Source: an uncultured Elusimicrobiaceae bacterium (lineage in GTDB: Bacteria; Elusimicrobiota; Elusimicrobia; Elusimicrobiales; UBA9959). From it: a stretch of DNA of 56,649 bases. The position numbers were made by a program, and so were the translations under genes. The stretch spans positions 1 through 56,649 of the forward strand of contig CAZUQT010000002.1 in NCBI GenBank assembly GCA_964622585.1, in the 5' to 3' direction. The notes under the pieces are model-generated. The model was given only the letters and a program-made list of their open reading frames with translations. It was not told the DNA's origin and did no database searches. Shown in pieces: positions 1 to 56,649 of this stretch; the first letter of the stretch is position 1; every line of letters begins with the position of its first letter.

Positions 1-2
1 AC

Positions 3-182
3 CTGAAGAGCACCCGCAAGTGCGACGCCTGCGGCTCCCAGATGATAGCTTTCGAGCTTAAGGACGGCGGCCAGGTGCAGATCTGCTCGCGCCGCGGCTG
101 CAAAAAGCACGTCCTCGAGTTCCAGAACGCCGACAGCGAGCTGCAGGCTTTCTACAAGTCCTACCTGAAAGCGCTTAAGTAG
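3..182 (+). CDS. 3' end of a gene truncated by the window edge; Cys4 zinc-ribbon tail (a topoisomerase-I-like C-terminus is only a guess)
   Basis: The frame is open from the window edge to TAG at 180-182. The translation ...KCDACGSQMIAFELKDGGQVQICSRRGCKKH... has CxxC...CxxxxC spacing. Confidence 0.4.
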   Translation: MKSTRKCDACGSQMIAFELKDGGQVQICSRRGCKKHVLEFQNADSELQAFYKSYLKALK

Positions 183-364
183 GGGAGGCGGGTCCTGGGG
201 TTGTGTCCATTAGTAGCGCAGGATAGCGTAGTCCACCCAGGGGTCCTGCCCCGCGCACCCTGGAAGAGGAAACCCTTGCGTCGGTTTCCCCCCGCCTTGG
301 GAAATTATGGCGGGGCCCCCCATCCGCAAAGGGTGCGCGAAGCAAGACCCCTGCCACCCGCCAG

Positions 365-1153
365 GTGACGCCGATGACGGAAATAGAACATAAAAGTTTT
401 TTCCGCACCCATAAGGTGCTGGCCTTCATCCCGCTGCTCCTGCTGGGCGCCGGGGTCTGGTATTTCATACACGCCCGCACGGAGAGCCGCGGGGCCGAGT
501 CTTCCGGGGCGCAGATGAGCGGGCTGTTTGGAAAAACGCCGGCTCCCGCCGCGAAGCCCCAGGCCGCCCCGGCGCCGGAGGCCGCCGCGCCCGGAACCGG
601 GGCGCCCGTAGTGACCGCCCAGGACGCGTACGACCCGAAGGCGGGCATCGACATCCAGGGCCCGCCGGAATTCAAGAGCCAGGTGACGCACGCGCTCAAG
701 CTGATCTGGATGGCCGACCGCGAAACTTTCCTTTTCCTGAAAAAGAACCTGTACGTGATACGGAACGAGACCAAGACCGGCTTTTACATGGAGAACGGGA
801 GCCCGGTGGCGGCGCTCTCCACCGCCCACGCTTTCCGCTCGCTCACCTGGTGCGCCGGGATCCTCGCCCACCAGGGCTGGCACGCCTGGTATACCCTGAC
901 CAAGAAGAAAAAAAGCCGCCTGGCCCCGCCGCTGCCCGGAGACAAGGACGAGCGGGTAATAGACATCAACCCGATGCGCTTCGATTACAAGGGGATGGAC
1001 GCCATCCTTTACGTCGAAGACAAAGCGTCCGCCTTCCAGCTGGAAGTCCTCAAGAAAGTCGGGGCCCCCGCGAGCGAAACGCGCCCGATCTTCCGCCGCC
1101 TGCCGCGCGATTTCCAGTACGCGCATGACGGCAATTACGCAATAAACCCGTGA
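365..1153 (+). CDS. hypothetical membrane-anchored protein
   Basis: GTG start, one N-terminal TM helix (VLAFIPLLLLGAGVWYFI), an Ala/Pro-rich linker and a globular C-terminus. Its stop overlaps the dus start (GTGA). No family recognised. Confidence 0.6.
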   Translation: MTPMTEIEHKSFFRTHKVLAFIPLLLLGAGVWYFIHARTESRGAESSGAQMSGLFGKTPAPAAKPQAAPAPEAAAPGTGAPVVTAQDAYDPKAGIDIQGPPEFKSQVTHALKLIWMADRETFLFLKKNLYVIRNETKTGFYMENGSPVAALSTAHAFRSLTWCAGILAHQGWHAWYTLTKKKKSRLAPPLPGDKDERVIDINPMRFDYKGMDAILYVEDKASAFQLEVLKKVGAPASETRPIFRRLPRDFQYAHDGNYAINP

Positions 1154-2124
1154 TAAAAAAATTACTGCGCCCTCTTTCGATAGGCGGCGTGACCCTTAAG
1201 AACAACCTCGCGCTGGCCCCCATGGCCGGCATCACCAACGCCGCTTTCAGGATCCTCGCCGCAGAGGGCGGCGCCGGGCTGGTGGTCACCGAGATGATCT
1301 CCGCGGAGAGCATAAAATACGGGAACAAGAAATCGTTCAAGATGCTCGAGCTCCTGCCGGGCGAGCACCCGGCCGCGATCCAGATCTTCGGCGCGGAACC
1401 TTCCTCCATGGCTCTGGCCGCCCAGGCCGCCGAGCGCGCGGGGGCGGATATCGTGGATATAAACGCGGGCTGCCCGGTGAAAAAAGTGATACGCTCCGGG
1501 GCCGGCTCCGCCCTGATGAGGTCGCCCATGCTGCTGGCGGACATCGTTTCGCGCATGGTAAAAAGCGTGAAGGTCCCGGTCACCGTTAAATTCAGGATAG
1601 GCCTTACCGCCGGGGAAAATCTTGGCCCCCTGCTGGCGCGCGTCTGCGAGGAGGCCGGCGCCGCCGCCATCACCCTGCACGGCAGGCCGGCTTCCCAGTT
1701 CCACACCGGGCCGGTGAACCTGGAGGCCATGGCGGAGACCGCCGCCGCGGTAAAGATCCCGGTTTTCGGCAATGGCGGGGTGGAGAACGCCGCCGGCGCC
1801 CGCGCGATGCTCGCTACCGGCTGCTCCGGGATCGCCATAGGGCGCGCAGCCGTGTTCAACCCGGCCCTCTTCGCTGAGATCGCTTCCGGCCTGGCCGGCG
1901 GCCCGGCCGAGCCGGTCACTTCCGCGGTCCGCATTAAACTTTTCCTGCGCTTCCTCGAGCTGAACGCGGGGATCTACGGCGAGGAGCACGGCCTGGCGCG
2001 CGCGCGCAAGCTGGTGGGCTACTGGCTGAAAGGCCTGCCGGGCGCGGCCGGGGCGCGGGGCGCGTTCATGAAGCTGAAAACCCTTAAAGAGGCCGAAGAC
2101 CTTTTGATACAATATACGAAGTAA
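1150..2124 (+). CDS. dus: tRNA-dihydrouridine synthase (Dus family)
   Basis: LAPMAGITNAAFR, IDINAGCPVKKV and ITLHGR segments are typical of Dus TIM-barrel flavoenzymes; 324 aa. Confidence 0.9.
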   Translation: MIKKLLRPLSIGGVTLKNNLALAPMAGITNAAFRILAAEGGAGLVVTEMISAESIKYGNKKSFKMLELLPGEHPAAIQIFGAEPSSMALAAQAAERAGADIVDINAGCPVKKVIRSGAGSALMRSPMLLADIVSRMVKSVKVPVTVKFRIGLTAGENLGPLLARVCEEAGAAAITLHGRPASQFHTGPVNLEAMAETAAAVKIPVFGNGGVENAAGARAMLATGCSGIAIGRAAVFNPALFAEIASGLAGGPAEPVTSAVRIKLFLRFLELNAGIYGEEHGLARARKLVGYWLKGLPGAAGARGAFMKLKTLKEAEDLLIQYTK

Positions 2125-2209
2125 TAATCAAAAATCGGGAATCGGCGATCTTCAAGGAAATGTCCCGATCCCAGATCCTCGATTTAGATTCTCGACTCTC
2201 GATTTTCTT

Positions 2210-4783
2210 ATGACCCAAGTAGAAACCCCGGAAACCCCCCTGATGCAGCAGTACCAGTCGCTTAAGAGTTCCTATCCACACGCCCTGCTCTTTTTCCGCC
2301 TGGGCGACTTTTACGAGATGTTCTACGACGACGCGAAGACCGCGAGCGCTGTGATCGGCCTTACGCTCACGGCCAGGCAGGGCGTCCCTATGTGCGGGGT
2401 CCCCCATCACGCCGCCTCCAACTATATCTGCCGTCTCCTGGCCGCCGGCCACAAAGTGGCCATCTGCGAGCAGGTGGCGCCCTCCGGCGACGCGAAGAAA
2501 GCCAAACTCTTCAAGCGGGAAGTCGTCCGCCTTATCACCCCCGGCACCGTGGTAGAGGACGAGCTCCTTACGCCCAGGGCCTCAAGGTACCTGGTCGCGC
2601 TGGACCTGGATATAGTCGGCTGGGGCCTCGCCTCCCTGGACGCCTCCACCGGCGACTTCCTCGCCACCCAGAACCTCAACGACCCGGACCTCTACCAGCT
2701 TCTCTCTTTTATTTCAAAGACCGGTCCCGCCGAGATCCTGGCGAATGCCCGCACCGTGAAAGAGATCAAGAAGCGCGGCCTCGACTTCGGGCCGGTGCCG
2801 ATAACGGAATACGCGATGCATGAAACGGCCCTCCCGGCCTGGGCCTCGCAGGCCGTGTGGCAGAATCACAAGCTGGCCATGAAGACCGCGCTGGAAATTA
2901 CCGCCTACGTGCGCCAAACCCAGCCCGGCCTTAAAGAAGTTTTCTCCCCCTTTTATTACGAACCGCTGAACAGGCTGCAGCTGGACGAATCCGCTATAAA
3001 GACGCTGGAGCTAGTCTCCTCCCCTGACGGGGACGATTCCAAGACCCTCTGGGGCGTGCTGGACCTGGCCAAGACCGCCATGGGCTCGCGCCTGCTGCGC
3101 CGCTGGATCCTCGAGCCGCTGACGGACATGCGCGAGATCCTTTCCAGGCAGGCCTTCACGGCCTTCCTCGCCGAGAACCGCGAGGCGCGCGAGCAACTGG
3201 GCGATATCCTCTCCCAGGTGCCCGATATAGAGCGCCTCCTTGGCCGGGTGATCAACCTGAGCGCCTCGCCGCGCGATCTCGCGGCCGTGCGCAAAGCCCT
3301 GGGCCAGCTGCCGCGGCTGAAACTTCTTCTGAGCTCCGCCGGCTTCTTCGAATGCGCCCCCGAACTGGCCTCGCGCCTGGACGCGGCCTCCCACGCCCTG
3401 AACGGCCTGCGCGCCGTGCTTGAAAAGGACCTTTCCGAAACCCCTCCCGCGCGGCTTTCCGACGGCGGGGTCATCCGCGAAGGCGCAAGCGCGGAGCTGG
3501 ACGAACTGCGCTCGGTCCGCCGCGACAGCCAGCAGCTGCTTACGGACATCGAGCTGCGCGAAAAAGAAAAGACGGGCATCTCCACGCTGAAGGTGGGCTA
3601 TAACGGGATCTTCGGCTATTTCATAGAGGTGTCCAAGGCGCAGACCCCCAAGGTCCCGCACTATTTCGTCCGCAAGCAGACCCTGGTCAACGCCGAGCGC
3701 TATATCACCGAGGAGCTCAAGGTCCTCGAGAACAAGATCCTGGGCGCCGAAGAAAAGATGTCGAAGCTGGAAGCCCACCTCTTCGCCGAACTGCGCGAGA
3801 AAGTGCGCGCCGCGATAGGGGAGATAAAGACCTTCGCCTCGGGCGCCGCCGAGCTGGACGTTTTTTTCGCCCTGGCCGAAAGCGCGGTGCGCTATGAATT
3901 CGCCAGGCCCCGCGTCAATTCCGGCGACCTCCTCCGGGTCGAGGAAGGCCGTCATCCCGCCGTGGAGCGTTTTTTGCCGGCCGGGACTTTCGTCCCGAAC
4001 GACCTCGAGCTTGGCAGCTCCTCCGCGAGGATCATTATCCTCACCGGCCCCAATATGAGCGGAAAGAGCGTCTATCTCCGCCAGGCGGCCGTGGCCGTGA
4101 TCATGGCGCAGATGGGCTCTTTCGTCCCGGCCAGGGCCGCGGAGATCGGGATAATCGACCGTATAATGACCCGCATAGGCGCCCAGGACCGCATGGCCCG
4201 CGGCGAATCCACTTTCATGGTCGAAATGCGGGAGACCTCCGCTATCATGCGGCTGGCCACCCCGAAGAGCCTGATCCTCCTCGACGAGGTCGGGCGCGGG
4301 ACTTCCACCTTCGACGGAATCTCCATCGCCTGGGCCGTGGTGGAGCACCTCTATAAGCCCGAAGGCGGCCCCAAGGTCCTGTTCGCTACCCACTATTTCG
4401 AACTTACCGAGCTGGCCGAGAAATTCGACGGGATAAAGAACTGCAATATAGCGGTGAAAGAGTGGACCAATGCCCTGGGCAAGACCGAGGTGGTCTTCCT
4501 GCACAAGATAGGCCAGGGCCCGGCCGACAAATCCTACGGCATCCACGTGGCGCAGCTGGCCGGCCTGCCGGAGAGCGCCATACAGCGCGCCCGGGAGATA
4601 CTGCATATACTGGAGACCAAAGGTAACATCCAGGTCGCCTCTAATTTCGAGGAGCAGACCCCGCTCCTCCCCATCTTCTCCAGCCACCCGGTGATAGATG
4701 AGGTCAAAATGTGCGATACCGACAACCTCACGCCAATGCAGGCCCTTGCCGCAATAAGCGATTGGAAAAAAAGACTTAAATAA
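2210..4783 (+). CDS. mutS: DNA mismatch repair protein MutS
   Basis: 857 aa. N-terminal mismatch-binding region (PLMQQYQSLKSSYPHALLFFRLGDFYEMF), Walker A GPNMSGKS, STFMVEM and DEVGRGTSTFDG. Confidence 0.97.
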   Translation: MTQVETPETPLMQQYQSLKSSYPHALLFFRLGDFYEMFYDDAKTASAVIGLTLTARQGVPMCGVPHHAASNYICRLLAAGHKVAICEQVAPSGDAKKAKLFKREVVRLITPGTVVEDELLTPRASRYLVALDLDIVGWGLASLDASTGDFLATQNLNDPDLYQLLSFISKTGPAEILANARTVKEIKKRGLDFGPVPITEYAMHETALPAWASQAVWQNHKLAMKTALEITAYVRQTQPGLKEVFSPFYYEPLNRLQLDESAIKTLELVSSPDGDDSKTLWGVLDLAKTAMGSRLLRRWILEPLTDMREILSRQAFTAFLAENREAREQLGDILSQVPDIERLLGRVINLSASPRDLAAVRKALGQLPRLKLLLSSAGFFECAPELASRLDAASHALNGLRAVLEKDLSETPPARLSDGGVIREGASAELDELRSVRRDSQQLLTDIELREKEKTGISTLKVGYNGIFGYFIEVSKAQTPKVPHYFVRKQTLVNAERYITEELKVLENKILGAEEKMSKLEAHLFAELREKVRAAIGEIKTFASGAAELDVFFALAESAVRYEFARPRVNSGDLLRVEEGRHPAVERFLPAGTFVPNDLELGSSSARIIILTGPNMSGKSVYLRQAAVAVIMAQMGSFVPARAAEIGIIDRIMTRIGAQDRMARGESTFMVEMRETSAIMRLATPKSLILLDEVGRGTSTFDGISIAWAVVEHLYKPEGGPKVLFATHYFELTELAEKFDGIKNCNIAVKEWTNALGKTEVVFLHKIGQGPADKSYGIHVAQLAGLPESAIQRAREILHILETKGNIQVASNFEEQTPLLPIFSSHPVIDEVKMCDTDNLTPMQALAAISDWKKRLK

Positions 4784-4789
4784 GAGGGA

Positions 4790-5239
4790 TCAGTTAAAGC
4801 GGCGAAGCCAGGATTTTATCCTGGCTATTAGCTGCCAGCAGGAAAACAGCGCGCCCGGCAGGGCCGCGGAATAAGCGTGGGCCGCTCTAGACACCGCTTC
4901 CGTGTCCCCGTCTATGCCGAACGCCATGTCGAGAGGGGCGAGCAGTATATACTTTAAGAAAAAAATGAGCTGCACGAAGTTCTCGATAAGAACGGCCGGG
5001 TTCGCGAATTTAAGCCGGAAGAAAAGCGCGGCCCCGAGCCCTCCCTCCAGGCCATAGAAAGCGAGGTTTCCCCACAGGGACCCGCCCGTTATCACCCCGG
5101 CCCTCAAATTCGGCCAGAAAAACTGTTCGACCAGGAACCAGAGCGGCGCGGCATAATAGAAGTAATCAAGCCAATTCTTTTCTTTATCCATAGTACCCAC
5201 CAGAAACATGGCCTTTAGGCCCATACAGTCCTGTCGCAT
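4790..5239 (-). CDS. hypothetical small membrane protein
   Basis: 149-aa ORF with several hydrophobic helices, convergent with mutS. No family recognised. Confidence 0.5.
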   Translation of the reverse strand: MRQDCMGLKAMFLVGTMDKEKNWLDYFYYAAPLWFLVEQFFWPNLRAGVITGGSLWGNLAFYGLEGGLGAALFFRLKFANPAVLIENFVQLIFFLKYILLAPLDMAFGIDGDTEAVSRAAHAYSAALPGALFSCWQLIARIKSWLRRFN

Positions 5240-5272
5240 AACTATTATAATTAAAGGGTACAGGGAGGCTCA

Positions 5273-6439
5273 ATGCTTAATAAGATCATACTCGCCGGTT
5301 TTTCAGTTTTAATCTTCAACGTCCAGTCTTTTTCCCAATCCTTCAGCCTTAACTCCGCGGCTCTCCCCGACATCACTGTTTCTAAACCGCCGCTGCCCTA
5401 TGGGCCGACGCCCGTCACCCCTCCCGGCGTTACCATAGCCGCCTATACTACCGATGAGACCGTAACTTTCGAAAGCCAGGCGAAACCGGCCATGGACGCC
5501 CGCATCAACGCCCTTAAAGCCGCCGGCATAACCACTTTGGGCGGCCGCGTGGTCCCGCTGGGCAACGACTACTCTTACGTCATCGACTATATTCCCACCG
5601 TGAAGAACGGCGCGGTACTCCCCCCCGCCGTGCTCGTGGAAACCTACAAGAACGGCGCCGCCTATTGGCTCGACAGCGACGCCACGGCGACAATGAACGC
5701 CTGCTCGGCCAATTTCCGCGCGGCCAGGCTGGCCGTGGTCGGTTCCTACCTTTACGATGCCGGCAATGACAGCGCTTTCGCCGTGGATTATTTGGTAAAG
5801 AACGTCCTGCGCCCCACGCAGGAATACGACGTTAAATTCATGAATTACACCGGCGGGAAATTCACTTTCGAAAGCGAAGCTCTTAAAGCCGTCCCCTCCT
5901 ACCTGGCCCTGTTCAAGCAGGCCGGCGTCCCGGCCATCCGCGGCAAAGCCGTCGCGCGACCGGACGGCGACTACGCGGTGATGGTCGAATATGTGGTGAA
6001 GACCAACAGGTTCGGCGCCCGGCCCCAGTATTCCGTTTCCCGCTATGACGCGCGCGAAGTTTTCCCTTTCGATAAAGACGCCCTGAAGGCTTCCAAAGCG
6101 CGCCTGCCCGACTTTGCCGCGGCCGGCGTCCCCCCTCTATCCTCCGTAGTAAGGCCGGAAGGGAACGATTACTCTTACAGCGTAGATTTCCTCGTAGAGA
6201 ACATCTACCAGCAGGGCGGGGTTATACCCTCCGCCGCCATAGAGACCTACCAGGCCGCCGAGACCTTTACCTTCGACACCGAGGCAAAAAAAGCAATGGC
6301 CGAAAAAGCCGCCGCTTTCAATGCCGCCGGCCTGCGCGTGGTAGGCTCCGCGGTCACCGGTTCGCTTGGCAGCTTCACCTACGTAATAGATTACGTGGCC
6401 AAAGCCGGCCAGCCCGGCCCCGGCCCGCAATACCGCTGA
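5273..6439 (+). CDS. secreted protein built of five tandem ~66-aa repeats
   Basis: GGGAGG Shine-Dalgarno (SD) sequence 6 nt upstream and an N-terminal signal-like helix. Repeat signature ETY..x..FTFES/DxxAxxxxxxxxxxxxAGxxxxGxxVxxxGxDYSYxIDYxVK occurs five times. Confidence 0.7.
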   Translation: MLNKIILAGFSVLIFNVQSFSQSFSLNSAALPDITVSKPPLPYGPTPVTPPGVTIAAYTTDETVTFESQAKPAMDARINALKAAGITTLGGRVVPLGNDYSYVIDYIPTVKNGAVLPPAVLVETYKNGAAYWLDSDATATMNACSANFRAARLAVVGSYLYDAGNDSAFAVDYLVKNVLRPTQEYDVKFMNYTGGKFTFESEALKAVPSYLALFKQAGVPAIRGKAVARPDGDYAVMVEYVVKTNRFGARPQYSVSRYDAREVFPFDKDALKASKARLPDFAAAGVPPLSSVVRPEGNDYSYSVDFLVENIYQQGGVIPSAAIETYQAAETFTFDTEAKKAMAEKAAAFNAAGLRVVGSAVTGSLGSFTYVIDYVAKAGQPGPGPQYR

Positions 6440-6460
6440 ACGCGGCCCCGAAGCCTCCTG

Positions 6461-6482
6461 GTCCCGGGCGAAAGCCCGGGAC
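6461..6482 (+). terminator. GC-rich hairpin with a GAAA loop after the repeat-protein gene (no clear U-tract)
   Basis: GTCCCGGGC-GAAA-GCCCGGGAC. Confidence 0.35.
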
Positions 6483-6525
6483 TAATAATTTACGGGACTT
6501 TGATATAAGCCGCCCGTCTTCAAAT

Positions 6526-6534
6526 TGCTAAAAT
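6526..6534 (+). promoter_or_regulatory. extended -10 (TGCTAAAAT), 6 nt upstream of the mutL ATG
   Basis: The 12-mer ATTGCTAAAATA (6524-6535) is identical to 12747-12758 upstream of pyrD. There is no SD sequence before mutL. Confidence 0.4.
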
Positions 6535-6540
6535 ATTTTT

Positions 6541-8367
6541 ATGCCGGAAATTAAAGTTCTTCCAGAGGACGTCGTCTCCAAGATCGCCGCGGGCGAGGTC
6601 ATCGAGCGCCCCGCCTCCGTTCTCAAGGAGCTCATAGAGAATTCCCTGGACGCCGGCGCGGCGAAGATCGAGATAGAGATCAGGAAAGCCGGCCGGGGCC
6701 TCATCCGCGTGCACGACGACGGGCGCGGCATGGACCGCGAGGACCTGCGCCTTTCCCTGGGCCGCCACGCCACCAGCAAGCTAAATGTTTTCGAGGATAT
6801 TTATTCCCTCGCCACTTTCGGTTTCAGGGGCGAGGCCCTCTATTCTATCTTCGCCGTGTCCCGGCTCAAGATAGCCTCCTTCCGTGCCGGGGCCGAATCC
6901 GGCTATGCCATAGAGGGCGAGGGCGGCAGGGTGATAGCGGAACTGCCGGCCCCGCCGGTGAAGGGAACCACCATAGAAGCGGCGGACCTGTTCTTTAACA
7001 CGCCCGCCCGCGCCAAGTTCATGAAGAGCGACGCCTCCGAGCGCGCGCAGCTGATAAAAACCGTCGAGGAAGCCGCCCTCGCCAATCTCGGGGTTTCTTT
7101 CCGGCTGGTCATCGACGGCGCCGAGATCCTTTCCCTGCCGACTCTTCCCGGCGGGCTGTGGGAGAATCTTAAAAGCCGCTCTTCTTCCATCTTCGGCAAA
7201 AGCACCTACGGCGGGATGGCCCGCGTCGAAGGGAAAACCACCGGCATGGCCGTCTACGGCTTCGCTTCCCGCCCGGACGCGCTTTGCGCCACGCGCGTCA
7301 ACCAGCATTTCTTCGTGAACCGCCGCCCCGTCTCCTCGGCCCTGCTGCGCCAGGCCTTTTACCGCGGCTACGGCCATATGCTCTCCGGCCGCCATCCCGC
7401 CTGCGCGATCTTCGTGGAGCTGGACCCCGGCTCTTTCGACGCGAATATCCACCCGCAGAAGCGCGACGTGAAATTCTCCGGCGAGAACGAGATCTTCAAG
7501 ACCATCTCCAACACTATTTACGAGGAGCTGCTTTCGAAGCAGACCGCTTCCGTGAACATGACCGCGCCCGCCGGAGAGGTGAAGTTCGGCTCTCCCGACG
7601 TCCCCGCCTACCGGGAAGCCGCGGCGCCTCCCCAGGCCGCCGCCGGGCCTGGTTCCGTTCAGGACAGGACCGGGCAATATGATTCTTCCCTGCCGCCTTT
7701 ACCGGGAAAAGAAACCGGCGGTCTTTTCGACCAGCCGGCGGCCGCCGCGCCGCAGCCCGCCGTCCCCGCCGACTGGCGGGGCCATGAGCTGAAATACCTC
7801 GGCCAGCTGGCCAAAAGCTATTTGCTTTTCGAATGCGAGGCGGGCCTGCTGGTGGTGGACCAGCACGCGGCGCAGGAGCGCGTTCTTTTCGAGAAATACC
7901 TGGAAGAATTTTCGAAGGGCGCGATAAAGGTCCAGCCCCTGCTGGTCCCGCTCGAGACCGAGCTTTCCCGCTCGCAGATGGAAACCGTCCTTAAATGGCG
8001 GGATTGGCTCAAAACGGCCGGCTTCGAAATAGACCAGCGCGGCCCGGCCGTGGCCCTGCTGCGCGCGACGCCGGCGCTGTTCTATTTCACCCAGCCCGCC
8101 TTCTCCGAATTCCTGGGCTACCTGTCCGAGGTTCTGGGCGAACCCGAAAAGGCCGCCGAGGATCTGAAGCGCGGAATAATAGCGACCATGGCCTGCAAGA
8201 AATCCATCAAGGCGCACGATTTCGTCAAGCCGCAGGAGGCCATGCGGCTGATGGAAGACCTGAAAAAAGCCAGGGACGGCTACCACTGCCCCCACGGCCG
8301 CCCCACCTTGTTCCACCTTTCCGGCTCCGACATCGCCCGCCGCTTCCAGCGCTCGGCCGCGCTCTGA
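6541..8367 (+). CDS. mutL: DNA mismatch repair protein MutL
   Basis: GHKL ATPase N-terminus (IAAGEVIERPASVLKELIENSLDAGA, DDGRGM, FGFRGEAL) and a C-terminal dimerisation domain (VVDQHAAQERVLFE). Confidence 0.95.
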   Translation: MPEIKVLPEDVVSKIAAGEVIERPASVLKELIENSLDAGAAKIEIEIRKAGRGLIRVHDDGRGMDREDLRLSLGRHATSKLNVFEDIYSLATFGFRGEALYSIFAVSRLKIASFRAGAESGYAIEGEGGRVIAELPAPPVKGTTIEAADLFFNTPARAKFMKSDASERAQLIKTVEEAALANLGVSFRLVIDGAEILSLPTLPGGLWENLKSRSSSIFGKSTYGGMARVEGKTTGMAVYGFASRPDALCATRVNQHFFVNRRPVSSALLRQAFYRGYGHMLSGRHPACAIFVELDPGSFDANIHPQKRDVKFSGENEIFKTISNTIYEELLSKQTASVNMTAPAGEVKFGSPDVPAYREAAAPPQAAAGPGSVQDRTGQYDSSLPPLPGKETGGLFDQPAAAAPQPAVPADWRGHELKYLGQLAKSYLLFECEAGLLVVDQHAAQERVLFEKYLEEFSKGAIKVQPLLVPLETELSRSQMETVLKWRDWLKTAGFEIDQRGPAVALLRATPALFYFTQPAFSEFLGYLSEVLGEPEKAAEDLKRGIIATMACKKSIKAHDFVKPQEAMRLMEDLKKARDGYHCPHGRPTLFHLSGSDIARRFQRSAAL

Positions 8368-8393
8368 AATAATACAGCTCAGGAGAAAACCGC

Positions 8394-9152
8394 ATGGAAT
8401 GGCTGATAGACCCGCAAATTTGGATAGCGCTGATAACCCTGACCGTGCTCGAGGTCGTCCTCGGCGTGGACAATATCATCTTTATCGCCATTTTGGCCGG
8501 CAAGTTGCCTGCGGAGCAGCGCGACAAAGCGCGGCGCGCGGGGCTGGCGCTTGCGATGCTGACGCGCATCGCCCTGCTCCTGTCCCTTACCTGGATCATG
8601 AAGCTCACCGCGCCGCTGTTCACCGCCATCGGGCGGTCCGTCAGCGGCCGGGACCTGATCCTGCTCGTCGGCGGCCTGTTCCTCATCGCAAAGAGCACCT
8701 TCGAGATCCACGAAAAACTGGAGGGAACGGAAGGACACAGTTCGGCCAGGGCCGCGGCCACTTTCCGCGGCGTGATCGTCCAGATCATGTTCCTGGACAT
8801 TATTTTTTCCCTCGACTCCGTGATAACGGCCGTCGGCATGGCGCAGCAGGTGGGCGTGATGATCGCGGCGGTGGTGATAGCCGTGATGTTCATGATGTGG
8901 TGGTCGCGCGCGATCGGCGACTTCGTGGAGCGCCACCCGACCATCAAGATGCTCGCGCTGAGCTTCCTGATCCTTATCGGCGTCAACCTGGTGGCGGACG
9001 GCCTCGGCCAGCATATCCCGAAGGGCTATACCTACTTCGCCATGGCCTTCTCGGTGATGGTGGAGATGATCAATATAAAAATGCGGTCGCGCGCGGAGAA
9101 GCCGCTTCATCTCCGGGACGCCTATACGGAAACCCCGGTCCCGGCAAAATAA
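8394..9152 (+). CDS. TerC family integral membrane protein
   Basis: Multi-TM protein with the duplicated TerC signature (LEVVLGVDNIIFIAIL and IFSLDSVITAVG). Confidence 0.88.
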   Translation: MEWLIDPQIWIALITLTVLEVVLGVDNIIFIAILAGKLPAEQRDKARRAGLALAMLTRIALLLSLTWIMKLTAPLFTAIGRSVSGRDLILLVGGLFLIAKSTFEIHEKLEGTEGHSSARAAATFRGVIVQIMFLDIIFSLDSVITAVGMAQQVGVMIAAVVIAVMFMMWWSRAIGDFVERHPTIKMLALSFLILIGVNLVADGLGQHIPKGYTYFAMAFSVMVEMINIKMRSRAEKPLHLRDAYTETPVPAK

Positions 9153-9156
9153 AATA

Positions 9157-9495
9157 TTACGGTTTTCTGACGTGGTGCGGCATGACGGCCGGGATCTCGA
9201 GCGAGATCTCGACCAGGCCGGCGGGTTTCCCGTCTTTCAGCCACGGCGCCTGGTGGATCAGTTTTTTGACGCCGTTCTTTTCTATCGTATAGGTATTGCT
9301 GATATTACCGGCCAGCATCTTCCTGATCATGACCCTGGATCTTTCGGAATGGCAGTCCAGCAGGCTCTTCCCCACCAGGCCGGCTCCGCCGTACTTGGCG
9401 AAGGCCGCGGCGGCTTTAGCGTTCATCTCGGTAACTATCCCTTCCGCGTCGCAGACCGTTATAGCGAAGTCAACCCCGTCTTTCCAGTTTTCCAT
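9157..9495 (-). CDS. stand-alone PAS domain protein
   Basis: 112 aa with PAS-like sequence (ITVCDAEGIVTEMNAKAAAAFAKYGG..LVGKSLLDCH). Confidence 0.7.
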   Translation of the reverse strand: MENWKDGVDFAITVCDAEGIVTEMNAKAAAAFAKYGGAGLVGKSLLDCHSERSRVMIRKMLAGNISNTYTIEKNGVKKLIHQAPWLKDGKPAGLVEISLEIPAVMPHHVRKP

Positions 9496-9563
9496 ATATT
9501 TATCCGTTCCCCGGGCTTTAGATCCTTGATTCCCGATTCCCGATTCTTCTTATATTATAAAAT

Positions 9564-10118
9564 ATGCCTATGCACGAATCCCGCTTTCTCAAGCTCGCCG
9601 CGGAGCGCCGCAGCATCCGCAAATACAGGAACACGCCCGTGGAAAGGGCGAAGCTGGACCTCTGCCTCGAGGCCGCGCGGCTCGCTCCCTCAGCCTGCAA
9701 TGCCCAGCCCTATAAATTCGTGGTCATAGACGAGCCGGCGCTGAAGGAGAAATTCTGCGCCGCGGCCTTCAGCGGGGTCTACGCCGCCTGTAAATTCGCC
9801 GCCGCTGCGCCCGCCCTCGTCGCCGTGGTTTCCGGCAAAGGCAAAGTAAGCGCCTGGCTGGGGAACCAGGTGCAGGACACGAATTTCCGCCTCATGGATA
9901 TCGGCATAGCCGCCGAACATTTCGTCCTCGCGGCGGCGGAGCAGGGCCTCGGGACCTGCTGGCTCGGCTGGTTCAGCGCCAAAGGGGCTGCCAAGGCCCT
10001 CGGGCTGGGCTCGGGAAAGAAGATAGAGATCCTGCTGTCGGTCGGCTACCCGGACGAAGCCCCCGCCCCGAGGCCGAGAAAGAAAAAAGAGGAGTTCTGT
10101 TCCTATAATAAAATATGA
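9564..10118 (+). CDS. nitroreductase family protein
   Basis: RRSIRKY motif at the N-terminus, SACNAQPYKF, and a size (184 aa) typical of NADH/FMN nitroreductases. Confidence 0.88.
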   Translation: MPMHESRFLKLAAERRSIRKYRNTPVERAKLDLCLEAARLAPSACNAQPYKFVVIDEPALKEKFCAAAFSGVYAACKFAAAAPALVAVVSGKGKVSAWLGNQVQDTNFRLMDIGIAAEHFVLAAAEQGLGTCWLGWFSAKGAAKALGLGSGKKIEILLSVGYPDEAPAPRPRKKKEEFCSYNKI

Positions 10119-10468
10119 AAAGAAATTTTATCATCCTCGCTCTGCTTCTGGCCTGCCCGCCCGCTTTCGCCGAAACCGACTGCTCGAAAACCCAGGACGC
10201 CTGCGCTGCCGGGAATAAAAAAATGTCGCCCTTCGTCGCGGCCTCGCTCCGGGAAAGCTCTCCTCCCCATATCGAGGCCGCTGCAAAAAAAAACTCCCCC
10301 CCCGCCGTCGCTGCCTCCTCCGCCGCAATTATTCCGGTTACGGCCGGAATCCCCGTGGAGCCCGGCGGCCGGCTTTCCAGCCCCGCCTGGCTTTTCCTCG
10401 TTATCGCCGGGTTTACCGGGCTTTATTTTTACCTCCGCGAGGGGTCTAAAAAAAGGAAACGCAAGTGA
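10115..10468 (+). CDS. small secreted protein with a C-terminal TM helix and a basic tail
   Basis: Signal peptide MKRNFIILALLLACPPAFA. The C-terminus is ...VEPGGRLSSPAWLFLVIAGFTGLYFYLREGSKKRKRK. ATGA overlap with the upstream gene. Confidence 0.5.
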   Translation: MKRNFIILALLLACPPAFAETDCSKTQDACAAGNKKMSPFVAASLRESSPPHIEAAAKKNSPPAVAASSAAIIPVTAGIPVEPGGRLSSPAWLFLVIAGFTGLYFYLREGSKKRKRK

Positions 10469-11145
10469 CCCTGGATTACGGAGATTTTACAAAGGCGTCG
10501 AATATCATCCATTGGCTCCAGGGCGGCGCCCTGCTGACCCTCGGAGCCGCCGAAGCCTGGTCCCTGGATAATAAAGGGAAGACGCTCGCGCAGGCCGCTT
10601 CGCTGGTCCTGGCGGCCTTCGGCGCGGCCATGCTGGTAACCGTGCTTGCTCTTCCCGGCGGCTGGAGCCTGGAGCAAATGTCCCTGGCCCTGCAGACGCG
10701 CCGCGGCTTTCACCTCTTCATAGCTTTCGCCTGTCTCTTTTGCGCGGCCGGCCTCAGCCGGTTCATGTATGAATCTTTCGGGCGCGGCGCCTGGCGCGCG
10801 GTTTTTTTATTCCTGCTCGCTCTGACGGGGACGCTTTACTTCGCTATGGCCTGGCGCGTTAACGAGGAGGCCTGGCGCCAGGTCCTGGTCTGGCATTCGG
10901 CTATCGGCTTTACCCTTCTCCTGGCCGTGGCCGTTAAGACCGTGGACGTCTTCGTCGGCCGCCGCGCTCTGCACCTGGCCTGGGCGGTGCTGCTCCTGAT
11001 GGCGGGCCTCCAGCTTGTCACTTACAGGGAAGCTTCCGAAGCTTTCGCGCCCCACCTGGTCACTTTGGAAAGCGCTCCTGTCGTTCCCGCCCCGGCCGCT
11101 CTTAAAAATGAAAAAATTACTGATAAAAAACGGCCTGGCAATTGA
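10465..11145 (+). CDS. hypothetical polytopic membrane protein
   Basis: 226 aa with about 6 hydrophobic helices. Start/stop overlap with neighbours. No family recognised. Confidence 0.5.
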   Translation: MTLDYGDFTKASNIIHWLQGGALLTLGAAEAWSLDNKGKTLAQAASLVLAAFGAAMLVTVLALPGGWSLEQMSLALQTRRGFHLFIAFACLFCAAGLSRFMYESFGRGAWRAVFLFLLALTGTLYFAMAWRVNEEAWRQVLVWHSAIGFTLLLAVAVKTVDVFVGRRALHLAWAVLLLMAGLQLVTYREASEAFAPHLVTLESAPVVPAPAALKNEKITDKKRPGN

Positions 11146-12394
11146 TCCTGTCTCGGGAGAGGCTTCCGTCGATATTCTTATAGAGGGCGGCCGGATAAGC
11201 CGCGTTGCCCGGGCGATCAAGCCTCCTCCCTCCTGTGAAGTCCTGGACGCCGCCGGCTTATGGATCTTCCCGGGTTTTATAGACGTCCATGTGCACGCCA
11301 GGGAGCCCGGAGCCGAGGCGGCCGAAACGCTGGAAAGCGCCGCGCTCTCCGCCGCAGCCGGAGGCGTGACCTCCGCCCTCCTGATGCCTAACACTTTCCC
11401 GGCGATGGCCACGGCCGCGCTGGTGAAGAAATACCGCCGCCGCGCCGCGAAGCTCCCGGTCAATTTTTATTTTTCCGCCGCCGCCACCGCCGGCCGGTCC
11501 GGAAAAACCGTCTCTAACCTCGCCGCTCTTAAAAAAGCCGGCGCGGCCGCATTTACGGACGACGGCTCCTGCCTGCCGCGCGGCCTTCTCTCCGAGCTTC
11601 TTAAAAAGGCCGCCGCGCTCCGTCTGCCGCTCATGGACCACCCCGAGGATTTTTCCCTGGCCGGCGGCGGCGTTATTAACTCCGGCCCCGCGGCGCGCAG
11701 GCTTAATTTACCGGGCATCCCGCCGGAAGCGGAACTCCTGGCCGTGCTTGCGGATATTCTCGCCGCCTCCTCGGCCGGGCCGATACATTTACAGCATCTT
11801 AGCCTCGCTTCTTCCGTCGCCGCCCTGCGCGCGGCAAAAAAAGTCGGTTGGCCGGTTACCGGGGAAACCTGTCCCCATTATTTCACGCTTTCCGACGCGG
11901 ATATAAAAAAAGACGACGCTGATTATAAAATGAAGCCGCCGCTGCGCTCCCCCGCGGACCGCCGCGCCGTGCTCGCCGCCCTGGCGGACGGAACAATAGA
12001 CCTTATCGCTACCGACCACGCCCCTCATGAAGCCAGGCTCAAAGCCAATGGTTTCAAAGGCTCTCCTTTCGGCATTATCGGCCTTGAAACTCTGGCGCCG
12101 CTCTGCGTAACGGAGCTGGTCCTTAAAAAAATAATTAATAAAAAGCGCCTGGCGGAACTTCTTTGCCTGAACCCCGCGCGAGTTCTCGGCCTTAAGAACA
12201 AAGGCCGCATCGCCTCCGGCTACGACGCGGACCTTTCCCTATTGGACCCGCGGCGGCTAAAGCGCGTTCCTCAAGTCTTTGTGTCTAAATCCTCTAATTC
12301 CCCTTTCTCGGGGAGACCTTTGCGCGGCTGGCCTGCGGCGACCATAGCTGCCGGTAATATTATTTTTCGCAGCACCTGCCTGCGGGAAAATTAA
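11108..12394 (+). CDS. pyrC: dihydroorotase
   Basis: MKKLLIKNGLAIDP..., metal ligands DVHVHAREPG and TDHAPH. The ATG at 11108 is preferred over the ORF-track start at 11015, whose extension has no dihydroorotase-like sequence. Confidence 0.9.
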   Translation: MKKLLIKNGLAIDPVSGEASVDILIEGGRISRVARAIKPPPSCEVLDAAGLWIFPGFIDVHVHAREPGAEAAETLESAALSAAAGGVTSALLMPNTFPAMATAALVKKYRRRAAKLPVNFYFSAAATAGRSGKTVSNLAALKKAGAAAFTDDGSCLPRGLLSELLKKAAALRLPLMDHPEDFSLAGGGVINSGPAARRLNLPGIPPEAELLAVLADILAASSAGPIHLQHLSLASSVAALRAAKKVGWPVTGETCPHYFTLSDADIKKDDADYKMKPPLRSPADRRAVLAALADGTIDLIATDHAPHEARLKANGFKGSPFGIIGLETLAPLCVTELVLKKIINKKRLAELLCLNPARVLGLKNKGRIASGYDADLSLLDPRRLKRVPQVFVSKSSNSPFSGRPLRGWPAATIAAGNIIFRSTCLREN

Positions 12395-12748
12395 ATCGCT
12401 TTATAATAAATTCTACTAATAGGGGGCTGCCTCTCTGCTTTAAACCGTCTTTTTTAATGCTCTTTAAATCTGTTAATAACCCCGCAAACCATGTCAGTAC
12501 TCTTCCTTTTTGTCAGGACTGTCAGTGAATTCGGATAGGCTGTTGATAACTTCTTCTTATGATTTGAGCCTGATTCACATTATTAACAGCCCCTCTTATA
12601 GATGACTATGATGATGAAATTAGATACTACTCTAGCAACCCGGAAGGGAAACTTTTAAAAACCCGGGTCTTTTCCTTCTATTAAAGACCGGATAAGCCGG
12701 TACGATTAAAAGATATCTGGAAGAGACGCTTTTTCCATACCCCATTAT

Positions 12749-12757
12749 TGCTAAAAT
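12749..12757 (+). promoter_or_regulatory. extended -10 (TGCTAAAAT), 12 nt upstream of the pyrD ATG
   Basis: Same 12-mer as upstream of mutL. There is no SD sequence before pyrD. Confidence 0.4.
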
Positions 12758-12769
12758 AAATACACAACT

Positions 12770-13810
12770 ATGGGCTTCTTATACCGGAAATTCGTCCGCC
12801 AGCTTCTCTTCAACCTCAATCCTGAAGTAGTGCATGACGCGGTAATAAAAACGGCCCGCGCGGCGCAGCGCGTGGAATTTGTGAATTCCATGGTAAAGCT
12901 GCTGACAAAGGCCAAAGATTTCCCTCTAACGGTAGCAGGCTTGAAATTTCACAATCCGGTGGGGCTGGCCGCCGGCTTCGACAAGAACTGCGAGGCCGCG
13001 CGCTTCCTGGCCGGGCTGGGCTTCGGCTTTCTGGAATTAGGCACTGTAACTCTCCGGCCGCAGCCGGGAAACCCGAAGCCGCGCCTGTTCCGCCTGCGTG
13101 ACGATCACGCTATTATCAACCGCATGGGCTTCAATAATGCCGGCGCCTTCGACGCCGCCCGCTCGCTCGAGCGCCTGCTCCCGCTGCCCGTGCCGGTGGG
13201 GATAAGCGTTGGAAAGAACGCCGACTGCTCAATAGATGAAGCCCCGAAGAACTATCTTGAGACCTTGAAGATAATGTACGACTACGGGGATTATTTCGCG
13301 GTGAATATAAGTTCCCCTAACACGCTACAGCTCCGTTCACTGCACGGAGCGGATAAATTAAAGCGCCTGGTGGAGCCGATGCTCGATTTCGCTTCCGGGC
13401 AGAAAAAAGTAAAACCTTTCTTCGTGAAGATAGCGCCGGACCTGGAAGATGCCGACCTGGAGTCCGCCGCCGCCCTGGCCCAGGAGAAAAATTTCGGCCT
13501 GATCGCCACCAATACCACGGTGAACCGCTCCTCGGTCCCGGCTTATTGGCAGTCCTACGAGGGAGGCTTGAGCGGGAAGCCTCTTCGCGCTTTATCCAAC
13601 GCGATGCTCTCTAAAACGGCGGCGCTGGTAAAAGGAAAAGTTCCTCTTATCGGTTCCGGCGGGATCTTCGACGGGGCGACGGCCCTGGAAAAACTGAATT
13701 TGGGCGCGGACCTGGTGCAGGTCTATTCCGGCCTCGTTTATGAAGGTCCTTTCCTTGTAAAAGAGATCCTTGAATACCTCGAAAAGAAGAATTGGCAGCC
13801 GCGCGGGTAG
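12770..13810 (+). CDS. pyrD: dihydroorotate dehydrogenase, quinone-dependent (class 2) type
   Basis: N-terminal class-2 extension (FVRQLLFNLNPEVVHD), GLAAGFDKN, NRMGFNN, ISSPNT and GSGGI motifs. Confidence 0.92.
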   Translation: MGFLYRKFVRQLLFNLNPEVVHDAVIKTARAAQRVEFVNSMVKLLTKAKDFPLTVAGLKFHNPVGLAAGFDKNCEAARFLAGLGFGFLELGTVTLRPQPGNPKPRLFRLRDDHAIINRMGFNNAGAFDAARSLERLLPLPVPVGISVGKNADCSIDEAPKNYLETLKIMYDYGDYFAVNISSPNTLQLRSLHGADKLKRLVEPMLDFASGQKKVKPFFVKIAPDLEDADLESAAALAQEKNFGLIATNTTVNRSSVPAYWQSYEGGLSGKPLRALSNAMLSKTAALVKGKVPLIGSGGIFDGATALEKLNLGADLVQVYSGLVYEGPFLVKEILEYLEKKNWQPRG

Positions 13811-13870
13811 GATCCGGAGAAGCTTCCGGGCTTTTCACGGAGAAGACAAAAAATCGGCGGGGGGGCAGCC

Positions 13871-14728
13871 ATGACCATACTTAAATTCCCTAAATTATTC
13901 CGCCGTATTTACGACAATCAGCGGATCGCGGTCGCCCTGGCTAAAGCCGCGGCGGCGGCGCCCCTGCGCCGCATAGACGAGACCGATCCCCTGAGCTGGG
14001 AGTTTTCGGCTTTCAGCCAGAACGGGGAAGACGGGATCATTGATTTTCTTACCCGGAAGCTTGTTTCCCCGAACCGCTACTTTATAGAAATAGGGGCCTG
14101 CGACGGAATAGAGAACAATACGGCCTGGCTCGCCATCGCGCGCAAATATAATGGCCTTATGATAGAAGGCGACCAGGCCGTCAGCGCGCAGGCGAAAAAG
14201 GTCATAAAGAAATATTCCCTTGGAGTAGAGTGCTTAAGCCTTTTCGTCGACAGCGAGAATATCTCGGCCCTGGCCGGGAAAGCTTTCTATAAAGACCCTG
14301 ACGTTTTCTCCCTTGATATAGACGGGATGGATTACTATGTGGCCGAAGCGGTCTTGTCCCAGGGCTTTAAACCTAAGATATTAGTGGTCGAATATAACTC
14401 CGTGTTCGGCCCGGACAGGGCTGTCACCGTGCCCTACCGCAAAGACTTCAGCCACGCCAAGGCGCATCCTTCCGAGCTCTATTTCGGCGTCTCCGTGGAA
14501 GGCTGGCGGAAAGCGCTCGCGAAATACGGCTACCAGTTCCTGACGGTGGACAGCAACGGGGTCAACGCTTTCTTTATAGACCCCGCGGCCTTCCCGAAAG
14601 ACTTCCTCCTGAAGATGAAAGGGAAAGCCTACGCGCAGAATATCTCCCAGCTCCAGAAATTCCGCGGAACCTGGGAAAACCAGTTCTCGGAGATCCGCAG
14701 CCTCCCTTTGATAGACATCCCCGGTTAG
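13871..14728 (+). CDS. FkbM-like SAM-dependent methyltransferase-fold protein (function unknown)
   Basis: SQNGEDGII motif followed by YFIEIGACDGIENNT (a glycine-rich SAM loop analogue) and DIDGMDYYV. Located inside the pyr cluster. Confidence 0.55.
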   Translation: MTILKFPKLFRRIYDNQRIAVALAKAAAAAPLRRIDETDPLSWEFSAFSQNGEDGIIDFLTRKLVSPNRYFIEIGACDGIENNTAWLAIARKYNGLMIEGDQAVSAQAKKVIKKYSLGVECLSLFVDSENISALAGKAFYKDPDVFSLDIDGMDYYVAEAVLSQGFKPKILVVEYNSVFGPDRAVTVPYRKDFSHAKAHPSELYFGVSVEGWRKALAKYGYQFLTVDSNGVNAFFIDPAAFPKDFLLKMKGKAYAQNISQLQKFRGTWENQFSEIRSLPLIDIPG

Positions 14729-14818
14729 CTCCGCGGGAACCGGCGCCGCCTCCCCCGCAGGCCAAAACCAGCCGGGCGGATTTTATATATAATTTAGCCG
14801 GCGCTTCCCGCGCCGACT

Positions 14819-15496
14819 ATGCATAAAACCGAACTTATTGTCGCCATAGACACCGATACTCTTAAGTCCGCCGAGCACCTTATTGAAAAGCTCGAGGGCC
14901 AGGTAAAATATTTCAAGATCGGCTCCGTGCTCTTTACGGCAGCCGGGCCCGCCGCCGTCGACCTGGTGCATAAGCACGGCGGCAAGGTCTTCCTCGACCT
15001 GAAGTTCCACGATATTCCGAATACCGTGAAGCATGCCGTAAAGAACGCGGCCGCCATGGGCGTTTACTCCGTCTCCCTGCACCTCTCCGGCGGCGCCGAG
15101 ATGCTTAAGGCCTGCGTCGAGCTTGAAAAGCGCCCTAAGCTGTGGGGCATAAGCGTTCTTACCAGCTTCGACGAATATAATCTTTTCCGCTCCGGTTTCC
15201 GCGGCGGAATCGACAAGACGGTAAAGCTTCTTGCTAATCTAGGCCTGGCGAACGGCGCCGACGGCGTAGTCTGCTCGCCGCTCGAGGCGGCCAGGTTCAG
15301 GAGCCTGTTCGAGGGAAAGCTTAAATTCATTACCCCGGGCATCAGGCCCGCTTCGCTCGGGGACGACCAAAAGCGCGCCGTCACCCCGGCCGCGGCCCGC
15401 GCCGCCGGCTCCGACTTCATCGTTGTTGGCCGGCCTATTATTGCCGCCAAAGATCCGGCCGCGGCCGCCGCCGACATACTCAAGGACCTTAAATAA
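14819..15496 (+). CDS. pyrF: orotidine-5'-phosphate decarboxylase
   Basis: LIVAIDTD, FLDLKFHDIPNTV and VVGRPI motifs. Confidence 0.93.
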   Translation: MHKTELIVAIDTDTLKSAEHLIEKLEGQVKYFKIGSVLFTAAGPAAVDLVHKHGGKVFLDLKFHDIPNTVKHAVKNAAAMGVYSVSLHLSGGAEMLKACVELEKRPKLWGISVLTSFDEYNLFRSGFRGGIDKTVKLLANLGLANGADGVVCSPLEAARFRSLFEGKLKFITPGIRPASLGDDQKRAVTPAAARAAGSDFIVVGRPIIAAKDPAAAAADILKDLK

Positions 15497-16068
15497 TGGA
15501 TGATGCTGAACTGAAGGCTTACCTCACCACCTCCGGCGCTTTCCTCGAAGGACATTTTCTTCTTTCTTCCGGCCTGCACAGCCCGAATTACGTGCAGTGC
15601 GCCCAGGCCCTTAAGAATCCGGTCTGGGCGGAAAAAATGGGCGCGGCGCTGGTCGCCGCCTGGAAAGGCCCCAAGCCCGACCTCATTCTCTCCCCGGCTA
15701 TGGGCGGGCTGTTCATAGGCCACGAAGCGGCCAGGGCTTTCGGCGTGGATTTCATCTTTACCGAGCGTGAAAATAATATCATGACTTTACGCCGCGGTTT
15801 TTCCCTGCCAAAGGGCACGCGCTTGATAATAGTCGAAGACGTTTTCACTACAGGAAAGTCCACGCTTGAGACAGCCGCCGTAGTTTCTTCTTACGGCGCA
15901 GAGACCATCGGGGCTATGTCGGTCATAAACCGCATGGGCGGAAAAACCCTGCCTTTTCCTTCTTTAAGCCTTCTTAAACTCGACCTGACCGCCTACCAGC
16001 CGGCTGACTGCCCTCTTTGCCGGGCGGGGGTCCCGGTAGTAAAGCCCGGCTCCAGGAAATTCCCGTGA
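15496..16068 (+). CDS. pyrE: orotate phosphoribosyltransferase
   Basis: TAATG overlap with pyrF. PRPP loop IIVEDVFTTGKS. Confidence 0.93.
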   Translation: MDDAELKAYLTTSGAFLEGHFLLSSGLHSPNYVQCAQALKNPVWAEKMGAALVAAWKGPKPDLILSPAMGGLFIGHEAARAFGVDFIFTERENNIMTLRRGFSLPKGTRLIIVEDVFTTGKSTLETAAVVSSYGAETIGAMSVINRMGGKTLPFPSLSLLKLDLTAYQPADCPLCRAGVPVVKPGSRKFP

Positions 16069-16871
16069 CAAAACTCCTCGCCGCGCTCCTGGTCTTTTCC
16101 AGCCTGGCCGCGGCGAGCGCGGAGAATTTTAACAAAGATAACCGGGAATTCTATTCCAAGAACGGTATTTATACTCTTAAGGCCGGTTATTCGGCTCAGG
16201 GCGGCGGCGGACGCGCCAGGCTGGAACTTCACGGGGCGGGCGGCAAGAAGATCTCGGTTTTCGAGACCGAGCGGGCGCCGTTCACCGTGACAATTTCCGG
16301 TGACGGGCAGCGGCTTTTCTTTTTTTGCGGAGCCTGGGGGCAGAGCGTAACCATTTACACCCTTAACGTCCACAGCGCTTCGGGCGAACTCCTGGCCGGC
16401 CACCAGGTCCAGATGCAGGGCCCGGCCGGGGAGGATTTTTCCGAAGACTTCTCCGTTTACGCGCTCGGCGCCGACCAGGGCTCAGCCTGGTCTATCCTTG
16501 TCCTGAACGCCGAAACCGGCGAACTCCTGTGGCGTAAAAAATTCAAAGAGAAGCTCGCGGGGCTTAAACTTTCGGGTTCGGGCGAAAGGCTGCTGGCCCT
16601 TTTTATCACCGGGGAGAGCGGCCGCCGCGCCGTCGTTTTCGATAAAGAAGGCAAAGAGCTCTGGAGCAAGGCGCTCGCGACCGGAAACAATCTGGTCCCG
16701 AAGTTTTTCAGCGGCGACGGTTCCGAGCTGGAGATAGTGGAGAGCCGGATGGTTTATGACGAGAAGGACGGCTACTGGCACGACAAGGTCCTGAAGAAGC
16801 ACGCCTACCGCTTCTCGCCGGACGGAGAAGAAGAGGCGGGCGCCGGAGCCGGCGTTAAAAAACCTAAATAA
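16065..16871 (+). CDS. secreted hypothetical protein (repetitive beta-rich)
   Basis: GTGA overlap with the pyrE stop; the signal peptide VTKLLAALLVFSSLAAASA begins at 16065. No family recognised. Confidence 0.55.
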   Translation: MTKLLAALLVFSSLAAASAENFNKDNREFYSKNGIYTLKAGYSAQGGGGRARLELHGAGGKKISVFETERAPFTVTISGDGQRLFFFCGAWGQSVTIYTLNVHSASGELLAGHQVQMQGPAGEDFSEDFSVYALGADQGSAWSILVLNAETGELLWRKKFKEKLAGLKLSGSGERLLALFITGESGRRAVVFDKEGKELWSKALATGNNLVPKFFSGDGSELEIVESRMVYDEKDGYWHDKVLKKHAYRFSPDGEEEAGAGAGVKKPK

Positions 16872-16872
16872 A

Positions 16873-16890
16873 CCTCCCGGGCCCGGGAGG
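16873..16890. terminator. palindromic hairpin between convergent genes
   Basis: CCTCCCGGGCCCGGGAGG. The T-rich run is on the minus-strand side only. Confidence 0.45.
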
Positions 16891-16892
16891 AT

Positions 16893-17576
16893 TCAGACCA
16901 GGAAACTGAGTTTATCTAAAAATAAAAGCGCGCCCGCGGCGGCGAGCAGGCAGCCCGCGGCTATTTCCACATAGCGCATCGCGGATTTGAAGCGCGCGAT
17001 CAGGGTAAAGAATTTAGCCGCGAGCAGGGCGGCCAGCAGAAGCGGCAGCGCCATCCCGGCGGAATAAACCAGAAGCAGCGAGATCCCTTTGGCCGCGGTC
17101 CCGGAGACCGCCGCCATGCCGAGGATCACGGCGAGAATGGGGCCTATGCAGGGCGACCAGCCGAGCGCGAAAGCGAAGCCCATCAGGAAGGAGCCGAGCG
17201 GGCCCTGCACCAGGCCGCGCGTTGAAAAGTGCTTGTCGTAATTCAGGATATTGAGGTTGAAGAGGCCCGCCATATGCGCGCCCATCAGGACCATCACCAC
17301 GCCGAAGATCTTTATCAGGGTTTCTTTGTGCGAGGCCAGAAGGTCTCCAAGGGTGGAGGCCGCGGCTCCCATCAAGGCGAAAGCAAGAGTGAAACCGGCT
17401 ATGAAAATAGCGGCGTTCCCCACTACTTTCCTCGTAACCACTTTCGCGTCGCCTTTCACTATCTCCGAGGCGGAGAAGCCGGAAAGCATCGAAAGGTAGG
17501 CCGGCAGCAGCGGAAGTATGCACGGCGAGAAGAAAGACATAAGGCCGGCCCCGAAAGCCGCGATATACTGGGCCAT
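16893..17576 (-). CDS. ccdA: cytochrome c biogenesis / thiol-disulfide transporter CcdA (DsbD family)
   Basis: FFSPCILPLLPAYL and GWSPCIGPIL cysteine motifs in a 6-TM protein. Confidence 0.9.
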   Translation of the reverse strand: MAQYIAAFGAGLMSFFSPCILPLLPAYLSMLSGFSASEIVKGDAKVVTRKVVGNAAIFIAGFTLAFALMGAAASTLGDLLASHKETLIKIFGVVMVLMGAHMAGLFNLNILNYDKHFSTRGLVQGPLGSFLMGFAFALGWSPCIGPILAVILGMAAVSGTAAKGISLLLVYSAGMALPLLLAALLAAKFFTLIARFKSAMRYVEIAAGCLLAAAGALLFLDKLSFLV

Positions 17577-17577
17577 A

Positions 17578-18024
17578 TTAAATCCCTTTTTTCCCGGCGG
17601 GCGCGCTTTTCAGCTCCAGCTTGAAGATATCCAGGCCGCCCCACGGTCCGTTCTGCAGGTGGAAAACCACCGTTATTTTTTTGCCGGCCTCGTCTTTGAA
17701 ATTGGCCGAGACCGTCCTCCCGCCGTTTTCCGCAGCCAGGGCCTTTGGATCGATGGAAGCGAGCTCAAGCCTGTAGATCTTTTTGGAGGCTTTGTCTTCG
17801 ATGAGGAAGGCCCCTTTAAGCTGCATGTCCTTGCGGATATAATCCGTCACGAAGGCCGCCAGGTCCTCGTCGCTCTGCTGGATCAGCGCCAGGTCCTCGT
17901 CCTCGTCGCCGCTCCTGACGGTCTCGGTGGAGGCCGCCGCTTCCGTCAGCCCTTCGTCCTCGAAAGCCGCAGCCGCGGGACCCGCGAAGCACAGCGCAAG
18001 CGCCGCTAAAATAAAAAATTTCAT
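17578..18024 (-). CDS. secreted hypothetical protein
   Basis: The ATG at 18024 gives the signal peptide MKFFILAALALCFAGPAAA and an ATGA overlap with the kdsC stop. No family recognised. Confidence 0.55.
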   Translation of the reverse strand: MKFFILAALALCFAGPAAAAFEDEGLTEAAASTETVRSGDEDEDLALIQQSDEDLAAFVTDYIRKDMQLKGAFLIEDKASKKIYRLELASIDPKALAAENGGRTVSANFKDEAGKKITVVFHLQNGPWGGLDIFKLELKSAPAGKKGI

Positions 18025-18647
18025 TTCTTCCCCCCGGTCTTTGAAAACCTGACTATTTTCATCGGGCTTTTTTTGATCTGCGGCCAATGGGCGGTCTCTA
18101 CATAGCTCATCACGGTCTTCCAGTGCCCCTGGCTCTTAAGGATGAAATCGCAGGCTTCGCGCACCGCGCCCAGTCCGCCTTCTTTCTTCGTCACCAAATG
18201 CGAAGCGGCTTTAACTTCGTCCAGGGCGTTCGCCGGCGCGCAGGCCAGCCCGGCTTTTTTCAGCACGGGGATATCGGTCCAGTCGTCGCCCATATAAGCG
18301 ACGTTCTCGGGCTTGAGGCCGGTGGCGGCCAGGATCTGCATAAGAGGTTCCAGCTTCGAGAGGAAGCCCTGGTAGGCGTAGGTCATGCCCAGGCCGCGGG
18401 CCCGCTCCTCGGTGCCAGGCGATTCGCGGCCGGTTATCACGCCGGTGGCGACGCCGAACTGGTTTAAAAGCCGCAGGCCGATCCCGTCGAGAGAATGGAA
18501 GGCCTTGATCTCCACCATTTCGGCGCCCTTGCCGGGGATATAGTACATCTTTCCGTCGGTGAGGACCCCGTCCACGTCCATCAGGAAGATCTTTATTTTT
18601 TTCGCGCGCGCGGAATTGTTTTTCAGGCTCATAGTTTCATTATCCAT
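18021..18647 (-). CDS. kdsC: 3-deoxy-D-manno-octulosonate 8-phosphate phosphatase (HAD-IIIA, KdsC-like)
   Basis: FLMDVDGVLTDG nucleophile motif and YMGDDWTDIPVLKKAGLACAPANA. Confidence 0.82.
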   Translation of the reverse strand: MDNETMSLKNNSARAKKIKIFLMDVDGVLTDGKMYYIPGKGAEMVEIKAFHSLDGIGLRLLNQFGVATGVITGRESPGTEERARGLGMTYAYQGFLSKLEPLMQILAATGLKPENVAYMGDDWTDIPVLKKAGLACAPANALDEVKAASHLVTKKEGGLGAVREACDFILKSQGHWKTVMSYVETAHWPQIKKSPMKIVRFSKTGGKK

Positions 18648-19621
18648 TTTCTCGCAAGCTCGAGCTCGCTTTTTCTTGAAGCGTAATTCGCCGGGGCGGG
18701 CCCGGTATAGCTGAAAAGATACCAGTTTATCGTTTCCTCAAGCCAGGCCGCGGCCGGCGTGGAGGCCCAGCCCAGCTCTTTTTCGGCTTTCGAAATGTCC
18801 AGCACGAAGTCCCCGCCCATGGAGAAAGGGGAGGCTTCGAAATTAAAGCCGTTTTCCTTGAGCCAGGCATAGTCCGGGTAGAGGATCTCGGCTTCTTTAT
18901 GCATTACCCTGGCGGAGATCTTTACGAAATCGTCGAGCGTCAGCGGCCGGGAGTCCCCTAGATTATACGCCTTGCCGTAGGGCTCTTCGGAATAAATAAT
19001 GGTTTCTATGGCCCGGGCCAGGTCTTTGGAGAAGATAAACCGGTTATTAAAAGCGAAACCGGGCAGGAAGATCGGCCCCCCCCCGGCCAAACGCAGCCAG
19101 TAGGAATAAGCCCGCAAGGTAGGATCGTTTGGGCCTATTACTACCGGCGGGCGTATTATCGCGGCGGGGAATTTCTTTTCAAGGAAGGCTTTGAGGTATT
19201 CCCGCTCGGCGGCGTATTTCCCCAGGCCATAGGCGTATTTTTCTTTAAGCTGCGGCTTGAGGGCCAGGAGCTCGGTCTGGTTCTCCCTGAACGGCGAGGA
19301 GGAGCCCTCCAGGACCGAGTAGACCGAGGCGGAGGAGGTGAAGAGGTAGAGCCCGGTGCGGCCGCTGAAAACCCTTATTGCTTTCTGCGCGTCCTCCGCG
19401 TTAAAGCAGATATTGTCGATTATTACGTCCCAGGGCTCCACCGCCATCCGCGAGAGGTCTATTTCAACGGTGCGGTCCCCGCGGGTCTGGCGTATGTCGA
19501 GCGGCAGCCCTTCCACCGGGGCGCGCCTGGAAAAAACGGTAACCTCATTGCCCGCTTTTTGCAGGCGTATAGCCGTTTCTTTGCCGAAAAAGCTCGTGCC
19601 GCCGAGGATAAGTATTCTCAT
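18629..19621 (-). CDS. NAD-dependent epimerase/dehydratase family protein
   Basis: Rossmann N-terminus MRILILGGTSFFGKE and a YxxxK-type segment (YGLGKYAAE). Confidence 0.85.
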   Translation of the reverse strand: MRILILGGTSFFGKETAIRLQKAGNEVTVFSRRAPVEGLPLDIRQTRGDRTVEIDLSRMAVEPWDVIIDNICFNAEDAQKAIRVFSGRTGLYLFTSSASVYSVLEGSSSPFRENQTELLALKPQLKEKYAYGLGKYAAEREYLKAFLEKKFPAAIIRPPVVIGPNDPTLRAYSYWLRLAGGGPIFLPGFAFNNRFIFSKDLARAIETIIYSEEPYGKAYNLGDSRPLTLDDFVKISARVMHKEAEILYPDYAWLKENGFNFEASPFSMGGDFVLDISKAEKELGWASTPAAAWLEETINWYLFSYTGPAPANYASRKSELELARKWIMKL

Positions 19622-19713
19622 GACTGGTAGCCATAGTATATAAATTTTCTGTACTATCCAAAAGTAAAATGGCCTTGGAGGAAATGCCGGCTTCCCGGCT
19701 ATTTGTTTATCGG

Positions 19714-19729
19714 GTTAACACAGGTTAAC
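19714..19729. promoter_or_regulatory. distal GTTAAC pair (GTTAACACAGGTTAAC)
   Basis: Two GTTAAC palindromes with 10-bp phasing. Confidence 0.4.
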
Positions 19730-19787
19730 CAATGTTGATCATGTGAATAGTGTTGGCAACTTTAATATGTTCCTGAAACCATTGATA

Positions 19788-19816
19788 TTGCATTTATAGT
19801 TAACATAAGTTAACAT
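19788..19816 (+). promoter_or_regulatory. candidate promoter TTGCAT-N17-TAACAT-N6-ATG of the excisionase-type HTH gene
   Basis: Hexamers read directly. The spacer and -10 are overlapped by the GTTAAC repeats. Confidence 0.4.
19799..19814. promoter_or_regulatory. proximal GTTAAC pair (GTTAACATAAGTTAAC) overlapping the candidate -10
   Basis: Same 10-bp phasing, 85 bp from the distal pair. Confidence 0.4.
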
Positions 19817-19822
19817 AAAGCG

Positions 19823-20113
19823 ATGGGCAGGGAATATTTTTCAATACCCGAGGCGGCGGCGAGGCTGGGCCTTAGCCGCATAGCTGTTTTTAAAAGGGTG
19901 AAGAAAGGCCAGTTGGAAGCTCTGCGCTTCGGAAGGAACTGGGCCGTGCCCGCCGCCGCGCTTGAAAAAGCCGCGGCGCCGGTAAAAGCCGCTGTCCCGC
20001 CTAAAACCGTTCCCCCTCCGCTCCGGAAAGCGGCGCCGATCCCGGCGCCAGCGGCGAAAACTTCTCCCCCGCCGGCCCCGGATTCAGAAATGGATTCTAT
20101 GGGTTGGGATTAG
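19823..20113 (+). CDS. excisionase/MerR-type helix-turn-helix DNA-binding protein with a Pro/Ala-rich tail
   Basis: FSIPEAAARLGLSRIAVFKRVKKGQLEALRFGRNWAV matches the excisionase-family HTH pattern. The C-terminal half is low-complexity P/A. Confidence 0.72.
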   Translation: MGREYFSIPEAAARLGLSRIAVFKRVKKGQLEALRFGRNWAVPAAALEKAAAPVKAAVPPKTVPPPLRKAAPIPAPAAKTSPPPAPDSEMDSMGWD

Positions 20114-20162
20114 TCCCCGGGCCGGGAACTTCAGGCGAAGTTCCACGCCCGCAGGGTCCGGG

Positions 20163-22415
20163 TCAATACCACATCGGCGAAAAAGCCATGAACCGCGCAA
20201 GCGGGAACTCGGTGTACGGCCTGTCGTCCGTTACGGCCGGATATCGCGCGGACATTGCGTCCACTCCGGCGGTATCCATTATCCGCGTGTCGGTTATGAA
20301 GCGCGCGGTAACATAAGGCAGTTCGCTTTGCACTTTCCCGCTCTTTATCCTGCCGTCCAGGGTTTTAGCGTCGGCTTCTATCTTATTGTCCGAAGCCATC
20401 GCCAGGAAACCGGGCTGCCTGGGGAAACTCCATATATTTACCTGCGGAAATACGTCTTTCAGGGCGCGCAGTATCATGTAATAATCGCTTTCGAAGCAGG
20501 GCAGCGGTATCCAGAGGCTGAGCACCCCGGTCTTTGAGAGCTTCGAGCGGACTATTTTGAAAAAATCGCGGCTGTAAAGGTTTACCGCGCCCGAGCTGTA
20601 GATAGGCGGGGTGACGTCCACCACGATAGCGTCGTAAAGTTTCCGCGACCGCAGAAGTTCGTTCCTCCCGTCGTTAAGCCGGACTTCGAACCTGCCGGCC
20701 GCCTTGTCTTCTTCCCAGCTGTCCAGGAACAGCGGCCCCGTTTCGCGCACCGCCGCAAGGAGTTCCGCCACCGTCACTTTTACCCCGTGCACTACGCCCG
20801 AATGCAGCGTATTGGCCGCGCCCTGGCCTATTATGAACATCGTTTCCGGCTTTTCCTGGAAAAGAAGCGGGAAATGCGACATAAGCTTTCCGGCGTCCCC
20901 GTTCCCCGAAACGGCTACGCCGTTTATATACAGGGATTTCGCCCTGTCGCCCCTTGAGAAAACCACGTCCACGGCTCCTGCGCGGTCCTCTTTATGATAG
21001 GCCAGGCGCCCGTTCAGGTGCGCGGCGAAGCGGCTGTTAATAGTGTTGAAGACCGGGTCCGGGAGCAAGAATGAAGCCCCGGCAAGGAGCAGGCCGCCAG
21101 CCAGCCAGGGCGTGAAGCGGCGTTTTTCGCTTTCCCCGGCCATCGTGGCCAGAAGCGTCCCTGTAAGTGCGGCCAGAAGCGCGGACAGGATGAAGCTGAA
21201 TTTGGTTCCAAGTTCCGGGATTAGTATGAAGCCGGTGACCAGCGAGCCAAGGATGGTCCCAAGCGTATTTGCGCCGTAGAGCGGCCCTATAGCGCCCACC
21301 CTGCCGGCGGCGCGCACTCCGGCCTGGGCGGCCAGCGGGAAGAAAAAGCCCATAAGCAGCGTCACCGGGGTTATGATCGCGAGGGACCAGCCGAAAAGAT
21401 GGAAAATATCCGCCGCCCGGTTAAGGGGCGTATAAAGGTACTTTATATCCAGGGTCGTACTGCCTGAGAAATAGAAGGCCGCCAGGCCCAGCAGCGAGAG
21501 CCCGGCTATGGCCGCCTGGGTCCTTGCAAGCAGCGGCAGGTGGTCCTGCCCTGAATCAGCGCGGCTTTCAGCGTAGAGGCTGCCCAGCGCTATCCCCAGC
21601 AGGTAAGAGCAGAGCATTGCGGAGAAAGCGTAGACGGAGCTGCCTATGGTCAGCACCAGCAGGCGCGCCCAGAGCACTTCCAGCGCAAGCGCGGTGAAGC
21701 CTGAGGCCCCCATGACCAGCAGCATCCGCCTGTAGCCGCGCGCGCCCTCGGCGGTCGGCTGCGCTGGCGCCGCCGGCGCCCTGTCGGGCGGGTTCGAAAG
21801 AAATACCCGCAGCGCTATGGCCAGGTTCAGCGCCGCGGCCAGCGCCGCCGTGCCTTTTTCCCCGACATGGCCTATCAGAAGGTAGCCCGCCGCCAGGACT
21901 CCCAGGGCGGCGCCCAGCGTATTTAGCGCGTAAAGCTTCGAGATCTTCCCCCCCGCGTCGGCCGCGCCGGAGGAGAGGCCGCTTGCGAGCAGCGGAAGCG
22001 TGGCGCCCATCAGCGCCGTCGGAATTATAAGCACGGCCGCGGAAACAAGCAGGCGTATGGAGGTAATCGCGGCGGCGGCGCCGGGCGCGCCCCCCTCGGG
22101 CAGCAGCGGGGCGATAAGCTCCGGCAGGCCGGCCATGAGCAGCGTTGCGCCCAGGGCCGACAGCGCTATCAGGAGCTCGAGCGCGGCGTAAATTTTAAGC
22201 GGGTTCTTCAGCCCGTCCGCCTTTCTCCCGGCGAGGACGGCCCCCAGGGCCAGGCCGCCCATGAAGACGGCCAGCACGGTGCTGGTGGCTTCCAGCGTAG
22301 TCCCGAATACCCGGATCAGCATGCGGAACCAGACGGTTTCATAGGCCAGCCCGCTCAGGCCGGAGATAAAGAACAGCAAAGGTATATTGGGAGTGTTTTT
22401 AAAAATATTTTTCAT
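20163..22415 (-). CDS. fused polytopic membrane domain / spermidine-synthase-like protein
   Basis: The ATG at 22415 gives MKNIFKNTPNIPLLFFISGLSGLAYETVWFRML, then about 12 TM helices and a C-terminal class-I methyltransferase-fold aminopropyltransferase-like domain (FIIGQGAANT..., DAIVVDVTPP). Confidence 0.82.
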   Translation of the reverse strand: MKNIFKNTPNIPLLFFISGLSGLAYETVWFRMLIRVFGTTLEATSTVLAVFMGGLALGAVLAGRKADGLKNPLKIYAALELLIALSALGATLLMAGLPELIAPLLPEGGAPGAAAAITSIRLLVSAAVLIIPTALMGATLPLLASGLSSGAADAGGKISKLYALNTLGAALGVLAAGYLLIGHVGEKGTAALAAALNLAIALRVFLSNPPDRAPAAPAQPTAEGARGYRRMLLVMGASGFTALALEVLWARLLVLTIGSSVYAFSAMLCSYLLGIALGSLYAESRADSGQDHLPLLARTQAAIAGLSLLGLAAFYFSGSTTLDIKYLYTPLNRAADIFHLFGWSLAIITPVTLLMGFFFPLAAQAGVRAAGRVGAIGPLYGANTLGTILGSLVTGFILIPELGTKFSFILSALLAALTGTLLATMAGESEKRRFTPWLAGGLLLAGASFLLPDPVFNTINSRFAAHLNGRLAYHKEDRAGAVDVVFSRGDRAKSLYINGVAVSGNGDAGKLMSHFPLLFQEKPETMFIIGQGAANTLHSGVVHGVKVTVAELLAAVRETGPLFLDSWEEDKAAGRFEVRLNDGRNELLRSRKLYDAIVVDVTPPIYSSGAVNLYSRDFFKIVRSKLSKTGVLSLWIPLPCFESDYYMILRALKDVFPQVNIWSFPRQPGFLAMASDNKIEADAKTLDGRIKSGKVQSELPYVTARFITDTRIMDTAGVDAMSARYPAVTDDRPYTEFPLARFMAFSPMWY

Positions 22416-22527
22416 TAAGCGCCTTGTGTCGGACCAGGTGTTATATTTTAAATTATTTAAGGCCGCGCGTGGGCGGCGGCCCCTGTGTACGGTCAAACAG
22501 CCGTCGTCTTTCCCCCCGGCCAATAAA

Positions 22528-22535
22528 TGTATAAT
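22528..22535 (+). promoter_or_regulatory. extended -10 (TGTATAAT), 6 nt upstream of the in-frame ATG at 22542 of the SPFH gene
   Basis: Read directly. Confidence 0.45.
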
Positions 22536-22541
22536 CTTTTT

Positions 22542-23435
22542 ATGAATAATTCTTTTTTCGACGACCTGGATGATATCATCGGGGAATTTAAGAAACAGTT
22601 CATTAAGGAATCTGACAAGAATAACGGAGGAAAAATGGAAAAAGACTTTGCGGGTAAATTGCTGCTGCCGGTCCTGGTGGTTGTAGCGGTAGTGATCGGG
22701 TTTTCGTCCTATTTTATCGTCCCTCCCGGCGAGGTGGCCATAAAGACCCGCGTCGGGGCGATCATCGGCTCCTATAGCGAGGGCCTGCACTTCAAACTGC
22801 CCTTCCTCGAGAGCATTACGAAATTCTCCATACAGATACAGCGCGCGGATATAAAGACGCAGGCTTTCTCCAAGGACCTTCAGACCATGAACAGCCACCT
22901 GGTAGTGAACCACCGCATCCAGCAGGGCACCGCGGTCAGCATCTTCAGGAACCTCGGGCCAAATTACGTCGAGACCATAGTGGACCCCACCGTGCAGGAG
23001 ATCTTTAAATCGATCGCCGCCAAGTTCTCCGCGGAAAGGATAATAGCCGACCGGAACATCCTGGTGGAAGAGATCAACCAGGTCGCCAAAGAGAAATTAA
23101 TGAAGCAGGAGATCATCGTTACGGACATCTCCGTCGTGGACCTCGATTTCACGGAGCAGTTCCTTAAAGCGGTGGAGGACAAGCAGGTGGCGGACCAGCA
23201 GGCCCAGATGGCGGGAAAGCTCGTCGAGAAAGCCAAGCGCGACGCCGAGCAGCAGATAGCCAAGTCGCGCGGCGAGGCGGAGGCGCTGCGGATGCAGCGC
23301 GAGCAGGTCACCCCCTCCCTGATAGAATTGCGCAAAGTGGACGCGCAGCTCAAGGCCATCGAGAAATGGAACGGCGTTCTGCCGGGCTACGTCGGAGCGG
23401 GCGTTCCTTTCATCTCGATAGAAAAAGGCAAATAA
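22542..23435 (+). CDS. SPFH/band-7 (prohibitin-like) membrane protein
   Basis: A TM helix followed by IVPPGEVAIKTRVGAI... and a C-terminal coiled coil (QVADQQAQMAGKLVEKAKRDAEQQIA). The start at 22542 sits 6 nt after TGTATAAT; the alternative SD-preceded ATG is at 22635. Confidence 0.85.
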   Translation: MNNSFFDDLDDIIGEFKKQFIKESDKNNGGKMEKDFAGKLLLPVLVVVAVVIGFSSYFIVPPGEVAIKTRVGAIIGSYSEGLHFKLPFLESITKFSIQIQRADIKTQAFSKDLQTMNSHLVVNHRIQQGTAVSIFRNLGPNYVETIVDPTVQEIFKSIAAKFSAERIIADRNILVEEINQVAKEKLMKQEIIVTDISVVDLDFTEQFLKAVEDKQVADQQAQMAGKLVEKAKRDAEQQIAKSRGEAEALRMQREQVTPSLIELRKVDAQLKAIEKWNGVLPGYVGAGVPFISIEKGK

Positions 23436-23491
23436 CCCCTTCCCGCCGCCGCTTTTCGGGCGGCGGGCGGATTTTCGGCGCGATTCGCCTG

Positions 23492-23531
23492 GAAAGGCCC
23501 GCAAGCTTAAAGCCGCGGGCCTTTCTTTTTA
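23492..23531 (+). terminator. rho-independent terminator after the SPFH gene
   Basis: 11-bp stem GAAAGGCCCGC/GCGGGCCTTTC followed by TTTTT. Confidence 0.7.
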
Positions 23532-23549
23532 TTCTGGTATAATTATTCC

Positions 23550-24677
23550 GTGAAATTCCTGAAGAAGCTCGGTTTCCCCCTCCTTTTTACCTCTATTATC
23601 GGGTTTAAGCTCGCGGCCAGTCATGGCGGCATGGCTTTGTATTACGTTTCAGGCGGGCTTATGATAGCCGGTGGGCTGCTTATCGTCGCTTCCGTGTTCA
23701 TCCGGCCGGACGAAGACGGGCCCGCGCCGGACCGCCCTCCAGCCCCCGCCGCGGAGAGCGATTTATCCTTTCCCCTCTCCGCCGGCATCGACGTCCCCAA
23801 TCCGGTCCCTAACTGGGTTTATATCGCCGGCGGGCTGGCCAGCGCGGCCGGCGCCCTGATCTTCTTTACCGGGCCGAACGGCGTAAACCGGACCAGCGTG
23901 ATATCTTTCGCCCTTATTCCCGGCGGAATACTTTATATCCTCGGCGCGACTTATTTTTACGGCGACCCGGCCGACCGGCGCAATATCCTGCGCGGCGCGG
24001 CGGCGCTGGTCTCCTTCCTTATGATATTCGGCGGCATAATGACTTTCGTTTTTATAGCCGCGGGCGCTTTTGACCCTGGGCAGGGCCGTCCCTACGCCAT
24101 CCTGGCGGTTTTTTTCATCCTTTTGGGCATGTGGGGCGCTTATTACGGCATGAAATACCAGCAGAGCGCCGAGGGCCGGGCGATCGGCCGCAAGCTGGGC
24201 TTTACCGACGCCGACGGCGCCGTTTATTCCGACGGAGCTTACGATTCCAAAGGCGTAATGAACGGGGTGGAAACGCTTTTTAACGTCGAGCCGCGGAGCG
24301 GCGGAAGGAATTCCCCCCCGTATTTCACTCTTGAGGTTCTCTGCCGCTGCCCTAATGCGCGCGGCGTGGCTCTTTCCGTCCGGCCTGAGGGCTTTTTGGG
24401 CAAGCTGGCCATCTCTTTTAATTCCCTGCCGCGCCTGCCCGGCGTGCCGTACTGGGATTTTTACGAAGTGCGCTGTGACCGCCCGGAATTCGCGCAGAAT
24501 ATTCTCGCCGAAGCGAGGCGCGGGGACAATATTTTTAATGATAAAGCCGGTTTCCTTGAGATGTCCCTGGAAGGAAGCGATTTTAAATTTACTTTCCGCA
24601 GCGAAGGCTATGCCGATACAGCGTATGTTTATCGCGTCTTGCAGGAAACATCTAAGTTAGCTTCCCTCTTCCATTAA
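23550..24677 (+). CDS. hypothetical membrane protein (about 6 TM helices plus a soluble C-terminal domain)
   Basis: GTG start and hydrophobic N-terminal half. The C-terminal domain weakly resembles the soluble domain of the 30196/30862 paralogs. Confidence 0.55.
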   Translation: MKFLKKLGFPLLFTSIIGFKLAASHGGMALYYVSGGLMIAGGLLIVASVFIRPDEDGPAPDRPPAPAAESDLSFPLSAGIDVPNPVPNWVYIAGGLASAAGALIFFTGPNGVNRTSVISFALIPGGILYILGATYFYGDPADRRNILRGAAALVSFLMIFGGIMTFVFIAAGAFDPGQGRPYAILAVFFILLGMWGAYYGMKYQQSAEGRAIGRKLGFTDADGAVYSDGAYDSKGVMNGVETLFNVEPRSGGRNSPPYFTLEVLCRCPNARGVALSVRPEGFLGKLAISFNSLPRLPGVPYWDFYEVRCDRPEFAQNILAEARRGDNIFNDKAGFLEMSLEGSDFKFTFRSEGYADTAYVYRVLQETSKLASLFH

Positions 24678-24742
24678 TATTCCCCCCGTCCTTTAGCTCT
24701 ATTTTTATATTTATTAGGTATTTGAATTTATTAAATTTGGTA

Positions 24743-24771
24743 TTGACAACTTTAATAAATTGTGTTATACT
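24743..24771 (+). promoter_or_regulatory. promoter of the DUF2089/SHOCT pair (TTGACA-N17-TATACT with a TGn extension)
   Basis: Consensus -35, 17-nt spacer, TGT immediately before TATACT. AT-rich intergenic region. Confidence 0.55.
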
Positions 24772-24821
24772 TTGAATATAGCAATCAACAAATTAATAAT
24801 ATTAAGGAAAAGATTAATAAT

Positions 24822-25190
24822 ATGAATATTCCTAATAAGTGCCCATCTTGCAGCGGAAAAGTAGTTGTAACCGAATTATGCTGCTCGGATTGTAAAACTA
24901 CGGTAAAAGGAAGTTTTGAGCTTCCTTCTTTTGCGACTCTTTCCCGGGAAGACGAAAGTTTTTTGCGGGTTTTCCTCGCGGCGCGCGGCAATATAAAAGA
25001 AGTCGAGCGGCAGCTCGGTATATCCTATCCTACCGTTAAAGGCAGGCTCGACGCGCTTTTGAATAAGCTCGGATTGGGCAGTCTGCAGGCGGAAGCGAAG
25101 AAACGCCGGCTCGAGATCGTGGAGAGGCTGGAGAGGGGGGAAATAACCGCCCAGGAAGCCATCGGCCTGCTGAAAGGCCTCGAAGCCTAA
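24822..25190 (+). CDS. DUF2089-type zinc-ribbon + HTH protein
   Basis: MNIPNKCPSCSGKVVVTELCCSDCKTTVKG zinc ribbon, then FLRVFLAARGNIKEVERQLGISYPTVKGRLDALL. AAGGAAAAG SD sequence upstream. Confidence 0.78.
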   Translation: MNIPNKCPSCSGKVVVTELCCSDCKTTVKGSFELPSFATLSREDESFLRVFLAARGNIKEVERQLGISYPTVKGRLDALLNKLGLGSLQAEAKKRRLEIVERLERGEITAQEAIGLLKGLEA

Positions 25191-25200
25191 GGAGAAAAAT

Positions 25201-25569
25201 ATGAACGAAGAAAAACTGCGGATACTGAAAATGCTCGAGGAAAAAAAGATCTCTTCCGCCGAGGCGATGGAGCTTCTGGAGGCCCTGGGTAAAGCCGTCC
25301 CGGAGAGCGGCGCGGCCGGGAGGGGGAGAACTCTCCGCATTCGGGTTTACGAAAGCGGCAGCGTCGAGCCCAAAGTAAATGTTAACGTGCCCTTGGGCTG
25401 GGCCAAGTTTATGGCGCCCTTTATAGAAAGCAAGATCAAGTCCAAGCTAGCCGCTAAAGGTTATGACGTAGACCTGGAGAAGATCCAGGAGGCTATAGAC
25501 AACCAGGAGCCCATGAAAATAATAGATGTCCAGGATGGCGGAGATAAGGTTGAAATATTTATTGAATAA
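25201..25569 (+). CDS. SHOCT-like domain protein (usual partner of DUF2089)
   Basis: N-terminal EEKLRILKMLEEKKISSAEAMELLEAL helix pair, 10 nt downstream of the DUF2089 gene. Confidence 0.6.
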   Translation: MNEEKLRILKMLEEKKISSAEAMELLEALGKAVPESGAAGRGRTLRIRVYESGSVEPKVNVNVPLGWAKFMAPFIESKIKSKLAAKGYDVDLEKIQEAIDNQEPMKIIDVQDGGDKVEIFIE

Positions 25570-25592
25570 GCGTGTTGAAAAGAGGGGGGAGT

Positions 25593-25608
25593 GTTTTCAC
25601 GTGAAAAC
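25593..25608. other. parS-like centromere site 1 (GTTTTCACGTGAAAAC)
   Basis: Perfect 16-bp palindrome sharing the TTTCACGTGAAA core of canonical parS (TGTTTCACGTGAAACA). Confidence 0.7.
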
Positions 25609-25694
25609 TGCTCTCTCTGAAAATACCATGAAGAGGTTTTTGCCCCCAAAGTTCCAGCTTTGGGGGCATTTTCTTTCCGCGCTTGATCGCAAAT

Positions 25695-25710
25695 GTTTTC
25701 ACGTGGAAAC
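25695..25710. other. parS-like centromere site 2 (GTTTTCACGTGGAAAC)
   Basis: Same motif with one mismatch in the right arm. Confidence 0.6.
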
Positions 25711-25789
25711 AAAATGGCTTATATCTGCCAGCGTGCGTGTTTGCGCAGCGCGCTGCGCAGGTTGCGCTTTGTTTCTTGTTAGAGAGTAT

Positions 25790-25818
25790 TTGACTTGTTT
25801 GGATTAAAACTATAGAAT
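25790..25818 (+). promoter_or_regulatory. sigma70-type promoter of parA-parB (TTGACT-N17-TAGAAT)
   Basis: Hexamers read directly, with a 17-nt spacer. About 80-nt leader containing parS site 3. Confidence 0.5.
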
Positions 25819-25843
25819 AGTTTAGCGGTCCAAAGTAAAATAT

Positions 25844-25859
25844 GTTTTCACGTGAAAAC
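25844..25859. other. parS-like centromere site 3 (GTTTTCACGTGAAAAC)
   Basis: Identical to site 1; lies in the parA leader. Confidence 0.7.
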
Positions 25860-25902
25860 TAAAGAGACCGATCGGTATATAAAACAAAGGTTTGGAGCAT
25901 AT

Positions 25903-26745
25903 ATGGCTGAAATAGTGGCGATAGCGAACCAGAAAGGCGGCGTGGGCAAGACCACCACATCTATTAATTTAGCTGTGGCCCTGGCGGCGTTCGATTATGA
26001 GACGCTCCTTATAGACTTCGATCCCCAAAGCAATGCCACCTCAGGGCTCGGCGTGGACATTACGAAAAATAATAAAAATATTTACGACGTGCTCTGCGGC
26101 AAAGCCCCGGCGGAGTCCGCGATACACCAGACCTCTGTCGAGTGGCTGGATATTATTCCCACCAGCCATAACCTTGCCGGCGCGGAGATAGAGCTGGTAA
26201 GCGAATTCTCCCGCGAGTCCGTCCTTAAGCGCTCGCTGGAGAAAGTTAAAGGAATGTATAAATTCATTATAATAGACTGCCCGCCTTCGCTTGGGCTGCT
26301 TACCATCAATGCTCTTAACGCTTCGAATTCTGTCCTTACCCCTGTGCAGTGCGAGTTCTACGCGATGGAAGGCCTTGCTTACTTTATGAATACCGTAGAG
26401 AAGATCCGCCAGGCGCTAAACCCCGGGCTTAAGATAGACGGCGGAGTGATAACGATGTACGATTCCCGCATAAACCTCGCCAACCAGGTGAGGGGGGAAA
26501 TAGGCAAGTATTACGGCGACAAGCTTTACAAGACGGTCATCCCGCGTAATGTCCGCCTGGCCGAGGCTCCCAGTTTCGGCCAACCGATCTTTATTTACGA
26601 CCCTAGTTCCCGCGGCGCCCTTGCTTACAAAGAGCTGACTCTGGAGTTCCTTGAGCGGCGCGGCGTGGACACCTCTGTTCACAAAAAATCCGACCTGTAC
26701 GTAACCGAAGAAGCCGGAGAATTAGAGTACGACCTCGGCGGCTGA
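25903..26745 (+). CDS. parA: chromosome partitioning ATPase ParA/Soj
   Basis: Deviant Walker A AIANQKGGVGKTTT, IIIDCPPSLG. GGAG SD sequence before the ATG at 25903. The ORF-track GTG at 25852 lies inside a parS palindrome. Confidence 0.95.
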   Translation: MAEIVAIANQKGGVGKTTTSINLAVALAAFDYETLLIDFDPQSNATSGLGVDITKNNKNIYDVLCGKAPAESAIHQTSVEWLDIIPTSHNLAGAEIELVSEFSRESVLKRSLEKVKGMYKFIIIDCPPSLGLLTINALNASNSVLTPVQCEFYAMEGLAYFMNTVEKIRQALNPGLKIDGGVITMYDSRINLANQVRGEIGKYYGDKLYKTVIPRNVRLAEAPSFGQPIFIYDPSSRGALAYKELTLEFLERRGVDTSVHKKSDLYVTEEAGELEYDLGG

Positions 26746-26834
26746 CCTGTCGAGGCTTCGCCTCGGCAGGAAACCTATTGAGGCTCAACCTCGATAGTAA
26801 AGTTGAATTTGTGCTTGTTATTTAAGGAGAATAT

Positions 26835-27704
26835 ATGAGAAAAGCTTTAGGACGCGGGATAGATTCGCTTATCAGCAAGGTTCAGGACAATGATATTTCC
26901 GGGGATATCGTGCAGAGGATCCCTATCGGTAAAGTGCGCCCTAACCGGCATCAGCCGCGCAGAAATTTTGACGAAAATGCCCTGGCGGAGCTGTCGGATT
27001 CAATAAAGACCAGGGGGCTTCTGCAGCCCATTTCCGTGTGGAAGGATGCGAACGAAGATTCCTACGAACTGATCGCCGGCGAGCGCCGCCTGCGCGCCGC
27101 GAAGCTGGCCGGCCTGGCCGATATCGACGCTATCGTTAAGAAAAATCTTAACGAGGAGCAGAAGCTGGGGCTAGCGCTGATGGAGAATATCCAGCGCGAG
27201 GACCTTAACGCGATCGACACGGCGCTGGCTTATAAACAGCTGATGGATAAATTCAGCGTCTCCCAGTCCGAGATCGCCAAGCAGGTGCATAAATCCCGCG
27301 GCGCGGTGTCCAACACCCTGCGCCTGCTCGAGCTCGACGAGGATATCCGCCAGGGGATACAGGCGGGGACCATCAGCGAGGGGCATGCCCGCGCGCTCAT
27401 CTCCATCCCAGATTCGGCCAAGCGCCGCGAATATTACCAGCGGATAATGACGGAGAAACTTTCCGTGCGCGACGTGGAGAGCTTCGCCCAGGGCTTCCAC
27501 GCCGACAAGCCGCGGGCGCCGAGGGCGCCCCGCGCGGGCTCGCGCCGCACGCCCGAGGTCGTGGCCCTCGAATCCTCGCTCGAGAAAACCCTGGGCACCA
27601 AGGTGGAGGTCTGCCCCGGGCCCGGCCCGGAGAATGGTAAAATAATCATACACTACTTCTCGCTGGACGATATCGAAAGAGTAACACAGATTTTAAAAAA
27701 GTAG
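26835..27704 (+). CDS. parB: chromosome partitioning protein ParB/Spo0J
   Basis: PNRHQPRR, the GERRLRAAKLAG arginine patch and an HTH (SQSEIAKQVHKSRGAVSNTLRLL). Confidence 0.95.
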   Translation: MRKALGRGIDSLISKVQDNDISGDIVQRIPIGKVRPNRHQPRRNFDENALAELSDSIKTRGLLQPISVWKDANEDSYELIAGERRLRAAKLAGLADIDAIVKKNLNEEQKLGLALMENIQREDLNAIDTALAYKQLMDKFSVSQSEIAKQVHKSRGAVSNTLRLLELDEDIRQGIQAGTISEGHARALISIPDSAKRREYYQRIMTEKLSVRDVESFAQGFHADKPRAPRAPRAGSRRTPEVVALESSLEKTLGTKVEVCPGPGPENGKIIIHYFSLDDIERVTQILKK

Positions 27705-27721
27705 CACGACAGGATTTATTA

Positions 27722-28780
27722 ATGCGCTATCAGCTCGCGTCGGCCCTGCTGGCCCTCGCTTTTTCCGCAGCCCGAGCCCAGGCGCCCGCTCCCGAGCCCG
27801 GGAAGGGGCCGGTGTTTTCCGCCAGGTCGCCGGTGCCGTCGTATTTCTCCCCGGAAAAGAACCTCGGGCGGCATTACCTGTACGCCGACGGCGGCTTCCA
27901 CGCGGACTGGTACGTCGGCTATAATAACTGCTGGATCATAAAGCTGCCGCCGGTGCCCACGGGCGGCTTTTCCAAAGCCTTCCTCGGCGCGAAGCTCGGC
28001 CGGACCAAGATAATGTCCTGGCCCGCCTCCTGGGACACGACCCCGATACCCGGCAAGATCTATATGGCGCTCAACCAGGCGCCCACCTTCAATTCCGACC
28101 ATACCTATTTCCTCGTCGACGCGGCGGACCTCCCGCGCGAGCCGCTGCCCAACGACTCGCTCGACGGCGTGGACTCCGCGCGCTGGGTCTGGGCGGAGAT
28201 CCCGCTCTCCCGGGTCTCCCCGGAAAAAGACAATTACCTGGCGCTCTGGTCCTCCTCGCGCTATTTCACTTCGGCTTCGAGCTCGCCCATCCTGGCCGCC
28301 GCGATGAGCGGCGGCGAGGCGGAGGACGTCTGGATCAACCGCTCGATAAGGGGCAACGCGCCGTCGGGCGAGGGGGTGCTCGAAACCCCTATCTCGGGCA
28401 TCAAGCCGGCGATGGCCATCAAGCTGGTCCCGCTCAACGAATACAAGGTTTACGTGAAAGGCTTCGCGGCCGAACTTACCCAGTCGGAGATAAACGTCTC
28501 TTTTTCCGTCATCGGCGAGGATATCCGCGCCGCCTGGCTGGAAGTCTCCTACGACAAGTTCGACTGGCAGCGCGTAACGCGCTATTTTTTCAAGGCGCCG
28601 TATTTCTGGACTTTCAGGCGGGACGCTATCTCCAGGGAAATGTTCTACCTGCGCGCGGCCGCCACCGATAATCTTGAGAACGTAGGCTACTCGATGTCGA
28701 TAACCGTTCCCGCGATCCCCGGTGCGCCCCAGGCGCCGGCGGCGCCGGCAGCGGAGCGGCAGGGCGAAAGCGAAGATTAA
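27722..28780 (+). CDS. secreted hypothetical protein
   Basis: Signal peptide MRYQLASALLALAFSAARAQA; 352 aa. No family recognised. Confidence 0.55.
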   Translation: MRYQLASALLALAFSAARAQAPAPEPGKGPVFSARSPVPSYFSPEKNLGRHYLYADGGFHADWYVGYNNCWIIKLPPVPTGGFSKAFLGAKLGRTKIMSWPASWDTTPIPGKIYMALNQAPTFNSDHTYFLVDAADLPREPLPNDSLDGVDSARWVWAEIPLSRVSPEKDNYLALWSSSRYFTSASSSPILAAAMSGGEAEDVWINRSIRGNAPSGEGVLETPISGIKPAMAIKLVPLNEYKVYVKGFAAELTQSEINVSFSVIGEDIRAAWLEVSYDKFDWQRVTRYFFKAPYFWTFRRDAISREMFYLRAAATDNLENVGYSMSITVPAIPGAPQAPAAPAAERQGESED

Positions 28781-28783
28781 GCT

Positions 28784-29791
28784 ATGAAAAAATTTAACGT
28801 CGCGGTAGTTGGAGCCTCGGGCATGGTCGGGGGGGAACTTCTGGGCCTGCTTGAGAGCAGGCGCTTTCCCGTAGGGGAATTTTATCCTTTCAATTCCGGC
28901 AGGAAGCCTGCCTCCGTGGTTTTCCGCGGAAAAAAATACGCCTGCGCGGCACCTTCTTTAGAGGCCCTTAAAAAAGCTGATATAGCTTTCTTCGTTTCCA
29001 CCGACGAGGTCGCCGAAGAGTTCGCGCCGCGCCTGGCCGCGGCCGGGACCTGGTGCATCGACGACTCGGCCTTCTTCCGGCTCGCGCCGGGAGTCCCGCT
29101 GGTCATCCCCGAGGTGAACGCCGCCGAGCTTAAGGCCTCCAAAAAGCTCATAGCGGGGCCCAACTGCACTCTTACCGGCGCGGCGGTGGCGCTGGCCGGG
29201 ATACACCGGAAGTTCGGGATCACCGAGCTCAGGCTAGCCACCTACCAGGCCGTTTCCGGCGCGGGAAAAGCCGCGATGGGCGAGCTTGAAGAGGAATTAA
29301 AGGCCTATTTCAAGAAAGGCGCCGTGCCGAAGCTTAAGGGCGGAAAATTCCCGCGCCCCATCGCCTTCAATCTTTTCCCGCAGGTCGGGGGCTTCGACGA
29401 GGAAGGAAATTCCGGCGAGGAGAATAAAGTGGAGGCCGAGCTTAAAAAGATCTGGAGCGACAAAAAGATCCGGATAAGCGTCACGGCCGTCCGGGTTCCC
29501 GTGCTTCGCGGCCATTCGCTGGCCGTCTGGTTCAAGGCAGCGCGGCCCTGTTCCGAAGGCGAGCTCAGGAAAGAGCTGCGGCGCACCACGGGCCTCAAAT
29601 TCTTCGAGAAGCCCGGCGATTACCCGACGCCGCTGGAGCACGGCCAGCGCACGGAGATAGTTTACGCCGGGCGCCTGCGCCGGGCCAGGACCGCGGCGAA
29701 TGAATTCCAGCTCTGGATAGTTTCGGACAATCTTTACAAGGGCGCCGCGCTTAATTCCGTGCAGATAGCCGAAAAGATAGCGAAGCTTTAG
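28784..29791 (+). CDS. asd: aspartate-semialdehyde dehydrogenase
   Basis: VAVVGASGMVGGELL Rossmann motif, active-site GPNCT and QAVSGAG. Confidence 0.92.
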   Translation: MKKFNVAVVGASGMVGGELLGLLESRRFPVGEFYPFNSGRKPASVVFRGKKYACAAPSLEALKKADIAFFVSTDEVAEEFAPRLAAAGTWCIDDSAFFRLAPGVPLVIPEVNAAELKASKKLIAGPNCTLTGAAVALAGIHRKFGITELRLATYQAVSGAGKAAMGELEEELKAYFKKGAVPKLKGGKFPRPIAFNLFPQVGGFDEEGNSGEENKVEAELKKIWSDKKIRISVTAVRVPVLRGHSLAVWFKAARPCSEGELRKELRRTTGLKFFEKPGDYPTPLEHGQRTEIVYAGRLRRARTAANEFQLWIVSDNLYKGAALNSVQIAEKIAKL

Positions 29792-29832
29792 TCCCGCTCT
29801 TCGGAGCGGCCAGGTTATAAGGGGGAGCGAAC

Positions 29833-30123
29833 ATGAAAACTTTTTTTACGCTAGCGCTTATCGCGGCCGCCGCCGCGCTGGTTTCCTGTAAGAAGAAACA
29901 GCCGGAAAATGTGCCCGTGCCCAAGACCGAGCCGCCGCCCAGGACCGCGGCGGCCGTCTCCACGGCGCCGGTTTTCAGCCAGAACCCACTGGAGGCGCCC
30001 GGCAATTATCTTAAAACCACCGTCGGGCATGTGAAAGAGGCCAAAGCCGCCAAAGCTCTTTTTGAAAAAACGGCTTTGAACGAACTAAAAAGCGCGGACC
30101 TGAATAACACCGGCGGGAACTGA
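29833..30123 (+). CDS. small lipoprotein
   Basis: Signal peptide with the lipobox ALVSC; GGGGGAG SD sequence upstream. Confidence 0.6.
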   Translation: MKTFFTLALIAAAAALVSCKKKQPENVPVPKTEPPPRTAAAVSTAPVFSQNPLEAPGNYLKTTVGHVKEAKAAKALFEKTALNELKSADLNNTGGN

Positions 30124-30195
30124 ATCCGGGGCTTTGGCGCGGCTACCGGGAAATTTCGGTCGTCTCGGTCCGGGTTATGAAAGATAGGGGGGGAA

Positions 30196-30840
30196 ATGAA
30201 TATCTATGTATTGCTGGCGGCGGCTATCGCCGCTGCTATCGCGGTCAGCCAGGTCTTAAAATATCTGAAGGGACAGCGCGGGCGCGAGATGTCCTCCGTG
30301 GCCGTCTCGGCTTCGGTGGATCTCGAGGAATACGGACCGGAATTAAAGCTGCTTGAAAGTACCGGGCTGCCTTTTTTCGTGGACGGCCGGAGCGGCGTCG
30401 GAAAATACCTGCTCAGGTTTCCGGAGGAAGACGGGGCCAAAGCTTATTATTTCGACTACTCCTGCCTGCTTGGCGACGGCGATGGCCAGCGCAAACGCCA
30501 GTCCACCGTGGCGCTTTTTGATTTCAGCAAAGGGGCCTTTCCGGACTTCCACCTGTCCGCCGAAGGTGATTTCGGGAAAGAAACGTCCGGGCTGGAGCCT
30601 GTGGATATGACGCTCTTCAAGGGTTTCCCGAAAGGGGCGAAGCTTTACGGGCGCGACCTGGCCGCGCTGCAGAAACTCTTCACTCCCGAGATAGCGGCCT
30701 GCTTCGCCGAGCATCCCGGCTGGAGCGCGCAGGGCTCCGGGGCTTATCTGGTGATGTACAAAGGGCATAATCTACTGAGCCCGGGAAAATATAAAGAGTT
30801 CATGGCCGAGGCCGGGAAACTGGCCTTTAACCTGGCCTAG
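30196..30840 (+). CDS. membrane-anchored hypothetical protein, paralog A
   Basis: N-terminal TM helix. Shares GPEL..LE.TGL, FDY....G.G.G......T.AL.D.S....P.F.L..E and FTP......E motifs with the next gene. Confidence 0.6.
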   Translation: MNIYVLLAAAIAAAIAVSQVLKYLKGQRGREMSSVAVSASVDLEEYGPELKLLESTGLPFFVDGRSGVGKYLLRFPEEDGAKAYYFDYSCLLGDGDGQRKRQSTVALFDFSKGAFPDFHLSAEGDFGKETSGLEPVDMTLFKGFPKGAKLYGRDLAALQKLFTPEIAACFAEHPGWSAQGSGAYLVMYKGHNLLSPGKYKEFMAEAGKLAFNLA

Positions 30841-30861
30841 AAACAAGCAAGGAGAGGAAAA

Positions 30862-31518
30862 ATGAACGACATTTACTCCCGCCCGGTATTTATTTTTTTC
30901 GGCATCGCGGCTGTTTTTTTCGCCCTGGTATGGTTCTTTAAGTGGAAGAGAACGAAGGACCTGGGGGAGCTGGCCGCCTCTATGGGGCTGCAATTCCTGC
31001 CTGACGGGCCCGAACTCGGTATCCTTGAAAACACCGGGCTTGAGATCTTTAGACTCGGCCATTCCAGGAAAGCGGCCAACTTGGTGCAGGTCCAGTCCCG
31101 CGCCGGGACGGTTAATATTTTTGACTACCGCTTTACCATTGGCCACGGCAAAGGAAGCAGCACGCGCGCTTATACGCTTGCGCTTATGGACTGTTCGCGC
31201 TGCTCGATCCCTGTTTTTGAGCTGAAACCCGAAACCCTGATCTATAAAATAGGCGAGGCGATAGGCTTTAAAGATATAGACTTGCCGGCCTTCCCGCTGT
31301 TTTCTGACAAGTACCGCCTGACCGGGCCCGATGAGTCGGCGGTGCACATGTTCTTCACGCCCCAGCGCGCCGCCTGGTTCGAGCGCAACCTCGGGCTGCG
31401 GGTCCTGGGCGCCCCTGGGCATATAGTAATATCCAAACGCGAAAGCCAGCTCCCGGTGAATTCCTGGCCTGATTTCATCGAAGAAGTGAAAGGTTTCGCC
31501 GCCGAAGTCCTGAGATAA
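30862..31518 (+). CDS. membrane-anchored hypothetical protein, paralog B
   Basis: Same architecture and motifs as 30196..30840, 21 nt downstream of it. Confidence 0.6.
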   Translation: MNDIYSRPVFIFFGIAAVFFALVWFFKWKRTKDLGELAASMGLQFLPDGPELGILENTGLEIFRLGHSRKAANLVQVQSRAGTVNIFDYRFTIGHGKGSSTRAYTLALMDCSRCSIPVFELKPETLIYKIGEAIGFKDIDLPAFPLFSDKYRLTGPDESAVHMFFTPQRAAWFERNLGLRVLGAPGHIVISKRESQLPVNSWPDFIEEVKGFAAEVLR

Positions 31519-31524
31519 AGCGAT

Positions 31525-31560
31525 AAAAAACCGGGAGCGGGGCTAAGGCCCCGCTCCCGG
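31525..31560 (-). terminator. rho-independent terminator of the ytxH-like gene (hairpin shared by convergent genes)
   Basis: 13-bp stem CCGGGAGCGGGGC/GCCCCGCTCCCGG, with the A6 run on the plus strand giving a U-tract on the minus strand. Confidence 0.7.
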
Positions 31561-31592
31561 AAACACCGGCCGCCGGGGACCCCCGGCTTTCT

Positions 31593-31907
31593 TTACCGCA
31601 ACTCTTTGTTTAGGTGCTCCCAGGCGCCTTTCAGGTCCTTTGTAAGCCGCTTCAGTTCCTCTTCTCCCACCCGTTCCAGGCGCTCGTAGCGGGCCGCCGC
31701 CTCGTCTACCAGCTTGTAATAATCCTCTTTTTTTATTTCCCGTAGGTCTTCAAGTTTCTCGAGTATCTCGCCTTTCATCTTAAGCGTCCAGCCCCTCACG
31801 GCTTCGCGGTTCTTCTCCACATTTTTCCCTGTCAGGAAATATGTCCCCAGTGCCGCCAGCGCCGCTATGCCGATGCCGGTCCCTATGACTTTTTCAGTTG
31901 TTTTCAT
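31593..31907 (-). CDS. YtxH-like small membrane-anchored protein
   Basis: N-terminal glycine-zipper helix (IGTGIGIAALAALGTYFL) followed by a charged helical region. Confidence 0.7.
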   Translation of the reverse strand: MKTTEKVIGTGIGIAALAALGTYFLTGKNVEKNREAVRGWTLKMKGEILEKLEDLREIKKEDYYKLVDEAAARYERLERVGEEELKRLTKDLKGAWEHLNKELR

Positions 31908-32046
31908 TTTTGCCCCCTTGATTTGCAGTCGCCGGCGCCGTTTTCAGCTTAGCCCCGGACCTTAACCCATAAAAGCATTGTATCTAAAGCCGCCCGGGAG
32001 GTTAATAGCCTTTTCGGGTAGCCCCGGAATTTATCTGCCGGCGGCC

Positions 32047-32074
32047 TTGACAAGTCAAGATATACGCTTATAAT
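32047..32074 (+). promoter_or_regulatory. promoter of the C11 protease operon (TTGACA-N16-TATAAT)
   Basis: Both hexamers match the consensus perfectly. About 100-nt leader containing the palindrome TAGGCCTTAAGGCCTA. Confidence 0.55.
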
Positions 32075-32189
32075 ATATAAGCACCGTCGATGGTCCAAAT
32101 AATGCTTGCTTGGTATAGGCCTTAAGGCCTACTTCTGCCTGGGGCTTAGGGCCTTTGATTAAAGTCAAACAATGTACGAAAATATTACT

Positions 32190-33485
32190 ATGAAACGCGT
32201 TCTCCTCACTTTGGCGGTACTGGCCGCGATGACCATGGGCTTAAAAGCCCAGGGCGCTTCATTCGACAGCCTGATGTCGGACCTGCCCCGCCCTTCGGCC
32301 GTGGAGGTTTCCGCTCCCGCTCCCGTGGACGCCGCCCCGAAGACCTCCGTCACCGCCGCCGAGCGCGAATGGCTGGTCCTGGTTTTCATAAACGGCGTGA
32401 ACGACCTGGGGATACTCGGCTATGCGGACAAAGATATAAACGAAATGGAACAGGTCGGCTCCTCCGACAAGATGGCCGTGGTGGTGGAATACGGCATTCT
32501 CGGGATAGACGATGAGGCCGGCCGGAACCTCCAGTTCCCCCGCGGCTCCAAGACCATCTACATCACCCGCGACGCGGACGCTTCTAAAATAACTTCTCCC
32601 GTTATCTATCCCTCCAATGACGCCGACATGGGCAGCGAAGCCAACTTGGTCCGCTTCGTAAAGCGCGGCCTGCGCAAGTACCCGGCCAAAAAGGTCGCCC
32701 TGATACTCTGGAACCACGGCGCCGGCCGCCTTGGCATCTCTTTCGACGATGTAAGCAAGAACTATATGGAAGTGGACAGGCTGGGCGCGGCGCTGGCTAT
32801 GATAAAGGGCGTCCTGGGCCGCAATATAGACGTTTTCGCCACCGACGCCTGCCTTATGCAGATGGCCAGCGTGGCTTATGAGCTGGGAAAGTCCGCCGAT
32901 GTCATAGTGGGCTCGGAAGAAGAGGTTCCCGGCAATGGCTATCAATACACTTCCCTGCTTGGCCGGCTTTCGGCCGACCCTTCGATGGGCGCCGAGGCGC
33001 TCGGCCGGGCGATGGTGGAGACCTACGGCGCAAGCTACGGCTCCGACGCCACTCTTTCGGCTATCAGGACCTCCGCCCTGCCCGGTTTCGTGGGCGCGCT
33101 TAACAACTGGGTCATGGCGGTAAAAGGGGACAGGGCGGCTTTCGCTGCCGCCACCGACGCTTCGGTCGTAGGGGAAACTTCAAGGTTCTCCCAGAAAGAA
33201 TCTAAAGATCTTATCGACTACACTGAAAAGGTGGAGGCCGAACTGCCCGCCAGCCAGCCCGTCAAAGCCGCCGGCGCCAATTTAAGGAATTATCTCTCTA
33301 ACGGGCTTATAATAGCCAATATAGCGAAGCCGGCGAACAAAAAGCCCTACACCAAGGCCCGCGGCCTGGCCATCTATATACCCGAGCTGCAGTATAATTC
33401 GGCCAATTACGAGAAACTCGCTTTCCCCGGCGATTCGCTCTGGGGCGATTTCCTTCTTGCGATGATGAAAGAGAGGCTTAAGTAA
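32190..33485 (+). CDS. clostripain-family (peptidase C11) cysteine protease, secreted
   Basis: Signal peptide MKRVLLTLAVLAAMTMGLKAQG. His/Cys dyad context LILWNHGAG and DVFATDACLMQM. An alternative ATG lies at 32172. Confidence 0.82.
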   Translation: MKRVLLTLAVLAAMTMGLKAQGASFDSLMSDLPRPSAVEVSAPAPVDAAPKTSVTAAEREWLVLVFINGVNDLGILGYADKDINEMEQVGSSDKMAVVVEYGILGIDDEAGRNLQFPRGSKTIYITRDADASKITSPVIYPSNDADMGSEANLVRFVKRGLRKYPAKKVALILWNHGAGRLGISFDDVSKNYMEVDRLGAALAMIKGVLGRNIDVFATDACLMQMASVAYELGKSADVIVGSEEEVPGNGYQYTSLLGRLSADPSMGAEALGRAMVETYGASYGSDATLSAIRTSALPGFVGALNNWVMAVKGDRAAFAAATDASVVGETSRFSQKESKDLIDYTEKVEAELPASQPVKAAGANLRNYLSNGLIIANIAKPANKKPYTKARGLAIYIPELQYNSANYEKLAFPGDSLWGDFLLAMMKERLK

Positions 33486-33486
33486 T

Positions 33487-35238
33487 ATGAAATCCGGGAC
33501 CGCCAGAATAATGCGCCTGGCCGCAATTGCGGCGGGGCTGCTTATTTGCGGCCTGGACGCCCGCGCCGAAATGACCGCCCCCGAGCGCCTGGAGGCCTAC
33601 AGCATCGCTATTTCTAGCGGGGACCCTGTCGCCGGCGCGGCTTTCCTTAAAGACGGGGAAGCGCTCGAACTTGCCGAGGCCGAACCGCAGAAAGCCGCCG
33701 CCCTGCTTGGCAAAGCCGCGGCGCTTAAAGACCTTAAAGAGCTGCTTGGAATGTCCTGGGACGAGCAGAAAGTAAACAAGCTCAACCAGGCGCTTTCTAT
33801 AAGGATAGACGTGGACAGGCCGCTCCCCAAAATGGGTATCGGTCCCCAGCCCGAGAAACTTTTAACCTGGATAGAGAAATACCGGCCCGATTATACTTCC
33901 GCGGATAAAGCGCTGGTCAAAAAAGCGATAAGGCAGTGGGAAGTCATCTTCGGAACAATGACCGATACCCGCTCTTTAAGCTGGGGCCAGGCCAAAATGC
34001 GCGAAGGCAAGGCCGTTACCGTCACGAAAACCGCCTGGGAAGCCATGGTGATCCGGGAGCGCAATTCCGTCATCGAAAAGATGATCCAGGCCGACCCGAA
34101 GTTCCTTATTTACAATGACGAGAGGCTGGCCGCGGCCAAGAACGACGTAGCGGTGAACATAGCGGTGCAGTCCGTAATAAATTCAGACGCGCTTACGCCC
34201 GCCCAGAAGAGCCAGCTCCAGGGGAAGTCCTTCGCCGAGCAGGCTTATTTGCTGGGCAATATGTTCGATAACAGCAATATAAACATGGATCCGGCTACTA
34301 AAGCCAAGATCAACGCGGCCCGCGGCTCGCTGCCGCAGGAAGTCCTGCCCGCCCAGCAGCGCGAGCTGCTCGGCAGCATGCTCAATACCGCTGTGGCCAA
34401 AGAGCTGGCCGGAACTAAAGCCGGCGACAGGGCCCTGGCCGCCTCTCCTAACGGCCTGAAAATAAAGATACAGCCCCTGAGCGGCGGCTATTCCGGTTAC
34501 GACCCTGCTTCTGGTTCCATCCTGCTTGATTCCGAGACCATCCAGCAGTATATGCGCATGAAGGGCTACACCGCCTCCTCGCTGATGAGCAGCCCCGCGC
34601 AGGTGCAGGAGATAGCCAAGTATATGTCTTCCGCCGTGGTTTACGAGTCCGCGCATAAATCCCAGGCGGACTGGGCGGCCCAAAAGGGTATCTATAAACC
34701 TCATACGCAGGAGGACGAGGTTGAGGCTATGTCGCTTGAAGGCCTTTACACCACCGAGAAAATGCGCAAAGACGCTGATTACAGCCGGATACTCACCTCC
34801 AGCCGGGATAATTCCTCTTACGCCCTCAAAGCGCTTGAAACCGGTACCGACTACGAACTTAGCGGCTCCAAAAAATTCGCCGACACAGTGAGTCAGCGTT
34901 ACTTCGCCGGGCTGCCTTCTCTTGATTCAGCGGCCTCCCAGGTTCTGGGCGCGGTGACGGAGGAACTGGACCGCCGGGCGGCTATGTCCGCTTCCGAGAA
35001 AGCCGCTATAGATTCTACCGGCCTCAACCTCGCGGAGGCGCTTGAAATGTCGCCGGCCGAACTTGCCGGAGCGACCGGCGAGATACAAACCTCCGTACTT
35101 GCTAAAATACAGGGAGACCTTTCAAGGCTGGGCGTCTACAAGAGCCATTACGGCGCTTCGGACAGGGCCGGCCGAAAAGATCTTAAATCCCTGGAAGCGG
35201 GAATCGCGCCTAAAAGCGCGGTTCCGCCTATCGTATGA
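33487..35238 (+). CDS. large secreted hypothetical protein
   Basis: Starts 1 nt after the C11 stop (TAA-T-ATG). Signal-like N-terminus; 583 aa. No family recognised. Confidence 0.6.
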   Translation: MKSGTARIMRLAAIAAGLLICGLDARAEMTAPERLEAYSIAISSGDPVAGAAFLKDGEALELAEAEPQKAAALLGKAAALKDLKELLGMSWDEQKVNKLNQALSIRIDVDRPLPKMGIGPQPEKLLTWIEKYRPDYTSADKALVKKAIRQWEVIFGTMTDTRSLSWGQAKMREGKAVTVTKTAWEAMVIRERNSVIEKMIQADPKFLIYNDERLAAAKNDVAVNIAVQSVINSDALTPAQKSQLQGKSFAEQAYLLGNMFDNSNINMDPATKAKINAARGSLPQEVLPAQQRELLGSMLNTAVAKELAGTKAGDRALAASPNGLKIKIQPLSGGYSGYDPASGSILLDSETIQQYMRMKGYTASSLMSSPAQVQEIAKYMSSAVVYESAHKSQADWAAQKGIYKPHTQEDEVEAMSLEGLYTTEKMRKDADYSRILTSSRDNSSYALKALETGTDYELSGSKKFADTVSQRYFAGLPSLDSAASQVLGAVTEELDRRAAMSASEKAAIDSTGLNLAEALEMSPAELAGATGEIQTSVLAKIQGDLSRLGVYKSHYGASDRAGRKDLKSLEAGIAPKSAVPPIV

Positions 35239-35825
35239 AAAATATAATTTTGACCGTCTCGATGCTTTCCCTTATGGCCGCCGCGGCTTGCGCCGGGGCG
35301 CAGGCCAAGAGCAAGGGCGTCCAGTTCAAGAATTATTCAATGGATAATAATTATTTTACCTGCAGTATCCCCGCCGATTGGACCCAGAAGCGAAATAAAG
35401 ACAAAGACGAGGAGTATAAGATCTACGAGATACAGCTTCTGGCCCAGAAATCCGAGAAGGCTCCCACCTCTATTTATGTTTCCTATTATGCAAAGGATAA
35501 CGAGGATTTTAACGGCTACGAAGATTTCGTGAAGCGGAACTCTAGGAACGTGGCCGGCGAGACCAGGAATTCGCGCGAGGTTTTTGACCCGGCAAAAAAC
35601 ATAACCCTGGCCGGCCGTAAAGCCATAGAATTGTCCCGCGAGAGGATGGTTTCCTTGTATCCGAAGAGCAAATCGGACGAAAGCGTGCAGCTTAAAGAAA
35701 AACTTTACGTGCTCCCGTCAAAAGACGGCTTTTATGTGATGCATTTCAGCGCGGAGAAAATGGCTTTTATCTCCAATTTGCCCGTCTTCGAGAAAATAGC
35801 CAAGAGCTTCAAAGGCAAACCCTGA
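35235..35825 (+). CDS. small secreted protein or lipoprotein
   Basis: ATGA overlap with the upstream gene. Signal peptide with a possible lipobox (MAAAAC). Confidence 0.6.
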   Translation: MKNIILTVSMLSLMAAAACAGAQAKSKGVQFKNYSMDNNYFTCSIPADWTQKRNKDKDEEYKIYEIQLLAQKSEKAPTSIYVSYYAKDNEDFNGYEDFVKRNSRNVAGETRNSREVFDPAKNITLAGRKAIELSRERMVSLYPKSKSDESVQLKEKLYVLPSKDGFYVMHFSAEKMAFISNLPVFEKIAKSFKGKP

Positions 35826-35841
35826 ATTTTGCCCGGTCAAT

Positions 35842-35872
35842 AAAAACCGCGCCTTGAAAGCGCGGTTTTTTC
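35842..35872 (+). terminator. rho-independent terminator after the C11 operon
   Basis: ACCGCGC-CTTGAAA-GCGCGGT followed by TTTTTT. Confidence 0.78.
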
Positions 35873-35937
35873 TTATAATTTATAAGCGCAGGCATTTTAT
35901 TAAAAGGCGGCAGCCGCCTTTTATAGGGAGGGGTTTA

Positions 35938-37767
35938 ATGAACGCGGTCACTTTGCTTATAATAGCGCTGCTGGTTTACGCTCTCGCTTACAGGTTTTAC
36001 GCCAGTTTTATCATCGCGAAGATCCTGGCTTTCGACAAAGACAGGCCCACCCCCGCGCACACTTTAAGGAACGATTACGATTATAAGCCCACAAATAAAT
36101 GGGTGCTCTTCGGCCATCATTTCGCCGCTATAGCCGGCGCCGGGCCGCTGGTGGGGCCGGTGCTTGCCGCCCAGTTCGGTTATATGCCGGGTTTCCTCTG
36201 GATCCTTATCGGCAGCGTGCTCGCCGGCGGCGTGCACGATATGGTGCTTCTTTTCGCCTCGGTGCGGCACGACGGGCTCTCCCTTACCGAGATAGCAAAG
36301 CGCGAAGTGGGGAAAGTGACCGGCGGCGCCACCGGGATCGCCGTGCTTTTCATAATCATCACCGCCCTCGCCGGGCTTAGCCTGGTGGTGGTGAACGCCC
36401 TGGCTGAAAGTTCCTGGGCGACTTTCTCTATTTTCGCCACCATGCCCGCCGCTCTTTTCGTCGGCTGGTATATGAACAAACTGCGCCCCGGGAAGATAAC
36501 CGAGGCTACCGTTATCGGCGTTTCCCTGGTTATCATCGGCATCATAGCCGGCGAGCCTCTCTCGAGGAGCCCGTGGGCGCACTGGTTCGTCTATTCAAAG
36601 GGCAGCCTGGTCCTGATCCTTGCCGGCTACGGTTTCCTCGCTTCAATTTTGCCGGTCTGGCTGCTTCTCTGTCCCCGCGATTATTTAAGTTCCTATATGA
36701 AGATAGGGACGATAGGAATGCTTGCCCTTGGTATTTTGTGGGTGCACCCGACGCTTGCTGCCCCGGCTTACAGCAGTTTCATCCACGGCGGCGGCCCGAT
36801 AGTACCCGGCAGCGTTTGGCCCTATGTCTGTATCACTATCGCCTGCGGCGCGATCTCCGGCTTCCACAGCCTTATAGGCTCCGGAACCACGCCTAAAATG
36901 ATAGCTAGCGAAAAAGATATCAGGATCATAGGTTACGGGGCGATGCTGACCGAAGGCCTTGTTTCGATCATGGCGCTTATCGCCGCTACCGCCCTTATCC
37001 CCGGCGATTATTTCGCCATCAATGTTTCCCCGGCCGTGTTCGAGAAGCTCGGCCTTTCCACGGTCAACCTCGCCGCGCTCAGTTCCGCGGTCGGAGAGAA
37101 CCTGGCCGGCAGGACCGGCGGCGCCGTCTCGCTTGCCGTCGGCATGGCGCAGATCTTCTCTTCCATGCCGGGCATGAAACAGATGCTCGCCTACTGGTAC
37201 CATTTCGCTATCATGTTCGAGGCGCTTTTCATCCTGACCACTATAGACACGGGCACGCGCGTGGCGCGGTATATACTCCAGGAGATCCTCGGCGGGGTTT
37301 ACAAGCCTTTCGCTAAAGGCGAATGGCTGCCGGGCGTGCTGATAACCAGCGCGGCGATAAGCGGTTGCTGGGGGACCATGGTCTATATGGGGAATATCAG
37401 CACGATCTGGCCGATGTTCGGCGTGGCCAATCAGCTTCTCTCCGGCATCGCCCTTGCCATCGGGACGACCTTCATAATGAAAAGGACGAAAGCCGTTTAC
37501 GCTCTGGTCACTTTCGTCCCTTTCCTGTTCATCTTCGTCACCACCGTGACGGCCGCTGTGATGAACATCTACGGAAATTACCTGCCAAGGCACGATTTGC
37601 AGGGCTATATGAACGTGGCGCTCACCCTAGTCATGCTTGTCCTGGCCGTGATCATCGCCTGTACCTGCACCGCGTCCTGGGTGACCCTGTTGCAGGGCAA
37701 AAAACCGGCCCCGGGAAAGATATTTCCCGGCCATCCGGCGCCCCCGGAAATAGCCGGAGAATTTTAA
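35938..37767 (+). CDS. cstA: carbon starvation protein CstA (peptide/pyruvate transporter family)
   Basis: [25 protein letters not shown]..., [31 protein letters not shown] sequence before the ATG at 35938. Confidence 0.93.
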
Positions 37768-37801
37768 ACAATGGTTTTAAGAAGATGGAGGTAGATCTAA
37801 G

Positions 37802-38440
37802 ATGAGCAGCCTGGAGCGGCCCGTAGACGAGGCGGTTAATTTTTTAACTCACGGCATCGGGCTCGTACTGAGCCTCGCCGGGGCGGCTTTCCTTATGCGC
37901 CTGGCGGTGACGGCGCACAGCCGGCCCGTCTCCATCGCCTGCGGCGTTTATTGCCTGACGCTGGTGGCCACTTACGCCGCATCGACGCTCTCCCACGCTT
38001 TCCACGACCTGGACCGCCGCCGTTTCTTCAGGACCGTGGACCAGGCCAGCATTTTCTTTTTGATCGCCGGGTCCTTCACCCCGTTCGCCGTCGGCTACCT
38101 GAACCACGGCCGCTGGTGGCTCCTGCTGGCTTCTATGTGGATCTTCGCTTTCGCGGGGGTGGCTTTCGTCCTGTTCAGAAAAGAGATGTCCCGCACCGAC
38201 AAGATCACCTACGGCGTCCTCGGCGCTCTGTCCATGCTTTCTTTCTGGGAGCTTTACCACGTGGCCCCGCTGAACATGCTGCTCCTGATAATAGCGGGGG
38301 AGGCTTTCTACCTGGCGGGCAGCGTTTTCCTCGCGCTGGGGAAAACCACTAAACATTTCCACGCGCTCTGGCATATCTTCGTGCTCGCCGGCAGCGCCTG
38401 TCACTATGCCGGCATAGCGGCGTACGTGGCCATCCGCTAG
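37802..38440 (+). CDS. hemolysin III / PAQR family channel protein
   Basis: 7-TM protein with NFLTHGIG, STLSHAF and HALWHIFVLAGSACHY motifs. Confidence 0.88.
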   Translation: MSSLERPVDEAVNFLTHGIGLVLSLAGAAFLMRLAVTAHSRPVSIACGVYCLTLVATYAASTLSHAFHDLDRRRFFRTVDQASIFFLIAGSFTPFAVGYLNHGRWWLLLASMWIFAFAGVAFVLFRKEMSRTDKITYGVLGALSMLSFWELYHVAPLNMLLLIIAGEAFYLAGSVFLALGKTTKHFHALWHIFVLAGSACHYAGIAAYVAIR

Positions 38441-38451
38441 AACACATCTAT

Positions 38452-38485
38452 AAAAAACGGCCGCCCCGAATGGGCGGCCTTTTTT
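38452..38485. terminator. bidirectional terminator between the hemolysin-III and coiled-coil genes
   Basis: A6-GGCCGCCC-CGAAT-GGGCGGCC-T6. Confidence 0.78.
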
Positions 38486-38507
38486 ATAACTTAACAGGCG
38501 GACCGGG

Positions 38508-39545
38508 CTATTTCCTCTCCTTCTCCTGCGCCGCCAGGTCGACTTTAAGGTTCTCTTTTTCAGCCCTGGCCGCGTCCAGCTCCCTGGTCAAGCGGGCTAA
38601 CTGGCGGTTCTTATCGTCCAGTTCGAGCCGAAGTATTTCCAGCCTGCGCCGGGAGTCGGCTCTTTCCTTGTACAATTCATCAGCGAGATCTTTTCCTGAG
38701 CTCCTCAGGGCCTCGATCTCGGCTTTGCTCTCTTTCAGCGCCGAGGCCGCGGATTTAGAGAACATTTCAAGCTCTGTTATTTTTATCAGGCCGGCTTCGC
38801 GCAGCGCTTTTACCTCGGCGTTCTCGCTCCTGGATTTTTCAAGCTCCAGGTTCAGATCGGCGGCTTCATGGCGTAGATGCCGGATAGTTTCTCCAAGCGA
38901 GAGGATCTCTTTATGCGCGGCCGCCAAAGCGATTTTCGCCTCCGCGCGCTCGCTTTCCAGCAGGGCGGTCTCTTCGGCCGCCCTGGCGCGGCTCTCCCGG
39001 GCAAGGGTCTCGCTCTCCGCTTTTTGCTTTTTCGCTTCCTCTTTCGCGGAGGAGGCTAAAGCTTCCAGTTTCAGCAGGCGCGCCTCGTAATCGGCGGCAA
39101 GGGCTTCCTTCCTGTCCAGCAGCGTCTGCATCTCGGCGCCGGCGCGGGCCGCCTCGGCCGCTTTAAGCCGGAGGCCGTCCCTCATTGTTTCGAGCTCTCC
39201 AAGAAGCCTTTTTTCCGCTTCGGCGGCGCCCGCCTCCAGCTTCCCGTAATTGAGCCTGAATTCCGCGCGTTCCCGGTCCAGTTCGGCCGTGAATTCGGCG
39301 GACTTTTTCATAAGCGCGCCGGCAAGGGCCGCGTTCTCTTCCTTGTATTTCTTAAGCTCCCCGTTCAGGGAAAGGATATTCCCGGTTTTCGAGGCCAGGT
39401 CCGTTTTTAATGTTTCAAGTTCGGAGGCGTCGGCTTCCTCCTGTTCCTTCAGTTCATCCAGGACCTGGGACTCCTCTACCAGCTGCTTTTGCATCAGGTT
39501 AAGCTTTGCTAGCGCCCTGCTTAAAATATTGGTTTTTTTATCCAT
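38508..39545 (-). CDS. coiled-coil protein (345 aa, E/A/K/L-rich)
   Basis: Continuous heptad-like sequence. The overlapping plus-strand Ser-rich ORF 38470..39090 is its shadow. Confidence 0.65.
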   Translation of the reverse strand: MDKKTNILSRALAKLNLMQKQLVEESQVLDELKEQEEADASELETLKTDLASKTGNILSLNGELKKYKEENAALAGALMKKSAEFTAELDRERAEFRLNYGKLEAGAAEAEKRLLGELETMRDGLRLKAAEAARAGAEMQTLLDRKEALAADYEARLLKLEALASSAKEEAKKQKAESETLARESRARAAEETALLESERAEAKIALAAAHKEILSLGETIRHLRHEAADLNLELEKSRSENAEVKALREAGLIKITELEMFSKSAASALKESKAEIEALRSSGKDLADELYKERADSRRRLEILRLELDDKNRQLARLTRELDAARAEKENLKVDLAAQEKERK

Positions 39546-39684
39546 AAACGCATGTTGAGCGACGCTGTTGAGATCAATATTGAGGAAATAAAGGCGGATA
39601 TTCTATTTCGTTCAAGCTATATTATATCAAGTATGGACGGCCGGCATTGGCGAACCGGACTGATTATGGTGTAAACTTTCAGCT

Positions 39685-40497
39685 ATGAGAAGCCCGCTTT
39701 TCGACGCCCATAACCACCTGCAGGATTACCCGGATAAGGCTAAATTGACGGAGGCCCTGCGCCTTGCCGCGGAGGCAGGCGTAGAATTAATGCTTTGTAA
39801 CGGGACCAGTCCCGGTGACTGGGAAGCCGTGCTTGCCCTGGCGGCGGAGAACAAGGGTGTGATCCCCTGTTTCGGCCTGCACCCCTGGTTCATCAAGGAA
39901 GGCGCTCCCGGCTGGCTCGAGGGGCTCGAAAGTTTCCTGCTGCGCGTTCCTTCCTGCGTCGGGGAGATAGGCCTGGACGGCGGGGGGAACGCCACCGACC
40001 TCGCGCGCCAGGAGGGCGTCTTCACCGCCCAGCTGCGCCTGGCCAAAAAGCTCGGCCGCCCCGCCTGCCTGCACTGCGTAAAAGCGTGGGGGAGGATGCG
40101 GGAGATAATAAAGGAGGAGGCGCCGGGCGCCTTTATGTTCCACTCCTACGGGGGGCCGCCGGAGATGGCGGCCGAGTTCTCTTCGCTCGGCGCTTATTTT
40201 TCTTTCAGCGGGGCGATAATGGACAAGAAGAGGGAGAAGCTCAGGCGCGCGCTCCTGGCCGTGCCGGCGGAGAGGCTGCTTTTCGAGACCGAAGCTCCGG
40301 ACGCCGACGCCCCCGGCTGGCGCGCGGGTCCCGCCGGCGTAGTGGAAGTCATCTCCGCCGCCGCCGCGATCTTGGGCCGGCCGGCGGAGGAACTCTCGGC
40401 TCTTTCCTGGGCCAACGGCAATAAATTTATCGGCGATATCCGGGATCAGGTTAAAGAAATGAAAGCGCCCGGTGAGACCGAACCTACGGGACTTTGA
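39685..40497 (+). CDS. TatD-family metal-dependent hydrolase
   Basis: FDAHNHL N-terminal metal motif, GEIGLD, LHCV and FHSYGG segments. Confidence 0.82.
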   Translation: MRSPLFDAHNHLQDYPDKAKLTEALRLAAEAGVELMLCNGTSPGDWEAVLALAAENKGVIPCFGLHPWFIKEGAPGWLEGLESFLLRVPSCVGEIGLDGGGNATDLARQEGVFTAQLRLAKKLGRPACLHCVKAWGRMREIIKEEAPGAFMFHSYGGPPEMAAEFSSLGAYFSFSGAIMDKKREKLRRALLAVPAERLLFETEAPDADAPGWRAGPAGVVEVISAAAAILGRPAEELSALSWANGNKFIGDIRDQVKEMKAPGETEPTGL

Positions 40498-40521
40498 TGC
40501 CGCGTCTTTCGAGCGCCGCCT

Positions 40522-40713
40522 TTATTTCGGCCGGGGAATGACTGCCGACCAGAGCTCTGTAGGAAAAGTGTTTGTGTCGGCCGGCTCCGAGCCGCGCTGA
40601 TAGAGCAGCGAGCCCAGCAGGCAGGCCAGGATCCCGCCGAAGACGGCAGCCGCCAAAGCGATAAAGAACGAGCGCCGAACCCTGAAACCTCCTTTCTTTC
40701 TTTTCCAGGGCAT
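40522..40713 (-). CDS. possible small membrane protein
   Basis: Its ATG directly abuts the stop of the upstream hydrolase gene. Basic N-terminus plus one TM helix (FFIALAAAVFGGILACLLGSLL). Weak support only. Confidence 0.35.
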   Translation of the reverse strand: MPWKRKKGGFRVRRSFFIALAAAVFGGILACLLGSLLYQRGSEPADTNTFPTELWSAVIPRPK

Positions 40714-41430
40714 TTATTTGTCACCCAGCCAGTTAAAGATCGCCGGGATTATCGAAGGAGTTTTTAACATGTTCACGCCGTGCCCGGTGGCGGCTTCGAG
40801 CGAGTAGGCCGACAGGCCCCTCTCCATGGCCGCCCGGTTAAGCTTCAGCACGCTTTCCCAGGCGTAGACGTCATTGCGCGCCGCCACGCTCAGGATCTGG
40901 AAATCCCTGGGCGCCGAAAAATAGCTTTCCGTCTTTACCCCCGCGTATTCTATCCCCGGCGAAAGAAGGACCACCGCCGCCGGCTTTATAGCCCCGGTGG
41001 CGGCCGCTTTAAGGGCGAGGTTGGCGCCGACGCTCGCGCCGCAGTAGACCATCTTTTCCGGCGACAGCCCCCGCTTTTTAAGCCAGGCCGCCGCCGCCTC
41101 GATGTCCAGGGAAACTTTGTTCCAGTCCTCTTCCGAAAAGAACATATATTTCGTCTCTTTGCCTTTGCAGGTCCTGCTTTTCCCGTGGCCGCGCAGGTCC
41201 AGGGAGAGGTAGCCGTAGCCCGCGCTTTTAAGCTTTTCCTGGAAAAGGCCCCATTCGTTCTTGTCCGAGCCCAGCCCGTGCGCGTTTATAAAAATATACG
41301 AGCCCGAGGACGGCGCCAGGTAAAAAGCTTCCAGCCGGCACCCGTCGGGCGTATTGAAGCGCACCGTCCTCTGCTGGGAAAAAGCGGGCCCGCAGGCGAA
41401 GAGCAGAGCGGCAAGAAATAAATAGCGCAT
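40714..41430 (-). CDS. secreted alpha/beta hydrolase
   Basis: Signal peptide MRYLFLAALLFACGPAFS from the ATG at 41430 (alternative ATG at 41469). HG oxyanion region INAHGLGSD and nucleophile elbow GASVG. Confidence 0.78.
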   Translation of the reverse strand: MRYLFLAALLFACGPAFSQQRTVRFNTPDGCRLEAFYLAPSSGSYIFINAHGLGSDKNEWGLFQEKLKSAGYGYLSLDLRGHGKSRTCKGKETKYMFFSEEDWNKVSLDIEAAAAWLKKRGLSPEKMVYCGASVGANLALKAAATGAIKPAAVVLLSPGIEYAGVKTESYFSAPRDFQILSVAARNDVYAWESVLKLNRAAMERGLSAYSLEAATGHGVNMLKTPSIIPAIFNWLGDK

Positions 41431-41459
41431 AAAATTATTTAACTCCCGGGGCGGCGCTC

Positions 41460-42758
41460 TCAAGAGCATTCCTTTCGGTCCTGGTTCTCCGCTTCGGCCG
41501 GTTCCCCGCCGAAAGAAAGCACGAGATTCATCATCACCGCGAGCACGGTTCCGAAAGCTATGCCGGCGATGTTCACGCCGCCGGCCGTAAAGCCTTTTAC
41601 GCCGAGGCCGGTGGAAATGATTATGGAGGAGCCCGCTATGATCAGGTTCTTATGCAGGCAGAAGTCCACTTTCGCGTCCATCCAGATCTTTATCCCCATT
41701 ATGGCGATAAGCCCGTAAAGGATGACGGTGACCCCGCCCAGCACCGGGGCGGGCACGGACTGGATGACCGCGCCGAACTTTGGGCAGAGCCCGAGAAGCA
41801 GCGCGATGCAGGCCGCGGCGATGAAGTTATAGATGCTGAAAACGCGGGTGATGGCCATCACGCCCATGTTCTCGGCGTAGGTGGTCTGCGGCGTGCCCCC
41901 GCCCATGGCCGAGACGAAGGTGGCCGCGGCGTCCCCCAGGTAGGCGCGCCCGAGATGCGGGTTGAGGTCGCGCTTCATATAGCCGGAGATGGCCTCTATA
42001 TGGCCTTTATTTTCAGCCACCAGCACCACGAAGACCGGCGCTATCACCAGTACGGCCTCGAAGCTGAACGCCGGCGCTATGAAAGGCGGCAGACCTATCC
42101 AGGGGGCGCTCCTTATCGCGGCCAGGCTGGCCAGGTCTATTATGCCGAGGAAAAAAGAGAGGGCGTACCCTACGACCACGCCGGTAAGTATCGGCAGGAG
42201 GCGCAGGAAACCTTTAAGATAGATAGAGACCGAGGCCGCGGTCACGAAAGTGGCGCCGGCCACCAGCAGCCTGCGCGCGTCGTCGTTCGTGGCCAGGCGG
42301 AAGTCCTCGTTGAGGAAATTCGAGACGGCCGAGGAGGAAAGGTTCAGGCCGATCAGGGCCACGACGGCGCCCGTTACTACCGGCGGCATCAGGCGGTCTA
42401 TCCACTTCGAGCCGTATTTCACGGTGGCCGCGCCTGCCAGGGCGTAAAGGACGGCGGCGCCGGCGATACCCGACAGCGCGTAGGGGATATTTTCTGACAG
42501 GCCGCCGGTCACGGCGAGCACCGGCCCTATAAAAGCGAAGGAGGACCCCAGGTAGCTCGGAACCTTGGCGCGCGTAATGGCGATAAAGAGCAGCGTGCCC
42601 GCTCCGGAAAAGAAAATGGCCGTCTGGGGATTGAAGCCCATCAAAATTGGGGCCAGCACCGTCGCCCCGAACATGGCCACCACGTGCTGCATCCCCATGG
42701 GCACCAGCCGCGAAAGCGGCAGCTTGTCTTCAGGATAATATATTTTATGCATGGTCAC
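41460..42758 (-). CDS. uracil/xanthine permease (NCS2 family)
   Basis: GMQHVVAMFGATVLAPILMG and the ...TTYAENMGVMAITRV signature region; about 12 TM helices. Confidence 0.9.
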   Translation of the reverse strand: MTMHKIYYPEDKLPLSRLVPMGMQHVVAMFGATVLAPILMGFNPQTAIFFSGAGTLLFIAITRAKVPSYLGSSFAFIGPVLAVTGGLSENIPYALSGIAGAAVLYALAGAATVKYGSKWIDRLMPPVVTGAVVALIGLNLSSSAVSNFLNEDFRLATNDDARRLLVAGATFVTAASVSIYLKGFLRLLPILTGVVVGYALSFFLGIIDLASLAAIRSAPWIGLPPFIAPAFSFEAVLVIAPVFVVLVAENKGHIEAISGYMKRDLNPHLGRAYLGDAAATFVSAMGGGTPQTTYAENMGVMAITRVFSIYNFIAAACIALLLGLCPKFGAVIQSVPAPVLGGVTVILYGLIAIMGIKIWMDAKVDFCLHKNLIIAGSSIIISTGLGVKGFTAGGVNIAGIAFGTVLAVMMNLVLSFGGEPAEAENQDRKECS

Positions 42759-42908
42759 CCCTAAGGTAATAATATTATTAATGGCGGTGAAGGTAAAGAG
42801 GGGGTTGACCAGGCGCTTAAAGTTATTTAACTTGTGCTTAAAGGGGCGCTTTCATCCGCTGAAAGCGCGCAGCCCTCTTAAAATATAAGCCGCCGGCCAG
42901 GGGGAATT

Positions 42909-43703
42909 ATGAGAAAGCGTTCCTGCTTCGTGAAGAGCGTTTTTTGCGCGGCGTTCTGCGCCGCCCTGCTGGCGCCGGCGGCGCGCGGCGAGGACTGGAA
43001 ATTCAGCTCCTCTTTCAATTTCGACACTGGCAAGTACGGCGGCGGCGACCGGATAGATTCCGTCTATATTCCCTTCACCCTGAAACGCTATTACACGGAG
43101 GGAGACATCGCCGTGACCGTGCCTTACCTGCGCCAGAGCTCGACGGGGCAGGTGACCCGCGTCGGGGGCAGCCCTATGCGCGCGGTCAGGGGTGGCGGCG
43201 GCGTCCTGACCTCCTCCGAGTCCGGCCCCGGGGACATCCTGGTGAGGGGAACCTATATCGTGCAGAACGAGGGGCCGCGCTCCTGCGACCTCTCGCTGGC
43301 GGGAACGCTGAAGCTGCCGACCGCGAACAAGAACAAAGGGCTCGGCACCGGGGAGCTGGACGAGGGGGTCGGGGTAGAGTTCGCGAAAAAAGTGTCGCCC
43401 GGCTGGACGGTGCTGGCCGACGGGTATTACACCATAATCGGAGATACCTCCGGGATCGACTTTAACAACCAGCTCTCTTTCGACGCGGGCTTTTCCCGCC
43501 GGCTGCGGGAGGACCTCTGGCTGACCGCGCTTTACGCTACGCGCAGCGCACTGCTGGACGGGAACGCCGACCCGAGGGAGCTAAGCGGCACGCTGGACTA
43601 CCGGGCCGCGGACGGGAAACATTATTTCTGCGGCCTGCTTTTAGGGCTTTCCGACGGCAGCCCGGAGACGGGGTTCAGCGCCGGGTTCAGCCTGAAGTTT
43701 TAG
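42909..43703 (+). CDS. outer-membrane beta-barrel protein (MetA-pathway/transporter-like family)
   Basis: Signal peptide, alternating beta-strand pattern, GPGDILVRGTY and GTGELDEGVG segments, C-terminal ...FSLKF. Confidence 0.7.
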   Translation: MRKRSCFVKSVFCAAFCAALLAPAARGEDWKFSSSFNFDTGKYGGGDRIDSVYIPFTLKRYYTEGDIAVTVPYLRQSSTGQVTRVGGSPMRAVRGGGGVLTSSESGPGDILVRGTYIVQNEGPRSCDLSLAGTLKLPTANKNKGLGTGELDEGVGVEFAKKVSPGWTVLADGYYTIIGDTSGIDFNNQLSFDAGFSRRLREDLWLTALYATRSALLDGNADPRELSGTLDYRAADGKHYFCGLLLGLSDGSPETGFSAGFSLKF

Positions 43704-43728
43704 CGACTGAAAAAATAAAGGGGGGAAA

Positions 43729-44286
43729 ATGAAGAACAAAGAAATGCGGCTGCTGGCGGCGGGGCTTTTCCTTTGCGCGGTCATGCCGGTGCTGGCGCAG
43801 GAAAAATCGTCCGAAGATAAGAAACTGGAAAAAGCCTCGGTCGAACTTGACAACGAGGCCGGAAAGCCTGAAGGCGGAAAAACGGTGACGGACAAGCTGA
43901 AAGCGGAGTTCGGCGTGGACGAAGCGCGGATACAGGGCCTGCGCGACCAGAAACTGGGCTACGGGGAAGTCTCCACCGCTCTGTCGCTGGCCCAGGGCCT
44001 GCCGGGCGGCATCACCGACGCCAACGTGCAGAAAGTGATGGCGCTGCGCCAGGGACCCCCGGTCATGGGCTGGGGAAAAGTGGCTAAAGAGCTGGGGATG
44101 AACCTGGGCTCCGTTACGAGCAAGGTAAAAAAAGTCTCGGCCGAAGCCCGCAAACAGGGCAAAGCCGACAAGATGAAGAAAGTAGAAAAAGGCGAGAGAC
44201 CGGGAAAGCCCGAACGCCATGAAAAACCGGAAAAAATGAACCGGCCCGAAAAAGGCGGGCGCCCCGAAGGCGCGGGGAAGCATTAA
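43729..44286 (+). CDS. secreted Lys/Glu-rich hypothetical protein
   Basis: GGGGGGAAA SD sequence, signal peptide and a KPEK-type repeat tail. Followed by a strong terminator. Confidence 0.6.
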   Translation: MKNKEMRLLAAGLFLCAVMPVLAQEKSSEDKKLEKASVELDNEAGKPEGGKTVTDKLKAEFGVDEARIQGLRDQKLGYGEVSTALSLAQGLPGGITDANVQKVMALRQGPPVMGWGKVAKELGMNLGSVTSKVKKVSAEARKQGKADKMKKVEKGERPGKPERHEKPEKMNRPEKGGRPEGAGKH

Positions 44287-44302
44287 AAGAACCGGCAAGA
44301 GA

Positions 44303-44330
44303 GGCGCGGCCGGGTGGCCGCGCCCTTTTT
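44303..44330 (+). terminator. rho-independent terminator
   Basis: GGCGCGGCC-GGGT-GGCCGCGCC followed by CTTTTT. Confidence 0.78.
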
Positions 44331-44367
44331 CCGGCCGCCGGACCCGGGATAACCGGGGGATAGCGGT

Positions 44368-44661
44368 TTATTTTTTGAAATAATGCTTAAGGGTGAGCAG
44401 CGGGTGGCGCAGCGGCATGCGGGGGCCGGCGTATTTCATGACTTCACGCATGAGCTCGCGCTTCGCCGGAAGATAGCAGTGCGTGGGGCAGTTCTTGCAG
44501 GCTGGCTTCGGGTGATGGGGGCATTTCGCTAGCCTGACCTCCGCGTAGGAAAGGAGTTCCGCGCAGCCGGCGCAAAGGGTTTTCCCGCCGTGCTTTCCGC
44601 GGCAGTAAATAGCCAGCATCAGCCCGATGGTTCGTAATTCCGCTTCAAGGTCTTTTCCCAC
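44368..44661 (-). CDS. nitrous-oxide-stimulated promoter (YgbA_NO) family Cys-rich protein
   Basis: CRGKHGG..LCAGC...CPHHPKPACKNCPTHCY cysteine pattern. GTG start. Confidence 0.75.
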   Translation of the reverse strand: MGKDLEAELRTIGLMLAIYCRGKHGGKTLCAGCAELLSYAEVRLAKCPHHPKPACKNCPTHCYLPAKRELMREVMKYAGPRMPLRHPLLTLKHYFKK

Positions 44662-44695
44662 TCAAATATTATACGTAATAAAAGCCGGAGCCCTT

Positions 44696-44731
44696 TTGAC
44701 TCGGCGGGCGGCATATCCTAGAATCTAGCTA
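44696..44731 (+). promoter_or_regulatory. promoter/operator cassette copy A: TTGACT-N17-TAGAAT-N6-ATG (PilZ), with the embedded palindrome CTAGAATCTAG at 44718-44728
   Basis: Read directly. 25 of 26 nt (CATATCCTAGAATCTAGCTATGGA region) are shared with copy C. Confidence 0.6.
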
Positions 44732-45051
44732 TGGAAGGAAAAGATAAAAGACAGGCTGAAAGGAACAACCACGATTCGGTCATAGAGCTCTTCGACGAGA
44801 AGGGAAAATTCTTCGCTTCCGGCAGGCTGGCCGATTTTTCCGACCTTGGCGCTTCTTTTTCTATCGCCGAGCCGGTAGTGCTGCCGGCAAAGTTCCGCGC
44901 GCGCCTCAGGCTGCTGAGCAAGGGCGTGCTCGAGGCCGAAGCCCAGGTGGTCAGGACCCGCAAAGAAAAGAACACCACCCACTACGCCGTAAAATTTAAC
45001 GGCGTTAAAAGGGTCCATCCCACCGGCGAGCTCAAAGACACCTGGCAGTAA
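44731..45051 (+). CDS. PilZ domain protein (putative c-di-GMP receptor)
   Basis: 106 aa with a basic N-terminal stretch (KRQAERNNHD) and a DxSxxG-type motif (DFSDLGASF). Confidence 0.7.
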   Translation: MEGKDKRQAERNNHDSVIELFDEKGKFFASGRLADFSDLGASFSIAEPVVLPAKFRARLRLLSKGVLEAEAQVVRTRKEKNTTHYAVKFNGVKRVHPTGELKDTWQ

Positions 45052-45091
45052 ACCGGCCCCGCCGGGCAGAGGCTGGACGGCCGCGGATCCT

Positions 45092-46141
45092 ATGCCGAAA
45101 CAAAGCCTTAAAAAACAACTTTTTATTTACGCGCCGATAGCTCTCTCGCTCGGTATACTCGCCGTTTTGGTCTATCCCAATCTGGAAGCGCTGCTTGCCG
45201 CCGTAAAGACCGCAAAACCTTTCTACCTGTTCTGCTCCCTCTTCTTTTCCTTCGCCGGCTATCTGTTCATGGGCCTGGCCCTCTGGGAAGTTCTCAAGAT
45301 CCTCGGCCACCGCCTGCCTTTCTGGGAGGCTTCGGGCATCGTTTTCGTTTCCACCACGGTGAACTATTTCGTCTCCTCGGCCGGGGTGAGCGGTTTCGCC
45401 ACCAGGGCGCATTTGCTGAGCAAGCGCAATGTCCCCTACGGGATAAGCGTGACCTCCTCGGTGGTCATCAGCGTCTTCATCTACCTGGTTCTGGCCGCGA
45501 TAATACTTGAAGGGATGCTGCTGCAGATGCTCCTTTCCAGCAGCTACGGGATAAACGTTTTCGAGGGCGTAGCCGGCGTCCTTTTCGTTCTCACTTTCGC
45601 TTTCGTTCTGGTCATGCTCTTCTTCAGTCATGAACTCAGGACGGCCTGGGCCCGGAGGCTTTACCACCTGGTGAACCACCTGATGTACTTCTTCTCTAAG
45701 AAAACGATACCCGAGGAGACCTTTCTGCAGTTTGAAACCCAGCTGGCCGGCGGGATACATACGATACAGGCCCGGAGGTACGAGCTGCCGCTGGTCCTGG
45801 GCTATATCTGCCTGGACTGGGTGAGCAATATCCTCATCCTCCATTACGCTTTCAGGTCCGTGGACGCGCATATGCACACGAGCACGCTTATCATAGGCTT
45901 CGCTTTGGGCCAGCTAATGACGATAATCCCGATCCTGCCCGGCGGCCTGGGCGCGATGGAGGCCGCGATGACCGCGGCTTTCTCCGGCATGGGCATCCCG
46001 GTCGGGAAGGCACTCGCGGCGAGCCTTATCTTCAGGCTTTTCTATTACATTATCCCGGCCCTGGCCAGCGTCTTCGTCTACTGGTACCTGCGCGTCTCCG
46101 AACCGCGTTATGCCAGGCGCAAAGAAGATCCCCTCCCTTAG
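45092..46141 (+). CDS. flippase-like / lysylphosphatidylglycerol-synthase-TM (UPF0104) family membrane protein
   Basis: About 8 TM helices with the C-terminal IPILPGGLGAMEAAM motif typical of this family. Confidence 0.78.
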   Translation: MPKQSLKKQLFIYAPIALSLGILAVLVYPNLEALLAAVKTAKPFYLFCSLFFSFAGYLFMGLALWEVLKILGHRLPFWEASGIVFVSTTVNYFVSSAGVSGFATRAHLLSKRNVPYGISVTSSVVISVFIYLVLAAIILEGMLLQMLLSSSYGINVFEGVAGVLFVLTFAFVLVMLFFSHELRTAWARRLYHLVNHLMYFFSKKTIPEETFLQFETQLAGGIHTIQARRYELPLVLGYICLDWVSNILILHYAFRSVDAHMHTSTLIIGFALGQLMTIIPILPGGLGAMEAAMTAAFSGMGIPVGKALAASLIFRLFYYIIPALASVFVYWYLRVSEPRYARRKEDPLP

Positions 46142-46162
46142 AAGCCTTTTCCGCCTCCTCCT

Positions 46163-46255
46163 CCCTTTACTGCTGACCAGGCATATCCTAGAATCTGGCT
46201 ATGGACAAAGGTATCTCGGCCCGGGAGATACCGCTCAAGGGAGTGGCCCTCCTCG
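46163..46255 (+). repeat. left direct repeat bracketing the accessory block
   Basis: By eye about 80% identical to 53391-53457 plus 53519-53546. Confidence 0.65.
46166..46201 (+). promoter_or_regulatory. promoter/operator cassette copy B: TTTACT-N17-TAGAAT-N6-ATG (relic micro-ORF)
   Basis: Same geometry. The palindrome is degenerate (CTAGAATCTGG, 46188-46198). Confidence 0.5.
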
Positions 46256-46263
46256 GTAAATAA
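46201..46263 (+). pseudogene. 20-codon relic of the 5' end of the nucleotidyltransferase gene found intact at 53429
   Basis: MDKGISAREIPLKGVALLGK* aligns with MDKAIAAREI[20 aa]IPLKGAALLELG of 53429..54277 (61-nt internal deletion). It is preceded by the same promoter cassette. Confidence 0.6.
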
Positions 46264-46353
46264 AGAGTGCTGCGCCCGGCTGTTGCGGGCGTGTCACACG
46301 GAGGGGCTTTGCTTGCCTGGATGCCGACAGTGGTGGGATCAATGGCGGTTTGT

Positions 46354-47250
46354 TCAGTCCCTGGGAAGGGCCTTAAATATGCTGGTATCAATGTAATAGA
46401 TGGCCGAGTCTTGCCTGCTTTCCTCATCAGTAGTGCTATATACGCAGGCCAGTCGCACTGCTTTTTCCAGGTGTTGGCGGTATAGATCCAGGTTGGCTTT
46501 CGTCATACGGACGGTCATCCTCTTGGCAGCAACGGGTTTGGAACCTGCCAACCACGTCTTCCAGAGATCGCGTAATGTGTCCCGGATCCCCGTCGTCTCC
46601 GGTATCATCGGCATTTTACTAATCACTTTGCCCGCAAACTGGCTGCGTGCCTTGTCCCCTGAAAGATCGATCAAACCCCCGGAAGCCAGTGCTTTGAGCG
46701 CTTTCCTTATTGCCTCAGGTTTAAACCTGGTCGCATTCGACAATTCCCGGACCGTGACCCAGCCCGCCGTGTTGGCCAGGAAGTTCTGACAGATGTGCGT
46801 CACCAGATCTCTGGAGCGCAATTTCCATTGCGCCATTGTCATGTTGATGCTGCGTTGCGAGAGCGCCTGATGGGTAGCCGCTTCAGCCAGTTCTCTGCTG
46901 GGAAGATCCGCATCGGCAGAGGCCGGCGCTGACAGGGTCTGAAGCAGTTCATCTGAGCCTGAGAGCGCCCTGAAATAGGCCCGGACAAGTTCCTGCGCCT
47001 TCGGTGAATGCTTTTCAATGCCCAGCGCGGCAATGATCGCCTTAAGACGCCAACTCTTCGGCAATTTCTTGCCGCGCTCCATATCATAGTAACTCACGAA
47101 GGCAAGCCCCAGGCTTTTGCTCCCGCCGATACTCTTGAAGAATTGGTACGCACCGGAGTAACCCTGCTCTTTCCTGATCCTGGCTAAGGTGCTGCCGAAT
47201 GTTTTGGCGTTAGTCATATTCCGAAAAGTATAACATATCGGTTTAGCCAT
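46354..47250 (-). CDS. XRE-type HTH transcriptional regulator with a ~200-aa C-terminal domain containing a second winged-helix-like segment
   Basis: FGSTLARIRKEQGYSGAYQFFKSIGGSKS...SYYDMERGKKLP is an XRE HTH. The later VTVRELSNATRFKPEAIRKALKALASGGLI looks winged-helix-like. The ATG lies in the centre of a 19-bp palindrome. Confidence 0.7.
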   Translation of the reverse strand: MAKPICYTFRNMTNAKTFGSTLARIRKEQGYSGAYQFFKSIGGSKSLGLAFVSYYDMERGKKLPKSWRLKAIIAALGIEKHSPKAQELVRAYFRALSGSDELLQTLSAPASADADLPSRELAEAATHQALSQRSINMTMAQWKLRSRDLVTHICQNFLANTAGWVTVRELSNATRFKPEAIRKALKALASGGLIDLSGDKARSQFAGKVISKMPMIPETTGIRDTLRDLWKTWLAGSKPVAAKRMTVRMTKANLDLYRQHLEKAVRLACVYSTTDEESRQDSAIYYIDTSIFKALPRD

Positions 47251-47259
47251 AGGCTAAAC
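47241..47259. promoter_or_regulatory. 19-bp perfect palindrome GTTTAGCC-ATA-GGCTAAAC (candidate operator) spanning the XRE gene start codon
   Basis: The arms are exact reverse complements. The CAT of the minus-strand start is at 47248-47250. Confidence 0.55.
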
Positions 47260-47428
47260 TAAAGGCTTTTATATTTAGTCGCCGCTCCTGAATCAAAAGA
47301 CCGGGCCGCTCTGGTTCTTCCGCCTCATGGAATTCATCGGCAGACAGAGTAAACTTATCTCATGAGGTTTTGGAGCAGCACGGTAGCTACATCCGGCACC
47401 AATCAAATAGGGAGAATAATTAAGTATG
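47241..47428 (+). repeat. duplicated regulatory leader, copy 1 (upstream of the FGE-fold gene)
   Basis: By eye roughly three-quarters identical to 48853..49040, with no net indel. Confidence 0.75.
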
Positions 47429-48319
47429 AAAAGATTAGCCTACGCAACAGTAGTAGTATTATTCGGTCTTAACGTTTCATATGCCACGGAGACCGCTCTT
47501 GATTCATTAAGAGCCTCTGTTTCTCCCCCGGTTTTAGGCGGAACAGTTCTGCCGGATATTTCCAAGGGTTACGTCTTAGAGGACGATCTGTCTGCCGGCG
47601 CTCCGGCCACACCGCTAGAATGGATTGCCATCGGCGGGGGGGCTTTAACGATGGGAACCGATGATGACTCCGGTATTTTTGACGATGCCAGGCCGATCCA
47701 TAAAGTAGCCATTAAAACCTTTGAGATGTCCAAGACAGCGGTGACGGTGGAGCAATACGCGGAGTGCGTGATAAAAGGCAAGTGCACGGAGCCAGGCGAC
47801 GTCAAGTATTGCAACTGGGGGAAGGAGGGGCGGCAGCTTCACCCGGTTAACTGCGTGGACTGGGAGCAGGCGAACCAATACGCCAGGTTTAAGGGCGCAA
47901 GACTGCCCAGCGAGTCCGAGTGGGAATACGCGGCGAAAAGCGGCGGCAAGAATCAGAAATATCCATGGGGCAACGAGGAAGCGACCTGTGACAGGGCTGT
48001 AATGCACGGTAATGACGGTGACGGTTGCGGCGCTTATGGCACGATGCCAGTATGTTCAAAACCGGCTGGGAACACCGCGCAGGGTTTGTGCGATATGTCC
48101 GGAAACGTATGGCAGTGGGTCCAGGACAATTACCAGGATTCGTATAACGGCGCGCCTGCGGACGGCAGCGCGTTCAAAAACACGAGCTCCGACCGGGTGC
48201 TGCGCGGCGGCTCCTTCTTCAACAGCGGTGTCAGATACCTGCGGGCCGATTACCGCAACGAGTTCGGTTTTGGCGACCGTTATTCTGAGATCGGGTTCCG
48301 CCTTGCGAGGTCCCGTTAA
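47426..48319 (+). CDS. secreted FGE-sulfatase (SUMF1) fold protein lacking the catalytic cysteines
   Basis: Signal peptide, HKVAIKTFEMSKTAVTVEQY, PVNCVDWEQANQYARFKGARLPSESEWEYAA, GNVWQWVQD, RVLRGGSF...IGFRLARS. There is no Cys in the RGGSFFNSGVRYLRADYR segment, where true FGEs carry two. Confidence 0.88.
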   Translation: MKRLAYATVVVLFGLNVSYATETALDSLRASVSPPVLGGTVLPDISKGYVLEDDLSAGAPATPLEWIAIGGGALTMGTDDDSGIFDDARPIHKVAIKTFEMSKTAVTVEQYAECVIKGKCTEPGDVKYCNWGKEGRQLHPVNCVDWEQANQYARFKGARLPSESEWEYAAKSGGKNQKYPWGNEEATCDRAVMHGNDGDGCGAYGTMPVCSKPAGNTAQGLCDMSGNVWQWVQDNYQDSYNGAPADGSAFKNTSSDRVLRGGSFFNSGVRYLRADYRNEFGFGDRYSEIGFRLARSR

Positions 48320-48421
48320 TGCATGGAGGCTGAAGCCACCGTCAGTTTACGGGTATCCCGTAACGGCAGAGGCGGACCCTGTAAGCGAGTCTCCGGCATA
48401 GACGCGGGTTCTGCGGGTCGT

Positions 48422-48805
48422 TTGAGATCTCATAAGAAAACAGGGGGCATTATAAAAATACTGCTGGTCGAAGATAATGAACTGACGCGGCACGTTCTAA
48501 AGTCCATGCTGATAAAGCTCGGGCATGAAATCGTGGGCGAAGCCGGGGATGGAGATAAAGCGGTCCGGTATTTTACCCGGTCAAAGCCGGACGTGGTTTT
48601 CCTGGACCTTCTCCTGCCCGGAAAATCCGGCATAGAAGTATTGGCGGCCATCCGGCACGTGGATCCAGCAACGCGGGTAGTGATCATAACGGCTGTTGAG
48701 CAGGAAGAGATAAACCGCCAACTTTCTGGCAAGGGCATTCACGCCGTATTGCGCAAACCTTTTTCCTTTGGGGATTTTAAGACACTGATGAGGAATTTGA
48801 CCTGA
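48422..48805 (+). CDS. single-domain response regulator (CheY-like receiver)
   Basis: ILLVEDNE acidic pocket, VVFLDLLLPG phospho-acceptor Asp, IITAV, LRKPF. The start is uncertain: the ORF track begins at 48323, but the receiver fold only starts at about 48455, and 48347-48363 is a perfect hairpin. Confidence 0.75.
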   Translation: MRSHKKTGGIIKILLVEDNELTRHVLKSMLIKLGHEIVGEAGDGDKAVRYFTRSKPDVVFLDLLLPGKSGIEVLAAIRHVDPATRVVIITAVEQEEINRQLSGKGIHAVLRKPFSFGDFKTLMRNLT

Positions 48806-48852
48806 AGCGCCTGTCCGGCACGGGAACAGCGAGGGAAAAACATAATACATCA

Positions 48853-48871
48853 GTTTAGCTATTGGCTAAAC
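48853..48871. promoter_or_regulatory. second copy of the operator-like palindrome (GTTTAGCT-ATT-GGCTAAAC)
   Basis: 7 of 8 arm positions pair. It sits exactly 185 nt before the protease ATG, as copy 1 sits 185 nt before the FGE-fold ATG. Confidence 0.5.
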
Positions 48872-49040
48872 TTAACGAGTTTTTATTTAGCCGCTGCTCC
48901 TGAATCAAAAGACCGGAGCGTTCTGGTTCTTCAGCCTCAGGGAGCTCAGCGGTAAACGAGGTAAACTTAAATCATGAGGTTTCGGAACTGCGTGATAAGC
49001 CGCATCCGGGCCCATAAGTAGGAGAGGTAAACATAATATG
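48853..49040 (+). repeat. duplicated regulatory leader, copy 2 (upstream of the S1 protease gene)
   Basis: See copy 1. Confidence 0.75.
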
Positions 49041-50257
49041 AAAAACCAAATATTCGCGCTATTAAGCCTGGTTATCGCCGCCGGCGCCGGCCCGGCCCAG
49101 GCCGGCGACCCGGTCACGGACCTGCGCGGCAATTGCGGAGATTTTACCCGCGTTTCCACGTATGGCGACGACAACCGGGAAGAATACTGCTCCCGGAACA
49201 TACTACTGCGCGACCTGGCCGATTCTACAGCCGGCCTGTTCACCGACGGCAGCAGCGTTACCCTGAACAATAAGGATTATGTTTTTGACACCGAGACGCT
49301 CGGAGCAAGCCAAGCCTTGGCTCCGGACCAGCGGTTCGCCGACCAGCCGGTGGCGGCTTTCTGCACCGGCTTCCTTGTGGGCGAGGACCTGCTGGTTACC
49401 GCCGGCCATTGCGTTAAAGACCAGCACCCAGGCACCGCCGCTCCCAAGGACCACCCCGGGGCCTGCCTGGAAAACCTCCAATCGGGGGTAGTCTGCGGGA
49501 ACATAAGGGTGGTTTTCGGCTTCAGAAAGGACCTGGGAGGTGTTATCCCCGGGTCAGTACCCGCCGGCAATGTCTACAAGTGCATCGGGGTGGTGGCGCA
49601 CAGCCGTAAAAGCGGCCCCGACTATGCCCTGGTGAGGCTGGACCGGAAGGTTTCCGGCCCGCGCCCGCTGGCTATAAACAGGAACAACTCCGGTCTTTCG
49701 CAAAAAACTCCCTTGTTAGTCATAGGGCACCCGACTGGAATACCCCTTAAAATCGCCGGCGACGCGACGGTCATTTCCTCCGGCACGGACGTCTATGTCA
49801 ATTATCCGGGGGCAGTGAAAAATGGGTAGACAAGGGGTATGCCTTCCTAACTAACCTGGACACCTTCCAGGGCAATTCCGGCAGCCCCGTGTTCAACCTT
49901 AACACGCTGCTGGTTGAAGGCATACTTGTGAGCGGGGACAACGACTACGAGCCCCACCCCGAATATCCCGGCCAGGCTCAGGTCACGAATTACCCCCAGG
50001 CTACCAGCGCGGATCTAGGCAAAGGGGTAGGCGAAGTCTGCACCAAGATCTCGGTGCCTGCGGCCAAGATCCCTGTTACCGACCGCGAGGCGGCCATGCT
50101 GGAAATGAACAGAAAGGCCAAGAACAGGCTTTATCCTGTTATGCTGGAGAGGCTGTACCGGAGGGCCGGTGAGCAACTGCGGCTGCAGCCGCAGGCTATA
50201 CCAATACCGGACTATATAGTCCCGGCCAAACCCAAACCGGACGTGCAGTGGATATAA
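49038..50257 (+). pseudogene. secreted trypsin-like (S1 family) serine protease interrupted by a 1-nt frameshift
   Basis: His in LLVTAGHCV and Asp in DYALVRLD (ORF 49038..49829). The Ser motif DTFQGNSGSPVF lies in the -1 frame upstream of ORF 49889..50257. The frames join at the G5 run 49808-49812. Confidence 0.8.
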
Positions 50258-50325
50258 GGCCGTCCTTTGCTTAACCCCGCCTGCCCGGTGAACGAACAGT
50301 TTTGGCGGAAGTTTAAGGATAAATT

Positions 50326-51075
50326 ATGAAAATTATAATACCGATCTTTATGTTAATTGCTCCGTTTTTGTCGAACTGCATGGTTATCGCGGCCGAGGCC
50401 CCGTCTACCGCAAGTTTCACGGACCTGGAGAATTCTCTGCCGGGAAACTTCGGTACGAACGCTTCCGGCCCGGGAATTCCGGAGTGCGCAAAGCCTGCAG
50501 CTGTTAAAGCGGTTTCGGAAAGCGATAACCGCCGGCTTACGGAAGGCGAACGTGAGATGCTTGAAAAGATCTTCGTAAATGGCGTGAGATATGACGAGGT
50601 TCGTGTATACCACCGCAAATGGACGCTTTTTCAGCCGGAGACCAGAGTAATGTCCCCTGACGGTAACATTTATTACCCGCCTGCTGACCTCAAGGACCCC
50701 TCGGGGAATCTATATTATTCAGAGGATTTCAGCAAAACCGTCGGTTTGGTAAAGCTTGTCTTCATCCATGAAATGGGGCATGTCTATCAATATCATCAGG
50801 GCATAGACGTTATGTCTAGAAGGCTTGGGGAGGGCGGGGTCTATAGGTATAAAATAGAAGCCAACAAGGACCTGAACGACTACACGCTGGAACAGCAAGC
50901 CGAGATAATTAAAGATTATTATCTCTGTCTGGCTGAAAGGAATCTGCTTGAAAGAAGTTGGAACAATGCGCATTGCGTAATTAAATTTACACCGGCGCTC
51001 GATAATTTTGACGAAAATCCGGATTATCTCAGGAAAGCCGAACTAAAGCGCCGGCGCCAGGTGAACCCGTTCTGA
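50326..51075 (+). CDS. secreted HExxH zinc-metallopeptidase-like protein
   Basis: Signal peptide and an FIHEMGHVYQYHQG (HExxH) motif at 50767-50781. From memory, the surrounding pattern (LTEGEREMLEKIF...YDEVRVY...MSPDGNIYYP...EQQAEIIKDYY) resembles small proteins often annotated 'Vgr-related'. Confidence 0.65.
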   Translation: MKIIIPIFMLIAPFLSNCMVIAAEAPSTASFTDLENSLPGNFGTNASGPGIPECAKPAAVKAVSESDNRRLTEGEREMLEKIFVNGVRYDEVRVYHRKWTLFQPETRVMSPDGNIYYPPADLKDPSGNLYYSEDFSKTVGLVKLVFIHEMGHVYQYHQGIDVMSRRLGEGGVYRYKIEANKDLNDYTLEQQAEIIKDYYLCLAERNLLERSWNNAHCVIKFTPALDNFDENPDYLRKAELKRRRQVNPF

Positions 51076-51130
51076 TTTTAACGGATAAGGAATAGCTGTG
51101 GGTAATTTGGGAGAAAAGGGGGATATCTAT

Positions 51131-52339
51131 ATGAACAAGACATTGAGCGGAACATTTATCTCGGCAGCTATTTTATGTGCGCTTCAGCTCCCGGCTGCTG
51201 CTAGTCCCGGCACGCGGGATAAATTCAAGGGCAGAGCCAATGGTACCGAGTTTATCGCCGATTGTGAGAGATATCCCACTCTTAAAGTGTCCCGTTATGG
51301 ATTCGAGTGTGAAATGACTTATCTTGTTAAGCCGTACGGCGCGGATAAACAAATGGAAATCAAGAAGCTTGTTTTTTTCCCTTCTACTGGCCTGGAGAAA
51401 AGATACGCAGACTCCTCCAGCAAAAAGGACAGGGATGCTTTCGAAGCGGATCGCTTGAAACGGATCCAGAAAGTGGTGGCCGTTGACATTAACTACCAAA
51501 GAGATGTTGTCTCTAAAAAAAGCATTTACGATCCTCCAGAACACAAGAGGAAGATTGCCTTGGACCCAGGGCTTGAATCCGTGGATGTTTTAGCCAAAGC
51601 CGACGCCAGGGCCAAGGCCATGGTTAAAGAAAATAACAGTCCGGAAAACAGGAAAACGGCCGAAAGCGTTAAATTCTATCTCGAGAAAGCACGAAAAAGG
51701 GAGAAGGAGAATAGTAAGGCCGCCTGCATTGCTTTCTATACGGCTTATACGGTCGCGGAATCCGCTTACGTTTCCGTGGATGCGGACGCATATTGGGAGG
51801 AAAGAAAAAACGTACTGCATGCCGCTAACGAGATCATGGGGCTTGTTCCATTGCTTGGTCTCCCCGCTGCTGCTAATACTTGCAAAAACGCCCATTCGTT
51901 CGTGAATTATATCTGCTGCGGGTTTGGTATTGCCGGGAACCTTCCAATGCTCAAAGGAGCTAAACTAGTTGAGGAAATTCATGGTGAAGCCATCTGCGCC
52001 GGGTCTGCGGTTCTTGGGGGTTTTAACGCGAGGGCTAACCGTGAAGAAAAGAAGACCCGGTTTGTCCAAGAGGCCGCGAATGCGCTTAATCAGGTGAACG
52101 TGTGCGTTAAAAAAAAGGTTTCGTCTTTTGAGGAGATCCGGAGTGCTGGTGAGGCAAACCTTCGAAAAAGGACGGGCGGTTCCCCGCAGGAGCCCTGCGA
52201 TGAGCGTGTTCCCTATCCGTTTCGGGCGATCAAATGCGAGGGCTCCAAGTGCGAAGCCCTGTGGAGCTGCGGTCCGGAAAATATTAACAGAAGCTATCGT
52301 ACCTTCAATGCTGACGTAAACTCACTGCGAAAAAGATGA
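51131..52339 (+). CDS. secreted Cys-rich hypothetical protein
   Basis: AAGGGGG SD sequence before the ATG at 51131. Signal peptide MNKTLSGTFISAAILCALQLPAAASP and many Cys residues (CERYP, CEMTY, NTCKN, ICCG, CEGSKCEALWSC). No family recognised. Confidence 0.6.
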   Translation: MNKTLSGTFISAAILCALQLPAAASPGTRDKFKGRANGTEFIADCERYPTLKVSRYGFECEMTYLVKPYGADKQMEIKKLVFFPSTGLEKRYADSSSKKDRDAFEADRLKRIQKVVAVDINYQRDVVSKKSIYDPPEHKRKIALDPGLESVDVLAKADARAKAMVKENNSPENRKTAESVKFYLEKARKREKENSKAACIAFYTAYTVAESAYVSVDADAYWEERKNVLHAANEIMGLVPLLGLPAAANTCKNAHSFVNYICCGFGIAGNLPMLKGAKLVEEIHGEAICAGSAVLGGFNARANREEKKTRFVQEAANALNQVNVCVKKKVSSFEEIRSAGEANLRKRTGGSPQEPCDERVPYPFRAIKCEGSKCEALWSCGPENINRSYRTFNADVNSLRKR

Positions 52340-52440
52340 AGAGAGGGTCCCCTGGCCGGAGTAAGTCTTTAAAAAAGTTACTGCCCCCGCGGCAGGCCGC
52401 CTGAACGCGTACAAGCTTTCTATTGGATGCTTATGGGAGC

Positions 52441-53322
52441 TTACTTGGGAGCGCTGAGTCTTTTCTGGATCTCCAGGCGGAGTTCCAGGATGACGTTCAC
52501 GTAGTTTTTGGAATGATTGTAGCCGTACAGGGCTTTCCAGGGGCCGGAGTTTTCGGCGAAGCCGGGGGAGGAGAAATAATCGTGCTTGACCAGGTAGTTG
52601 GAGATGCTGGCCAGCGCGTCCGGCCAGATAAAGAGGTCGGGGTAGGCGTCGCCGTCGAAATCGGCGGCGTAAGCGTTATAGGAGGACGGCATGAACTGGC
52701 CCAGCCCGAAAGCGCCCGCATAGGAGCCGAGCAGGGCGAACGGGTCTTTCTTCCTGGCATAGGAAAGCTTTAAGAGTTCCGCGATCTCTTTGGACGCCCA
52801 GGCCGAGCGCCGGGGGATCCTTTCGGCGATGGTGTTCAAGGCGTTGAAAACGATATATTTGCCGCGGTTCTCGCCATAGTTGCTCTCCACTCCGACGAGC
52901 CCGGCAAGAAGGAAAGTGTCTACGCCGTACTTCTGATTAACGGCCGCCAGAATATCCTTGTTAGCGGCATAGAACTGCGCCCCGCCGGCTATCCTTTTCT
53001 CGGTCAGGAGGAGCTTCCTGTATTGCTCGTAGGTCAGGCTCTCGGCCGGTTTGTTCATCGCCGTCACTATCTCTTCATGGATCTTCACGCGCGGGTCCGC
53101 GAAAGCCGCTTTCGCATAGCTTTCCGGCACGCCCGAACCTTTGAGCGCGGCGAGAACGGCCTGGTAAACGTCGGCGGGGACGGCCTGGGCTTTATCAGCG
53201 GAAACCTGGGACCTGTCGAAGGAGGAAAAAATGTCTCCCGCCGTCAATTCTTCCGCCCTGGCGGCGGAAGCGGCGGCCGCCAGAAGGATAAGCGGCAGAA
53301 ATGTTTTAAATATGATCTTCAC
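52441..53322 (-). CDS. mltB: lytic murein transglycosylase (MltB/SLT_2 type)
   Basis: Signal peptide, GLVGVESNYG catalytic Glu context, AGAFGLGQFMPSSY and GYNHSKNYV. Confidence 0.82.
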   Translation of the reverse strand: MKIIFKTFLPLILLAAAASAARAEELTAGDIFSSFDRSQVSADKAQAVPADVYQAVLAALKGSGVPESYAKAAFADPRVKIHEEIVTAMNKPAESLTYEQYRKLLLTEKRIAGGAQFYAANKDILAAVNQKYGVDTFLLAGLVGVESNYGENRGKYIVFNALNTIAERIPRRSAWASKEIAELLKLSYARKKDPFALLGSYAGAFGLGQFMPSSYNAYAADFDGDAYPDLFIWPDALASISNYLVKHDYFSSPGFAENSGPWKALYGYNHSKNYVNVILELRLEIQKRLSAPK

Positions 53323-53390
53323 ATCTATAGTGTAGCCCGCGGACGCAAGTTCCCCAAGGGCCGAAAGTCCTACTTCCTCTTTGCCAACCG

Positions 53391-53546
53391 CCCTTTACTG
53401 CACACCTGCCATATCCTAGAATCTAGTTATGGACAAAGCGATCGCGGCAAGGGAGATCCTGCTTCTTGGGGCTTTCGACGAGGCCAGGGCTGTCGCGCTT
53501 AAAGCCGGCATCGAGATAATACCGCTGAAAGGCGCCGCCCTCCTCG
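53391..53546 (+). repeat. right direct repeat (intact promoter and 5' end of the nucleotidyltransferase gene)
   Basis: See the left repeat. It contains 61 nt (53458-53518) that are missing from the left copy. Confidence 0.65.
53394..53429 (+). promoter_or_regulatory. promoter/operator cassette copy C: TTTACT-N17-TAGAAT-N6-ATG (nucleotidyltransferase), palindrome CTAGAATCTAG at 53416-53426
   Basis: Read directly. Confidence 0.6.
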
Positions 53547-54277
53547 AGCTCGGCATCTACAAGGTCGGCGAACGCGGGATGAGCGACGCCGACGTCCTGT
53601 TGCGTCCGAAGGACCTTCCGCGCTTCGAAAAGATACTCCACGGGCTCCGCTACCAGCCGATGCCGAACAGCGCCGACGGCTGGCTGCGGCCGAGCCGGAA
53701 CGACGCGCCGCCGGCCATTCTCGACCTGCATACCGGCCTTTGGCACATAAAGCGCACCGAGGAACTCTTTAACTGGGGCCTCGAACCGGGTCCCGGCGGG
53801 CTCGCTCTGAACCTGGCCGACCTCTTCCTGCACGCCGCCGCCCACCCGCTTCTGCACCACGGGGAGGTTACGCCCCGCTCCCTGGAAGACTGCGCCCGCA
53901 TCGCCCTGCACGCGCCCGGGGACGGAGAGAAATTCTGGGCCGCCGTGGCCCGCAAAACTGAAATTTATAATATGCGCCCGGTGATCTGGCCGGTCATAGA
54001 GAGGCTGGCCGCCGGCCCGTTGGCGATCCCGGAGGCTGAACTGCGGGCCCTGGAGCCGCGCGGCCTGGAAAAAATAAAAGCGGCTTTCTTCGAGAAAGCC
54101 GCCAAAAAACATTCTACCTTGCTGGAATATCTGCTGCCGGTGCTGCACCGCCCCGGCTTCCTGCTGAAATACGCCGTCCCCGAAAAACATTTCATGCTGC
54201 GCCGCTACGGCGCCGCAAGCCTGGCCCTCTACCTTCTGCGCCCGCTAAAGCTGCTCCGCTCCGCCCTGAGGCGCTAG
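53429..54277 (+). CDS. uncharacterised nucleotidyltransferase family (NTP_transf_5-like) protein
   Basis: IPLKGAALLELGIYKVGERGMSDADVLLRPKDLPRF matches the family's N-terminal pattern (LKG..L......R...D.D.L). No SD sequence; the start lies 6 nt after TAGAAT. Confidence 0.7.
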   Translation: MDKAIAAREILLLGAFDEARAVALKAGIEIIPLKGAALLELGIYKVGERGMSDADVLLRPKDLPRFEKILHGLRYQPMPNSADGWLRPSRNDAPPAILDLHTGLWHIKRTEELFNWGLEPGPGGLALNLADLFLHAAAHPLLHHGEVTPRSLEDCARIALHAPGDGEKFWAAVARKTEIYNMRPVIWPVIERLAAGPLAIPEAELRALEPRGLEKIKAAFFEKAAKKHSTLLEYLLPVLHRPGFLLKYAVPEKHFMLRRYGAASLALYLLRPLKLLRSALRR

Positions 54278-54655
54278 CCCGCGCACCAGGGTGTACATCT
54301 TCAGCATATTGGCCAGCCGCTCGAGGCCGGGGGGCTTTATCACAAAATCGAAAGCGCCTTCCTTGACGGCCTTGGCCGCCATATCGACATTGTCCAGGCC
54401 GGTAATGAGGATAACGCAGGCGTCCTTGTTCGTCTCCCGCGCTTTAAAGGAAAATTCGAGGCCGCTGGCCCCGCGCAGGTAAATATCGGAGATCACTACG
54501 TCGAAAGGTTTTTCAGCCAGGAGCGCGCGGGCTTTTTCCGCGTCGTCCAGGCGGGTAACTTCAAATTGGGGAAAAGCGGCCAGGATCTCGTTGACGCGGG
54601 CTATGACGTAGCCCTCTTCCTCGAGAAGCAGGAGCTGTTTCTTCTCCATCACCAT
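54245..54655 (-). CDS. single-domain response regulator
   Basis: LLLEEEGYV, VVISDIYLRG phospho-acceptor Asp, ILITG, IKPP. Its start overlaps the HD-GYP stop (ATGGTGATG; the starts at 54655 and 54649 are both possible). Confidence 0.82.
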   Translation of the reverse strand: MVMEKKQLLLLEEEGYVIARVNEILAAFPQFEVTRLDDAEKARALLAEKPFDVVISDIYLRGASGLEFSFKARETNKDACVILITGLDNVDMAAKAVKEGAFDFVIKPPGLERLANMLKMYTLVRGLAPQGGAEQL

Positions 54656-55965
54656 TCCACCCACCAGCGGGCCATCTCGAGCCTGGCCGCGAATTTAGGG
54701 TTGCGGGCGGTTATCTCTTTCAGGCTGACGGAGCGCTCTATCGAGGTAAGAGGATGTTCGAAAAGGTCCAGTTGCTGCGCGGGCAAATGCTCGAAATGGG
54801 AATCCATGATTATTTCCACCAGCGGCTTGGTAAGGAAGCCTTTCTTCACCCTTATCACGCGGGCGATATCCCCGGAGGAAAGCGCCACCAGGGAGCCGGG
54901 GGGATAGATCGAGACGGCGGAGAGCAGCGCCTTGATAGCCGGGGCATTGAAGCCTTTGCCTTCCTTCTCCACGAGTTCTTTGACCGTGTCGGGATGGGAG
55001 GCGGCCTCCCGCCAGGCCCGGGGATGGGTCAGAGCTTCGTAGGTGTCGGCTATGCTGATGAACTGGGCAAGAGGGTCTATCTCCTCGTCCGAGAGGCGGT
55101 CCGGATAGCCGGTTCCGTCCGCGCGCTCGTGGATCTGCAGTACTATGCGCTTGGCCCGGTCTTTTATCCTGTAATCGATGTCTACTATCCGGTCCAGCTT
55201 GGCGACGCCGGCCTCGGCGTGCAGGGACATTTCCTGGAATTCTTTCTCGCCCAGGCGGTCGGAGCGGTTATAAAGCGAAGTGTATTCCGTCATGCCTATA
55301 TCGTGCGCCATGGCGCAGAAGCCGAGCAGCAGGAGGTCTGACTCCTTCAGGCCGGCTTCCAGGCCCATGGCCAGCGCTATTATGGTCGTATTGGCCGTGT
55401 GGGCGCGCAGGTAGTCCTCGCCGGTGGAATAGTCGGTGTAGCTGAAAAGCACGCTGCCGGGGTTCAGGTTTTCGATAATGACGCGGCAGGCCGCCAGGAT
55501 AGCTTCGTACTTCTCCGTATAGGGCTGGTCGACGCTTTTAAGGAAGGTTCCCGACAGCTCCAGGACCCTGGCATAGACTTCCCTGGCCTTGGCGTCGAGC
55601 TCGGCGAAAGGGACAGCCGGCGCGCGGGAAAGAGACTCGGCTTCCCGGCGGCTTCTCGGGCTTCCGGCGGCCGGTTGTTTGACCGGTTCCGGAGTATAAG
55701 AGGGAAAATGGGCCTGCAGTTCCTGGGCCAGAGCGGAAGTCTCCTCGCGGCGCGCGGGCGCCTGGGAAACGGGCGGAGCTTTTTGAGCCGGGGCGGCTGG
55801 AATAAATGGCGGCGCGGAGGCGGCGGGTTCCTCTGGAACGCGGGCGGCAGCCGGAGCGGCCGGTCTCTCTCTCTCCTTCCTGGGAAGGGGGCCGAACCGT
55901 GAAGGTTTTTCAGGCTCCGGGGCCGGAGCTTCCTCTTTTATCCTTTTCAGGTCTGAAAAGCGCAT
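54649..55965 (-). CDS. HD-GYP domain c-di-GMP phosphodiesterase with a Pro/Ala-rich N-terminus
   Basis: CAMAHDIGM (HD) and HERADGTGYP (GYP) motifs. Confidence 0.85.
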   Translation of the reverse strand: MRFSDLKRIKEEAPAPEPEKPSRFGPLPRKERERPAAPAAARVPEEPAASAPPFIPAAPAQKAPPVSQAPARREETSALAQELQAHFPSYTPEPVKQPAAGSPRSRREAESLSRAPAVPFAELDAKAREVYARVLELSGTFLKSVDQPYTEKYEAILAACRVIIENLNPGSVLFSYTDYSTGEDYLRAHTANTTIIALAMGLEAGLKESDLLLLGFCAMAHDIGMTEYTSLYNRSDRLGEKEFQEMSLHAEAGVAKLDRIVDIDYRIKDRAKRIVLQIHERADGTGYPDRLSDEEIDPLAQFISIADTYEALTHPRAWREAASHPDTVKELVEKEGKGFNAPAIKALLSAVSIYPPGSLVALSSGDIARVIRVKKGFLTKPLVEIIMDSHFEHLPAQQLDLFEHPLTSIERSVSLKEITARNPKFAARLEMARWWVEW

Positions 55966-56083
55966 ATAAAAATTGTAGCAGATGAAGATTAAGGAAAGAT
56001 TGCGGAAAGATTAACCTGAATCCTGCAAGGATTCCGCGCGAAGGGGCGGAAAGTTGCCGCTGCAACTTTCAGGCTAACTGCGC

Positions 56084-56649
56084 TTACATCTTTTTTTCGT
56101 AGATCCGGTACTTTTTGTACGGTTTCCCGCCGACCGACTCTATAGTGTTGTTTATAAGAGTATTGTCCTCGAGGGTCCAGGACATCTCGCCGTGCTGCCA
56201 GCCCATCTTTTTGCCGGACTGCATGGCTTTGTTTATAAGGAGCATCTCGAGGCCGCGGCCGCGGAACTCTTTTTTCACGCCGAGGGTAAGCATGCGCCCG
56301 CCGCGCACCTTGAACAGCATCTTGTGAAGGAAAGGGATGATGGTAAGGAGGTTCAGGCTGCCCCGCGCGGCTTTCAGCGGCACGTTGAAGTCCGGCAGCA
56401 TAAGGCAGAAAGCGGCGGGCTTGCCGTCCACCCTGGCGAAGAACAGATAGTCGGGCTTGAGCATCGGCTTAAGCATCTTGCCCAGGTCGTCCAGCTCGGC
56501 TTCCGTCATCGGCACGAAGCCCCAGTTCTTTTCCCAGGCGGAGTTGTAGACGTCCTTGAGTTCCGCGATAGCGGCGTCCAGCTTCTTTATGTCCACCAGG
56601 TCCACGGTTATGCTCCCGCTCCTGCCGATGCGCTGGATCAGCTTGTTGA
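56084..56649 (-). CDS. GNAT-fold acetyltransferase-like protein, 5'-truncated by the window edge
   Basis: VKKEFRGRGLEMLL (an acetyl-CoA loop Q/RxxGxG/A analogue). The frame stays open to the end of the window. Confidence 0.65.
   Translation of the reverse strand, partial: NKLIQRIGRSGSITVDLVDIKKLDAAIAELKDVYNSAWEKNWGFVPMTEAELDDLGKMLKPMLKPDYLFFARVDGKPAAFCLMLPDFNVPLKAARGSLNLLTIIPFLHKMLFKVRGGRMLTLGVKKEFRGRGLEMLLINKAMQSGKKMGWQHGEMSWTLEDNTLINNTIESVGGKPYKKYRIYEKKM

Follow-up and report, generated by a model that had tools for sequence, protein, structure and literature searches.

Islands in regions of genome plasticity that lack mobility genes of their own are exchanged by homologous recombination of their flanks. 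Such integration hotspots are the closest counterpart of the locus described here, which lies in 56,649 nt of DNA from an uncultured Elusimicrobiaceae bacterium (the window: this whole stretch of DNA). As in these hotspots, the same core flanks recur in relatives with strain-specific content between them, composition is deviant, and searches turned up neither an integrase or transposase nor a tRNA or terminal repeats. The locus differs in showing local copy-paste of a leaderless promoter/start-codon module with microhomology junctions, and in that we infer the recombination route of the cargo. For the metallopeptidase of the cargo, the nearest described system is the VgrG2b/PA0261 effector-immunity pair (Tpe-Tpi family) of P. 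aeruginosa; immunity proteins of the PA0261 family reside in the periplasm, show little conservation and need disulfide-bond (Dsb) formation (PMC6899460).

Extent of the island and the site in relatives

A sequence-only reading had proposed an accessory block at 46163-53546, bracketed by two copies of a gene start. The island proper and its core neighbors are as follows:

45092..46141, plus strand: flippase-like (LPG_synthase_TM) gene, left core flank
46277..52440, no strand: strain-specific island proper, about 6.1 kb, right end uncertain within 52340-52440
52441..53322, minus strand: MltB-type lytic transglycosylase, core gene outside the island

The island has a GC content of 0.529 compared with about 0.595-0.60 in the flanks and a tetranucleotide z of about 2.4; the tetranucleotide distance lies 1.8-2.6 sd above the window mean in every 3-kb window from 45 to 53 kb, in agreement with the AT-richer block noticed earlier. 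ARAGORN found no tRNA in the window, domain searches found no integrase, transposase or other mobility domain among the island proteins, and no terminal inverted repeats were found on comparison of the island ends, again as first read. Neither a target-site duplication nor a plasmid or phage match for the island was found. The accessory block is thus real: it is specific to this strain, foreign in composition and devoid of mobility genes. The suspicion that the MltB gene is host-like and the true insert shorter than the repeat-bounded interval was also confirmed: MltB sits between the repeat copies and yet is present in the island-free relatives L001 and L033, and the right repeat copy lies about 950 bp past the right end of the island.

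Regarding the relatives, L001 is an Elusimicrobiales MAG, 93% identical and colinear with the window at about 92-95% identity, with 95-99% identity for host orthologues. On the flippase side colinearity stops at 46114, clipping the tail of the flippase gene, and 443 nt stand in place of window positions 46115-52440; MltB, NTP, RR and HD are retained. An empty site of the kind suggested as a check thus exists in L001, although this 'empty' site is itself filled by a REP/MITE-like element. L002 is colinear up to about 46149 and continues with unrelated AT-rich genes (GC 0.44), while L033 shows the order PilZ, gene relic, MltB, nucleotidyltransferase gene, with neither the flippase gene nor the island. 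A pristine empty site was seen in none of L001, L002 and L033.

These arrangements could also be read as losses from a clade that originally had the island: L001 would have deleted it, L002 would have exchanged it for other DNA, and in L033 it would have disappeared along with the flippase gene. The site is indeed deletion-prone, as indicated by the clipped flippase tail in L001, gene relics and a frameshift in the S1 protease gene of the island. However, the island departs from its host in both GC and tetranucleotide usage, the nearest homologue of the island regulator is 74% identical as against the 95-99% of the host orthologues in L001, and three independent losses would be needed instead of one gain. 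We regard an ancestral island as quite unlikely. Since no donor genome with the exact cassette was found, it is composition and the outgroup L033 on which the direction (gain here or loss elsewhere) depends.

A chimeric assembly, in which the island was mis-joined via the repeated promoter sequence, was considered as well. Assemblies do break in this region at short repeats and through strain heterogeneity, and contigs L039-L041 all terminate <200 nt upstream of the nucleotidyltransferase gene. The repeats are, however, too diverged (82% identical) to mislead an assembler, and independent Logan contigs from runs SRR13723394 and SRR13723396 span the left junction (flippase gene, left copy, regulator and FGE genes) at 99.9% identity and another spans the right junction (protease gene, Cys-rich gene, MltB) at 100%. 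A mis-join is extremely unlikely.

The duplicated promoter and gene start

The elements of the repeat and of the left junction are:

44696..44735, plus strand: leaderless promoter of a PilZ-domain gene, TTGACT-N17-TAGAAT-N6-ATG, with the 26-nt core GGCATATCCTAGAATCTAGCTATGGA
46150..46245, plus strand: left copy, in which the promoter and opening codons of the nucleotidyltransferase gene recur in decayed form, shortened internally by an in-frame deletion of 63 nt
46201..46263, plus strand: remnant ORF MDKGISAREIPLKGVALLGK plus stop, 20 codons
46246..46276, plus strand: core relic tail GCCCTCCTCGGTAAATAAAGAGTGCTGCGCC, 31 nt, 3' end of an older decayed gene (ending in AIHWSDCALLGK plus stop in L033)
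53388..53546, plus strand: right (source) copy, covering the intact NTP_transf_5 gene (53429..54277) from its promoter to codon 39

The duplicate noticed at the left end exists: pairwise blastn aligned 46160-46235 with 53388-53463 at 62/76 identity (82%, E about 3e-14 to 5e-15), and a second segment, 46228-46255 against 53519-53546, matches at 23/28. Both copies carry the promoter TTTACT-N17-TAGAAT-N6-ATG and the left ORF stops after 20 codons, as had been read, while the internal deletion measures 63 nt (21 codons, in frame) rather than 61. It lies between GAGAT repeats, in likeness to slipped-strand deletion. Residues G4, S6 and V15 of the remnant ORF occur in 0 of 99 clusters of the NTP_transf_5 family, which indicates decay. 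The attribution of this ORF to the nucleotidyltransferase gene holds for the first codons; the final codons, ALLGK plus stop, derive from the older gene relic.

The relic tail is shared with L001 and L033 (97% identity to L033), with alignment scores of 57 for L033 (shuffle maximum 23) and 32 for L001 (shuffle maximum 27), and sits between the left copy and the island proper. Its first 10 nt, the microhomology GCCCTCCTCG, are identical to 53537-53546 within the right copy, and this is where the left copy meets the relic. Such a 3' junction, in a sequence common to donor and recipient, resembles microhomology-mediated illegitimate recombination and points to illegitimate, templated recombination; the 5' junction differs in having weak microhomology of only about 4 nt (CTTT). 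The sequence is compatible either with a paste or with duplication followed by deletion.

The left copy is absent from L001, L002 and L033. Alternatively, a full-length second NTP_transf_5 paralogue may once have stood 3' of the flippase gene and left this copy as its remnant; instead of a pasted patch, there would have been a deletion from GCCCTCCTCG within the paralogue to GCCCTCCTCG where the neighboring gene ends, with loss of everything in between. Such a microhomology-bounded deletion yields exactly the junction seen, and a divergence of 18% is easier to reconcile with an old paralogue than with a copy made recently. None of the relatives examined has a second paralogue at this site, though, and the N-terminus of the family is highly conserved, with the left-copy substitutions present in no functional homologue among the 99 clusters. 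L001 and L033, moreover, keep more of the relic body directly at the position of the left copy, from which the relic-only state of the site looks ancestral. We consider the paralogue unlikely.

The 26-nt promoter core is found a third time at 44710-44735, 5' of a gene whose product has a detectable PilZ domain. This copy is probably the original one and is kept in both L001 and L033, neither of which carries the island. On the nucleotidyltransferase gene the PilZ-type promoter is present in the window and L001 only, with other promoters in L033, L039/L040 and L041.

In the sequence-only reading, the duplication was a footprint of insertion or segmental rearrangement. As a model, a single insertion would span 46163-53546, its ends marked by the duplicated promoter and 5' end of the target gene; target duplication, Campbell-type single crossover of a gene-fragment circle, or an integrase element replacing the 5' end of the gene would be possible routes, and an empty site would then lack all that lies between the copies. 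The direct repeat does exist and is correctly oriented, the left copy is truncated and the right one intact, and the perfectly conserved 15-17-nt core CATATCCTAGAATCT within the repeat could pass for an att core. This is nevertheless already contradicted by MltB, which lies between the copies but is found in the island-free relatives. In addition, the conserved core relic intervenes between left copy and island, the 'core' also lies 5' of PilZ, there too in relatives without the island, and no recombinase was found. A single insertion is thus very unlikely, and the position of MltB together with the 31-nt relic argues for the left copy as a separate microhomology-mediated patch and not an att-like boundary.

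Regarding the age of this patch, the left copy diverges from its source by 18% (19/104, with a wide confidence interval), compared with a four-fold-site divergence of 0.13 between the window and L001. This is somewhat above what a copy postdating the split from L001 should show; a diverged allele may therefore have been the template of the patch or have come in together with it.

Regulator, control module and cargo

The features of the island are, from left to right:

46354..47250, minus strand: Elusimicrobia-specific regulator, XRE-type HTH at the N-terminus and MarR/LexA-type winged helix in the middle
47223..47379, plus strand: control module copy 1, 5' of the FGE gene, overlapping the regulator promoter
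47426..48319, plus strand: exported protein with an FGE-sulfatase domain, sharing 55% identity with its FGE counterparts in cassettes L034 and L042
48323..48805, plus strand: single-domain response-regulator receiver with an N-terminal extension of roughly 40 aa
48835..48991, plus strand: control module copy 2, 5' of the protease operon, with 80% identity to copy 1
49038..50257, plus strand: gene for a trypsin-like (S1) protease, interrupted by a frameshift that lies between 49772 and 49835
50326..51075, plus strand: exported metallopeptidase with an HExxH motif (HEMGHVYQ), a relative of the toxin domain at the C-terminus of P. aeruginosa VgrG2b
51098..52339, plus strand: Cys-rich ORFan with signal peptide

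No Pfam or NCBIfam family above threshold was found for the regulator, which probably starts at M12 (47217), giving a leaderless gene. Its family comprises 119 clusters, with all source names given being Elusimicrobia, and in six further cassettes the regulator adjoins exported hydrolases or toxins. The N-terminal domain superposes on XRE and restriction-modification controller (C) proteins (C.BclI, C.AhdI, ClgR, an XRE protein; probability 1.0, TM about 0.7 on target), and the middle domain gives MarR/LexA-type matches, as in MarR-type winged-helix regulators. Like regulators with palindromic operators, it has a perfect 8+3+8 palindrome (19 bp, GTTTAGCC-ATA-GGCTAAAC) overlapping its own promoter, a putative operator. 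In contrast to C proteins and MarR regulators, two DNA-binding folds are combined in a protein of roughly 286 aa that is restricted to Elusimicrobia, and the accompanying control module of about 170 nt, with 1-3 occurrences per cassette, has several more conserved boxes. Copy 1 contains, besides the palindrome, CTCCTGAATCAAA, CTGGTTCTTC and TAAACT; the TAAACT box is invariant in the module and resembles a -10 element.

The S1 protease gene was already recognized in the cargo, but its frameshift had been missed: the His and Asp part lies in the first frame and the GNSGSP serine motif in the frame of 49889..50257. The metallopeptidase matches the VgrG2b domain (PDB 6H56, E 4.7e-16) and shares its homologous HExxH domain and HE(M)xHVxQ motif; here, too, a Cys-rich signal-peptide protein gene directly follows. 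In contrast to VgrG2b, the domain stands alone with its own Sec signal peptide and without fusion to a VgrG spike. In contrast to PA0261, the downstream protein has no relatives in either protein library searched, and by analogy with this pair we infer it to be a candidate immunity partner of the metallopeptidase.

Proposed history of the site

We consider it probable that the locus combines an island in a plasticity hotspot with a separate scar of illegitimate recombination. The intergenic region from PilZ/flippase to MltB would be a long-standing plasticity hotspot, holding different DNA in each close relative. At an earlier time, the nucleotidyltransferase gene would have received a copy of the promoter core of the PilZ gene. 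In a separate event, a patch of about 160 nt would have been copied from the leaderless promoter and 5' end of the latter (about 53377-53546), pasted directly past the flippase stop codon and joined to the older gene relic at GCCCTCCTCG; a loss of 63 nt between the GAGAT repeats and drift to 82% identity would have followed.

The lineage of the window would have gained the roughly 6.1-kb cassette (from 46277 to about 52440). As this cassette has no mobility machinery of its own, it was presumably taken up from another Elusimicrobia genome and entered by recombination in the core DNA on either side. It is a member of a phylum-specific family in which the dual-HTH regulator is divergent from operons of signal-peptide enzymes or toxins, with one copy of the control module preceding each operon. 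The first cargo operon would comprise the FGE-domain protein and the receiver; the second, the frameshifted trypsin-like protease, a VgrG2b-type metallopeptidase predicted to act in the periplasm and the Cys-rich exported ORFan, plausibly its immunity protein.

As the patch would be a separate event at the same unstable intergenic region, the repeat is best regarded as a recombination scar near the island and not as the island boundary, and the island itself would be an ordinary variable island of a plasticity hotspot in this Elusimicrobiales lineage.

Variation of the locus among relatives

The features of the window referred to below are:

45092..46141, plus strand: flippase-like gene
46150-46245: left copy, the decayed duplicate of the promoter and 5' end of the nucleotidyltransferase gene
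46277 to about 52440: island, the strain-specific DNA
52441..53322, minus strand: MltB gene
53388-53546: right (source) copy of the duplicated sequence
53429..54277, plus strand: nucleotidyltransferase gene (NTP_transf_5)

The flippase-like protein was scanned against one genome per species, which yielded 28 Elusimicrobia loci. The relative L001 (MAG STB_10, JAQTOU010000005) is colinear with the window at 92-95% identity, the main exception being that positions 46115-52440 are represented by only 443 nt of REP-like DNA; PilZ, flippase, MltB, NTP_transf_5, the response regulator and the HD protein are all there, with 95-99% amino-acid identity. This is the kind of 'empty site' that the sequence-only reading had proposed to look for. 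In L002 (SKS1.bin115, about 90% identical) colinearity extends to about 46149, eight nt beyond the flippase stop, and is followed by at least 2.6 kb of unrelated DNA with a GC content of 0.44, encoding small exported proteins and a beta-propeller protein. The more distant L033 (about 80% identical) has PilZ, about 200 nt, MltB and the nucleotidyltransferase gene, without the flippase gene and the island. Because MltB and the nucleotidyltransferase gene are present in both L001 and L033, they are core, and the strain-specific part comprises 46.1-52.4 kb only. The same core flanks hold different content in each relative, as is characteristic of a plasticity hotspot.

Content of the site in the window and three relatives
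Window: 6.3 kb
L001: 443 nt, REP-like
L002: at least 2.6 kb, unrelated genes
L033: relic only

The strain-specific segment has a GC content of 0.529 compared to 0.595-0.60 in the flanks, with 0.48-0.49 in the genes for an HExxH protein and a Cys-rich protein, and all 3-kb segments between 45 and 53 kb have a tetranucleotide distance 1.8-2.6 sd over the mean. Such foreign composition is typical of hotspot cargo and bears out the earlier impression that 46.3-52.4 kb is AT-rich; the suspicion that MltB is host-like and the true insert shorter than the interval between the repeats agrees with the core position of MltB in L001 and L033. Homology of the island ends to the L001 or L033 spacers was no better than that of shuffles, so that the right boundary is bracketed only to 52340-52440. 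Independent Logan contigs assembled from the runs SRR13723394 and SRR13723396 cover the flippase, left copy, regulator and FGE genes, and another contig runs from the protease, HExxH and Cys-rich genes into MltB, all with 99.9-100% identity. A chimeric assembly, which had been considered as a possible source of the arrangement, is highly improbable, since independent contigs span both junction regions.

Four-fold-site divergence between the window and L001 differs strongly from gene to gene (response regulator 0.03, PilZ 0.06, MltB and nucleotidyltransferase 0.16-0.19), a pattern suggestive of mosaic homologous recombination between strains near the hotspot. The 'empty' site of L001 is occupied by a REP/MITE-like repeat (GACTGGGCATCNCGCGG ... 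CACGGTGTGGCCGAACGCGTTTT), which L033 carries in reverse orientation and the window lacks; in other metagenomes it lies before the nucleotidyltransferase gene at the end of contigs, and no Rfam family matched it.

Positions of the REP/MITE-like repeat
L001: 11085-11465
L033: about 1420-1510
L039 (metagenome contig): 1-160
L040 (metagenome contig): 1-30
L004: 11379
L019: 5806

Furthermore, in L033 (358-461) the DNA immediately before the nucleotidyltransferase gene contains an inserted, near-perfect palindrome of about 100 nt (ggggacgctgattcctaattcctaatt...aattaggaattaggaatcagcgtcccc). In Rfam nothing above threshold came up for the window region, the filler of L001 or L033, and the only matches, of miRNA type, were discarded as spurious products of this long palindrome. 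Three independent metagenome contigs with nucleotidyltransferase orthologues (L039, L040 and L041, first 70-200 nt) break off less than 200 nt before the gene, which is compatible with heterogeneous strains or repeated DNA at the site in many populations. Elsewhere in the window, about 1.2 kb (38438-39684) has no counterpart in L001 and carries a 345-aa coiled-coil ORF without informative domain (38508..39545, minus strand). About 1.6 kb (42797-44372, ORFs 42909..43703 and 43729..44286) is missing from L002; a 185-aa ORF therein is 69% identical to its L001 counterpart compared to 95-97% for its neighbors, and the segment looks like a second fast-evolving spot adjoining the hotspot. The sole other compositionally deviant stretch, 24000-27000 (GC 0.47-0.50, tetranucleotide z 2.2), encodes a DUF2089 zinc-ribbon/HTH protein, a SHOCT-like protein and a ParA/MinD-type ATPase and may be another acquired segment.

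No dedicated mobility function was found. Pfam, NCBIfam and PADLOC scans of the island proteins and their neighbors revealed no recombinase of the kind that defines an integrase island or prophage, and Pfam and NCBIfam no transposase domain; there is no tRNA in the window and no inverted repeat with arms at the island ends, all in agreement with the sequence-only reading. No target-site duplication was seen on reading the ends at 46277 and about 52440, the island matched nothing in plasmid and phage collections, and PADLOC assigned no defence-system membership, returning generic receiver matches only. The two repeat copies (46160-46255 and 53388-53546) do not lie exactly at the ends of the strain-specific DNA, where att repeats would be located, and the DNA between them is not entirely missing from the unoccupied site, as Campbell-type integration would require. 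The earlier explanation, a block at 46163-53546 inserted as one unit with the direct repeat as its footprint, fails on these grounds: the interval between the copies includes MltB, which L001 and L033 have at the unoccupied site, and core relic DNA stands between the left copy and the island.

The left copy and its junctions

The duplicate of the promoter and 5' end, on which that explanation was built, does exist. Local alignment and a repeat finder paired 46160-46235 with 53388-53463 (62/76, 82%) and 46228-46255 with 53519-53546 (23/28), and in pairwise blastn against the 56.6-kb window the relatives' copy of the first repeat segment matches 46160-46236 with E values of 5e-15 to 3e-14. As previously read, the promoter TTTACT-N17-TAGAAT-N6-ATG is present in both copies. 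The internal deletion, taken to be 61 nt, measures 63 nt (21 codons, in frame) between GAGAT (53453-57) and GAGATAAT (53513-20). The left ORF (46201-46263) translates to MDKGISAREIPLKGVALLGK*; it had been missed that its last codons are derived from the relic and not from the nucleotidyltransferase gene.

The N-terminus MDKAIAAREILLLGA...IPLKGAALL is nearly invariant among 99 protein clusters of the nucleotidyltransferase family, and Gly4, Ser6 and Val15 of the left copy occur in none of them (0/99), which argues that the copy is decaying and not a functional variant. The left copy may instead be the remnant of a once full-length paralogue, an origin we consider unlikely; a search of the 99 clusters found no functional paralogue with the left copy's N-terminus. 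The left copy diverges by 18% (19 differences in 104 positions), against a window-L001 four-fold-site divergence of 0.13. This appears rather high for copying after the split from L001; because there are only 19 differences in 104 positions, an in-situ copy and a diverged-allele template would fit alike. The promoter hexamers show 0/12 mismatches, which is statistically unremarkable at 18% divergence (chance p about 0.09), and we do not claim selection on the left-copy promoter.

The anatomy of the left end was resolved with the help of L033, in which the spacer that follows PilZ is what is left of the 3' end of an older gene, reading ...FYFPDSYIDPAFNQLKFAQAIHWSDCALLGK*. L001 retains a decayed 45-nt piece of this relic with TGG mutated to TAG, and the window only its last 31 nt (46246-46276, GCCCTCCTCGGTAAATAAAGAGTGCTGCGCC; 30/31 identical to L033, alignment score 57 compared to a shuffle maximum of 23). 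As this tail stands between the left copy and the island proper, the two depart from the ancestral state independently of each other. The tail begins with 10 nt, GCCCTCCTCG (46246-46255), that are identical to 53537-53546 in the nucleotidyltransferase gene and are also found in the L033 relic and, with one mismatch, in L001. Because the similarity between the two repeat copies stops exactly at this shared sequence, the 3' junction of the left copy lies within a microhomology of 10 nt, as is the hallmark of illegitimate, templated recombination. The 5' junction, between GCCTTT and TCCGCC, is common to L002 as far as GCCTTT and has a microhomology of only about 4 nt (CTTT). Assignment of the relic to the 3' end of a clostripain (C11) gene was not retained and is a lead only: Pfam found nothing, and there is a weak tblastn match to the C-terminus of a C11 protein of the cassette locus L043 (E 0.1, database about 0.8 Mb) plus a motif seen by eye.

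Taken together, we favor as the probable explanation a plasticity hotspot, an acquired cassette without mobility genes of its own and a separate microhomology-templated patch of the neighbor's promoter and 5' end. The cassette would probably have entered the hotspot by recombination of the flanks, and the patch would have been created there as a separate event. An ancestral island that was lost elsewhere is still less likely than the paralogue remnant, being less parsimonious and in conflict with the composition evidence.

Only two copies of the promoter had been recognized before. Both stand, and a third copy of its 26-nt core, GGCATATCCTAGAATCTAGCTATGGA (24-25/26 identical), had been missed upstream of the PilZ-domain gene.

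Positions of the promoter core upstream of PilZ
Window: 44710-44735
L001: 9619-9644
L033: about 2030-2055, minus strand

The core includes a near-palindrome, CTAGAATCTAG, overlapping the -10 box. In L001 the core is found before PilZ and before the nucleotidyltransferase gene, with no third copy. L033 keeps the PilZ promoter core, and L033 was the single contig matched in a pattern scan of metagenomes. L033, L039/L040 and L041 have different sequence between the conserved upstream DNA and ATGGA of the nucleotidyltransferase gene, namely GTATATTAGTT in both L033 and L039 and a third type in L041. Since the PilZ-type promoter precedes the nucleotidyltransferase gene in the window and L001 only, we suggest that the promoter of this gene was replaced by local copying. 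On the simplest reading the core would first have been copied from PilZ to the nucleotidyltransferase gene, ATGGA being common to both start regions, and the promoter and 5' end of the latter would later have been pasted in behind the flippase gene. The start codons of many window genes lie 6-7 nt downstream of a TAnAAT box (TATAAT-like), for example at 6541, 9564, 10115, 22542 and 23550 on the plus strand and 41430, 44661 and 55965 on the minus strand; as this leaves no room for a Shine-Dalgarno leader, leaderless mRNAs appear to be common in this Elusimicrobiales genome.

The regulator, the control module and the cargo

The island carries the following features:

46354..47250, minus strand: regulator gene, with probable start at Met12 (47217) from a leaderless promoter (homologues of 286 aa)
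47223-47379 and 48835-48991: 157-nt repeat, 80% identical, copies of the control module
50326..51075: HExxH protein
51098..52339: exported Cys-rich protein

The regulator, which probably starts at Met12, matched no Pfam or NCBIfam family above threshold, HTH_31 and HTH_3 (Pfam) reaching E values of only 0.12-0.14, below gathering score. It has 119 homologous clusters, the nearest 74% identical, and every attached source name is Elusimicrobia. In an AlphaFold2 model built with 50 homologues (mean pLDDT 79.8), the N-terminal domain resembles the XRE/C-protein HTH folds of C.BclI, C.AhdI and ClgR (Foldseek probability 1.0, E about 0.01, TM about 0.7 on target), and the central domain is modeled as a MarR/LexA-like winged helix. 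Homologues of the regulator adjoin operons of signal-peptide proteins in six other genomes.

Proteins encoded by four of these cassettes
L034: FGE domain, alpha/beta hydrolases, trypsin
L037: PTP-like phosphatases, papain-like C1
L042: ADP-ribosyl exotoxin, FGE domain, Peptidase_MA_2, clostripain C11
L043: polysaccharide deacetylase, single-domain receiver, two trypsins, C11, YkuD, ART toxin

The control module is conserved across the cassettes (window, L034, L035, L037, L042, L043 and L044) in one to three copies each; about 170 nt long, it precedes each operon in cassettes whose regulators are only 48-74% identical. It consists of a palindrome, three further boxes and an invariant TAAACT, and its order was read from an alignment oriented with the downstream gene.

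Elements of the control module
1: palindrome GTT(A/T)AGCC-N3-GGCT(A/T)AAC
2: CTCCTGGGTCAAA
3: CTGGTTCTTCGGCCTCA
4: invariant TAAACT, resembling a -10 box
5: leader of 60-90 nt with GGAG ribosome-binding site

Candidate regulator-binding sequences are GTTTAGCCATAGGCTAAAC and the boxes CTCCTGGGTCAAA and CTGGTTCTTC. Beside the regulator gene the palindrome coincides in part with the -35 region of that gene's leaderless promoter, and we infer that the palindrome is the putative operator of the regulator and the module the putative promoter unit of each effector operon. As RNAalifold gave no consensus RNA structure in the leaders downstream, the module is treated as a DNA-level control region and not as an RNA element. 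In L034, L035 and L037 many cassette proteins share a motif after the signal peptide, A(A/E)(D/E)F..L(A/S)V(S/K)A.DLK, weaker in the window proteins 47426.., 49038.. and 50326.., which may be a sorting signal or pro-peptide.

Regarding the cargo, the FGE protein shares 55% identity with the FGE proteins of L034 and L042, and the trypsin about 30% with the trypsins of L034 and L043; none of the other cassettes has an equivalent of the HExxH or the ORFan gene. The S1 protease noted earlier is present, but its gene is not intact: a frameshift between 49772 and 49835, which had escaped notice, separates the half with His and Asp from the half with the GNSGSP serine, which is in a different frame. 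An independent Logan contig begins only at 49808, and the gene is either a pseudogene or affected by a sequencing error. The HExxH protein matches the C-terminal domain of VgrG2b (PDB 6H56) over residues 67-202 with a phmmer E value of 4.7e-16, HEMGHVYQ aligning with HEMTHVWQ. In P. aeruginosa this domain is a metallopeptidase toxic in the periplasm, neutralized by the signal-peptide immunity protein PA0261, whose family is poorly conserved and Dsb (disulfide-bond)-dependent (PMC6899460). The island thus shares the homologous metallopeptidase domain of the VgrG2b-Cter/PA0261 (Tpe-Tpi) pair; it differs in delivery, the 249-aa protein having a signal-peptide-like N-terminus and no VgrG part for type VI secretion (T6SS). 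The gene that follows encodes an exported Cys-rich protein, in line with the description of the PA0261 family. It found no homologue but its own sequence among 5.8 billion clustered proteins (word-indexed) and 1.84 billion representatives (exhaustive HMMER), and only chance-level matches in the PDB; we take it to be a true ORFan and, by analogy, a plausible candidate for the immunity partner of the metallopeptidase.

Implications for the locus and the phylum

The earlier observation is partly confirmed and its interpretation partly supported: the mobility-gene-free island is real, the repeat as its footprint is not. Because the direct repeat is no insertion footprint, no new integration mechanism is needed, and the locus is an ordinary strain-variable hotspot with an island of a known kind. 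What appears previously undescribed is an Elusimicrobia-specific family of cassettes combining regulator, control module and exported toxins.

Tentatively, and with the whole less likely than its opposite, the observations can be joined into an undescribed, Elusimicrobia-specific 'plug-and-play' effector system with a dual-HTH regulator and a portable module of about 170 nt. The module would be duplicated before each newly recruited exported toxin or hydrolase gene (ADP-ribosyltransferases, C1/C11/S1 proteases, PTP-like phosphatases, cell-wall enzymes, the VgrG2b-like metallopeptidase), and cassettes would move between genomes into recombination hotspots like this one. Meanwhile, in a genome rich in leaderless mRNAs, the promoter-plus-ATG unit would spread locally by microhomology-templated copying from PilZ to the nucleotidyltransferase gene and on to the left copy, from which convergent transcription into the regulator gene of the island may still start.

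For a phylum that has received little study, the locus offers a clean case from nature of a leaderless promoter/start-codon unit that was copied by a microhomology-templated process, and the repeated control region shared by the cassettes provides a handle to predict the secreted arsenal and the regulon of uncultivated Elusimicrobia.

Follow-up and report, generated by a model that had tools for sequence, protein, structure and literature searches.

A 141-bp element in front of secreted-protein genes of Elusimicrobia looks like an operator-promoter matched to a predicted XRE-type regulator

Two similar control regions were analyzed in the window, the complete 56,649-nt stretch of DNA from an uncultured Elusimicrobiaceae bacterium. 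The pair probably represents copies of a lineage-specific 141-bp DNA operator-promoter module, which is reused before dozens of unrelated secreted-protein genes. The element looks like promoter DNA and carries no sign of a structured leader RNA. This removes a false riboswitch candidate and offers in its place a concrete regulatory system that can be tested, in a phylum where experimental genetics is nearly absent.

The two copies in the window and the element family

Both copies are located on an island of ∼6.3 kb, on which the following features were identified:

46115..52440: island with the regulator gene, both modules and three more genes, missing from a close relative
47231..47371, plus strand: element copy 1, 141-bp operator-promoter (nhmmer E = 4e-37 versus the family profile)
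47241..47259: operator inverted repeat of copy 1, GTTTAGCC-ATA-GGCTAAAC
47273..47280: third half-site of copy 1, ATTTAGTC
47281..47300: block B1 (GCCGCTCCTGAATCAAAAGA), in which a near-invariant CTCCTG is followed by an A-tract (information-content profile)
47311..47329: block B2 (CTGGTTCTTCCGCCTCATG), at ∼-51 to -33 of the predicted start (family conservation)
47426..48319, plus strand: module 1 gene, secreted protein with signal peptide and FGE-sulfatase (SUMF1-like) domain (Pfam PF03781, E = 9e-52)
48446..48805, plus strand: CheY-like single-domain response-regulator receiver, downstream of the FGE gene (Pfam PF00072, E = 5e-23; NCBIfam)
48843..48983, plus strand: element copy 2, 141 bp, lacking an adjoining regulator gene and with the regulator promoter region as a relic (nhmmer E = 5e-35)
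48853..48871: operator inverted repeat of copy 2, GTTTAGC-TATTG-GCTAAAC, T-type like copy 1
48885..48892: third half-site of copy 2, ATTTAGCC
49038..50257, plus strand: module 2 gene, secreted trypsin-like serine protease, frameshifted (Pfam Trypsin_2 and Trypsin)

The earlier note had described the pair as a duplication without net indel. Indeed, the copies could be aligned without gaps and showed 80% identity over 157 nt (47223-47379 versus 48835-48991), and copy 2 still resembled copy 1 upstream of the palindrome. Also the identical distance of 185 nt from the start of the palindrome to the ATG (47426 and 49038, respectively) was confirmed by the coordinates. This spacing is peculiar to the two window copies and is not a trait of the family, in which the median distance between the element's end and the ATG is 53 nt (10th-90th percentile 30-74 nt). 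The palindromes are GTTTAGCCATAGGCTAAAC (47241-47259) and GTTTAGCTATTGGCTAAAC (48853-48871); two palindrome matches were found against 0.21 expected by chance, and GCTCCTGAATCAAAAGACCGG occurred twice against an expected 0.01. An inverted repeat is present at both sites, but the one in copy 1 is not the perfect 19-mer that had been claimed, since position 9 and position 11 are both A. It consists of 8-bp arms with a 3-bp spacer, and that of copy 2 of 7-bp arms with a 5-bp spacer. GAATTC in one copy and GAGCTC in the other do share an aligned position; that palindromicity is preserved there is coincidental, as only 8 of the 113 copies have a self-complementary hexamer at this place. A recent simple duplication does not explain the pair: identity is 82% between the two copies, and 81 and 78%, respectively, when each is compared with a copy from another genome.

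Altogether, 130 unique copies of the 141-bp element were obtained, all of them from Elusimicrobia MAGs, with up to ∼26 pattern matches in a single genome. Five pattern matches came from other phyla and none of these had a profile match. The element adjoins a divergent regulator gene in 48 copies and stands without one in 69. It always faces a gene start with a Shine-Dalgarno sequence downstream, and 100 of 107 ORFs behind it encode a signal peptide according to a crude test. The proteins encoded downstream come from unrelated families (FGE-sulfatase, trypsin, YkuD, phosphatase, papain, deacetylase, hydrolases), and the majority have no family match. Conservation in the family stops at column 141, ∼10 nt past the predicted transcription start. 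Within the element, segments of variable sequence hold their length to ±1 nt, and B1 keeps a constant distance of 42 nt to the palindrome and of 65 nt to the -10 hexamer. All paralogous loci share B1, B2 and this hexamer, but differ in the operator.

In MAG STB_10 (locus L115), the regions flanking the island (40000-46114 and 52441-56649) are colinear with 92-94% nucleotide identity, and an unrelated spacer of 443 bp replaces 46115-52440. Close homologs of the CheY-like receiver were found in just two other loci; the receiver is therefore not a general part of the system. Three-frame translation and comparison with homologs placed the protease frameshift near 49800-49890, with the catalytic GNSGSP motif in the downstream frame; the homolog in locus L003 is full length (339 aa). 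A Pfam search of the island ORFs revealed no integrase, transposase or recombinase domain and no sigma-factor gene.

These data bear on the idea that the element is a recombination or mobility site, such as an integron attC-like site, a MITE, or a homology arm that shuffles secreted-protein cassettes. GTTAAGC and GCTTAAC fit the integron core and inverse-core consensus (GTTRRRY/RYYYAAC). The T-type sequence GTTTAGC violates GTTRRRY, and with the promoter-like -10 and no recombinase domain found among the island ORFs, an integron attC or gene cassette was rejected. More generally, the position of the module on an island that a close relative lacks, and the occurrence of up to five copies per locus between consecutive unrelated genes on the same strand, would suit mobility. 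However, neither terminal inverted repeats nor target duplications flank the copies, the element is always aimed at a gene start with a -10 and a Shine-Dalgarno sequence behind it, and its half-sites covary with a residue of the neighboring DNA-binding protein (see below). The phenomenon also fits promoter reuse, the occurrence of homologous upstream regions before non-homologous genes within and between genomes, also termed putative mobile promoters (Nijveen, Matus-Garcia, van Passel; PMC3575422). Published copies are recent and highly similar, whereas those in Elusimicrobia are old and diverged (mean pairwise identity 64%), and unlike in promoter reuse there is selection on sites and spacing and a dedicated regulator family. 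A mobility site is therefore regarded as very unlikely, although the element may act as passive homology for recombination.

The regulator and its operator

The regulator gene and its promoter were assigned as follows:

46354..47217, minus strand: regulator gene, 287 aa; predicted XRE-type HTH at the N-terminus, winged HTH in the middle, domain of unknown function at the C-terminus (homologs and predicted structure)
47227..47235, minus strand: predicted regulator promoter with extended -10 TGtTATACT, 9 nt before the ATG (conservation)

More than 120 homologs of the regulator were found, most of them 286 aa long; wherever a source is named, it belongs to the Elusimicrobia. None of the Pfam or NCBIfam families scored over threshold, and the Pfam XRE model HTH_3 gave no match; the family was previously unnamed and had no model in either database. 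In the AF2 model (pLDDT 78), the N-terminal domain matched C.BclI, C.AhdI, the XRE-family protein 5woq, ClgR and BldD in Foldseek with probabilities of 0.97-1.0 and target-normalized TM-scores of 0.56-0.77, but with E-values of only ∼0.07-0.5. The XRE assignment is thus a prediction from the model. The middle domain resembles MarR-type proteins.

The earlier note had placed the palindrome on the start codon of the regulator gene, which holds only for the longest ORF with its ATG at 47250. The real start is 47217, because homologs (>100 of ∼286 aa) begin with MT(N)xK and a conserved -10 hexamer is found just upstream. The palindrome then lies 24 nt upstream of the gene. In 39 of 45 regulator genes a TAnnnT hexamer is present 4-10 nt before the ATG; the gap is exactly 6 nt in 35 of them, and 20 have TG at -15/-14. 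As this places the regulator -10 9 nt before the ATG, the mRNA looks leaderless or nearly so, similar to leaderless genes of the Elusimicrobia lineage, where -10 hexamers are located 6 nt ahead of the ATG. The arrangement adds evidence for leaderless mRNAs in this Elusimicrobia clade. Relative to the regulator promoter, the inverted repeat occupies ∼-39 to -21, and 8 nt separate it from the TATACT downstream, so that a dyad-symmetric site overlaps the regulator's own promoter, as expected for an autoregulated XRE regulator.

Support for a protein-binding operator comes from covariation. The arms of the inverted repeat covary, with 93.9% of cells paired compared with 86.3% in shuffles, and none of 500 shuffles reached the observed value. 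The third half-site is a direct repeat of the left arm, at a distance of 32 bp from it and of 21 bp from the right arm. Alignment columns 14, 26 and 46 change together, reading A/T/A in 69 and T/A/T in 31 of 113 copies. The operator type is constant inside a locus and differs between paralogous loci of one genome. When regulators and operators were compared, residue 41 of the regulator with DNA columns 26, 14 and 46 gave the top three mutual-information values among ∼41,000 protein-DNA column pairs. Operators of the GTTTAGCC type go with V at residue 41 and those of the GTTAAGCC type with M; the variable base is half-site position 4 (T or A). Among 39 regulator-operator pairs, drawn from related sequences, M was combined with A-type operators in 20 (with C in the left arm of one) and V with T-type operators in 14 of 15, the sole exception being L005; ∼7 independent switches could be placed on the regulator tree. 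Residue 41 is found at -6 from the ERG motif and presumably corresponds to the base-contacting Gln29 of 434 repressor. Most likely, the regulator reads the half-sites via its predicted XRE recognition helix. The proposal that one XRE-type regulator acts on its own gene and on both modules via a shared operator thus gains support from the covariation of arms, third half-site and residue 41, and the operator idea is well supported. What has been gained is a predicted operator together with a one-residue/one-base specificity rule.

The effector promoter and the supposed leader

The predicted effector promoter features are:

47350..47355, plus strand: predicted effector -10 TAAACT of copy 1, with predicted start A47362 after C47361
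47362..47425, plus strand: predicted 5' UTR of module 1, 64 nt, with conserved AUGAGGUUU followed by variable sequence and a GGGAG Shine-Dalgarno
48962..48967, plus strand: predicted -10 TAAACT of copy 2, with predicted start A48974 and a 5' UTR of likewise 64 nt

The hexamer TAnACT was found in each of the 113 copies, as the sole conserved TAnnnT hexamer of the element. The sixth nt after it (column 131) is a pyrimidine in 91 of 100 copies, and the seventh (column 132) is a purine in 97 of 98, which resembles a Y(-1)/R(+1) start signature. The -10 and the start sites, placed at 47362 and 48974, were assigned from sequence conservation. RNA runs were searched for the window locus and three related loci, and none contained them. 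Because the element looks like promoter DNA with a start near its 3' end, the predicted 5' UTR is ∼64 nt rather than the ∼140 nt proposed before. The -10-like hexamer and the Y/R signature sit close to the 3' edge of the conserved block, so that the greater part of the proposed leader is probably DNA upstream of the start and not transcribed.

In the earlier note, a GGCT-N16-TATTTA promoter had been proposed within and next to the palindrome. This promoter is not conserved; the conserved TAAACT lies ∼75 nt further downstream, and the family alignment contains no conserved TAnnnT hexamer near the palindrome. In other copies the TATTTA position reads GATAAG, CATAAG or CCTAAG, because the site is really the third half-site.

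A promoter overlapping the palindrome would give rise to a ∼140-nt 5' leader RNA, riboswitch-like or a protein platform, that controls the genes after initiation. The conserved blocks are indeed situated between operator and ATG, proteins could bind the RNA at AUGAGGUUU and at several GGA-containing motifs, and many copies have complementary CCTCA and TGAGG on either side of the proposed -10; a divergent subfamily, however, drops TGAGG and retains GCCTC and TAnACT. As the effector starts are predicted ones, transcription could also come from further upstream. In addition, folding z-scores average slightly below zero (-0.5 to -0.7). Nevertheless, these scores are far from those of structured RNAs: the window copies gave -0.10 and -0.55, family means ranged from 0.2 to -0.8, and the mean of the UTRs was -0.5. 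When the whole window was searched against Rfam 15, nothing reached the gathering threshold, and relaxing the cutoff to E = 10 gave only matches at chance level. The search for a common fold with RNAalifold (40 copies) predicted nothing except the 7-bp palindrome, and mutual information (44 copies) showed no further complementary column pairs. Variable segments that keep a constant length to within 1 nt also resemble promoter spacers. The conserved structured leader of ∼140 nt proposed originally is thus not supported by these results, and control by a leader RNA is considered unlikely. With riboswitches the element shares its length of ∼140 nt and its place between promoter region and gene start, but not a conserved secondary structure, covariation or an Rfam match. 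At +3 to +9 a GAGGTTT block is strongly conserved, which could act at the RNA level.

Upstream of the predicted -10, a TTGACA-like -35 was not found at 16-18 nt (mean best match 2.5/6 versus 2.3 at control anchors), and a TG extended -10 is absent from the effector promoters (T at -15 in 3 of 112 copies). The usual -35 position is occupied by B2, which is highly conserved yet unlike TTGACA. This could mean that a dedicated alternative sigma factor, with B2 as -35 and TAnACT as -10, defines the regulon, and that the XRE protein adds local repression or anti-repression. That B1, B2 and the -10 are shared by all paralogous loci while the operator varies would agree with this, and the presence of dozens of copies in a genome would point to a single global switch. 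On the other hand, the island ORFs include no sigma-factor gene, and the 20 nt that separate CTCAGG from TAAACT would be a long spacer for a -35/-10 pair. To our knowledge, B2 fits no alternative-sigma consensus (ECF, sigma-28, sigma-32, sigma-54). A dedicated sigma factor is held to be improbable, and it is compatible with the operator-promoter explanation rather than exclusive of it.

Proposed mechanism and comparison with known systems

In the proposed operator-promoter module, the order is 8-3-8 inverted repeat, third half-site, B1, B2, TAnACT and predicted Y/R start. The third half-site lies on the same helix face as the arms, 21 and 32 bp away, and the invariant blocks B1 and B2 are set apart by spacers of fixed length and free sequence, followed by a -10 without a -35. 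Bound at -39 to -21 of its own promoter, the regulator should repress its own gene. At the effector promoters the operator sites would be located at ∼-112 and -86, with B1 and B2 filling the DNA from there to -33. The bound regulator, possibly with its winged HTH or another common factor on B1/B2, might form a rigidly phased upstream complex that switches the effector promoters, and activation seems likelier than repression. The transcripts from 47362 and 48974 would then carry ordinary, unstructured 5' UTRs of 64 nt.

Operator sites at -112 and -86 are unusually distant for a simple activator, which counts against the model.

A more far-reaching version is put forward tentatively and is rather doubtful as a whole: the module as a portable "enhancer plus -35-less promoter" cassette with rigid phasing, which would govern a secretome regulon of dozens of genes per genome in an uncultivated Elusimicrobia clade. 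Control would lie with a new XRE/winged-HTH regulator family, whose paralogs would constitute naturally orthogonal regulator-operator pairs in which a single residue (V or M at 41) and a single base pair (T or A) set the specificity, with the regulator wrapping ∼100 bp (three half-sites, B1 and B2) and activating.

Autoregulators of the XRE type, such as 434/lambda-type repressors and C-proteins with their C-boxes, share with the Elusimicrobia protein the predicted fold (C.BclI, C.AhdI and an XRE-family regulator being the best structural matches), a dyad operator that overlaps the promoter of the regulator gene and an mRNA with little or no leader. In contrast to these, the Elusimicrobia protein has 287 aa with an additional winged HTH and C-terminal domain and has no HTH_3 match, and its operator comprises three half-sites and is also found ∼100 bp upstream of dozens of other promoters. 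A controller (C) protein of a restriction-modification system with its C-box, i.e. an XRE protein of ∼80 aa next to R-M genes, was considered and rejected in view of the length of 287 aa, the extra domains and the secreted-hydrolase neighbors; no restriction-modification or phage genes were found near the regulator.

The erp loci of Borrelia burgdorferi offer another comparison. There, a conserved region of ∼145 bp 5' of the start is repeated before many exported-protein loci; it is needed for their regulation and is bound by BpaB, which is encoded in many paralogous copies, and by other factors (PMC9112904). The similar size of the conserved region, its position before many exported-protein genes and the presence of the regulator in paralogous copies are alike in both systems. 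There is no homology in sequence or protein: BpaB is ParB-like, whereas the Elusimicrobia regulator combines XRE and winged HTH domains. The Borrelia loci are carried by prophage plasmids, and each erp operator is bound by every cp32 BpaB protein, unlike the Elusimicrobia operators, whose variants are matched to paralogous regulators. Binding has been demonstrated for erp and is predicted for the Elusimicrobia element.

The promoter architecture marks many secreted hydrolases, including proteases, L,D-transpeptidase-like and FGE-type proteins, phosphatases and lipases, and the 141-bp profile can list the secreted-protein regulon in any MAG of the clade. For synthetic biology, the regulator-operator pairs could be candidates for orthogonal parts.

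The duplicated element and its family

The duplication in the window is real. Inverted repeats lie at 47241-47259 and 48853-48871 (two matches of the motif versus 0.21 expected by chance), the 21-mer GCTCCTGAATCAAAAGACCGG is found twice versus 0.01 times expected, and an ungapped alignment of the two regions has 80% identity across 157 nt. The earlier note had described the first repeat as a perfect 19-bp palindrome; the composition was found to be 8 + 3 + 8 bp in copy 1 and 7 + 5 + 7 bp in copy 2. The repeats are part of a 141-bp element, the alignment columns of which are used as coordinates below:

47231-47371, plus strand: element copy 1, ahead of an FGE-sulfatase gene (ATG at 47426)
48843-48983, plus strand: element copy 2, ahead of a trypsin-like protease gene (ATG at 49038)
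47217, minus strand: start of the divergent gene for a 287-aa predicted XRE/winged-helix regulator

Around regulator homologues, 25 genomic and 37 metagenomic loci were fetched, and a profile derived from the window pair was used to find further elements. A degenerate pattern, scanned against 185,579 species genomes, yielded 50 stretches, of which 45 were in Elusimicrobia MAGs (up to ~26 matches per MAG) and five, from other phyla, had no profile match. The total came to 130 unique copies, 113 of them near full length. The exact pattern, which was too strict, gave a single chance match in an Acetobacteraceae MAG, the window's own genome being outside the collection. Literature searches returned no account of the 141-bp element, of an Elusimicrobia motif or of the regulator family, and nothing relevant on DUF4423/TIGR02147.

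A recent simple duplication, which the earlier note had set against its own reading, does not describe the copies. Their mutual identity is 82%, compared with 81% and 78% to a copy in a different genome (L026) and a family mean of 64%. By this comparison, the element is old and constrained rather than a recent duplicate. The reported 185-nt distance between repeat and ATG was confirmed for both copies, but is a trait of this pair only, because the distance from element end to ATG varies across the family (median 53 nt, 10th-90th percentile 30-74).

A regulator gene adjoins 48 copies, and 69 copies have no adjacent regulator. A signal peptide was identified by a crude test in 100 of the 107 copies with a downstream ORF. 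The downstream proteins belong to mutually unrelated families (FGE-sulfatase, trypsin-like, YkuD, dual-specificity phosphatase, papain, polysaccharide deacetylase, alpha/beta hydrolase), and most match no Pfam family. Comparison thus shows the module to be reused ahead of genes for signal-peptide proteins, a general phenomenon termed "promoter reuse" (PMC3575422).

Despite their unrelated catalytic domains, proteins behind the element (47426-47560, 49038-49130 and loci L002-L063) have a common N-terminal layout: a signal peptide ending in ...G(G)AYA, then A(D/E)(F/L)xxL and, ~20 residues on, (V/I)P(A/E). No Pfam family spans this layout, which could be a pro-region or a sorting tag. One regulator-adjacent copy in MAG bin-2640 (L012:5902-5990) is missing ~24 nt (columns 55-78, including CTCCTG) and precedes a 735-aa repeat-rich protein without an obvious signal peptide; the module here may have decayed or been put to another use.

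The regulator and its predicted operator

More than 120 regulator homologues were found, with Elusimicrobia MAGs as the only named sources. Because nearly all are ~286 aa long and begin with MT(N)xK, the regulator start was placed at 47217, and the centring of the palindrome on the start codon, as previously described, is true only for the longest ORF. Upstream of the regulator ATG, a TAnnnT hexamer is present in 39 of 45 genes, mostly as TATACT and often preceded by TGn. As this -10 hexamer mostly lies 6 nt before the ATG (exactly so in 35 genes; 9 nt in the window), the regulator mRNA is predicted to be leaderless. Sigma-70-like -10 hexamers and leaderless starts are evidently in use in this lineage, as far as sequence can tell. 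The inverted repeat spans about -39 to -21 of the predicted regulator promoter.

Neither Pfam nor NCBIfam has a model for the regulator family, and only weak matches to LexA_DNA_bind and DUF4423 were obtained. In an AlphaFold model (pLDDT 78), the N-terminal domain matches C.BclI, C.AhdI, an XRE-family regulator, ClgR and BldD, and the middle domain matches MarR-type winged helices.

The arms of the dyad covary, for example at columns 14:26 (AU in 19 versus UA in 18), and 93.9% of dyad cells are paired versus 86.3% in shuffles, none of 500 shuffles being as high. A third half-site (columns 43-50) is a repeat of the left arm and varies in step with it; the TATTTA previously taken for a -10 element belongs to this half-site. 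The variable base of the three half-sites reads A/T/A (A-type) in 69/113 copies and T/A/T (T-type) in 31/113. The operator type is uniform within a locus and differs among paralogous loci of one genome (bin-2640, bin-1308).

This variation follows the regulator. Among all ~41,000 pairs of protein and DNA columns, the top three all involve residue 41, paired with columns 26, 14 and 46. Methionine at this residue accompanies the A-type operator in 20 pairs (with C in the left arm of one), of the 15 pairs with valine 14 have the T-type, and S, T and G occur with other variants. On a neighbour-joining tree, residue 41 and operator type each switch ~7 times. Residue 41 lies in the predicted recognition helix, six residues before an ERG motif, and presumably corresponds to Gln29 of the 434 repressor. 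Thus the dyad, the third half-site and the residue-41 covariation lend good comparative support to the operator proposed in the earlier note, and comparison shows regulator and operator to be a pair with matched specificity.

RNA structure and the predicted effector promoter

The companion reading, a leader RNA or riboswitch, is not supported: the tests gave neither an Rfam match nor a common fold, nor covariation beyond the dyad and half-sites. A search of Rfam 15 gave nothing at gathering thresholds and only chance-level matches in a permissive scan to E 10. Neither of the window "leaders" folds more stably than its shuffles (z = -0.10 and -0.55), and the pair has no common fold. Across the family, mean folding z was 0.18 and -0.01 for two variable segments, -0.48 for columns 44-142, -0.67 from column 52 to the ATG and -0.53 for the predicted UTR. 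RNAalifold on 40 copies predicted solely a 7-bp dyad, and mutual information over all column pairs gave one strong signal, columns 14, 26 and 46. In all these tests only the palindrome and the pairing of arm 2 with the third half-site stand out. The GAATTC/GAGCTC difference, read as a preserved palindrome, is ascribed to chance, a self-complementary hexamer occurring there in 8/113 copies.

Several further candidates were rejected. In a CCTCA...TGAGG helix around the -10 hexamer, columns 98 and 132 show no covariation, and a divergent subfamily lacks TGAGG. A leaderless upstream ORF starting at ATGAGG would have ATG in only 18/119 copies and GTG in 14/119. A scanner flagged the palindrome as an intrinsic minus-strand terminator of the response-regulator gene, but its sequence varies together with the regulator and its conservation is just as high away from any gene end. 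A sigma-54 promoter (GG-N10-GC) in CTGGTTCTTCGGCC has, by eye, unfit spacing.

The sole conserved TAnnnT hexamer of the element is TA[A/G/T/C]ACT at columns 120-125, present in 113/113 copies. Among the bases that follow it, the sixth is a pyrimidine in 91/100 copies and the seventh a purine in 97/98, and family conservation ends ~10 nt beyond this start signature. Transcription is accordingly predicted to begin at A47362 and A48974, which leaves a 64-nt UTR in each case; searches for RNA-seq runs on the window and three related loci returned none. The effector promoters show neither a -35-like hexamer nor a TG extension. Further conserved parts are:

Block B1, between operator and promoter: CGCTCCTGRRTCAAA followed by an A-tract
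Block B2, at -51 to -33 of the predicted start: CTGGTTCTTCGGCCTCAKG
GAGGTTT, at +3 to +9 of the predicted start

CTCCTG lies 42 nt from the palindrome in 93/106 copies and 65 nt from TAnACT in 91/110, nearly all others being within ±1 nt. Columns 71-80 and 100-117 are free in sequence and fixed in length; such spacers have the look of helically phased protein-binding DNA, unlike unpaired RNA.

Since the operator covers the regulator promoter, the regulator would repress its own gene. At the effector promoters, the operator would be centred near -112 and the third half-site near -86, with B1 and B2 bridging to a promoter without a -35. The distal operator, the blocks filling the gap and the absent -35 suggest that these promoters probably depend on an upstream-bound factor, which might be a sigma factor dedicated to them, some other shared activator, or the regulator, whose second DNA-binding domain would then make the contact. 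Effector regulation may be positive or negative.

The element can therefore be viewed as a new lineage-specific form of a familiar system, a putative transcription-factor operator joined to a predicted promoter, distinguished by its size, rigid spacing, copy number and one-residue/one-base specificity code. Its closest known functional analogue would be the Borrelia erp operator, in which ~145 bp of conserved regulatory sequence precede the start site at many exported-protein loci and are bound by a protein with many paralogous gene copies (PMC9112904); for the Elusimicrobia element, binding is inferred.

The island and its neighbourhood

The modules lie on a 6.3-kb island (46115-52440), in place of which MAG STB_10 (L115) has a 443-bp unrelated spacer between flanks of 92-94% nucleotide identity. 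No recombinase domain was detected among the island ORFs, and no integrase was found in the island. More distant relatives (e.g. L126) likewise had no blastn match to 45057-53426, a stretch with genes for LPG synthase and SLT. A possible insertion hotspot thus lies upstream of the nucleotidyltransferase gene.

This NTP_transf_5 gene (53429) is preceded by TTTACT-17-TAGAAT-6-ATG, the geometry seen in regulator genes, and looks leaderless, its ATG lying 6 nt past the -10 hexamer. The sigma-70-like promoter and the first ~35 nt of the gene are contained in a 76-nt direct repeat (46160-46235 and 53388-53463, 82% identical), the left copy of which lies just within the left island border and is not followed by the NTP_transf_5 gene.

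The protease gene is frameshifted at 49780-49900: ORF 49038-49829 stops, and the GNSGSP catalytic-serine motif is in another frame (ORF 49889-50257), indicating either a pseudogene or an assembly error. Two further genes at 50326-52339, where G+C is ~46% versus 55-60% in the surroundings, have no family match and no element copy ahead of them; they encode a 249-aa signal-peptide protein with a HEMGH metalloprotease-like motif and a 413-aa protein.

In three loci only (48446-48805, L004:7126-7482 and L070:3348-3704), the module gene is followed by one for a CheY-like single-domain receiver, 75% identical between loci. No kinase gene was seen in the island. The receiver might connect a subset of modules with two-component signalling.
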